This document shows, piece after piece, positions 1 through 26,036 of a stretch of DNA of 26,036 nucleotides. The DNA comes from an uncultured bacterium (lineage in GTDB: Bacteria > CAZSTA01). The stretch's first letter is position 1. Every line of letters begins with the position of its first letter. The translations under genes and the position numbers were made by a program. Under the pieces are notes generated by a model. It was not told where the DNA came from. It ran no database searches and worked only from the letters and a program-made list of their open reading frames with translations. The DNA lies in assembly GCA_964609495.1 (NCBI GenBank), contig CAZSTA010000028.1, positions 1 through 26,036 on the forward strand, written 5' to 3'.

Positions 1-36
1 CTGAATTAATAAGGCTATCAAGGAATCTTGTTAATT

Positions 37-172
37 ATCACCCTCCCCTAACCCCCTCCCATCAAGGGAGGGGGAACTAAAGGGCTTTAGTTCAATCTCA
101 GCGTTCCCTCTCCCCTTGTGGGAGAGGGATAGGGTGAGGGGGAATTATATCTTGGTAAAATCTGCTAGCACG
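37..172 (+). repeat. A-family MITE-like repeat, copy 1. Two perfect 9-bp G/C hairpins (CCCCCTCCC-atcaa-GGGAGGGGG at 52-74; CCCTCTCCC-ttgt-GGGAGAGGG at 106-128), a G4-capable tract at 120-142, and right terminal inverted repeat atctgctagcacg at 160-172
   Basis: The sequence is near-identical to 20934-21047 (the 45-bp 3' core gttccctctcccctYgtgggagagggatagggtgagggggaa is almost perfectly conserved). It is the reverse complement of cgtgctagcagat at 25947-25959. The hairpins were read directly from the sequence. Confidence 0.6.
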
Positions 173-219
173 GGCTTTTACATACCTATTTTTATTCTAA
201 AAATTTTTTGGTTTTACTC

Positions 220-248
220 TTGACTTTTTGTTTGAATTATTGTATATT
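220..248 (+). promoter_or_regulatory. sigma70-type promoter TTGACT-17nt-TATATT upstream of tRNA-Ala
   Basis: -35 TTGACT at 220-225, a 17-nt spacer, and -10 TATATT at 243-248. The mature tRNA 5' end lies about 20 nt downstream. Confidence 0.5.
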
Positions 249-269
249 ATAGTGAAAGTGTGGCTCGAT

Positions 270-345
270 GGGGACGTAGCTCAGTTGGGAGAGCGCCTGC
301 TTCGCAAGTAGGAGGTCGGCGGTTCGAATCCGCTCGTCTCCACCA
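270..345 (+). tRNA. tRNA-Ala, anticodon CGC, with encoded 3' CCA
   Basis: Manual cloverleaf: acceptor GGGGACG/CGTCTCC with a G3:U70 pair (the alanine identity element), D-arm GCTC-AGTTGGGA-GAGC, anticodon stem CCTGC/GTAGG with loop TTCGCAA (anticodon CGC), variable loop AGGTC, T-arm GGCGG-TTCGAAT-CCGCT, discriminator A, CCA. Total 76 nt. Confidence 0.9.
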
Positions 346-374
346 ATAACTAGAAAATTTTTTTCAAATAGATG

Positions 375-403
375 TTGACAGAATCGATATTTTAAGGTAG
401 AAT
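375..403 (+). promoter_or_regulatory. sigma70-type promoter TTGACA-17nt-TAGAAT upstream of the Yip1-like gene
   Basis: Consensus -35 at 375-380, a 17-nt spacer, and -10 TAGAAT at 398-403. The downstream ORF starts at 443. Confidence 0.45.
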
Positions 404-442
404 AGGGGTATCTTTTATATTAGACGGGAGAGGGGCGGTAGA

Positions 443-961
443 ATGAACGAAAATATTCTAAATAGGTATTTGGCTGACTGGAGAGGAGTAGTTACTAACC
501 CCTGGAATTTCTTTAAAAATATGCCGGTTACGGGTGGTTATCAAGCGCCACTGATATTTGCAGTTATTAGTTTTCTTGTGAATGGATTGCTAAGCGCGAT
601 ATTCCTCCGTAGAGTAGGGTTTCTCGCTATAATAACCACCCCTATAGGAGGAATAATTGGTTTGTTTATAGGAGCCGCAATTTTATTGGTCTGTTTTAAG
701 ATCGTAAAAGGCACTGGAGAATATGAAGCCACCTTCAGAGTTTTAAGTTATTCCAGCGCAACGCAAGTCGCCACTTGGATTCCTTATGTAGGGTGGATAG
801 CTACTCTCTATGGTCTTTATCTGGTAGTTGTGGGTTGCGGCGAGATTCACAAAGTATCAACCGCTAAGTCCGTTTTGGCTGTTCTAATCCCAGTGATCGT
901 GATAATTTTGATCGCCTGGATCGCAGGACTATCCTTCCTTCTCGGACTTTTCCAGAGCTGA
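443..961 (+). CDS. Yip1-family-like integral membrane protein (about 5 TM)
   Basis: 172-aa ORF with a hydrophilic N-terminus (NPWNFFKNM) followed by several hydrophobic helices. This architecture is typical of bacterial Yip1/DUF1282 proteins. A promoter is present upstream. Confidence 0.4.
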   Translation: MNENILNRYLADWRGVVTNPWNFFKNMPVTGGYQAPLIFAVISFLVNGLLSAIFLRRVGFLAIITTPIGGIIGLFIGAAILLVCFKIVKGTGEYEATFRVLSYSSATQVATWIPYVGWIATLYGLYLVVVGCGEIHKVSTAKSVLAVLIPVIVIILIAWIAGLSFLLGLFQS

Positions 962-1092
962 ATTTGATGAGAGCTGCTTTAACTTGGAAGGACTTAATAA
1001 ATCTTTTTCTTCGCTCATTCTACTAGTGGATGTCCGCTAGTTTACTGACTGTTATAGTCAAATTAAGATGGGAAGTTGGAGGGACTAGGTAA

Positions 1093-1113
1093 GCAACTTG
1101 GACACCAAGTTGC
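1093..1113 (+). terminator. perfect hairpin GCAACTTGG-aca-CCAAGTTGC (9-bp stem) downstream of the Yip1-like gene
   Basis: Inverted repeat read directly from the sequence. No U-tract follows, so its function as an intrinsic terminator is uncertain. Confidence 0.25.
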
Positions 1114-1164
1114 TCTAGTCTCGCTTGCCTACACTCCTCTAAAGAGGAGTTAAATCGGATGAAC

Positions 1165-1325
1165 TGGGGAGTCTATAGTCCCTCAGGTAGGCATAAAGGA
1201 AACTTTCGCAGGCAATAGAGCTCAAGTGTTCTGGTAACTTTTGCAGACAAAAATTATAAGGTTAAAAAGTTACCAAAATTAAGAAGTTTCCTTATAAAGT
1301 GATGTTTGTTCATTAATATCACAAT
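1165..1325 (+). repeat. B-family intergenic repeat, copy 1 (~160 bp)
   Basis: Roughly 70% identity over ~160 bp to 2722-2885 (blocks tagtccctcagRtaggYataaaggaa, gcNggcaataRaRctcaag, aacttttgcagNcaa, gtttccttNtaaagKg...catNaatatc). It is a partial reverse-complement match to 25826-25890. Confidence 0.5.
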
Positions 1326-1539
1326 TATCTATCCTTCTTATTAGAATTTATCCTTATCTGTCCTCCTTAGAAGAGGAGTGATGGGATGGGAACGAGAATC
1401 TGATCGGGAGGTAGAATCTCAAATCGGAAGAGTTGAGGTCAGGTAAAGTAGCTTCTAAAAATTAAGGCAAATTTGGCTCTTGATCGAGTTTAGACTTGAT
1501 CTGCCTAATAAAATGTAATGTAAGGAGGGATTTAAGTAA

Positions 1540-2640
1540 ATGGCTGAAGTTATACTGGAGAATGTTACCAAGGTCTTCGGTGATGTGACAGCGGTCAATA
1601 ATGCTACTCTAGAGGTTAAGGATAGGGAGTTTGTAGTATTAGTGGGACCGTCTGGTTGTGGAAAGACTACCACGCTAAGGATGGTAGCGGGATTAGAGGA
1701 GATCACTGATGGTAATATCTACATCGGAGGAACCCTAGTTAACGATATCCCACCTAAAGATCGTGATATCGCTATGGTGTTCCAGAACTATGCTCTGTAT
1801 CCGCATATGGACGTCTATAACAATATGGCTTTCGGACTGAAGTTGAGGAAATTCCCCAGGAAGGATATAGAGGCTAGAGTTGAAGAAGCTGCTTCTATCC
1901 TAGGAATTAGGGAGCTTCTAAAGAGAAGACCGAAGCAGCTCTCTGGTGGACAGCGACAGAGAGTTGCGGTGGGAAGGGCTATTGTGCGACATCCCAAGGT
2001 CTTCCTCTTTGATGAGCCTCTATCCAACTTGGACGCGAAGCTTCGAGTTCAAATGAGGGCTGAGCTTTCTAGGTTGCATGATAGACTCCAGGCGACGATA
2101 ATCTACGTTACCCACGACCAGGTGGAGGCTATGACGATGGGAGATAGAATCGTTGTTATGAACGAGGGGAATATCCTCCAGGTTGACACCCCTCAGGAGC
2201 TTTATGATCATCCAGCTAATAGATTCGTGGCTGGATTCATCGGTAGTCCCTCTATGAACTTCTTCAATACTCGAGTAGTAAAGATCAAGGATGATCTGTG
2301 GATAGATGGTGAATCCTTCAAGGTTAAGATCCCGAGTGATAAGGCTAGGGCTATGGAGTCTTTCACTAATCAAGATATCATCTTTGGTTTGAGGCCTGAG
2401 GATATCAGTGCTAAAGTTAATGTTCCTGATGCGGATCCAGATTGTACGATCAAGATAGACGTAGATGTTGTTGAGCCGATGGGGGCTGAGTTGTTTGTCT
2501 ATGCAATAACTGGCGAACATTCTTTCATCGCTAGGGTTGAGCCTCATACCCCAGCCGAGGTAGGAAAGCCCCTAGAGTTAGTATTCGCGATGAACTTCAT
2601 GCACGCCTTCAGGCCGGATACAGAGGAAGCGATTCTCTAA
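1540..2640 (+). CDS. ABC transporter ATP-binding protein of the MalK/UgpC/MsmX type, with a C-terminal TOBE-like domain. It is an orphan with no adjacent permease or binding protein.
   Basis: Walker [10 protein letters not shown], signature [16 protein letters not shown], Walker [13 protein letters not shown], and a H-loop. The ~130-aa C-terminal extension is typical of MalK-like ATPases. RBS AAGGAGGG lies 10 nt upstream. Confidence 0.85.
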
Positions 2641-2721
2641 GCCTCATCATAGCTTAATTCATCGAACTTTTTAATATAAAACTCTATTGATTTTGTGGGC
2701 GGATATGGGCTTTTATATTAG

Positions 2722-2885
2722 AGGGGATTTTGTAGTCCCTCAGATAGGTATAAAGGAAGGAAATTTTTGCCGGCAATAAAACTCAAGCGAAAAGGGAACT
2801 TTTGCAGTCAATAGGACCCAAGGTAAAGAAGTCCCCTTTTTAAAGGGTTTCCTTCTAAAGGGGTATTTGTCCATAAATATCGGGG
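2722..2885 (+). repeat. B-family intergenic repeat, copy 2. It contains the perfect 10-bp palindrome TTGCCGGCAA at 2767-2776.
   Basis: Homologous to 1165-1325 and, in reverse complement, to 25826-25890. Confidence 0.5.
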
Positions 2886-2895
2886 CTATGCTAGA

Positions 2896-2947
2896 CCCTA
2901 TTTGTCGGATATAATCCCTTATATTCGATAATATAGGGCTTTTTTTT
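2896..2947 (+). terminator. hairpin (CCCTAT...ATAGGG) followed by a T8 tract, lying 7 nt upstream of the mtaB start codon. It may act as an intrinsic terminator or attenuator-like leader structure.
   Basis: The stem is 6 bp with a large, internally structured loop. It is followed by tttttttt at 2940-2947 and then ggaaag ATG. Confidence 0.35.
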
Positions 2948-2953
2948 GGAAAG

Positions 2954-4279
2954 ATGAGAAAGGTTGCTTTTTTAACCGCCGGTTGTAAATTAAATCAATA
3001 TGAGACCGAGGCGATGGTCGAGCAGTTTATCTGCAAAGGTTGGCAGGTGGTTGCTTCGGAGGATAAAGCTGATGTTTATGTAATCAATACTTGTACCGTC
3101 ACCCATCGAGGAGATAGAACATCCCGTTATCTGATTCGGAGAGCCTATAGAAATAATGAGGATGCTTTGATAGTTGTAACTGGATGTTATGCTCAGGTTG
3201 CTAGCAGTGAAATAGCTCAGATGAGCGAGGTAGATATAATATTAGGAAACGCGGAGAAAGAACACATAATAGACTTCATTCCTTCTTCCACGAGTAAATT
3301 TGCGACTCCTGAGATCAAGGTAAGTAGAATATCACGGAAAAGCAATTTCTCTTTCCCGGCGATAGATAGTTTTACCAAAAATACGAGGGCTTTTATAAAG
3401 ATCCAGGATGGCTGTGATGCCTATTGCTCCTATTGTTTGGTGCCTTATGCCCGAGGACCAAGTCGTAGTCAGGCCCCTGAGATCGTGATCGATCAGGTCA
3501 GTAAGCTGATCGATCATAATTATCAGGAGATCGTCTTGACTGGAATCCACTTGGGAACTTATGGAAGAGATCTTCTTCCTCCTACCAACCTAGCGAAACT
3601 ACTAGCTTCCCTGCTCGATTTGGAAGGATTGAAGAGATTGCGTCTGACATCGCTTAAGCCGACGGAGATAGATGAAGAGCTTCTGAGTCTGATATCTAGT
3701 TCTTCTAGGATATGTCGTCATCTCCATATCTCCTTGCAAAGTGGCGATGATGAGATATTGAAGGCTATGAGGAGAAGATATACCGTTTCTGATTATCGCC
3801 AACTTATCGAGGATATAAAGGGTAGAATCCCAGACATCGGTTTAGGGACCGACGTTATCGTAGGATTTCCGGGGGAGGCTGAGAAGAACTTCGACAATAC
3901 TTATGCTCTAATCTCTGAGTTACCTTTTACCTATCTCCATGTTTTTCCCTATTCCAAGCGAAAGGGGACTGTTGCCGCGACTATGACCAATCATATATCC
4001 GCTGAGATTCGCCAACATCGAGGGGAAGTTCTAAGAAAGTTATCCCGAGAGAAATCGCAAGCTTTCCGCAGAAGTTTTATAGGGAAGAGTCTACCAGTTC
4101 TAATAGAGAGGAGCAGGGATAAAGGGACTTCTCTTTTAGTAGGATTCTCAGATAACTATATAAGAGTCTATATAGAAGGTCCAGACGAGTTGATGAATAA
4201 AATAGTTGAGGTGAGAATCGAGAGGGTGGAGGGAAAGATAACGAAGGGGACTTTGGTGGGGAAGGGAGAGATCGAATGA
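2954..4279 (+). CDS. mtaB: radical-SAM methylthiotransferase, MtaB-type (tRNA t6A37 methylthiotransferase; MiaB/RimO family)
   Basis: Three N-terminal MTTase cysteines (LTAGCKLN, INTCTVT, VTGCYAQ). Radical SAM motif CDAYCSYC. C-terminal TRAM-like region. The N-terminus MRKVAFLTAGCKLNQYETEAM resembles B. subtilis YqeV/MtaB. Confidence 0.8.
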   Translation: MRKVAFLTAGCKLNQYETEAMVEQFICKGWQVVASEDKADVYVINTCTVTHRGDRTSRYLIRRAYRNNEDALIVVTGCYAQVASSEIAQMSEVDIILGNAEKEHIIDFIPSSTSKFATPEIKVSRISRKSNFSFPAIDSFTKNTRAFIKIQDGCDAYCSYCLVPYARGPSRSQAPEIVIDQVSKLIDHNYQEIVLTGIHLGTYGRDLLPPTNLAKLLASLLDLEGLKRLRLTSLKPTEIDEELLSLISSSSRICRHLHISLQSGDDEILKAMRRRYTVSDYRQLIEDIKGRIPDIGLGTDVIVGFPGEAEKNFDNTYALISELPFTYLHVFPYSKRKGTVAATMTNHISAEIRQHRGEVLRKLSREKSQAFRRSFIGKSLPVLIERSRDKGTSLLVGFSDNYIRVYIEGPDELMNKIVEVRIERVEGKITKGTLVGKGEIE

Positions 4280-4683
4280 GTAGCTTCATAGTTAATCCTA
4301 TAGGTTGTGTTCATCAGGGAGAGGGAGGAGCTTTTATCGAAATACATCCCGAATATCGACCGGGGTTATTAGGATTAGAGAAGTTCTCTCACGTAAATAT
4401 CTACTACTGGCTTCATAGGAGGGATAACAAGAGGGATAGAGGAGTATTACAGGTTACACCTTCTCGACCTAAAGCTTCCCTAACAGGAGTATTCGCTTGT
4501 CGATCTCCTAGTAGGCCTAATTCGATCGGGTACTTCGTAGCGAAGATAATCGAGGTCAGGGAGGATGGGATAGCTATCGAGCGAATTGATGCTTTTGAGG
4601 GAACTCCAGTGCTTGATATCAAACCTTATATCATCTCCAGTGATTGCCGACCAGAAGCTAAGATGGCGGATTGGTTGCTTTGA
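4276..4683 (+). CDS. tsaA: TsaA/TrmO(YaeB)-family tRNA methyltransferase domain protein (tRNA m6t6A37 methyltransferase-like)
   Basis: Motifs GVFACRSPSRPNSIG and GTPVLDIKPY are typical of the TsaA/YaeB fold. The start ATG overlaps the mtaB stop by 4 nt (ATGA), indicating translational coupling. Confidence 0.65.
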   Translation: MSSFIVNPIGCVHQGEGGAFIEIHPEYRPGLLGLEKFSHVNIYYWLHRRDNKRDRGVLQVTPSRPKASLTGVFACRSPSRPNSIGYFVAKIIEVREDGIAIERIDAFEGTPVLDIKPYIISSDCRPEAKMADWLL

Positions 4684-4719
4684 GTGTTATCTCGGTCGAG
4701 ATTAAGATAATATCGCGAA

Positions 4720-6060
4720 TCATCTGACTAATTTATCAAGCACTTCTGCCAACTGACCAGCCAATTTCTTACGACTAAATAGCTCCTCTACCTCGGGGAT
4801 CACCCCCTTATCATCTCCTCCTTTATTCAGGGAGCGAAGCAGTTTGAGTAATTCCTCTTTTATCCCGTTCACATCATCAGGATCTACTGTGATTCCAACC
4901 CCTAACCTGTTTAGAAGCCTTTCTGCTTCCCCATCTTTTTGAGTAATCGCTAGAATTGGCTTGCCAGTTGCTAGATATTCAAATAATTTATTAGTAAGTG
5001 CATATCCCGGCTCTATTATGAGCAATAAGATATCAGCCTCAAGCTGATATCTTATTGCTTCTTCGTATGATACAGTTCCCTTAACATCTACAATATCTCC
5101 CAGTTCCAGTATATAATCCTTAAATCTCTCTTCTACATAGCCTATAAAATTAACTTTAATAACATCTTTAAACTCAGGATTATTTTCGATCAGCTCCTTA
5201 ACAGCACGGAGAAAACTGACCGGACTATGTTCAATACAAAAAGTTCCGGTATAGGTTATCTGAATTTTATCATTACGGGAGAGAGGTTTTTCCGAATTAG
5301 TATGGATCATATTATCTGTCCTAGGAGGAACATAGGACGGATAATCATCAGGATCGAAACCGTTGGTGATAAGCTCATATTTGCTCTTGTTGATAGAAGG
5401 GTACTTATCTCTGAAATCGGAGATCATAGTTTCGGTCACCGCTAGTATCTTATCAGCCGATTTCAAGATACTAAATTCTAAACGCTCCTCGGCATACCTT
5501 CTAAATGTTCCTCTTTCTCTTATCCGAATAGGAAGATGAGCCCAAGGATCTCTAAAATCGACCACTAGGGGACTTCGAGAGAGTCCTTTAAGGCAAGCTC
5601 CGATTATATGATCGGTGAAGGGAGGCGAGGTTGAATATATCACTTTTATCTCCTGATCCCTAATCAGCTTCAACCCTTTAATAACCGCCGAGGGAAACCA
5701 GTATATATGCTCCTCTGGGAAAGATATCTTCCTCTTGATGAGTCGCATAACATCTCTAATCTTCGAGGCAGAAGTAGAGGTGTTGTGAAAGGAATCCTCA
5801 TTGGCCTTCACTGCCGAAGGAGAGCCCCATAGCGAGGGGGTGATGATCTCTTCTAAGGAGAAAGTGCGATTAATCTCTACCTGAGCAGGAAGCTGAAGGA
5901 GCAAGGATTCATCTTTATAATGCACTACATGCTTCCGCACAGTCAGGATTATAGGCTTCCAGCCATACGAGGGTAGGTATTTAGCGAATTTTATGGCTCT
6001 AATCGCCCCAGTTCCTCCAAAAGGAGGGAACATATGGACTATCATTAATACACTTTTCAT
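4720..6060 (-). CDS. GT4-family glycosyltransferase
   Basis: N-terminus MKSVLMIVHMFPPFGGTGA, and a C-terminal EX7E-type region (EADILLLIIEPGYALTNKLFEYLATGKPILA). The ORF track extends upstream to a TTG at 6117, which would overlap the upstream gene by 56 nt. The ATG at 6060 abuts the upstream stop at 6062 and gives a typical GT4 N-terminus. Confidence 0.75.
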   Translation of the reverse strand: MKSVLMIVHMFPPFGGTGAIRAIKFAKYLPSYGWKPIILTVRKHVVHYKDESLLLQLPAQVEINRTFSLEEIITPSLWGSPSAVKANEDSFHNTSTSASKIRDVMRLIKRKISFPEEHIYWFPSAVIKGLKLIRDQEIKVIYSTSPPFTDHIIGACLKGLSRSPLVVDFRDPWAHLPIRIRERGTFRRYAEERLEFSILKSADKILAVTETMISDFRDKYPSINKSKYELITNGFDPDDYPSYVPPRTDNMIHTNSEKPLSRNDKIQITYTGTFCIEHSPVSFLRAVKELIENNPEFKDVIKVNFIGYVEERFKDYILELGDIVDVKGTVSYEEAIRYQLEADILLLIIEPGYALTNKLFEYLATGKPILAITQKDGEAERLLNRLGVGITVDPDDVNGIKEELLKLLRSLNKGGDDKGVIPEVEELFSRKKLAGQLAEVLDKLVR

Positions 6061-6061
6061 A

Positions 6062-7105
6062 TCAACTGATCTTAAGCCTTCTAATTTTTTGCCTAAGGAT
6101 TGCCTCACCGATTCCAAAGAGTCCTTTCAAGCTTCTCTGATATCTCCTCCACTTATCTGCGTAGAAGGAGAATATCTTCTCGGAAGTAATAGCATATAAT
6201 ACGTCAAGTTGAGCTATCTCAAAGCTCAGATAGAATTTATCCATAAAGTAGAAGTTATCAGGAGAGCTATCCTCTCTTAAATCATAATGAACCCAGAAGC
6301 CGGTATCATATTTGGCGATATTTTCCTTAAGGACTGTTATCCCTTCGTTGAATAGCTTCAGGGCTTTTTCGATCCTGGTTACTCGATAATAATCCCAGAT
6401 GCCGAATAATGCCCATATATGTCCATTCATTACGTGGATCAATTCGGTATTCGGATATTCCTCATACCAGATCCCATTTCCAGAGCTATCCGCTACCCCT
6501 CCTTCCTCGATCGGTGTTTCAAGGATACGCATAGCGGCTGAAGCTACTTCGAGGTATCTCTCCTCCCCTGTCAACTGATAAGCTCTGAGAAGGGCGGAGA
6601 TACCTTGTCCCTGAGACATAGCGGATATCCAAGGATATTTCAGGAGGTATGGTTTCCACTCAAAATTATACTCCCACTTCCCATCTCTCTGATTATTGAC
6701 TAGCCAATCTACCTGTCTGATAAATTGGGTGCGACATTCTTCCTCTCCAGTCTTAAGATATAAATTATAGCTCTCCAGCCCGTAGTGAGCGACATAGGCA
6801 GGGTTTATTTGCCTCCCTATCTTTTTATCTTTATCGTTATATACCTCATTATAATCTTCGATAAATACCCCGTTTTTATCGAAGATATATGACTCTCTGC
6901 TGATGCGAAAGACATTTCTTCCTCCCGCGTGAACGTAATAAGGCCCCAAGACCTCACCAGTCAGATTGGAGAAATCCGCTTCCATCAGGGATATTCCTGG
7001 TGGGCTGATATAGTAGCCCTTATAGAGTGCTAACATTTTAGGGGTAAGATAGAGAGCAATTATGGCTATTAAAACTATTAAGAAGATGATAAAATTTAAT
7101 AACAT
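6062..7105 (-). CDS. membrane-anchored (alpha/alpha)6-barrel protein resembling the D-glucuronyl C5-epimerase C-terminal domain / N-acyl-glucosamine 2-epimerase superfamily
   Basis: A single N-terminal TM helix is followed by a ~320-aa soluble domain. The motif WISAMSQGQGISALLRAY is reminiscent of the SAMAQG motif of C5-epimerase-like proteins. It is operonic with the GT4 gene. Confidence 0.35.
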   Translation of the reverse strand: MLLNFIIFLIVLIAIIALYLTPKMLALYKGYYISPPGISLMEADFSNLTGEVLGPYYVHAGGRNVFRISRESYIFDKNGVFIEDYNEVYNDKDKKIGRQINPAYVAHYGLESYNLYLKTGEEECRTQFIRQVDWLVNNQRDGKWEYNFEWKPYLLKYPWISAMSQGQGISALLRAYQLTGEERYLEVASAAMRILETPIEEGGVADSSGNGIWYEEYPNTELIHVMNGHIWALFGIWDYYRVTRIEKALKLFNEGITVLKENIAKYDTGFWVHYDLREDSSPDNFYFMDKFYLSFEIAQLDVLYAITSEKIFSFYADKWRRYQRSLKGLFGIGEAILRQKIRRLKIS

Positions 7106-7238
7106 CTTTTAATCTATCCTCACTATCTCTCTCCGTCAAGAAGTTACTTAACATCACGAATCGCTCACTCTCGCCATCTCCTTTAAGAGAGCAGAGATCT
7201 CCATAAAAGAACTACCGTAATTGTTCGTTAGCCATATT

Positions 7239-8429
7239 CTAGGATGAATCCAACACTGGCTTAGCAGTCTCTCGCTTAAGCATATTATCGAGGATGCGGG
7301 AGGAAATTATCAAAACTATTGAGAACATCAATAAAGCACTCATCGTCAATCCTGCTCTTAAGCTTAGATGATCAGCGATAAAACCGATTGACGCGCTGAA
7401 GAGAATCACTCCTAAACTACTGCTGGCTTCCAAGATAGCGGTAACTTTCCCAGTATGGGGAGAGAAAACCGTATTTGCTATAGCCATAATTGTAGGAAAT
7501 ACGCCTGAGAAGAAGAGGCCAGCCAGGGAGAAGAATATAATTGATAGGGAGAGGTTTCGTATATATAATGCGGCGATGAGGGAGAGAAAAGAACCAACCG
7601 CACAGCCAAGAATGAGATTAGTATATCCCACCCTCTCCGCTATTAATCCGCAGAGAAAGCGGCCGATCATCATTGCGATCCAAATGAAGGAGAGCGTTAG
7701 ACTCGCCCATAGTATAGGGACTGATAGTTTCTCACTCAAATAGGTTACTACCCAGGTGCCTACTCCCACCTCTGCCCCTACATAGAAACCTATTATTACG
7801 CTTAACAATATGAGAAGTTTACTCCTCAGCAGTTGAGAGAAAGTCCCTTTTGATGATGTATGTTTGGAGGGAAGAGGAGGAAATCTTTGCGGCAGGGTGA
7901 AAATAAGGAAGCTAGTTAGTAAAAGCGAGATGGCAAGATAGATCGTTCTCCAGTCGATATTTCGAGATAACAGCGCCCCTATCGCTATAGGGGTAAGGAA
8001 AGCCCCTAGACTGAAGAAAACATGAGTTAGGTTATAGGCTCTACCCTTCCCCTCCGCGTTTATATCGGAGATGAGGGAGTTTAACCCTACCTCCCACATC
8101 CCAGAGCCAACTCCTATCAGAAAGATAAATAATATCCCCAGATAGAAGTTGTAAGTCCTGCTAAATAATGAAAACCCTCCTACTACACATACACTCCCTA
8201 TGATAAGAGTCGATTTTTTACCCCAACTGTCGCTTATTAAACCAGCTACAAAGACCGCTCCCAAGAAGCTTAGGGATTTGGTGATGAGAAGATAGGAGAC
8301 TTGGGAGTAACTTAATTGGAAGCTCTCCCTTATATAGGGAAGACAGGGACCCATTGCCAGCATATCCACAGCCAGAAGTACCATCCCGATGAAACTTAGA
8401 TAAGTTAGTGAGCGATATATAGTGATCAA
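7239..8429 (-). CDS. MFS transporter (12 TM)
   Basis: 396 aa, polytopic, with two 6-TM halves. The start codon is TTG (complement of 8427-8429), with an AAGGGAG RBS 6 nt upstream. Confidence 0.7.
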   Translation of the reverse strand: MITIYRSLTYLSFIGMVLLAVDMLAMGPCLPYIRESFQLSYSQVSYLLITKSLSFLGAVFVAGLISDSWGKKSTLIIGSVCVVGGFSLFSRTYNFYLGILFIFLIGVGSGMWEVGLNSLISDINAEGKGRAYNLTHVFFSLGAFLTPIAIGALLSRNIDWRTIYLAISLLLTSFLIFTLPQRFPPLPSKHTSSKGTFSQLLRSKLLILLSVIIGFYVGAEVGVGTWVVTYLSEKLSVPILWASLTLSFIWIAMMIGRFLCGLIAERVGYTNLILGCAVGSFLSLIAALYIRNLSLSIIFFSLAGLFFSGVFPTIMAIANTVFSPHTGKVTAILEASSSLGVILFSASIGFIADHLSLRAGLTMSALLMFSIVLIISSRILDNMLKRETAKPVLDSS

Positions 8430-8454
8430 CTCCCTTTAGACAGAGTTAAGTTCT

Positions 8455-8895
8455 CTATTCCTCACCTAGATAATCCAGCCAAGTTCTTATCTTCCCTCGA
8501 AATACGAGGTAATAAGCTATAGTCAATGCGGCGAAGAGGGTGAAGATGTCGAGTGAGGCTCCCAATAAAGCAACAACTAATCCATATACTGCAATACCTT
8601 CTCCTAAAGCGAAGATAACTAATCCTTTACTCAATATGTCATTGGTGGACAATTGGGCTCTTCGTTGCTTGAACAAGATATTCTCTAAGAGAAATCCCAC
8701 TCCAAATTGAATTAAGGATACTAATAGTAGCGATATAACCAGTATATTCAAAGTCGAGGATTCTAATTGAAGTGAGAGAATATCTCTGAGAAGCAGAATC
8801 ACGATTAAGTAAATACCCATAGGGATTATACCGATCAGAAAAGCAAATAACTCTAATTTAGATCTCAATCTTTGTCTATCTGAAGAGGTATCCAT
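8455..8895 (-). CDS. small hypothetical membrane protein (about 4 TM)
   Basis: 146-aa hydrophobic ORF with a GAAGGGAG RBS, packed tightly between the M1 peptidase and MFS genes. Confidence 0.5.
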   Translation of the reverse strand: MDTSSDRQRLRSKLELFAFLIGIIPMGIYLIVILLLRDILSLQLESSTLNILVISLLLVSLIQFGVGFLLENILFKQRRAQLSTNDILSKGLVIFALGEGIAVYGLVVALLGASLDIFTLFAALTIAYYLVFRGKIRTWLDYLGEE

Positions 8896-8920
8896 CTTAT
8901 GCGCTCCCTTCTCAATCGGT

Positions 8921-11083
8921 TTACAGAAGTCGAATAAGCTTTGGTAAAGAGGGAGCTAACATAAAGAAGTTGTCGAGGAGCATCCACACGAGAATAGTGA
9001 GAAATATAAAGTTTCCTCTTATCCAGTTGCTACCTCTCTTGTAAAGGATGAGTGAACTCAAGAATAGAGATATTATAGAGACAGAGATTATATAGTAGGT
9101 GTTAGTAGAGGAGATGAGTTGATAAGTGTTATCATAGCTTACCATCCCTATCTCAGTTCCATAAGTTTTGATCGTTATTTTTCCTATGATTTGAAGGACG
9201 AGAAGTACCAGAAGAAGGATGAAGAAAGAGCGATCGGTAAGATTTTTGCGCCTTCTGAGCCAAGAGTATATCAAAGCTATTACTACAAATAGCAAGAGGA
9301 TGGGCGAATTCCAAAGAAGAAGCTGATTGAAAAAGAATGATATCAGGGCTATCAGGTGGATTCTGAGCGATCTTCGATTATTAGTCCGATCTATATCGAT
9401 TATTCTGTGATCGGGATCGATCTCAACCATCTCTACTCGAGATATAGTATTTATCTCGATCTGTGCTTTTTTCCCTTCTACCTCCCATCTTCTTATAAGT
9501 TCCTTGCCCTTGGGAAGGAGAAAATGAATCTCGACCGGCATATCTATCTCGCCCAACTGCTTGATTAGGACTTCAGTTTTAAACGCTCCCTCGCTTCTAG
9601 TAGTATGAGCTTCCTCTATAGCATAATCACATCGCTTATTAGTTCTCAGCCACTCATCGAAGAACCATCCTAATTTTTCTCCACTCACCTCTTCGCATAT
9701 TTTTATGAAATCGGAGATGTGAGCTATTTTGAATTTATATTGCTGATAATAGATATTGAATATCTTATTAAAGTTATCATCTCCTACCAGGAAAGCCAGA
9801 GAGTCACATATAAGAGCTCCTTTGCTATATACTAAAGAATCATAGGTTTTATAGTCCTTAAAATCATAGACCGGGGAGAGCGTTGTTTGCTCGATACTTG
9901 GATTATTTTGGACGAAGCCGAGATAATCTCTCTCCAGATAAGAGCGCAGAGCTGAACCTTGAGAATTCCTTCCGTGCTTATCCTCAAGATGACGCATTGC
10001 CCAATAGCTAGCTACAGCTTCATCTAACCAAGGCTCCCTTATCTGATCGTTTCCTATGATATTATACCACCATTGATGGGACACCTCATGACCTATAATG
10101 AATTCAAAGATGAGAGAGCTAGAGGTGGTTAGGGAGTACAGGTTGTTGCCCATAAAGATCAGATTGGGATATTCCATCGCTCCATTACCTAATGGCACTT
10201 CGGCTATAGTTAGTTGAGCATAGGGATATTGTCCCACTGTGCTATCCAGATACATCAGCATCTCTTTTGTAAATTTCCAAGCCTCCTCTCCCCCTCTTTT
10301 ATGCTGAGGAAGGTATAGAGAGCGAATCTTTATACCTCTGACCTCCTTCTCCAATATCTCATAATGGGGACTGCAAACTAAAGCGAAATCTCTACTCGGA
10401 GCAGAAGTAACGAGGTGAAGGGTTTTTATTCCATCTCCCCTATTTATAGTCTCTTTGATCTCCCCCGTTGTTCCCACCACTTCACTTTCAGGTAGGTTTA
10501 TTTTAACTTCGTATAAAGCCGCTTCGCTATAGAATGGATCCCCTAGGGGATAATAGGGATCCAGACGCCAATTCCCCTCTTCATAAACCGCTAGAATAGG
10601 ATACCAGTTTCCTAGATAAGTTACTCCTCCATCATACCCAAAGCGAAAGCGAACATTTGGTATCTTCTCCTTAAACTTTATCCTCAAAGTTATCTTCTCA
10701 TTCGGAGGGAGAGTATCTTTCAGAGGGACTCTCATTACAGTTCCTTCGATATCTGGGATAAGTTCATAGGAATGGACGATATCTTCGACAGCTTCGATAT
10801 CTATATAGCCACTATCAAAGCCATTCGGATATTCGGGAATAAAGCCGTCTTTGGTAAAGATCACAGTATCAGAAGTTTTAAACGCATTAGGATAAAGATG
10901 AAAATATAGCTCGGATAACCCTGCCCCGGTATCGTTAAAGAAGTTCACCAACTCTTCGCCCTCAAGAGTATGATTTTCGGTATCAAGTGTTACCTCTAAG
11001 GAGTAGGAATTATATTTATCTTCAGCAAGGGTGGGAAGGGATAGGATAAACAGCAGTAAAATAGGTATTATTACTCTTTTCAT
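8921..11083 (-). CDS. M1-family zinc metallopeptidase (aminopeptidase N-like) with an N-terminal signal peptide and a C-terminal multi-TM anchor
   Basis: GAMEYP (a GAMEN-like exopeptidase motif) and HEVSHQWW...EPWLDEAVASY (HEXXH-X18-E zinc motif). The signal-peptide-like N-terminus is MKRVIIPILLLFILSLPTLA. The last ~150 aa are hydrophobic. RBS GAGGAG. Confidence 0.85.
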   Translation of the reverse strand: MKRVIIPILLLFILSLPTLAEDKYNSYSLEVTLDTENHTLEGEELVNFFNDTGAGLSELYFHLYPNAFKTSDTVIFTKDGFIPEYPNGFDSGYIDIEAVEDIVHSYELIPDIEGTVMRVPLKDTLPPNEKITLRIKFKEKIPNVRFRFGYDGGVTYLGNWYPILAVYEEGNWRLDPYYPLGDPFYSEAALYEVKINLPESEVVGTTGEIKETINRGDGIKTLHLVTSAPSRDFALVCSPHYEILEKEVRGIKIRSLYLPQHKRGGEEAWKFTKEMLMYLDSTVGQYPYAQLTIAEVPLGNGAMEYPNLIFMGNNLYSLTTSSSLIFEFIIGHEVSHQWWYNIIGNDQIREPWLDEAVASYWAMRHLEDKHGRNSQGSALRSYLERDYLGFVQNNPSIEQTTLSPVYDFKDYKTYDSLVYSKGALICDSLAFLVGDDNFNKIFNIYYQQYKFKIAHISDFIKICEEVSGEKLGWFFDEWLRTNKRCDYAIEEAHTTRSEGAFKTEVLIKQLGEIDMPVEIHFLLPKGKELIRRWEVEGKKAQIEINTISRVEMVEIDPDHRIIDIDRTNNRRSLRIHLIALISFFFNQLLLWNSPILLLFVVIALIYSWLRRRKNLTDRSFFILLLVLLVLQIIGKITIKTYGTEIGMVSYDNTYQLISSTNTYYIISVSIISLFLSSLILYKRGSNWIRGNFIFLTILVWMLLDNFFMLAPSLPKLIRLL

Positions 11084-11128
11084 AGCTCAACTCCTCTTCG
11101 GAGAAACAGCTTTTAAGGTTCGCTTAGC

Positions 11129-11157
11129 ATTATACATCTTTTATATCTCTTTGTCAA
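11129..11157 (-). promoter_or_regulatory. perfect consensus sigma70 promoter on the minus strand (TTGACA-17nt-TATAAT) driving the M1-peptidase operon
   Basis: The reverse complement of 11152-11157 is TTGACA and of 11129-11134 is TATAAT, with an exact 17-nt spacer. It lies about 45 nt upstream of the start codon at 11083. Confidence 0.55.
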
Positions 11158-11260
11158 CATCTATAATGGGAGTTCGGGAAATTGAAAGTGTATATCCTCA
11201 AGTTATCATTTTTTAAGGACTGTTGATCATTCCGAGATTACTACTAGCCAAATAAAATAT

Positions 11261-11290
11261 CTAGTAAGTGATAATAGTAATTATTACTAG
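11261..11290 (+). promoter_or_regulatory. Fur-family-like operator candidate: perfect 7-1-7 palindrome TAGTAAT-T-ATTACTA (11275-11289) nested in the larger CTAGTAA...TTACTAG, abutting the -35 of the prx promoter
   Basis: Palindrome read from the sequence. It matches 13/15 positions of the Zur box TCGTAATnATTACGA and 11/15 of the PerR box TTATAATnATTATAA. Its position immediately upstream of and overlapping the -35 is typical of a repressor site. Confidence 0.4.
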
Positions 11291-11296
11291 AAAAAC

Positions 11297-11325
11297 TTGT
11301 ATTTTATCCTTGAATATGTTATAAT
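11297..11325 (+). promoter_or_regulatory. sigma70 promoter TTGTAT-17nt-TATAAT for the prx operon
   Basis: -35 at 11297-11302, -10 TATAAT at 11320-11325, about 200-nt leader to the prx ATG. Confidence 0.45.
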
Positions 11326-11530
11326 ATGAGTTAAGGTGGGGCATAAATATCTCTAACTTTCTTAGAGCAAACTTGAATCAGACAGAGCTGACAAGGTTAC
11401 AGTTTAATAAGAATGGTTATAGAGATTCTTTGTTGAATTATATCTCACTTTCATTTAATTGATTTCAATATTTAGAGATAACAGGCAAAGATTGGCTTGA
11501 ACCAAAAAATAAGAAAGGAGGATAAAGAAT

Positions 11531-12193
11531 ATGGAAGAGGAAGAGACTATCGAAATGAAGGAAGCTGTTTCAGTGCCTAGACTTGGGGAGCCAGCCCCAA
11601 CCTTCGAAGCTGTAACTACCCAAGGGACAGTGCGGCTCGAGGATTTCAAAGGTAGTTGGCTGATAATGTTCTCCCATCCAGCCGACTTCACTCCAGTCTG
11701 CACCACTGAGTTTATGGGTTTTGCCGAGATCTATGAGCCACTTAAAAAACGGGGTGTTGAGTTGATGGGCCTCAGTATTGACAGTGTTTATTCCCATATC
11801 GCTTGGGTGCGCAATATTGAGGAGAAGATGGGAGTCAAGATCCCATTTCCCGTAATTGCAGATCTAAACAAGGAAGTGGCAAGTCTTTACGGGATGATTA
11901 TGCCCGGGGAGTCGAAGACGGAGACTTCTCGCTGTGTTTTTGTGATCGATCCAAATGGGATCCTGAGGGCTATGATTTACTATCCGCTTACTACCGGACG
12001 TAACATGCAGGAGATTCTACGTCTAATCGATGCCTTGCAGACTACCGATAAGCACGGTGTTGCTACGCCAGCCAATTGGGAACCTGGCGATCCAGTGATT
12101 GTGCCACCTCCTAACACTCAAGAGATGGCAGAGCAGAGATTAAAGGAAGGATATGAGTGTAAGGATTGGTATTTCTGCAAGAAGAAACTTTGA
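11531..12193 (+). CDS. peroxiredoxin, 1-Cys (Prx6-like) type
   Basis: Peroxidatic Cys motif FTPVCTTE, a Prx6-like C-terminal extension, and an AAGGAGG RBS 9 nt upstream. Confidence 0.85.
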   Translation: MEEEETIEMKEAVSVPRLGEPAPTFEAVTTQGTVRLEDFKGSWLIMFSHPADFTPVCTTEFMGFAEIYEPLKKRGVELMGLSIDSVYSHIAWVRNIEEKMGVKIPFPVIADLNKEVASLYGMIMPGESKTETSRCVFVIDPNGILRAMIYYPLTTGRNMQEILRLIDALQTTDKHGVATPANWEPGDPVIVPPPNTQEMAEQRLKEGYECKDWYFCKKKL

Positions 12194-12210
12194 TTTGGAG
12201 GGAGTAAATT

Positions 12211-12432
12211 ATGGCGTGTATAAATCCAGATGGTACTTTGACTCCTTCGGCTAAAGTGATATTATCCGCGGTGCAGAAACCTTCCACCCCGGAGGATGTG
12301 CAACAAGCTACTGAATTACCGCTTTTCCGAATTAGGAGCAGTTTTCGAGAGCTATTAGCTGCGGGTTTAATTGAGGAACAAGAAGGTAAATATGTGATTA
12401 CAGAAGAGGGTCGTCAAAAAATTACAACTTAG
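12211..12432 (+). CDS. small winged-helix DNA-binding protein (candidate regulator)
   Basis: 73-aa ORF with GGAGGG RBS. The predicted helical core is followed by a ...GKYVITEEGRQ beta-hairpin wing pattern typical of small wHTH proteins. Confidence 0.45.
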   Translation: MACINPDGTLTPSAKVILSAVQKPSTPEDVQQATELPLFRIRSSFRELLAAGLIEEQEGKYVITEEGRQKITT

Positions 12433-12514
12433 GAATTGCAAGTTTAAGGGTTCGAGCCAATCTACAGTTAAAATCCCAGGAGGCAATTCAAAATTATATG
12501 AAGGAGGTGATAAC

Positions 12515-13066
12515 ATGGCTAAAGTAACACGAGAAATGGTGGAGAGATCAGGTGTCAATGTTGACCAACTGATAGAGTTGCTGGTCAAGAATGCCGCGGC
12601 TGAGCTTACCACTTATTACTATTACACCATCCTCCGGTTCAATTTAATTGGACTGAAAGGAGAAGGGGTCAAAGAGATTGCAGAGACTGCCCGTATTGAA
12701 GATCGGAATCACTTCGAGGCTCTTGTGCCCCGCATCTACGAACTCGGTGGCAAACTGCCGGAGAATATGAAGGATTTCCATGACATCTCAGCCTGTCCGC
12801 CTGCCAGTCTGCCAAAGGATCCGACTGACGTCCAAGCAATACTAACGGTGCTGGTGGAAGCGGAAAGATGCGCAGTGCGGGGATATACCCAAATCTGCAA
12901 TATGACTGCTGGTAAGGACCATCGGACCTACGACTTGTCTTTGTCGATTCTCAACGAGGAAATCGAGCATGAATCCTGGTTCTCCGAATTCTTGGGCGAA
13001 GGTCCCTCCGGACACTTCCTGCGTAGAGGGGAGACCTCTCCCTTTGTGTCCAAATTTCTGATGTAG
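12515..13066 (+). CDS. Dps-like ferritin-superfamily protein (DPSL / bacterioferritin-like diiron four-helix bundle)
   Basis: E/ExxH-type ligands (EAERCAV...EEIEHESW). The ~180-aa size and Cys pair (CPPAS, ERCAV) recall archaeal/bacterial DPSL proteins. RBS AGGAGGTG. Confidence 0.6.
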   Translation: MAKVTREMVERSGVNVDQLIELLVKNAAAELTTYYYYTILRFNLIGLKGEGVKEIAETARIEDRNHFEALVPRIYELGGKLPENMKDFHDISACPPASLPKDPTDVQAILTVLVEAERCAVRGYTQICNMTAGKDHRTYDLSLSILNEEIEHESWFSEFLGEGPSGHFLRRGETSPFVSKFLM

Positions 13067-13079
13067 GATGGGAATAGGC

Positions 13080-13118
13080 GAAAGGGTGTCCTTGCTTTGC
13101 CTAGGACATCCCTTTCGT
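13080..13118 (+). terminator. intrinsic-terminator-like hairpin (14-bp stem with one bulge, CGAAAGGGTGTCCT...AGGACATCCCTTTCG) followed by TCTCTT
   Basis: Read from the sequence 14 nt after the Dps-like stop codon. Confidence 0.5.
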
Positions 13119-13155
13119 CTCTTAGCAGGAGCTAAATGTTCGAGGTTTTACAAAG

Positions 13156-13392
13156 ATGAAAAAGTTCAATAAGAAAGAACTTGCCCGATATAATGGCAAA
13201 AATGGAGCTCCAGCATTCATCGCCTACAACGGAAAGGTATATGATGTATCCGCTAGTTTTCTATGGCAGGATGGGAATCATCAAGTTCTTCACAATGCTG
13301 GCGTAGATTTGACCGATGCTCTTGAACAAGCCCCCCATGGCGCGGATATGCTTGAAAGATTTCCCATAGTTGGAATGTTATCCGAGGATTGA
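13156..13392 (+). CDS. cytochrome b5-like heme/steroid-binding domain protein
   Basis: 78 aa. The pattern LARYNGKNGAPAFIAYNGKVYDVSAS...G.H matches the cyt-b5-like fold (PGRMC/b5 family). Confidence 0.6.
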   Translation: MKKFNKKELARYNGKNGAPAFIAYNGKVYDVSASFLWQDGNHQVLHNAGVDLTDALEQAPHGADMLERFPIVGMLSED

Positions 13393-13564
13393 AGTATTCG
13401 CACGTAATTGTGGTATAATAATAGTAAGATCACCTCAAGACAGGTAAGATTGATGCGAGCTCGGGGCATACAAAGTTTGTCATTCATATATCTCCTGGAT
13501 GAAATTTGGTTATGAGCGATAGAAACTCAGGCTATCTCGAGGGCATCCTACTCCAATATGAGCA

Positions 13565-13593
13565 TTGACAATAGCTAGATTGTATTGTATAAT
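13565..13593 (+). promoter_or_regulatory. perfect consensus sigma70 promoter TTGACA-17nt-TATAAT for the rubredoxin-FDP operon
   Basis: -35 at 13565-13570, -10 at 13588-13593, and a ~115-nt leader containing the 7-3-7 palindrome. Confidence 0.55.
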
Positions 13594-13687
13594 ATCAAAT
13601 ATAGCCAGCTAATTAACCTAACTTTGACGAATAGCCCAAAATAAATAATTTTATCGGGAAGTGTAACTCTTTGGAAAGGAGGGGAGG

Positions 13688-13704
13688 TTGCTAATATTTA
13701 GCAA
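13688..13704 (+). promoter_or_regulatory. perfect palindrome TTGCTAA-TAT-TTAGCAA in the rubredoxin 5' leader, between an AAGGAGGGGAGG tract and the start codon
   Basis: Read from the sequence. It could be an operator for a dimeric regulator or an RNA hairpin modulating translation initiation. Confidence 0.35.
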
Positions 13705-13715
13705 CTATATCAACT

Positions 13716-13898
13716 ATGGCAGATATGGCGAAGTGGCAATGTCTAGCTTGCGGATATATATACGATCCTGAGAAGGGGGATCCCGATAGTGGGGTAGAAC
13801 CAGGGACTCCTTTCGAGGATCTACCAGATGATTGGGTTTGCCCAGATTGTGGGGCAGATAAGGACTCCTTTGAGAGAATAGACGAATCTGAGGAGTAA
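13716..13898 (+). CDS. rub: rubredoxin
   Basis: CxxCG...CPxCG iron site ([12 protein letters not shown] ... [14 protein letters not shown]). The alternative start at 13725 (MAKWQC) gives a canonical rubredoxin N-terminus. Confidence 0.9.
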
Positions 13899-13911
13899 TT
13901 CGGATTAAAAG

Positions 13912-13949
13912 ATGGATGATAGTATTGTAGGCATGATGCTATCATCCAT
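13912..13949 (+). terminator. perfect 11-bp inverted repeat ATGGATGATAG-16nt-CTATCATCCAT located 14 nt after the rubredoxin stop. It may be an attenuator or partial terminator between rub and the FDP gene.
   Basis: Read from the sequence and followed by TAATCGAATTT. Confidence 0.4.
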
Positions 13950-14036
13950 TAATCGAATTTATGTTGAGTATAGAGCGGAATAGGAAAGGGGTGAGAAGTC
14001 TGGCGATCGCTTAGTTCGATCGACCAGGCAAAAATA

Positions 14037-15218
14037 GTGCAACCTGTAAGGATCAAAAAGGGTATATATTGGATTGGAGCTTTAAATCCTAACCTCAGGA
14101 TTTTCGATATAATTATGAAGACGGAGTGGGGAACTACTTACAACTCCTATCTGGTTAAAAGTAATGATAAGATCGCCGTCTTCGAGACGGTCAAGGATAA
14201 ATTCACCGATGATTTCATCGATAACTTAAAATCTTTGGTGGATATAAAATATATAGACTATGTGATCGTAAGTCATACCGAGCCAGATCACTCTGGTTCT
14301 CTAGGCAAGCTCTTAGAATTAGCACCTAACATCAAGGTGGTATCCTCTAAGGTAGCTTGTCGTTTTGCTCAAGAGATAATCAACAAGGAAATCGATTGCC
14401 TTACTGTTGGGGATGGCGATACCCTAGATTTGGGGGGCAAAACCCTCAGATTCTTCTCCACTCCATTCTTACATTGGCCAGATTCTATACTCACTTATCT
14501 GGTAGAGGATAAGATATTGTTCTCCTGCGACGTTTTCGGCTCTCACTATTGCGATGATAGACTATTCGACGACTTAGTTGATGATTTCACCGAGGTCAAT
14601 CGCTATTATTTCGATCATATTATGAGGCCTTTCAAGGATAATGTTCTCGAAGCTCTAAATAAGATAAAGGATTTGGATATAGAGATAATAGCCACTGGAC
14701 ATGGACCGATCTTGAGACAAGATCCCCAAAAATATATCAAACGTTATACCGATTGGGCTAGTATTCCCAGGAAAGAAGGGAATAAGAAGATCATCATAGC
14801 TTATATATCGGCTTATGGAAATACAACGAAGATGGCTAAGGAGATCGCTAAGGGCGCTTCTTCAAATGGAGTGAGGGTTTCTTTACACGATCTTATCTGG
14901 CCCGATATTCCTACTTTAGTCGATGAGATAGAGGCGGCAGATGGATTACTCGTGGGTTCGCCAACGATAAATGGTGATGCGGTAAAGCCGGTATGGGATC
15001 TACTATCGAGCTTAGCCACATTGAAGCTTAAAGGCAAGACCGGAGCCGCGTTCGGATCCTATGGTTGGAGTGGAGAAGCAGTTAAGATGCTTGAGGATAG
15101 GATGAGAAGCCTCAAGTTTAAGGTTATAGAGCCAGGGGTCAGGGCGAATTTCGTTCCCGATGAGGAGGATTTGGCGAAATGCGAGGAATTTGGAAGGAAG
15201 TTCGCTGAGGCTCTATAA
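14037..15218 (+). CDS. fprA: flavodiiron protein (class A FDP; rubredoxin:oxygen/NO oxidoreductase, FprA/ROO-like), GTG start
   Basis: N-terminus QPVRIKKGIYWIGA...GTTYNSYLV parallels Moorella FprA. Metallo-beta-lactamase-like diiron motif HTEPDHSGS. C-terminal flavodoxin-like domain (IIAYISAYGNT). Confidence 0.85.
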   Translation: MQPVRIKKGIYWIGALNPNLRIFDIIMKTEWGTTYNSYLVKSNDKIAVFETVKDKFTDDFIDNLKSLVDIKYIDYVIVSHTEPDHSGSLGKLLELAPNIKVVSSKVACRFAQEIINKEIDCLTVGDGDTLDLGGKTLRFFSTPFLHWPDSILTYLVEDKILFSCDVFGSHYCDDRLFDDLVDDFTEVNRYYFDHIMRPFKDNVLEALNKIKDLDIEIIATGHGPILRQDPQKYIKRYTDWASIPRKEGNKKIIIAYISAYGNTTKMAKEIAKGASSNGVRVSLHDLIWPDIPTLVDEIEAADGLLVGSPTINGDAVKPVWDLLSSLATLKLKGKTGAAFGSYGWSGEAVKMLEDRMRSLKFKVIEPGVRANFVPDEEDLAKCEEFGRKFAEAL

Positions 15219-15273
15219 TTATAGGGATATGGCTTAAAGACCCTATTCAAACTATTATAAAGGAAGTGATTAT

Positions 15274-16491
15274 TTGCTCCTCGAGGTAATCTGGATAATA
15301 CTTAACTCGGCAAGAGATGCTTTTATTCAAGTTGGCGTTTGGGTAGCTTTGATGTTGATAATATTCGGTTACATCGAGTATGCAACCAAAGGCAGAATCG
15401 TCGGATCGATACGAAGAGGAAGACGCTGGCAACCTTTAATAGGTGCTTTCTTAGGAGTTACCCCAGGTTGCGGAGGAGCTATCTTCGTTATGCCTCTCTT
15501 CGTCAATGGGACTGTAACCTTCGGGACTGTAATAGCTACTCTGGTAGCTACTATGGGAGATTCTTCGTGGGTGATAATAGCTGGGCTCCCTAAAGATGCC
15601 TTGCTCATTCATACTATACTTTTCGTCAGTGGGATTATCGTTGGTTATATAGTGGATTGGCTAAAGATCGGGATTAATCTAGTTAGACCGGGGAAGGAGA
15701 TAGAGGAAACATCCAGACGACTGGGACAGCAATATGCCCAAGCTGAAAATTCCTCTTTTCATCCTGAAGCTTTCAAATATGAACATTTAGAGTCGACAGA
15801 ACAGGTAGATATACTGCATGCCGCCTCCCACGTTCATCCTGACAGTATCTCCTATAACTTAACCCACAACTTCTATATGGTGATATGGATAGCTTTCTCG
15901 ATAGGCTTCATAATATCCTTCTTCACTCAGCTTCAAATAGCTGCTCCGGAGCAAGTCGATGCCATATTCGGAGGGTTTCCCATCTACAACGTAGTAGGAG
16001 TTGTAGGAACACTGCTGTGTATAATCTGGATGGTATTGAGCGACAAATTTCTCAGAGATGATACTTATGAGCAGGTAGAGGAGAAACTTGAGTCTATGCG
16101 GGAGACTTTGATCCACAGTGCTGAGGAGACCGCCTTTGTAGTAGCTTGGGTAACAGCCGCTTACATAGTATTTGAGCTCTTTCTATACCTAACTAATATC
16201 GACCTGGCATATATAGTTAACCGAGCTGGGATTATATCGGTTATAGCGGCGGCAGCTATAGGGTTGATCCCTGGATGTGGCCCTCAGATAATCACTACTA
16301 GTCTGTATATTAAAGGAGTTATCCCCTTCGCGGCAGTGATCTCTAACGCGCTGAGTCAGGATGGAGATGCGTTATTCCCCCTCTTATCCCTACACCGGAA
16401 ATCGGCTCTATATGCTACGATAATAACTACTATTCCCGCGATAATAATTGGCTGTATCTTCTATCTACTGGGAATAGGGGGCTTTAGGTAA
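15274..16491 (+). CDS. internally duplicated polytopic permease with one P-G-C-G motif per half (TPGCGGAI and IPGCGPQI). It is possibly a metal transporter of the ArsP_2/10TM-exporter type.
   Basis: 405 aa, TTG start with AAAGGAAG RBS. Two homologous hydrophobic halves are separated by a ~90-aa acidic cytoplasmic loop. The stop overlaps the ATG at 16491 of the encapsulin cargo gene. Confidence 0.6.
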   Translation: MLLEVIWIILNSARDAFIQVGVWVALMLIIFGYIEYATKGRIVGSIRRGRRWQPLIGAFLGVTPGCGGAIFVMPLFVNGTVTFGTVIATLVATMGDSSWVIIAGLPKDALLIHTILFVSGIIVGYIVDWLKIGINLVRPGKEIEETSRRLGQQYAQAENSSFHPEAFKYEHLESTEQVDILHAASHVHPDSISYNLTHNFYMVIWIAFSIGFIISFFTQLQIAAPEQVDAIFGGFPIYNVVGVVGTLLCIIWMVLSDKFLRDDTYEQVEEKLESMRETLIHSAEETAFVVAWVTAAYIVFELFLYLTNIDLAYIVNRAGIISVIAAAAIGLIPGCGPQIITTSLYIKGVIPFAAVISNALSQDGDALFPLLSLHRKSALYATIITTIPAIIIGCIFYLLGIGGFR

Positions 16492-16520
16492 TGCTTTCTG
16501 ATTTGGAAGGAGGTGACAAT

Positions 16521-17501
16521 ATGGACGTAGAAAAAGCAATATCCCTCTTAAATAGGGATATCGAATCGGAACATGCCGCTATCATTCAGTATCTCCAGCA
16601 AGCCTATATGATGGGAGAAGGAGAATACGCTTGTGAGATAGAGGCGATAGCTAGGGAGGAGATGAGACATCTCGATTGGTTAGGGGAGAAGGTGGCTGAA
16701 TTAGGAGGTGATCCCAGCATCAAACGGGCTGAGGTGATCTTAGGAGGTCCGGTTAACACTGATATGCTTAAGCAAGACGTTCTATCTGAGGAGATGGCTA
16801 TCTCCGAATACAGGAGACACATAGAGGAGATAGGAGATCCAGAGATCACCAGGCTTATAGAGAGGATCATCGCCGATGAGGAAGCTCACCGCACGATATT
16901 CAGCGATATGATCAAGGAGATCGAGGAAGAGGAGGGAGTTAAAGAGATCGTCCTCAAGGATATGTCCAAGCCGAGGGAGGAGGAGAAGGAAGTCGTCGGG
17001 ATGATGAAGGGTAATATCGACGCTGAGTACACCAATATCTTAAAGTATATACATCAATCCTTCGTAACTGGCGACTGCGAGTTCAGCAGAGATTTAGAGG
17101 AGATAGCTATAGAGGAGATGAAGCATCTCGGTTGGGTCTCAGAGGAGTTACAAGGTATGGGTTTCAAACCCGATATTGAGTATATCGAAGTCGAGCGAAC
17201 TCGCGATGAGGTGGAGATGCTGAAATCCGATATCGAGGGAGAGCGTCGTGCTACCGATCGGTATCAAAAGCAAGTGGAGACCCTTGAAGATCCGAAGCTT
17301 AGGGAGCTTATGGATAGGATTAAACTTCACGAAGTATATCATGGTGAGGATTTCAACGAGTATTTGGAGAAATTCTCCAAGGCTGAGGAAGAAGCAAAAG
17401 AGGCTCCTGCAAAGGTTGAAGAAGCTGAGGAGAAGAAACCCGAATCTCCTGCGGGAAAGCTCACGATAGGAAGTCTATTGGGGAAGGAACAGGGAGAATG
17501 A
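16521..17501 (+). CDS. encapsulin cargo: tandem (double) bacterioferritin/rubrerythrin-like diiron four-helix-bundle protein with C-terminal encapsulin targeting peptide
   Basis: Two full E, ExxH, E, ExxH ligand sets (domain 1: ESEHAAI, EEMRH, SEEMAISEY, DEEAH; domain 2: DAEYTNI, EEMKH, EVEMLKSDIEGE, HEVYH). A Glu/Lys/Ala-rich linker follows, then the C-terminal GKLTIGSLLGKEQGE, which matches the family-1 cargo-loading consensus (L-x-I-G-S-L-x-G). The start with a perfect GGAGGTGA RBS is 16521. The ORF track start at 16491 is in frame and overlaps the upstream stop. Confidence 0.8.
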   Translation: MDVEKAISLLNRDIESEHAAIIQYLQQAYMMGEGEYACEIEAIAREEMRHLDWLGEKVAELGGDPSIKRAEVILGGPVNTDMLKQDVLSEEMAISEYRRHIEEIGDPEITRLIERIIADEEAHRTIFSDMIKEIEEEEGVKEIVLKDMSKPREEEKEVVGMMKGNIDAEYTNILKYIHQSFVTGDCEFSRDLEEIAIEEMKHLGWVSEELQGMGFKPDIEYIEVERTRDEVEMLKSDIEGERRATDRYQKQVETLEDPKLRELMDRIKLHEVYHGEDFNEYLEKFSKAEEEAKEAPAKVEEAEEKKPESPAGKLTIGSLLGKEQGE

Positions 17502-17536
17502 TCGAGCTGATATTTCTAATGAAGGGAGGATAATAA

Positions 17537-18382
17537 ATGGCTGATTATCTAATGAGAGACGAAGCTCCTCTAAGTTCTGAGGAATGGGGAAAGATAGACG
17601 AGACAGTGGTTGAAGTTGCTCAGAAACAATTGGTCGGCAGGCGCTTTATTCCCATCTTTGGACCTATCGGAGCAGGTGTTCAAATGATCGCTAGCGATGT
17701 CTTCGCTGGATTAGGCGAGGGGAAAACCGATGTCTTCGGAGATGAAGCGACCGATCCGATATTATCCAAGGGAAGGAAATATATTACCTTACCTATGATC
17801 TACAAGGATTTCAAGCTCTTCTGGAGGGATATCGAAGCCAGCAAGAAAGCAGGACTTCCCCTTAATATTCAATCAGCGGCAGCGGCCAGTGTTTTTTGTG
17901 CTTACAAAGAGGATGATCTGATATTCAACGGAGATAAGGAGTTCAATTGGGAGGGTCTCCTGAATGTTACTGGGAGGAAAAAGTTGATCTTCAGCGATTG
18001 GAGTATCTCCGGCAATATCTTACAAGATGTGGTGAATGCTACTAAGGAATTGGTAAGCTCTGGTAACTACGGACCTTATGCGATGGTGGTTAATCCCGCG
18101 ATGTATACCCAGATGTTCAGGACATATAAGAATTCAGGAGTTCTGGAGATCAGACATATAAGAGAGCTGGTAACCGCTGGTGTCTATCAATCATCAGCTG
18201 TAACAGATGATAAGGCGGTGGTGGTCTCAGTGGGATCTCAGAACTTCGATCTTGTCATAGGACAGGATCTTGTAACCGCTTATCTGGGACCTGAGAATCT
18301 AAATCATTCCTTCCGAGTCTTCGAGAGCTTAGCCTTGAGGATAAAGCGTCCCGATGCTATCTGCACTTTTGAGAAGAAGTAA
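17537..18382 (+). CDS. family 1 encapsulin shell protein (linocin M18-like, HK97 fold)
   Basis: N-terminus MADYLMRDEAPLSSEEWGKIDETVVEVAQKQLVGRRF parallels T. maritima encapsulin [21 protein letters not shown]...QLYGRKF. It also has GPYAMVVNPAMY, LVIGQDL and FRVFESLALRIKRPDAI blocks, and a GGGAGGA RBS. Confidence 0.9.
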   Translation: MADYLMRDEAPLSSEEWGKIDETVVEVAQKQLVGRRFIPIFGPIGAGVQMIASDVFAGLGEGKTDVFGDEATDPILSKGRKYITLPMIYKDFKLFWRDIEASKKAGLPLNIQSAAAASVFCAYKEDDLIFNGDKEFNWEGLLNVTGRKKLIFSDWSISGNILQDVVNATKELVSSGNYGPYAMVVNPAMYTQMFRTYKNSGVLEIRHIRELVTAGVYQSSAVTDDKAVVVSVGSQNFDLVIGQDLVTAYLGPENLNHSFRVFESLALRIKRPDAICTFEKK

Positions 18383-18406
18383 ATACGAAGTATAGACTTA
18401 TTTAGG

Positions 18407-18435
18407 GGTGTCGAGTCTTGTTGAGGCTCGACACC
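18407..18435 (+). terminator. strong hairpin GGTGTCGAG-11nt-CTCGACACC (9-bp perfect stem) between encapsulin and the downstream erythrin-like gene
   Basis: Read from the sequence. No U-tract follows, so it is a possible partial terminator or mRNA stabiliser. Confidence 0.35.
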
Positions 18436-18463
18436 TACGGGATATAGCAAGGAGGATTTTCGG

Positions 18464-18916
18464 ATGCAACAAACTAGTTTTGATGAGATCGTGGATTTTG
18501 CAATAGGTAAGGAGGTAGAGGCTGAGGCTTTCTACAAAGAGATAGTAGATCTCGTGGATCAAGATAATATGAGAACTATGTTTCGGGAACTTGCCGCAGA
18601 AGAGAAAAAACACCAAGATATCCTTAAAAATGTGAGTAAGGATAACGTAGAAAGATATAAGATCCAGGCAGTTCCCGATCTTAAAATAAGCGATTATCTG
18701 GTGGATGTTGAGCCGAAGCCCGATATGAATTATCAGGATGCCCTTATAATAGCGATGAAGAGGGAGGAAAGATCTGTCAGTCTTTATAGCGATATGGCTG
18801 ATAAAAGCGATAACACCGAATTGGAGAAACTATTTAAAGTCCTAGCTCAGGAGGAAGCCAAACATAAACTCAGATTGGAGACTGAATACGAGGCTCAAAT
18901 TCTATCTGAAGACTAA
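18464..18916 (+). CDS. erythrin/sulerythrin-like diiron protein (rubrerythrin-family ferritin-like domain without rubredoxin domain)
   Basis: 150 aa with E, ExxH, E, ExxH (EAEAFY, AAEEKKH, KREERSVSLY, AQEEAKH). AAGGAGGA RBS. Confidence 0.7.
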   Translation: MQQTSFDEIVDFAIGKEVEAEAFYKEIVDLVDQDNMRTMFRELAAEEKKHQDILKNVSKDNVERYKIQAVPDLKISDYLVDVEPKPDMNYQDALIIAMKREERSVSLYSDMADKSDNTELEKLFKVLAQEEAKHKLRLETEYEAQILSED

Positions 18917-18949
18917 TGCTTTTGAGCTATCTTGATGGGGGCCTGATAT

Positions 18950-20191
18950 ATGAACAATATCATCATAGGTAATGGCATCGCTGGATTAAGCGCAGCCGAG
19001 GCTATCCGAGAGGTGGATAAGAGTTGCGAGATAACTCTTCTTACCAAAGAAGGTTATGCCACCTATAGCCGACCGATGCTTCCTAGATTTTTAGTCAACA
19101 AGGTTACTATGGATAGACTGCTAGTTAGGAAGGAAGAGGATTACACCAGGCTTGATATTGATCTTAGGCTCAACAGCGAGGTCGAACGAATAGATACCTC
19201 CGAGAGAAAGGTCTTTCTAACCGATAGCTCTTCTCTAAATTATGATAATCTTATCATAGCCGCTGGTAGTTTTCCCTTCTTCCCTCATAAATTTATCAAG
19301 GGCTTAAACAAAGGCTGTATATACGGTCTTCGGACTATAGATGATGTCAAATATATAAATATGACTTTAGAGAAGAGCATAGACAAGGAGGTTGTGATCA
19401 TCGGAGGAGGGCTGATCGGGATAGAATTAGCTGATCTCCTAAATCAGGAGGGGTATCATATAACCCTTATAGATATAGCTGATCAGCTAGCACCCCCAGT
19501 GCTATTCAAGACTGCCGCTGACATTATGAGGAGGAAATTAGAAGGTTTAGGGATAAGGGTTCTACTTGATACCAAAGTCACTGAGGTTTTAGGAGCAGAG
19601 GAGGCCGAGGGGGTGGTCTTTGAGAAGGATGGCGAAGTTCAACAGTGCAGTAGCCAGCTAGTGGTCCTCTCCACTGGAGTTAGAGCTAGCATAGATCTTG
19701 CTCAAGATACCCCGCTAGAGACTAATCGAGGGATCATAGTGAACAGGATGATGAAGACTAATGTCGATAACGTATATGCCGCTGGGGATGTTGCGGAGCT
19801 TGTTGATCCTAATAGCGAGACTAGGATAATCAACTTCACCTGGAACAACGCCAGGGAACAAGGTCTTGTCGCTGGACATAATATGGCCGGGATGAATGAG
19901 GAGTATGAAAGTTCCTTCTCGGTTAATTATTCCTCTTTAGCCGGACTTCGCTTAGTATCCGCAGGAGATTTCAGGGGAGGTGAAGGGGACGAAATATTGA
20001 CTCAGGGGGATATCGAGAATGACATATACAAGAGGATAGTCATTAGAGATAACTCGATTATCGGCTTCAACTTCATCGGCGATACCTCCGATTCTAGGAT
20101 CATATCCTCACTTCTTCAGAGACAGGAGGATGTCAGCAATTTCAAAGATAAGCTTTTGAGCGGGAAGTTAAACGAGGTAGTTTCTTCATAA
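18950..20191 (+). CDS. FAD-dependent pyridine nucleotide-disulfide oxidoreductase, NAD(P)H:rubredoxin oxidoreductase / NADH oxidase-like
   Basis: N-terminal FAD Rossmann IIIGNGIAGLSAAEAIRE. Second NAD(P) Rossmann VVIIGGGLIGIELADLL. AAGDVAE FAD motif. No redox-active CxxxxC disulfide is obvious, consistent with the NROR/rubredoxin-reductase class. Confidence 0.75.
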   Translation: MNNIIIGNGIAGLSAAEAIREVDKSCEITLLTKEGYATYSRPMLPRFLVNKVTMDRLLVRKEEDYTRLDIDLRLNSEVERIDTSERKVFLTDSSSLNYDNLIIAAGSFPFFPHKFIKGLNKGCIYGLRTIDDVKYINMTLEKSIDKEVVIIGGGLIGIELADLLNQEGYHITLIDIADQLAPPVLFKTAADIMRRKLEGLGIRVLLDTKVTEVLGAEEAEGVVFEKDGEVQQCSSQLVVLSTGVRASIDLAQDTPLETNRGIIVNRMMKTNVDNVYAAGDVAELVDPNSETRIINFTWNNAREQGLVAGHNMAGMNEEYESSFSVNYSSLAGLRLVSAGDFRGGEGDEILTQGDIENDIYKRIVIRDNSIIGFNFIGDTSDSRIISSLLQRQEDVSNFKDKLLSGKLNEVVSS

Positions 20192-20297
20192 ATAAGGGAA
20201 ATTTTTTAACCTTGAGCTCTATTTGTATAAGAGGGGTTGAGGGGAGAATTTCTCCCCCAATTGCGGCAAAAATTCCCTTTAACAAGGAGGATGAAAG

Positions 20298-20783
20298 ATG
20301 AGTATATTCTTTTCAGGAGTTGAGTTAGTTGATATAGCTGTTCAAATAGAGAAGAACGGATATGCCTTCTATAACTCTTTGATCAACAAGGCTGAGACTC
20401 AAAAATCCAAGGATATCTTCAGCTTTTTGGCAGGGGAAGAGAAGAAGCATATCGCTACTTTCAAGAGCATAGGTGAAGCGCTAGGTGATTATGAGATTCC
20501 CGATTTATACAGTCAAGAGGAGTACCAACTCTATATGAAAGCCTTAGCCGATTCCGAGGTCTTCACCAAGCAGATAGATATAGATAAGTTAGTCGAGAAG
20601 GCAAAGAGCGATGTGGAAGCTATTGATATGGCGATGGGCTTCGAGCGGGATTCTCTACTCTTCTACTATGAGATAAGAAATGTGGTTCGACAGCAAGATC
20701 AAAAGGTAGTAGATGAGTTAATCTCTCAGGAGAAATCCCATTTGAGGCAACTATCCAAACTCAAGAACGAGATACAAGCCTGA
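20298..20783 (+). CDS. erythrin/sulerythrin-like diiron protein, paralog of 18464-18916
   Basis: 161 aa with the ligand pattern E (IEKNGYAFY), ExxH (AGEEKKH), E (GFERDSLLFY), ExxH (QEKSH). AAGGAGGA RBS. Confidence 0.7.
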   Translation: MSIFFSGVELVDIAVQIEKNGYAFYNSLINKAETQKSKDIFSFLAGEEKKHIATFKSIGEALGDYEIPDLYSQEEYQLYMKALADSEVFTKQIDIDKLVEKAKSDVEAIDMAMGFERDSLLFYYEIRNVVRQQDQKVVDELISQEKSHLRQLSKLKNEIQA

Positions 20784-20904
20784 TTTTATAGTTTCAAGAA
20801 GAGGAGAGAATCCTCCCCTCCATATCTTCCACTTTTATAGGAGGGATCTCCCCTTCTAATCCCTTATGTTCAAGTAGTTTCAAAATTTTTTGTCTGAGAT
20901 GTTC

Positions 20905-21082
20905 GAGATCGGATTAGACCTTGAACTCATATAAATCACCCTCCCGTCAAGGGAGGGGAAAATAGAAAGATCAGTTCTATCTGGATGTTCCCTCTCCCCT
21001 CGTGGGAGAGGGATAGGGTGAGGGGGAAATTATTTCTTTCGCTCATTAGATTAGTCTAGCGCACCTTATGCGGATATGAGCG
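20905..21082 (+). repeat. A-family MITE-like repeat, copy 2 (core 20934-21047), with degenerate ends. Hairpins CCCTCCC-gtcaa-GGGAGGG and CCCTCTCCC-ctcgt-GGGAGAGGG. G4-capable tract at 21004-21026.
   Basis: Near-identity of the 3' core to 96-147. The flanks retain diverged versions of the terminal sequences (taaatcaccc on the left; tctagcgcac on the right). Confidence 0.55.
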
Positions 21083-21113
21083 AATCCCTTATATTTGAAA
21101 AGGAGGATTTATT

Positions 21114-22070
21114 ATGTCTTATGCGGAGAGGATAAAGGAGATAGAGAGAGGTTTAAAACAAGGTATAAGGGTTGAAAAGTTCTCTTTGGATCTTGATCAC
21201 CTGGGTCCTGGGGAGAAGAGGAGATTATACGAGTTTATGTATGCCCATGGCCCTGGCAATGGGAAGATGTTGTTTCTTCCTATCGATCAAGGGGTGGAGC
21301 ATGGCCCCAGCGATTTCTTTCCCAATCCTCCTAGCGTTGATTTCGATTTCCAACTGGCTCTTGCTGAGGAGGGAGGGTATTCGGGTATAGTTTGTCATAT
21401 AGGCTTAGCGGAGAAACATATGAAGAAGTTCGCGGGCAGAGTTCCTCTGATTCTGAAGATCAACGGTAAGACTAACATCCCCTCCGATGAGGAGGCTTTC
21501 TCAGCTCTGGATGCAACGGTGGAGGATGCAGTCAGACTCGGAGCGGATGCTATCGGTTATACCCTCTATGTTGGTTCTCCAAGTCAAGATCGAGACTTCG
21601 TCCAATTTATGCAGGTCAGACAGGAAGCTAAAAGATATGGAATGCCAGCTATTATGTGGGCTTATCCGAGAGGAAAATATGTCGAGGAAAAAGGCGGGCG
21701 GGATTCCTTAGCTATGGTTCATTATGCGGCTAGAATCGCTAACGAGTTGGGAGCAACCTTAGTTAAGATAAATCAACCCAAGGCTCCTAAGGGGGGCGAA
21801 TATACCGATAAGTTCTTCGGCAAATACAACCAATATAAGGACCTTGATGATCAGACCTCCCTCAATATGGCGGTTCAAGCGGCGGGAAGGACTGGCGTAT
21901 TAGTCTCTGGAGGAAGTAAGATCAGCGATGAGGATCTCCTGAACAAAGCTGAGGCTTCCTTAAAGGCTGGAGTCGATGGCTTGATCTTCGGAAGGAATAT
22001 GTGGCAGCGAAAGTTTGAGGATGCGCTTGAGATAACCAGAGAGATCAAGAAGATGATGCAAGAGTTCTAG
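21114..22070 (+). CDS. class I fructose-bisphosphate aldolase of the DhnA/FbaB (archaeal-type) family. An ADH-synthase-like paralog cannot be excluded.
   Basis: 318 aa with the N-terminal pattern IRVEKFSLDLDHLGPGEKRRL...LFLPIDQGVEHGP characteristic of DhnA-type TIM-barrel aldolases. The Schiff-base lysine region is LVKINQPK. RBS AAGGAGGA. Confidence 0.7.
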   Translation: MSYAERIKEIERGLKQGIRVEKFSLDLDHLGPGEKRRLYEFMYAHGPGNGKMLFLPIDQGVEHGPSDFFPNPPSVDFDFQLALAEEGGYSGIVCHIGLAEKHMKKFAGRVPLILKINGKTNIPSDEEAFSALDATVEDAVRLGADAIGYTLYVGSPSQDRDFVQFMQVRQEAKRYGMPAIMWAYPRGKYVEEKGGRDSLAMVHYAARIANELGATLVKINQPKAPKGGEYTDKFFGKYNQYKDLDDQTSLNMAVQAAGRTGVLVSGGSKISDEDLLNKAEASLKAGVDGLIFGRNMWQRKFEDALEITREIKKMMQEF

Positions 22071-22087
22071 GAATTTGTTAATCTCAG

Positions 22088-22119
22088 ATCTCATCTCCTC
22101 CGAGGAGAGGGGATGAGAT
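22088..22119 (+). terminator. hairpin ATCTCATC-[tcctccgaggagaggg]-GATGAGAT 18 nt after the aldolase stop
   Basis: 8-bp outer stem plus inner CTCC/GGAG pairing. No U-tract follows. Confidence 0.3.
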
Positions 22120-22170
22120 AGACTTGTTGATACCTACTACTTCGACTTATTTGTCGAAGTTAGACTTCAT

Positions 22171-22183
22171 ATCCTAGTAGGAT
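22171..22183 (+). promoter_or_regulatory. palindrome ATCCTA-G-TAGGAT about 25 nt upstream of the sufC RBS. It is preceded by the perfect hairpin CTTCGAC-ttattt-GTCGAAG at 22140-22159. Candidate operator for the suf genes.
   Basis: Read directly from the sequence. Confidence 0.3.
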
Positions 22184-22207
22184 AGCGACTTAGGAGGATC
22201 AACTATT

Positions 22208-22933
22208 ATGATGCTTAAATTAGAAAACCTATCTGTCGAGGTCTCTGGAGAGGAGATACTTCGAGATATAAACTTGGAGATCGAAGAGGGCGAGACTCAT
22301 ATCCTCTTTGGTCAAAATGGGTCTGGTAAAACATCATTGGCCATGACTATAATGGGTTTCCCTAGATACAGAATTACCAAGGGTAAGATTATCTTTAAGG
22401 GGAAGGTGATAAATGATATCCCTGTCTATGAGAGAGCGAAGTTGGGAATTGGGATTCTCTTTCAAAGGCCGCCAACGATTAGAGGAATCAAGCTGAGGCA
22501 AATGCTTGAGATTAGTGGTCATGATTCGGCTGATATAGATGGTTTAGCTGAGGGACTTAATATGAACGATTTTATGGACAGGGATATAAACTCAGGATTT
22601 TCTGGAGGAGAGATTAAGCGCTCAGAAGTGTTACAGCTTATGGCTCAGGCTCCAGATCTATCATTGCTGGATGAACCAGATTCAGGGGTTGATCTGGAAA
22701 GCATGGCTCTTATGGGCGAGGCGATAAATAAATTGCTGGATAAACAATTGAGGAGGAGACGTAAAAAAGCGGGGCTTATAATCACCCATACTGGCTATAT
22801 CCTTAACTATGTGGAAGCGGATAAGGGACATGTATTGTTCAATAAGTCCATCGGATGTAGTGGTAATCCGCGAGAATTGATACAAGGTATTAGCGAAAAT
22901 GGATATGAGGGGTGTTTAACGTGCCAAAAATAG
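22208..22933 (+). CDS. sufC: Fe-S cluster assembly ATPase SufC
   Basis: Walker A GQNGSGKTSLA, a degenerate ABC signature FSGGEIKR, Walker B LSLLDEPDSGVD, an H-loop ITH, and ~240 aa with no transmembrane partner. It is immediately followed by and overlaps a SufB/D gene. AGGAGGAT RBS. Confidence 0.85.
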   Translation: MMLKLENLSVEVSGEEILRDINLEIEEGETHILFGQNGSGKTSLAMTIMGFPRYRITKGKIIFKGKVINDIPVYERAKLGIGILFQRPPTIRGIKLRQMLEISGHDSADIDGLAEGLNMNDFMDRDINSGFSGGEIKRSEVLQLMAQAPDLSLLDEPDSGVDLESMALMGEAINKLLDKQLRRRRKKAGLIITHTGYILNYVEADKGHVLFNKSIGCSGNPRELIQGISENGYEGCLTCQK

Positions 22934-24102
22934 ATTCTAATGAGGATAAAATAGAGCTGGAACGGTATGAAAAGGAAGGGGAGAAAAGCCCTTACCTGGA
23001 AGATGTTTCCCAACTATCTCCAATTGATAGGGAGAGGATGGTTGGGGTAGGAGTCGATGTAACAAGCAAAGAGCGTTCGGGAACATTCATTCAGACCGAT
23101 CATAGTGTAGTCCATAGCAGTTCGCTCTATGAGGGTTTAGAGGTAATGGATATAGATGAGGCTCTGAACAAGTATGATTGGATTCGGGATAACTATTGGT
23201 GGAAGGCTGTGTCTCCTGACCAGGATGAATATACTAGGCAAGTCAAAGCTAATCCCCATCATGGATACTTCATCAGAGCCTTACCAGGCGTAAAAGTTAC
23301 CTATCCGCTACAAGCGTGCCTCTTCCTCAAGAAGAATAAATTGATGCAGAGCGTTCACAATGTTATAATTGCTGAACCCGATTCTGAGCTTAATATCATA
23401 ACTGGTTGTGCTACAGCTTCCTATGTGGAAGAAGGGATACATTTAGCGGTATCGGAAATATACGTGAGAAAGGGAGCTAAACTAAGCTCTACGATGATCC
23501 ACAGTTGGGGTGAGCAGGTGGTAGTTCGTCCGCGCTCCGTCACAATAGTAGAGGAAGACGGAACATTCCTTTCGAACTACATTGGCTTAAAGCCTGTGCG
23601 CTCGCTTCAGATGTATCCGACCACCAAACTCGTAGGAAGGGGAGGATTAGCTCGATATACCTCTATCCTCTATGCTCTCCCCGGATCATCTATGGATATC
23701 GGTTCTCGCGTCGTGCTTCAAGCAGAAGATACAAAAGCGGAGGTTATCTCAAGGGCTATCAGCGAAGGAGGAGAGATAATAGCTAGAGGGCACTTAGTGG
23801 GAGAAGTAGCGGGAGTGAAAGCTCACCTAGATTGTGGAGGAATGATTCTTTCGGATAAAGGTGTAATCCGTGCCATACCCGAGTTGGAGGGGAGAGTCCC
23901 AGATGTAGAATTATCGCACGAGGCGGCAATTGGGAAAGTAGCTAGGGAGGAGATCGAATATTTAATGGCTCGAGGTCTTAGCGAGGAGGAAGCAACTTCG
24001 ACTATTGTGCGAGGATTTTTAGATACGAGTATAATGGGATTACCACCTCAGCTCCAAGCCGAAGTCGATAGAGCTATGGAAGCTGTGGAGAAAGCTTATT
24101 AA
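22921..24102 (+). CDS. sufB: Fe-S cluster assembly scaffold protein of the SufB/SufD family, GTG start
   Basis: It lies downstream of and overlaps sufC. The C-terminal beta-helix region has conserved SufB-type blocks (KAHLDCGGMILSDKG, SHEAAIGKVAREEIEYLMARGLSEEEA). Either GTG at 22912 (ORF track) or GTG at 22921 (better GAGGGG spacing) could be the start. Confidence 0.75.
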   Translation: MPKIDSNEDKIELERYEKEGEKSPYLEDVSQLSPIDRERMVGVGVDVTSKERSGTFIQTDHSVVHSSSLYEGLEVMDIDEALNKYDWIRDNYWWKAVSPDQDEYTRQVKANPHHGYFIRALPGVKVTYPLQACLFLKKNKLMQSVHNVIIAEPDSELNIITGCATASYVEEGIHLAVSEIYVRKGAKLSSTMIHSWGEQVVVRPRSVTIVEEDGTFLSNYIGLKPVRSLQMYPTTKLVGRGGLARYTSILYALPGSSMDIGSRVVLQAEDTKAEVISRAISEGGEIIARGHLVGEVAGVKAHLDCGGMILSDKGVIRAIPELEGRVPDVELSHEAAIGKVAREEIEYLMARGLSEEEATSTIVRGFLDTSIMGLPPQLQAEVDRAMEAVEKAY

Positions 24103-24107
24103 TAATA

Positions 24108-24152
24108 AAAGTGTTGGGTATTGCTGGCAGTCTCCGGCGCTCAGGAAATACA
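24108..24152 (+). pseudogene. remnant or duplicate of the 5' end of the Isf gene (encodes K-V-L-G-I-A-G-S-L-R-R-S-G-N-T) in the sufB-rbr intergenic region
   Basis: aaagtgttgggtattgctggcagtctccggcgctcaggaaataca is about 79% nt-identical to 24798-24842 (aaagtgctaggtatcgcgggtagtcctcgtcgctcaggcaatacg) and is in frame for the same peptide. A stop codon follows 15 codons later. Confidence 0.5.
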
Positions 24153-24211
24153 ATCAATACAAAGATCTCGTATTTTCACAAAAATTTCAATTAAAAAGGG
24201 GAAAAGAGACT

Positions 24212-24718
24212 ATGAGACAGATGACCGAGCAAAACCTAAGGGCCGCCTATGCGGGAGAGAGCCAAGCTCATATGAGATATAAGATATTCGCCGCTCAGGC
24301 GGAGAAGGAAGGGAAGTCCAACATCGCCAAGCTCTTTCGAGCTATCTCCTATGCTGAGCAGGTTCATGCTACCAATCACTTCAAAGCATTAGGGGATTTA
24401 GGACAGACTACCGAGAATCTCGACACGGCTATAGGTGGTGAGACCTACGAGGTAAACGAGATGTACCCAGCTTTCGATGCGGTAGCTGAGCTCCAGAGGG
24501 AGAAAGGGGCCAAGAGAAGCATATATTACGCTTTGGAAGCGGAGAAGATCCATGCATCAATGTATCAGGAAGCTAAGCAAGCCGCAGAAGCGGGAAAGGA
24601 TCTCGAGATCGGGGATATATTCATCTGTAGCGTATGCGGATATACTGTAGAGGGAGAGGCTCCTGATACCTGTCCGATATGTGGCGCTAAAAAGGAAATG
24701 TTCAAGAAGTTCAGTTAA
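24212..24718 (+). CDS. rbr: rubrerythrin (N-terminal diiron four-helix bundle plus C-terminal rubredoxin-like CxxC...CxxC domain)
   Basis: ExxH motifs (AEQVHA, EAEKIHA), C-terminal CSVCGYTVEGEAPDTCPICGAKKEMF, 168 aa. Confidence 0.9.
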   Translation: MRQMTEQNLRAAYAGESQAHMRYKIFAAQAEKEGKSNIAKLFRAISYAEQVHATNHFKALGDLGQTTENLDTAIGGETYEVNEMYPAFDAVAELQREKGAKRSIYYALEAEKIHASMYQEAKQAAEAGKDLEIGDIFICSVCGYTVEGEAPDTCPICGAKKEMFKKFS

Positions 24719-24800
24719 TAGATAGTTTATGAACAGGGGACGCCAGGTTACAGACCTCGCGCCTCTGACCTCATCTGATATCCGATCAGTAAAGGATCTA

Positions 24801-25382
24801 ATGATGAAAGTGCTAGGTATCGCGGGTAGTCCTCGTCGCTCAGGCAATACGGAGTTACTATTAGATAGAGCGCTGGAGGGTGCTAGAAGCACGGGGGCGG
24901 AGGTGGAGAAGATCGTTCTCAACCTAATGAAGATAAGAGGATGTCAACATTGTGATGGCTGTCTTAAAACTGGAATGTGTGTTATAAAGGATGATATGCA
25001 AAAGATATATCCGAAACTCAAGGAAGCAGATCATCTCATCTTAGCCTCGCCGGTCTTCTTCATGGGACTTACTTCTCAAGCTAAGGCGATGATCGATCGT
25101 TGCCAATGTCTATGGGTAGCGAAGTATATCCTTAAACTGCCTGAGGCAACCTCGAAAGAACGTAAGCGTAAAGGTCTATTCATATCTGTGGGAGGGATGA
25201 ATCGCCCCAACTTATTCACTGGAAATATAGCTACAGTGAAAGCGATATTCGCTACCTTAAACGTTGCTTACAGAGAAGAGCTGCTCTTCCCCGGCATAGA
25301 TGAGAAGGGAGAGATACTAAATCATCCCCCTGCTCTTCAACAAGCTTATGAAGCTGGAAGAAGATTAGTAGAAGATAGCTAG
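24801..25382 (+). CDS. iron-sulfur flavoprotein (Isf) / NADPH-dependent FMN reductase family
   Basis: Flavodoxin-like fold beginning MMKVLGIAGSPRRSGNT. Compact 4Fe-4S motif CQHCDGCLKTGMC (CX2CX2CX5C), typical of the Isf described in Methanosarcina. The start is placed at 24801 (AAAGGA RBS); the ORF track's upstream extension from 24729 lacks homology. Confidence 0.75.
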   Translation: MMKVLGIAGSPRRSGNTELLLDRALEGARSTGAEVEKIVLNLMKIRGCQHCDGCLKTGMCVIKDDMQKIYPKLKEADHLILASPVFFMGLTSQAKAMIDRCQCLWVAKYILKLPEATSKERKRKGLFISVGGMNRPNLFTGNIATVKAIFATLNVAYREELLFPGIDEKGEILNHPPALQQAYEAGRRLVEDS

Positions 25383-25393
25383 TAAAAGAAGAA

Positions 25394-25427
25394 AGCAAGG
25401 GATAGATTAATCGATCTGGCCCTTGCT
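25394..25427. terminator. bidirectional terminator-like hairpin AGCAAGGG-18nt-CCCTTGCT between the convergent Isf and wHTH genes
   Basis: Perfect 8-bp GC-rich stem, followed by ACTTATTGTG on the plus strand. Confidence 0.45.
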
Positions 25428-25472
25428 ACTTATTGTGTAATCTCCGGAGAGAGGAACTGGAGGAATTAACTT

Positions 25473-25694
25473 TTATTTCTTCAGGGCGAAGCTATATCTT
25501 TTCCCCTTCTTCACCCCTTTTACCTTGAATTCTATTTTACCCTCTTTAGCTAGCCATCCTATCCCCATTAGAACTTCCTCAGTAGATTCAACCTTGTCTT
25601 TCAAGCCTCTTTTCAATCTTGCTAATGAAGATTCCTCATTCTCCTCGAGAAAATGCCATACTTTTCCGGCTACCTCTCCTATTCTTGCAACCAT
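25473..25694 (-). CDS. small winged-helix (DUF2582-like) DNA-binding protein
   Basis: 73 aa, IGEVAGKVWHFLEENEESSLARLKRGL ... GWLAKEGKIEF, which is the typical pattern of the ~70-aa wHTH family. A B-family repeat lies upstream on the same strand. Confidence 0.5.
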   Translation of the reverse strand: MVARIGEVAGKVWHFLEENEESSLARLKRGLKDKVESTEEVLMGIGWLAKEGKIEFKVKGVKKGKRYSFALKK

Positions 25695-25825
25695 CCGAAT
25701 AGATAACCCCCTTTCCTCTCAACTATTTCCAATCCTAAGATCTATCAATCATATTATATCATAACTTCTATTCAAAGTCAATAACTTTTGGATAAAAGCT
25801 AAATATGTGAATATTCATGCTGGGA

Positions 25826-25890
25826 AAGGGTGTAAAGGAAACTTTTTTACCTTGAGTTTTGTTGCCGGCGAAGGTCTCCTTTATTTGAAC
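25826..25890 (-). repeat. B-family repeat, partial copy 3 (reverse orientation), upstream of the minus-strand wHTH gene
   Basis: The reverse complement ...ataaaggagaccttcgccggcaacaaaactcaaggtaaaaaagtttcc aligns with the B2 core ataaaggaaggaaatttttgccggcaataaaactcaagcgaaaagggaac. Confidence 0.45.
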
Positions 25891-25946
25891 AATTCTCCCT
25901 GAAACTTTTTTGAAACTACTTAATGAGATGTAAGCATGTAGAATAT

Positions 25947-26036
25947 CGTGCTAGCAGATTTGGATTTGAATTTCCTTAAATCACCCTCCCCTAGCCCCTC
26001 CCGTCTTGGTTTTTGCTGAATTAATAAGGCTATCAA
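25947..26036 (+). repeat. left end of the A-family element: terminal inverted repeat cgtgctagcagat (25947-25959) plus a partial 5' core (atcaccctcccctagcccctcccgtc). The last 21 nt are identical to window positions 1-21.
   Basis: cgtgctagcagat is the exact reverse complement of atctgctagcacg at 160-172. Joining the window ends through the 21-nt overlap gives a 241-bp element bounded by 13-bp TIRs. Confidence 0.5.

Follow-up and report, generated by a model that had tools for sequence, protein, structure and literature searches.

The dispersed G/C-rich repeat of this uncultured bacterium is almost certainly, judging from its sequence, the BoxC/PIT/TMECO intrastrand triplex motif, i.e., an old repeat in a new host. 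It was found in the window, by which we mean the whole stretch of 26,036 nucleotides analysed here (contig CAZSTA010000028.1 of assembly GCA_964609495.1), where two units, at 106-142 and 20990-21026, match the TMECO pattern CCCTCNCCC-N3-6-GGGNGAGGG-N3-GGGNGAGGG exactly. The best overall explanation, and one that we hold to be quite probable, is that the window carries a lineage form of BoxC/PIT/TMECO, made of selfish or neutral doublets that spread and are reshuffled. Taken as found, this result extends a decades-old E. coli repeat to one more host, an uncultured anaerobe, which matters little; the occurrence of non-coding TMECO-type units across phyla, on the other hand, has to be explained by horizontal spread or by a strong constraint common to the hosts.

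Anatomy, identity and triplex geometry of the repeat

The basic unit is about 37 nt long and is formed by a 9-bp hairpin between a C-arm and a G-arm, a 3-nt loop and a G-rich tail (Table 1). In copy A, two such units are inverted with their tails pointing outward and with a 31-nt spacer between them, the left one being a variant triplex-motif unit with a perfect 9-bp hairpin. Since its two units are inverted, copy A as a whole takes the shape of a single long, imperfect hairpin (-66 kcal/mol, z -3.7 and -5.6). Copy B folds as two local hairpins; its left unit is short of about 12 nt between GGGAGGG repeats and has a hairpin of 7 bp, and similarity in the flanks of this copy reaches as far as ~20868 and ~21087. 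Copy C is half a unit only, a truncated form also seen in L121 (L numbers designate the loci fetched for comparison). Copies A and B have an exact 27-mer in common and form the repeat pairs D1 (56 nt, 89%) and D16 (26 nt, 88%). None of the window copies falls within an ORF of 60 aa or more, and they are thus intergenic.

Table 1. Coordinates and sequences of the repeat copies, their flanks and the neighbouring features of the window.
Feature	Position	Strand	Details
Copy A	38-142		element of ~105 nt, inverted pair of ~37-nt units
Copy A left unit	38-74	-	CCCCCTCCC-ttgat-GGGAGGGGG-tta-GGGGAGGG(TGA), minus-strand reading
Copy A left unit, plus-strand layout			tail' TCACCCTCCCC 38-48, taa, CCCCCTCCC 52-60, atcaa, GGGAGGGGG 66-74
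Copy A spacer	75-105		aactaaagggctttagttcaatctcagcgtt, kept within the lineage
Copy A right unit	106-142	+	CCCTCTCCC 106-114, cttgt, GGGAGAGGG 120-128, ata, GGGTGAGGG 132-140, GG
Right arm of the 31-nt inverted repeat	158-188	-	perfect core 158-172
Promoter-like site	220-248	+	TTGACT-17-TATATT, upstream neighbour of tRNA-Ala(CGC)
tRNA-Ala(CGC)	270-345	+	
Copy B left flank module	20868-20935	+	begins with GTTCAAGTAGTTTCAA
Copy B	20936-21026		
Copy B shortened left unit	20936-20958	-	TCACCCTCCC-gtcaa-GGGAGGGG
Copy B right unit	20990-21026	+	canonical TMECO/BoxC unit, ATA loop
Copy B right flank module	21027-21082	+	ends with ...CGGATATGAGCG; homologous to the right end of the L123 element
Class I aldolase gene	21114-22070		
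Junction-copy left arm	25931-25961	+	
Junction-copy left module	25962-25980	+	
Copy C half unit	25981-26002	-	TCACCCTCCCCTAGCCCCTCCC, complementary arm absent, then gtcttgg
Sequence marking the doublet			TCACCCTCCCCTARCCCCTCCC
Candidate element-end sequences			ATTTAAGTAGTTTCAA, CGCTCATATT, TAAGCATGTAGAATATCGTGCTAGCAGATTT
Predicted empty allele, L123 site			TATAATtccaatcgataAATCCGATTAAGGAG
Predicted empty allele, copy B site			ccttctAATCCCTTATATTTGAAAAGGAGG

An earlier sequence-only reading of this DNA had described two full copies and a partial one, and these were found in place as copies A, B and C: the pattern CCCTCYCCC-N5-GGGRGAGGG, with up to two mismatches, gave three matches in the window against 0.00 expected from 100 shuffles. 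The G-quadruplex-capable run G3N3G3N3G3N3G5 is likewise present, at 120-142 and 21004-21026. As for the two perfect 9-bp all-G/C hairpins, copy A does have 9 bp, but each hairpin contains one or two A-T pairs and the first hairpin of copy B is shorter, as mentioned above. What had to be given up is the claim of a novel family, given that the core is the published TMECO/BoxC/PIT pattern, with its G-quadruplex (G4) reading also published (PMC4666352, PMC5100583), and that a BoxC-type unit occurs in every one of the 5,426 complete E. coli genomes (median 17 places) besides more than 118 genome loci among the matches listed for a 30-specified-base version of the unit. The architecture is not new either, since inverted pairs of two unit types have been published for E. 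coli, and the flgH-flgG doublet of E. coli 042 can be aligned to copy A along 103 nt, with the same tail-out arrangement.

The motif was named first BoxC and later PIT element, and Holder et al. 2015 surveyed it in 262 genomes, counting it in Proteobacteria (PMC4666352). In E. coli K-12 there are 23 TMECO units, all intergenic, with five inverted pairs that in every case mix two unit types, and the loci of the motif are unusually variable from strain to strain (PMC4666352). The isolated E. coli strand forms a triplex in vitro according to CD and NMR of oligonucleotides, with NMR of the full unit favouring triplex over G4, and no triplex was detected in vivo by DMS footprints (PMC4666352). Kaplan et al. 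2016 gave the same BoxC/PIT/TMECO sequence its G4 reading under the names HPG1/HPG2, and proposed it as a G-quadruplex-hairpin-duplex regulatory switch in E. coli (PMC5100583).

The geometry of the units bears on what has been kept in them. We scored the tails of 28 distinct variant units of at least nine stem types, taken from the fetched loci, against both the mirror and the direct copy of the G-arm. An antiparallel purine-motif triplex needs a mirror repeat, and the alternative Watson-Crick hairpin needs a direct copy. The mirror fitted better in 24 of the 28 and worse in none, with four ties, and the mean tail score was 8.75/9 for the mirror and 6.86/9 for the direct copy (p about 1e-7, a value that overstates independence because the variant units are partly related by descent, with the nine stem types nevertheless in agreement). 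The canonical window units give 9/9 triads, and the left unit of copy A, with its TTA loop, gives 8/8 once an extra G-C pair at the stem foot is set aside. The tail thus mirrors the G-arm across stem types, so it is geometry that is kept and not G-richness alone, and this mirror covariation is evidence at the sequence level for the upkeep of a triplex-type geometry. The isolated G-rich strand would fold back as a purine-motif triplex or, otherwise, as a G-quadruplex. The motif is reportedly credited also to Bachellier et al. (1990s) and to Hoyne, Maher et al. 2000.

A regulatory switch of the kind proposed for the E. coli motif (PMC5100583), in which G-quadruplex, hairpin and duplex forms of non-B DNA would tune the transcription of tRNA-Ala and the aldolase, has in its favour that G4 motifs lie on the coding strand ahead of both genes, ~80-100 nt before the tRNA promoter-like site and ~90 nt before the aldolase start. 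We consider it very improbable, given that 130 units placed against genes showed no preference in orientation or distance (47 tails towards a gene start and 47 towards a stop; also 42 vs. 55), in agreement with the E. coli work, where the motif had no orientation preference relative to genes, where neither promoter nor terminator activity was found experimentally, and where the triplex prevailed over G4 (PMC4666352). Neither for the tRNA-Ala promoter-like site nor for the aldolase gene do we therefore find support for regulation by the element, whose location upstream of both would rather be a tolerated intergenic insertion. The same counts led us to reject the G-rich tail as a Shine-Dalgarno sequence or pointer to gene starts.

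The window itself has a GC content of ~43%, and its genes are housekeeping and oxidative-stress genes; besides those of Table 1, they include a peroxiredoxin, a flavodiiron protein, rubrerythrins, an encapsulin operon, SufC and SufB/D. Within the oxidative-stress gene cluster, the encapsulin (Linocin_M18) gene lies directly 3' of an ORF with ferritin/rubrerythrin-like sequence repeats (16491-18382 for the two together); the product of this ORF is likely, from its sequence, to be the encapsulin cargo. Inside a glycosyltransferase ORF of the minus strand (4720-6117) we observed a palindrome of 17 perfectly matched bp around a 5-nt loop (AGCAATAAGATATCAGC / GCTGATATCTTATTGCT, 5021-5059), which is unusual for a coding sequence. 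Another dispersed hairpin repeat (taaaggaaac...gccggc...ctccttta), with no relation to the triplex-motif units, occurs at 25833-25886 and 2752-2793 of the window, mutually inverted, and three times in L120 (617-652, 1537-1587 and 2851-2889).

Copies in the lineage and distribution across phyla

A metagenome scan with the ATA-loop unit gave ten contigs, half of them belonging to the series of samples Ga0315544/Ga0315545. One sample of this same series and a Logan run also contain the window encapsulin as an identical protein, and exact look-ups of the window proteins returned only two ~1-kb encapsulin contigs on record; the runs tied to the series holding this population are SRR9705733 and SRR9706179. 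At least six further copies of the repeat (L119-L123 and L127) are present at other loci in related metagenome contigs, from the same or a closely related population. The sequence-only reading had named a local duplication as the outcome to expect if the window copies were the only ones, and this is not what was found.

These lineage copies also point to the extent of what is copied. L119 matches window 37-144 at 96% identity (108 nt, spacer included) with unrelated flanks, and in L120, L121, L122, L123 and L127 the doublet and a recognisable spacer are again held in common while the flanks differ. The only part common to all copies is thus a doublet of ~108 nt with sharp boundaries, and being their common denominator it is likely, on these alignments, to be the unit copied between loci. 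The flanks, in turn, are mosaic: window 20869-20927, in the left flank of copy B, is 95% identical to L121, and L123 is 87% identical to window 20939-21087. With a left flank of the L127/L121 type and a right end shared with L123, copy B has the appearance of a chimera in which two shells meet at the doublet.

Beyond this lineage, the taxa matched by the 30-base version of the unit include Enterobacteriaceae, Azospirillum, Nitrospirota, Planctomycetota, Elusimicrobiota, Chloroflexota, Omnitrophota, Desulfobacterota, Dormiibacterota and others. In three loci of Nitrospirota/Thermodesulfovibrionia (L003, L058 and L072), the pairing of the two unit types is identical to that in the window, and among 116 canonical units an inverted partner within 150 nt was found for 39 and a direct partner for five. 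Among loci L001-L118 of the genome scan, exact TMECO-type units were also observed in anammox Planctomycetota and in Gastranaerophilales, outside the Proteobacteria surveyed in 2015.

With regard to vehicles, the unit is carried by plasmids in 432 records, 110 of which are conjugative. Viruses were rejected as vehicles, given the near-absence of the unit from viral contigs (8 of 2.9 million) and phage records (3 of 50,697). Two E. coli loci were compared in their filled and empty forms. At flgH-flgG (L143 vs. L144/L145), the BoxC-free allele holds a REP element instead, with the whole intergenic cassette replaced, and at adk-hemH (L159 vs. L160/L161) it is another hairpin that replaces the whole cassette; in both, the borders are sharp and lie beside the flanking genes. 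No clean insertion footprint was found at these two loci, and with the whole cassette replaced at both, transposition of the unit is nowhere demonstrated.

Contig ends, terminal inverted repeats and the mode of spread

The first 21 nt of the window (1-21) are identical to the last (26016-26036), so the contig closes on itself, and joining its ends gives a junction copy of 241 bp, which must be taken as provisional because it rests on that 21-nt identity. The 21-mer is absent from all other fetched loci. That the bacterium has a 26-kb circle of housekeeping genes only is unlikely; the overlap may possibly come from a tandem duplication, from excision of a circle or from a wrong join by way of two element copies. 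A plain k=21 graph artefact was also considered as its source and is unlikely because the contig passes through an exact repeat of 27 nt, although repeat resolution by paired ends is possible.

The end overlap in a repeat-rich region could suggest that the repeat as a whole is a local duplication or an assembly artefact confined to this contig, all the more so when related assemblies break at the element. We give this practically no credit, since the doublet is present at other loci in independent assemblies from other samples and the unit in thousands of finished genomes, and for the repeat itself, leaving the end-to-end join aside, an artefact is refuted by both. Independent assemblies of the related population were seen to end exactly at or inside the element (L146 1-10 and L148 1-75), which makes these repeats a systematic source of broken contigs in this organism.

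With the ends joined, the junction copy has a perfect terminal inverted repeat (TIR) of 15 nt (25947-25961 / 158-172) inside a 31-nt inverted repeat at 81% (pair I2, 25931-25961 / 158-188), and perfect inverted repeats of at least 13 nt within 300 nt are expected by chance 0.17 times per window. The 241-bp, TIR-bounded element of the sequence-only reading thus exists as described, but only as far as the provisional join holds. Its conservation elsewhere is partial: L122 keeps the left arm, with 97% identity over 25931-25992 and a similarity that starts exactly at the arm's outer edge, but lacks the right arm, of which no second copy was found in any fetched locus. Other copies have TIRs of their own. 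In L127, a perfect 16-nt TIR, ATTTAAGTAGTTTCAA, surrounds a 237-nt composite (866-881 / 1087-1102); the same 16-mer is found in L121 (1047-1062) and, with two mismatches, opens the left flank of copy B (20868-20883). This 16-mer was also observed inverted at 25910-25925, ~5 kb from 20868-20883, with the genes from the aldolase to a wHTH gene in between. The L123 element ends in CGCTCATATT/AATATGAGCG, with the 8-nt direct repeat AATCCGAT on either side (251-258 and 462-469); it is preceded by a perfect promoter, TTGACA-18-TATAAT, and followed by the RBS of the gene downstream. There are, therefore, at least three kinds of TIR shell around one core, those of the junction copy, L127 and L123.

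Direct repeats also flank copy B, where the 10-nt AATCCCTTAT (family D6) adjoins both ends (20858-20867 and 21083-21092). When the element and one repeat copy are removed from these sites, compact promoter-RBS junctions are restored. Yet this motif (AATCC...) also follows a third, partial right-end module (2891-2949), located upstream of the 2954 ORF and succeeded by AATCCCTTATATT (motif copy 2913-2925), and may therefore belong to the module and not be a target duplication; in L127 no flanking direct repeat was found. Empty sites were searched for at two loci: none was found at the aldolase locus, whose closest homologues are 76-78% identical and not syntenic, nor for L123 in a search with its downstream gene, where the contigs of the identical and of the 91% homologue start inside or right after the element.

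The MITE-like nature claimed by the sequence-only reading is, in consequence, supported in part. The elements are small, non-coding, intergenic and present in multiple copies, some within TIR shells, but these shells are of three different kinds, the 13-bp TIR first described is not conserved, and the flanking duplications are ambiguous. A genuine MITE would be a cut-and-paste transposon of ~240-270 bp with cgtgctagcagat TIRs and a transposase elsewhere, for which the hairpins were cargo. Such an origin would account for an inverted repeat with a chance expectation of 0.17 per window, for the left arm's outer edge coinciding with the start of the L122 similarity, for the separate TIRs of L127 and L123 and for the direct repeat at both ends of copy B. 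It seems unlikely to us, since the TIR of the junction copy recurs in full in no other fetched locus, three unrelated TIR types surround one core, L119 has only the 108-nt doublet in common, the AATCC... repeat and L127 leave target duplication ambiguous in the way just described, the junction copy needs joined contig ends, and no transposase (nor replication, partition or integrase gene) was found in the window.

The position of the elements relative to genes has another possible reading, at the RNA level, namely, hairpins in untranslated regions that shield the ends of mRNAs or undergo processing, in the manner of REP or Correia elements. The genes on either side of copy B are co-directional, transcription of the L123 element follows from its place between a consensus promoter and an RBS, and the folds are strong. 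Nonetheless, a role in RNA is improbable: over the window, only the tRNA passes the Rfam gathering score and the repeat matches no family, with permissive thresholds giving only sub-threshold matches to generic hairpin miRNA models; a plus-strand T-tract terminator is absent; both orientations are equally frequent; and the conserved mirror repeat serves a purine-motif triplex of DNA, which cannot form in RNA (PMC4666352).

We thus return to the lineage form of BoxC/PIT/TMECO and to how it may have been dispersed. The elements would be repeats that encode nothing, are selfish or neutral, persist between genes and spread as single-strand-structured doublets through an agent acting in trans, with a logic like that of REPINs; recombination at the conserved core would then reshuffle the doublets with neighbouring short repeats, giving rise to mosaic and at times TIR-bounded shells, and to broken assemblies. 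This dispersal by a trans-acting agent with later reshuffling is a tentative proposal that we consider possible yet short of an even chance, and the TIR shells and the flanking repeats AATCCCTTAT and AATCCGAT would fit cut-and-paste MITEs better. There is also some chance, albeit a low one, that the doublet is the core of truly transposing, TIR-bounded elements that insert between promoter and RBS with target duplications of 8-10 bp, as L123 and copy B might be. If so, these would give the first concrete handle on the movement of BoxC/PIT and on its spread across phyla, a question that dates from the 1990s, no link to a mobile element having emerged from the work on E. coli. With doublets in TIR-bearing shells and broken assemblies, this MAG is a reasonable place to seek the mobilisation mechanism.

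Comparison with known repeat systems

The elements resemble Correia/NEMIS, ERIC and RUP in being non-coding and 100-270 bp long, with some copies bounded by TIRs, placed between promoter and RBS and co-transcribed with their neighbours. They differ in that the TIRs vary here from copy to copy, the conserved part being the internal doublet and not the ends, in the ambiguity of the flanking direct repeats as target-site duplications, and in that no parent IS is known.

REPINs are inverted doublets of REPs moved by RAYT transposases, and REPs are species-specific sequences with a GTAG or GTGG head. With REPIN/BIME our elements share a replicating unit made of two inverted halves and a short spacer (96% over the 108 nt of L119 and copy A), decayed singletons, the potential for long hairpins, a strictly intergenic location and a mosaic mixing with other short motifs. 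In contrast, the window doublets have no GTAG/GTGG head 5' of the stem, GTGG being found only in the loop, and loop 1 varies freely across the family; moreover, the two units of a pair differ in type, BoxC-type units are near-identical across phyla as opposed to species-specific, we know of no RAYT linked to BoxC, and none was found in the window.

The HPG1/HPG2 description shares with our units the GGGAGAGGG-NNN-GGGTGAGGG run, a conserved C-rich 5' flank and the pairs on opposite strands, and differs in the middle loop, which in the window is ATA; position and orientation, here and in the wider sample, give no support to its regulatory role. It is with BoxC/PIT/TMECO as such that the likeness is closest in kind: an exact fit to the pattern, an intergenic location in multiple copies that code for nothing, the pairing of two unit types in inverted orientation, tails outward, a mirror-repeat tail compatible with a purine-motif triplex and no orientation bias relative to genes. 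By sequence comparison with E. coli BoxC, the lineage-specific parts are the ATA of loop 2 (TTA and CCG in E. coli types A and B), the partner unit with its CCCCCTCCC/GGGAGGGGG stem, the conserved ~30-nt spacer and the mosaic of flanking modules, all of this in an uncultured anaerobe of ~43% GC, whereas the survey of 262 genomes counted the motif in Proteobacteria.

Follow-up and report, generated by a model that had tools for sequence, protein, structure and literature searches.

The window analysed here is a stretch of 26,036 nucleotides (contig CAZSTA010000028.1, assembly GCA_964609495.1) from an uncultured bacterium. On one strand, a gene for a protein with two diiron domains lies directly upstream of an encapsulin-like gene. 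An earlier note, made from the letters alone, proposed a family 1 encapsulin nanocompartment and did not recognise the cargo architecture as a described one. The locus raises the question of what the cargo is, whether it belongs in the shell, and what such a compartment would do for its host.

The cargo gene encodes two bacterioferritin-like domains

The cargo gene and the parts of its product are located as follows.

16521..17501, + strand: cargo gene, double ferritin-like protein (DFLP), 326 aa (Pfam Ferritin, PDB 9viw_A, AlphaFold2)
16507..16515, + strand: Shine-Dalgarno site AAGGAGGTG of the cargo gene (direct sequence reading)
16521..16928, + strand: N-terminal bacterioferritin-like four-helix domain, residues 1-136 (alignment, AlphaFold2, Foldseek)
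16929..16976, + strand: acidic interdomain linker, residues 137-152 (AlphaFold2)
16977..17402, + strand: C-terminal bacterioferritin-like four-helix domain, residues 153-294 (alignment, AlphaFold2)
17403..17459, + strand: disordered acidic Pro/Ala-rich tether, residues 295-313 (AlphaFold2)
17460..17498, + strand: encapsulin targeting peptide, core LTIGSL with the 7-residue tail LGKEQGE (motif)

An alternative in-frame start at ATG 16491 would give a product of 336 aa and overlaps the stop of an upstream permease gene. Because the GGAGG core of the strong AAGGAGGTG site ends 7 nt ahead of ATG 16521, the latter start was preferred, and the 326-aa form is the likely product.

The AlphaFold2 model of the cargo (pLDDT 87, pTM 0.80) contains eight helices forming two four-helix bundles, with helices at residues 3-31, 35-60, 80-104 and 107-136 in the N-terminal domain and at residues 153-182, 186-212, 230-254 and 258-294 in the C-terminal domain. 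The linker has no helix and its pLDDT falls to 70-79, and residues 300-326 are disordered. In a family alignment of 26 sequences, the diiron ligands E17, E47, H50, E90, E120 and H123 of the N-terminal domain and E169, E199, H202, E241, E271 and H274 of the C-terminal domain are invariant. As all twelve ligand residues are invariant, both E/ExxH/E/ExxH sets are complete, confirming the two complete diiron four-helix domains described in the earlier note. M48 and M200 are likewise invariant and align with M48 and M198 of the DFLP from Thermocrinis minervae (TmDFLP). These residues place one conserved Met per domain at the position of the inter-domain heme ligand of bacterioferritin (Bfr), and they are putative heme ligands of the N- and C-terminal domains, respectively.

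The Pfam Ferritin model matched 16521-17501 in two stretches (1.3e-23), in line with the ferritin-like cargo expected by the earlier note, and the Rubrerythrin model gave a weaker match (8e-10). A Foldseek search of the PDB matched the N-terminal domain region to Bfr and mini-Bfr, with TM scores of about 0.75-0.86 normalised to the target. Together with the conserved heme-ligand methionines, these fold matches indicate that both domains are bacterioferritin-like. The original label of a tandem bacterioferritin/rubrerythrin-like protein thus held for its first half. Its second half did not, and membership of the rubrerythrins was rejected: the cargo has no rubredoxin-like Cys4 domain and no NCBIfam rubrerythrin match.

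The Foldseek library did not contain PDB entry 9VIW and returned only single-domain Bfr and mini-Bfr matches (TM about 0.38, query-normalised); the match over the full length is therefore one of sequence. The best PDB match was TmDFLP (9viw_A), with E 9e-50 in a single stretch over residues 6-287 and about 35% identity. The cargo has two four-helix ferritin domains per polypeptide and homology to a characterised DFLP that spans both, the EEHEEH ligand set in the N- and C-terminal domains alike, a flexible linker, and four rather than five helices per domain. The view that this architecture had not been described was overturned, since such cargos entered a published catalogue in 2021 and DFLPs were studied as proteins in 2025. 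The closest protein in a search of 5.8 billion sequences was at most 49% identical, and the best match in a scan of GTDB species representatives was also 49% identical. By sequence, the locus is a rather divergent example of a DFLP-encapsulin arrangement already known from the 2021 and 2025 work.

A C-terminal targeting peptide tracks encapsulin genes

The LTIGSL core (residues 314-319, nt 17460-17477) fits [LF]-x-[VI]-G-x-[LI]. In a six-frame translation, it is the only C-terminal motif of the window that fits the strict targeting-peptide pattern [LFWYIM][TS][VI]G[SGN][LIM] within 30 residues of an ORF C-terminus. The search for secondary cargo found no such terminus in the other ORFs of the window, and the erythrin-like proteins 3' of the encapsulin gene in the window and in loci L060 and L073 carry no targeting peptide. 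Both the acidic linker and the C-terminal loading peptide named in the earlier note are present.

The tether has a pLDDT below 50 from residue 300 onward. A similar tether occurs in every homologue that bears a targeting peptide and is missing from the 279-aa forms, and the tether-plus-peptide extension is the one feature that consistently separates DFLPs linked to an encapsulin from those that are not. Among 82 distinct comparison loci, an encapsulin gene lay near ten of ten DFLPs with the strict motif versus one of the 72 without it (Fisher p 5e-12), the single exception having a variant of the motif. The DFLP-encapsulin gene order recurs in loci L085 and L086. With its LTIGSL tether and adjacent shell gene, the cargo appears to follow the family 1 core-cargo pattern. 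The published targeting-peptide logo of DFLPs has an invariant Gly, and the same preprint grades DFLP encapsulation as just 'highly likely' (Anuchina et al., 2025; bioRxiv 10.1101/2025.09.13.676036).

The shell resembles EncA rather than the T. maritima encapsulin

The shell gene and its flanking elements are located as follows.

17537..18382, + strand: family 1 encapsulin shell, EncA-like, 281 aa (PF04454 and NF041155)
17524..17529, + strand: Shine-Dalgarno site GGGAGG of the shell gene (direct sequence reading)
18406..18436, + strand: hairpin, 14-bp stem and 3-nt loop, no U tract (RNA fold)

The identification of this ORF as an encapsulin was upheld by profile searches. It matched Pfam PF04454 (Linocin_M18) at 1.2e-72 with 244.6 bits and NCBIfam NF041155 (encap_f1) at 6.1e-87 with 291.3 bits, both over the full length and above the curated cut-offs of 24.3 and 100 bits, which places its sequence among the encap_f1/Linocin_M18 shells of HK97 fold. 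The blocks APLSSEEWGKID...VGRRF, GPYAMVVNP, LVIGQDL and RPDAI are present. The ORF contains no Pfam domain beyond PF04454, and it shows none of the features of family 2, namely an N-terminal extension, a cNMP-binding insertion or N-terminal cargo-loading domains.

The shell matched 37 solved family 1 shells. Residues 1-279 align end to end with the 287-aa EncA of M. xanthus (4pt2/7s20; E 7e-90, about 48% identity), and the T=4 shell of Q. thermotolerans (6nj8) matched at 2e-81, whereas T. maritima encapsulin (3dkt) matched at just 6e-17. On this evidence from sequence, the shell is assigned as an EncA-type HK97-fold protein. The earlier note had aligned it with T. maritima encapsulin and expected a T=1 particle of ~24 nm; that comparison is not supported, and T=1 is doubtful. 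The T number is not readable from sequence, and by similarity to the nearest solved shells the particle is probably larger, T=3 or T=4 and about 32-42 nm.

The cargo stop (17501) and the shell start (17537) are separated by 35 nt on the same strand. The hairpin begins 24 nt 3' of the shell stop codon, and folding of 18383-18463 gave -27.1 kcal/mol (z -4.07 vs. shuffles). It may act as a partial terminator or serve to stabilise the mRNA.

The pair lies in a run of oxygen-defence genes

Three further genes of the window bear on the context of the pair.

15274..16491, + strand: ArsP_2-family 10-TM metal permease (PF11449, 5.7e-98)
12515-13066: DPS-like mini-ferritin
24212-24718: genuine rubrerythrin

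The same-strand run comprises genes for rubredoxin, a flavodiiron protein (FDP), the permease, the DFLP, the shell, an erythrin-like protein, an NADH:rubredoxin-type oxidoreductase (NROR) and a second erythrin-like protein. Genes for a peroxiredoxin, a rubrerythrin and an FMN reductase also lie near. This content agrees with the earlier note, which placed the locus in an O2-detoxification island and took the host for an anaerobe. FDP, NROR, peroxiredoxin or erythrin-like homologues were found within 8 kb in 50 of 80 DFLP loci, a count without a background control, and rubrerythrin, rubredoxin or desulfoferrodoxin genes adjoin the encapsulated DFLPs of L085 and L086. The peroxiredoxin of the window is 75-80% identical to Dehalococcoidia sequences and its FDP about 60% identical to Anaerolineae sequences; judged loosely from these identities, the host would be Chloroflexota-like. 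The presence of a DPS-like mini-ferritin means that iron storage need not depend on the encapsulin compartment.

The permease gene ends 29 nt upstream of the DFLP gene and, judged by spacing, is probably co-transcribed with it. Because no ArsP_2 permease was found beside the DFLP in any of the 85 other loci examined, it was treated as a local peculiarity and rejected as a conserved DFLP partner. Its closest long-contig homologues adjoin genes for Fur, a TonB-dependent receptor and flavodoxin, so that its nearest relatives stand in Fur/TonB iron-uptake contexts. The promoter scan showed no enrichment over shuffles (26 found vs. 20.1 ± 5.2), and we therefore infer the operon boundaries. No PerR/Fur-type operator common to the peroxiredoxin gene and the DFLP run was found, the 7-1-7 palindrome at 11275-11289 having no second good copy.

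Comparison with known ferritin-like cargos

DFLPs were named by Anuchina et al. (2025), who solved TmDFLP (PDB 9VIW), mapped targeting peptides, and showed the family to be heme-binding dimeric ferroxidases of which about a third carry encapsulin targeting peptides. TmDFLP and CaDFLP, the core cargo of Caldanaerovirga acetigignens, proved dimeric or monomeric in SEC-MALS, SAXS and crystallographic work, and AlphaFold3 built no cages from either. The recombinant proteins had a heme occupancy of only 3-8%, and the activity of CaDFLP was poor. Across the family, the EEHEEH set occurs in 79.6% of N-terminal and 57.3% of C-terminal domains, and the Met at the heme position is 100% conserved in both (Anuchina et al., 2025).

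Like CaDFLP and TmDFLP, the window cargo has two bacterioferritin-derived four-helix domains per chain, and it shares with DFLPs the flexible linker (unresolved in the TmDFLP crystal), the helix B Met in both domains and the N-terminal EEHEEH. The C-terminal [LF]T[VI]GSL after a disordered tether is common to this cargo and encapsulin-targeted DFLPs. Furthermore, as for CaDFLP, whose gene lies upstream of a family 1 shell, the cargo gene immediately precedes the gene for an EncA-like family 1 shell and has rubredoxin and rubrerythrin-type neighbours. Besides the low sequence identity, three features differ from the published DFLPs. The C-terminal site is a full EEHEEH, whereas that of TmDFLP is ESHEEH, its second ligand being replaced by Ser; a DPS-like ferritin is encoded in the window too, while in the two published hosts the DFLP is the only ferritin-domain protein; and an ArsP_2 permease lies within the gene run. 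The cargo belongs to the same catalogue entry as the 'Bfr' cargos of Chloroflexi, Firmicutes, Aquificae and Cyanobacteria, which have two four-helix bundles and C-terminal targeting peptides (Andreas & Giessen, 2021, Nat Commun, PMC8346489). That study took the cargos to form Bfr cages of 24 subunits, so that one shell would enclose another, whereas the later DFLP data point to dimers.

The closest solved shells belong to M. xanthus EncA/EncB/EncC/EncD (T=3) and Quasibacillus thermotolerans IMEF (T=4), which mineralise iron inside the shell and combine LTVGSL or FTVGSL targeting peptides with a ferroxidase cargo. The window system resembles them in its LTIGSL peptide and in its predicted ferroxidase cargo and iron mineralisation. 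EncB and EncC are two-helix EncFtn-type proteins and IMEF is a single four-helix protein, in contrast to the fused double Bfr-like cargo with its putative heme site. A ferredoxin with an N-terminal targeting peptide is absent from the window. T. maritima encapsulin with Flp (T=1) is also a family 1, HK97-fold system with a C-terminal targeting peptide and an upstream gene for a ferritin-like cargo, but that cargo is a decameric two-helix EncFtn and the shell is far more distant. Asgard archaeal dFTNs have five helices per domain, an ordered linker and 12-mer shells (bioRxiv 10.64898/2026.08.25.747088). They share with the window cargo two ferritin-type domains per chain by duplication and intact diiron sites, but have no encapsulin link, and the window cargo lacks the extra helices and the ordered linker. 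Membership of this group was rejected on the four helices per domain, the low-confidence linker and the best PDB match to TmDFLP.

Discussion

We consider it probable that the locus encodes a two-gene family 1 encapsulin with a DFLP core cargo, forming an encapsulated ferroxidase and iron-mineralising compartment. By analogy with the systems above, the DFLP would form a dimer rather than a 24-mer cage, and LTIGSL would tie it to the inner face of the shell during assembly. Fe2+ admitted by the shell pores would be oxidised at the diiron centres with O2 or H2O2, and the Fe3+ would mineralise in the lumen. A role in O2 defence is proposed because the DFLP and shell genes sit in a same-strand run of O2/ROS-defence genes; most likely, the compartment would remove Fenton-active Fe2+ and consume oxidant when the anaerobe meets O2, keeping the iron recoverable.

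The same neighbourhood could suggest mainly an oxidant-scavenging nanoreactor, in which diiron sites and heme would act on H2O2 or O2 as reductases, in the manner of rubrerythrin, Dps or a Bfr peroxidase, with electrons ultimately from rubredoxin and an NADH:rubredoxin-type oxidoreductase or from Fe2+, and with iron deposition as a by-product. The genes do lie amid those for rubredoxin, FDP, two erythrin-like proteins and an NROR-like flavoprotein, with peroxiredoxin, rubrerythrin and FMN reductase nearby; similar neighbours surround DFLPs in the 50 of 80 loci (again without a background control) and in L085 and L086, and the conserved methionines at the heme positions hint at a path for electrons. 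However, the rubredoxin and NROR of the window have no targeting peptides, and protein electron donors are not known to have a way across encapsulin shells. As Fe2+ oxidation is the sole activity that members of the family have been shown to possess and the closest shells, those of EncA and Q. thermotolerans, come from iron-storage systems, we regard this reading as rather unlikely. A further reading, also unlikely, joins the genes from rubredoxin and FDP through permease, DFLP and shell to the erythrin-like protein and NROR in a single operon for oxygen stress. There the permease would gate Fe2+ supply or export, and a heme-bearing encapsulated DFLP would be redox-wired to rubredoxin/NROR for release of stored iron or O2/H2O2 reduction. 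If true, the compartment would not be a passive store but would buffer iron reversibly and under regulation, in step with the removal of oxidant.

Two other readings concern assembly. Packaging of a closed 12-subunit (24-domain) bacterioferritin-like cage inside the encapsulin was raised by Andreas & Giessen (2021), who annotated such cargos as Bfrs, and would find a parallel in the 12-mer shells of Asgard dFTNs. It is very unlikely here, since TmDFLP and CaDFLP are dimers or monomers that AlphaFold3 does not build into cages, and since the domains of dFTNs have five helices and are joined by an ordered linker, as against four helices and a low-confidence linker in a cargo whose best PDB match is by far TmDFLP. 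Alternatively, LTIGSL might go unused, the DFLP working unpackaged in the cytosol as the DFLPs of roughly 279 aa that have no targeting peptide do, while the shell packages something else or nothing. Most DFLPs have neither targeting peptide nor encapsulin, which means that the fold can function unenclosed, and for DFLPs at large the preprint grades loading as no more than 'highly likely'. Against this, strict motif and encapsulin gene co-occur in all ten strict-motif loci, the two genes here are 35 nt apart, no other ORF of the window has such a terminus, and the tether-plus-peptide extension alone systematically marks encapsulin-linked DFLPs, which makes an idle peptide scarcely credible.

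The locus opens no new category, the earlier claim of novelty having been refuted by the literature. DFLP-encapsulin systems are very recent, with a single preprint devoted to them, and the locus provides a clean, compact core-cargo example in which both ferroxidase sites are canonical, whereas in TmDFLP, so far the one member with a solved structure, the C-terminal site is degenerate. It lies in the O2-defence context of a probable anaerobe, with neighbouring genes whose nearest relatives are Chloroflexota, and would be a sensible choice for a first attempt to reconstitute a shell loaded with DFLP and to learn whether O2 or H2O2 serves as the oxidant.

Cargo protein

The open reading frame directly 5' of the shell gene can be read from ATG 16491 (336 aa, overlapping the stop of the preceding gene) or from ATG 16521. 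Because a AAGGAGGTG site lies 7 nt ahead of ATG 16521, the product is probably the 326-aa form.

Cargo and shell genes
16521-17501, +, double ferritin-like protein (DFLP), the cargo, 326 aa
17537-18382, +, encapsulin shell, 281 aa, family 1 by curated HMM criteria

Pfam Ferritin covered the cargo in two stretches; the weaker matches to Rubrerythrin, COQ7 and Mn-catalase are the usual cross-talk inside the ferritin-like superfamily. The AlphaFold2 model, built from a 26-sequence alignment, was confident (pLDDT 87.1, pTM 0.80) and contained eight helices in the two four-helix bundles that had been predicted, one N-terminal (3-31, 35-60, 80-104 and 107-136) and one C-terminal (153-182, 186-212, 230-254 and 258-294). 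The interdomain linker was of lower confidence and residues 300-326 were disordered. The C-terminal tail reads ...KKPESPAGKLTIGSLLGKEQGE. Each bundle was aligned by Foldseek to bacterioferritins and to the Methanoperedens mini-bacterioferritin. Moreover, the family alignment showed invariant ligands in both the N-terminal (E17, E47, H50, E90, E120 and H123) and C-terminal domains (E169, E199, H202, E241, E271 and H274), confirming the two complete E/ExxH/E/ExxH diiron domains read from the sequence. M48 and M200 were likewise invariant.

The earlier note took this architecture to be undescribed, which does not hold: the best PDB sequence match was 9viw_A (TmDFLP; 306 aa, titled "Bacterioferritin"; E 9e-50), in one stretch over cargo residues 6-287, and the DFLP family has been defined, with 157 members in InterPro (Anuchina et al., 2025, bioRxiv 10.1101/2025.09.13.676036). 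According to that preprint, TmDFLP and CaDFLP occur as dimers or monomers that form no cages and bind sub-stoichiometric heme, presumably via two methionines 100% conserved in the family; TmDFLP has ferroxidase activity; C-terminal motifs for encapsulin binding, of the form [LF]-x-[VI]-G-x-[LI], are present in 56 DFLPs; and the CaDFLP gene is followed directly by that of a family 1 shell, for which M. xanthus EncA is the closest relative of solved structure. Such cargos were also found in Firmicutes, Aquificae, Chloroflexi and Cyanobacteria (Andreas and Giessen, 2021, PMC8346489). At the sequence level, the window cargo shows all the features that define a DFLP. It shares about 35% identity with TmDFLP, whose C-terminal site is ESHEEH, whereas that of the window cargo is the canonical EEHEEH. 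The Asgard dFTN double ferritins were ruled out as its identity, since their domains have five helices each, their linker is ordered and they self-assemble into a 12-mer shell.

Encapsulin shell

A GGGAGG site of its own precedes the shell gene, whose start codon lies 35 nt past the cargo stop. The shell protein scored 244.6 bits with Pfam Linocin_M18 (cut-off 24.3; 1.2e-72) and, over its full length, matched NCBIfam NF041155 "family 1 encapsulin nanocompartment shell protein" (6.1e-87); all sequence blocks by which it had been recognised as an encapsulin were present. Among solved shells it matched M. xanthus EncA (4pt2, 7s20; E 7e-90, about 48% identity) and the Q. thermotolerans T=4 shell (6nj8; E 2e-81). 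The T. maritima encapsulin used for the initial comparison is a true homologue but a distant one (E 6e-17). A shell of T=3 or T=4 is thus more likely than the T=1 particle of ~24 nm expected from that comparison, although the T number is not derivable from sequence.

Targeting peptide

Among 5.8 billion proteins searched, identity to the cargo did not exceed 49%, except for the cargo itself. Homologues took two forms, one of roughly 279 aa that stops directly after helix 8, and one of roughly 310-340 aa with a Pro/Ala/Glu-rich tether and a terminal [LFW]T[VI]GSL. GTDB holds 476 DFLP loci in all. For comparison, 80 loci with a DFLP were taken from GTDB species representatives and a further 5 from assemblies, and all were searched with the window proteins. 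An encapsulin gene was present in 13/13 strict-motif loci (10 distinct proteins), mostly 19-85 nt downstream, with one at 533 nt and one at 4.3 kb. In contrast, only one of the 72 loci without the strict motif had a shell gene, namely L039, whose DFLP bears the variant PSIGSL (10/10 distinct proteins vs 1/72 loci; Fisher p = 5e-12). The window cargo ends in the same class of motif (LTIGSL, residues 314-319), in agreement with the loading peptide proposed earlier, and no other window ORF was found to have a TP-like (targeting-peptide-like) terminus. Taken together, this co-occurrence and the lack of another such terminus argue strongly, if indirectly, for LTIGSL as a functional loading signal.

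Gene neighbourhood

Genes around the cargo and shell
11531-12193, 1-Cys peroxiredoxin
12211-12432, +, 73-aa ORF, weak Sso10a-family winged-helix match (1e-4)
12515-13066, +, archaeal-type DPS-like protein (DPSL mini-ferritin; NF009990, 8.8e-99)
13156-13392, +, 78-aa ORF, cytochrome b5-like heme-binding signature by our own reading, no NCBIfam match
13716-13898, +, rubredoxin (Rd)
14037-15218, +, flavodiiron protein (FDP)
15274-16491, +, ArsP_2 10-TM permease
18464-18916, +, erythrin-like protein
18950-20191, +, NADH:rubredoxin-type oxidoreductase (NROR)
20298-20783, +, second erythrin-like protein
21114-22070, DeoC-type aldolase
22208-22933, SufC-like ABC ATPase
22912-24102, SufB/D
24212-24718, rubrerythrin
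24729-25382, FMN reductase

From 13716 to 20783 every gene is on the + strand, with intergenic gaps of at most 138 nt. The gene content, including rubredoxin, flavodiiron protein, rubrerythrin and peroxiredoxin, supports the previous description of an O2-detoxification island of an apparent anaerobe; both small ORFs (73 and 78 aa) lie inside it. An FDP, NROR, peroxiredoxin or erythrin-like homologue occurred within 8 kb of the DFLP in 50/80 loci, a raw count with no background control. In loci L085 and L086, encapsulated DFLPs adjoin rubrerythrin, rubredoxin or desulfoferrodoxin, and in L086 (3298-5920) the DFLP is immediately preceded by POR genes. In a different lineage, that of L083 (6001-12031) and L084, a four-gene 2-oxoacid:ferredoxin oxidoreductase cluster and a flavodiiron protein separate a TP-bearing DFLP from the encapsulin.

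The small erythrin-like diiron proteins (150-161 aa) have neither a rubredoxin domain nor a targeting peptide. Their genes lie directly 3' of the DFLP, or of DFLP and encapsulin, in several Chloroflexota loci (L060, 4789-5241; L073, 9798-10253; L015, L052, L063 and L079, about 8860-9356). This recurrence suggests that DFLP and erythrin-like proteins are conserved partners and that the shell gene is an insertion into this pair.

The ArsP_2 permease gene ends 29 nt ahead of the DFLP start, and no such permease was found near the DFLP in the 85 other loci. Its relatives are annotated as "putative manganese transporter" or as "arsenic efflux protein". The two closest long-contig homologues (57% identity) adjoin Fur, DUF2325, TonB-dependent receptor/TonB and flavodoxin genes, suggesting an iron or manganese permease, possibly recruited to the DFLP operon, rather than an arsenic exporter. 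In addition, the DPS-like gene lies 3.4 kb upstream of the DFLP, so the DFLP-encapsulin is not the host's only ferritin-fold iron protein, whereas the two published DFLP hosts have no other.

Candidate regulatory elements
13565-13593, +, perfect sigma-70 consensus promoter (TTGACA-17-TATAAT), upstream of rubredoxin
11157-11129, -, perfect sigma-70 consensus promoter (TTGACA-17-TATAAT), facing an M1 peptidase gene
11275-11289, perfect 7-1-7 palindrome TAGTAATtATTACTA, 5' of the peroxiredoxin gene (11531) and adjoining a TATAAT
18406-18436, +, 14-bp-stem hairpin just past the shell stop codon, no U tract

The promoter at 13565-13593 could drive the Rd-FDP-permease-DFLP-shell run, and is treated as a candidate because the overall promoter scan performed no better than shuffles. 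The 81-nt intergenic region 3' of the shell folds at -27.1 kcal/mol (z -4.1), and its hairpin could fix the level of shell/cargo mRNA relative to that of the downstream genes. The palindrome resembles a PerR/Fur-family operator; the window holds no second exact copy, and near-matches were not above chance.

Proposed mechanism

An encapsulated ferroxidase and iron-mineralising compartment is the best-supported mechanism, and we regard it as probable. Family membership, both ligand sets, the disordered tether with its targeting peptide, and the motif-shell co-occurrence come directly from the present analysis. By analogy with its relatives, the window cargo would be dimeric, bind heme, act as a ferroxidase, be loaded and mineralise iron. 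LTIGSL would tether DFLP dimers to the inside of an EncA-type shell; Fe2+ would diffuse through the shell pores to the diiron centres, where O2 or H2O2 would oxidise it; and Fe3+ would form mineral in the lumen, taking out Fenton-active iron during oxygen exposure.

The genomic context favours a primarily oxidant-scavenging nanoreactor that draws electrons from the rubredoxin/NROR chain, but electrons have no known route across a shell, and the rubredoxin and NROR proteins have no targeting peptides, leaving this reading unlikely. A Bfr-like cage within the shell is contradicted by the dimers or monomers of TmDFLP and CaDFLP and is very improbable, and that the cargo's targeting peptide goes unused is more improbable still.

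As a DFLP-cargo family 1 encapsulin, the window system is a fairly divergent new example of an architecture that is not itself new. Its two canonical diiron sites and compact operon make it a useful candidate for experiments.
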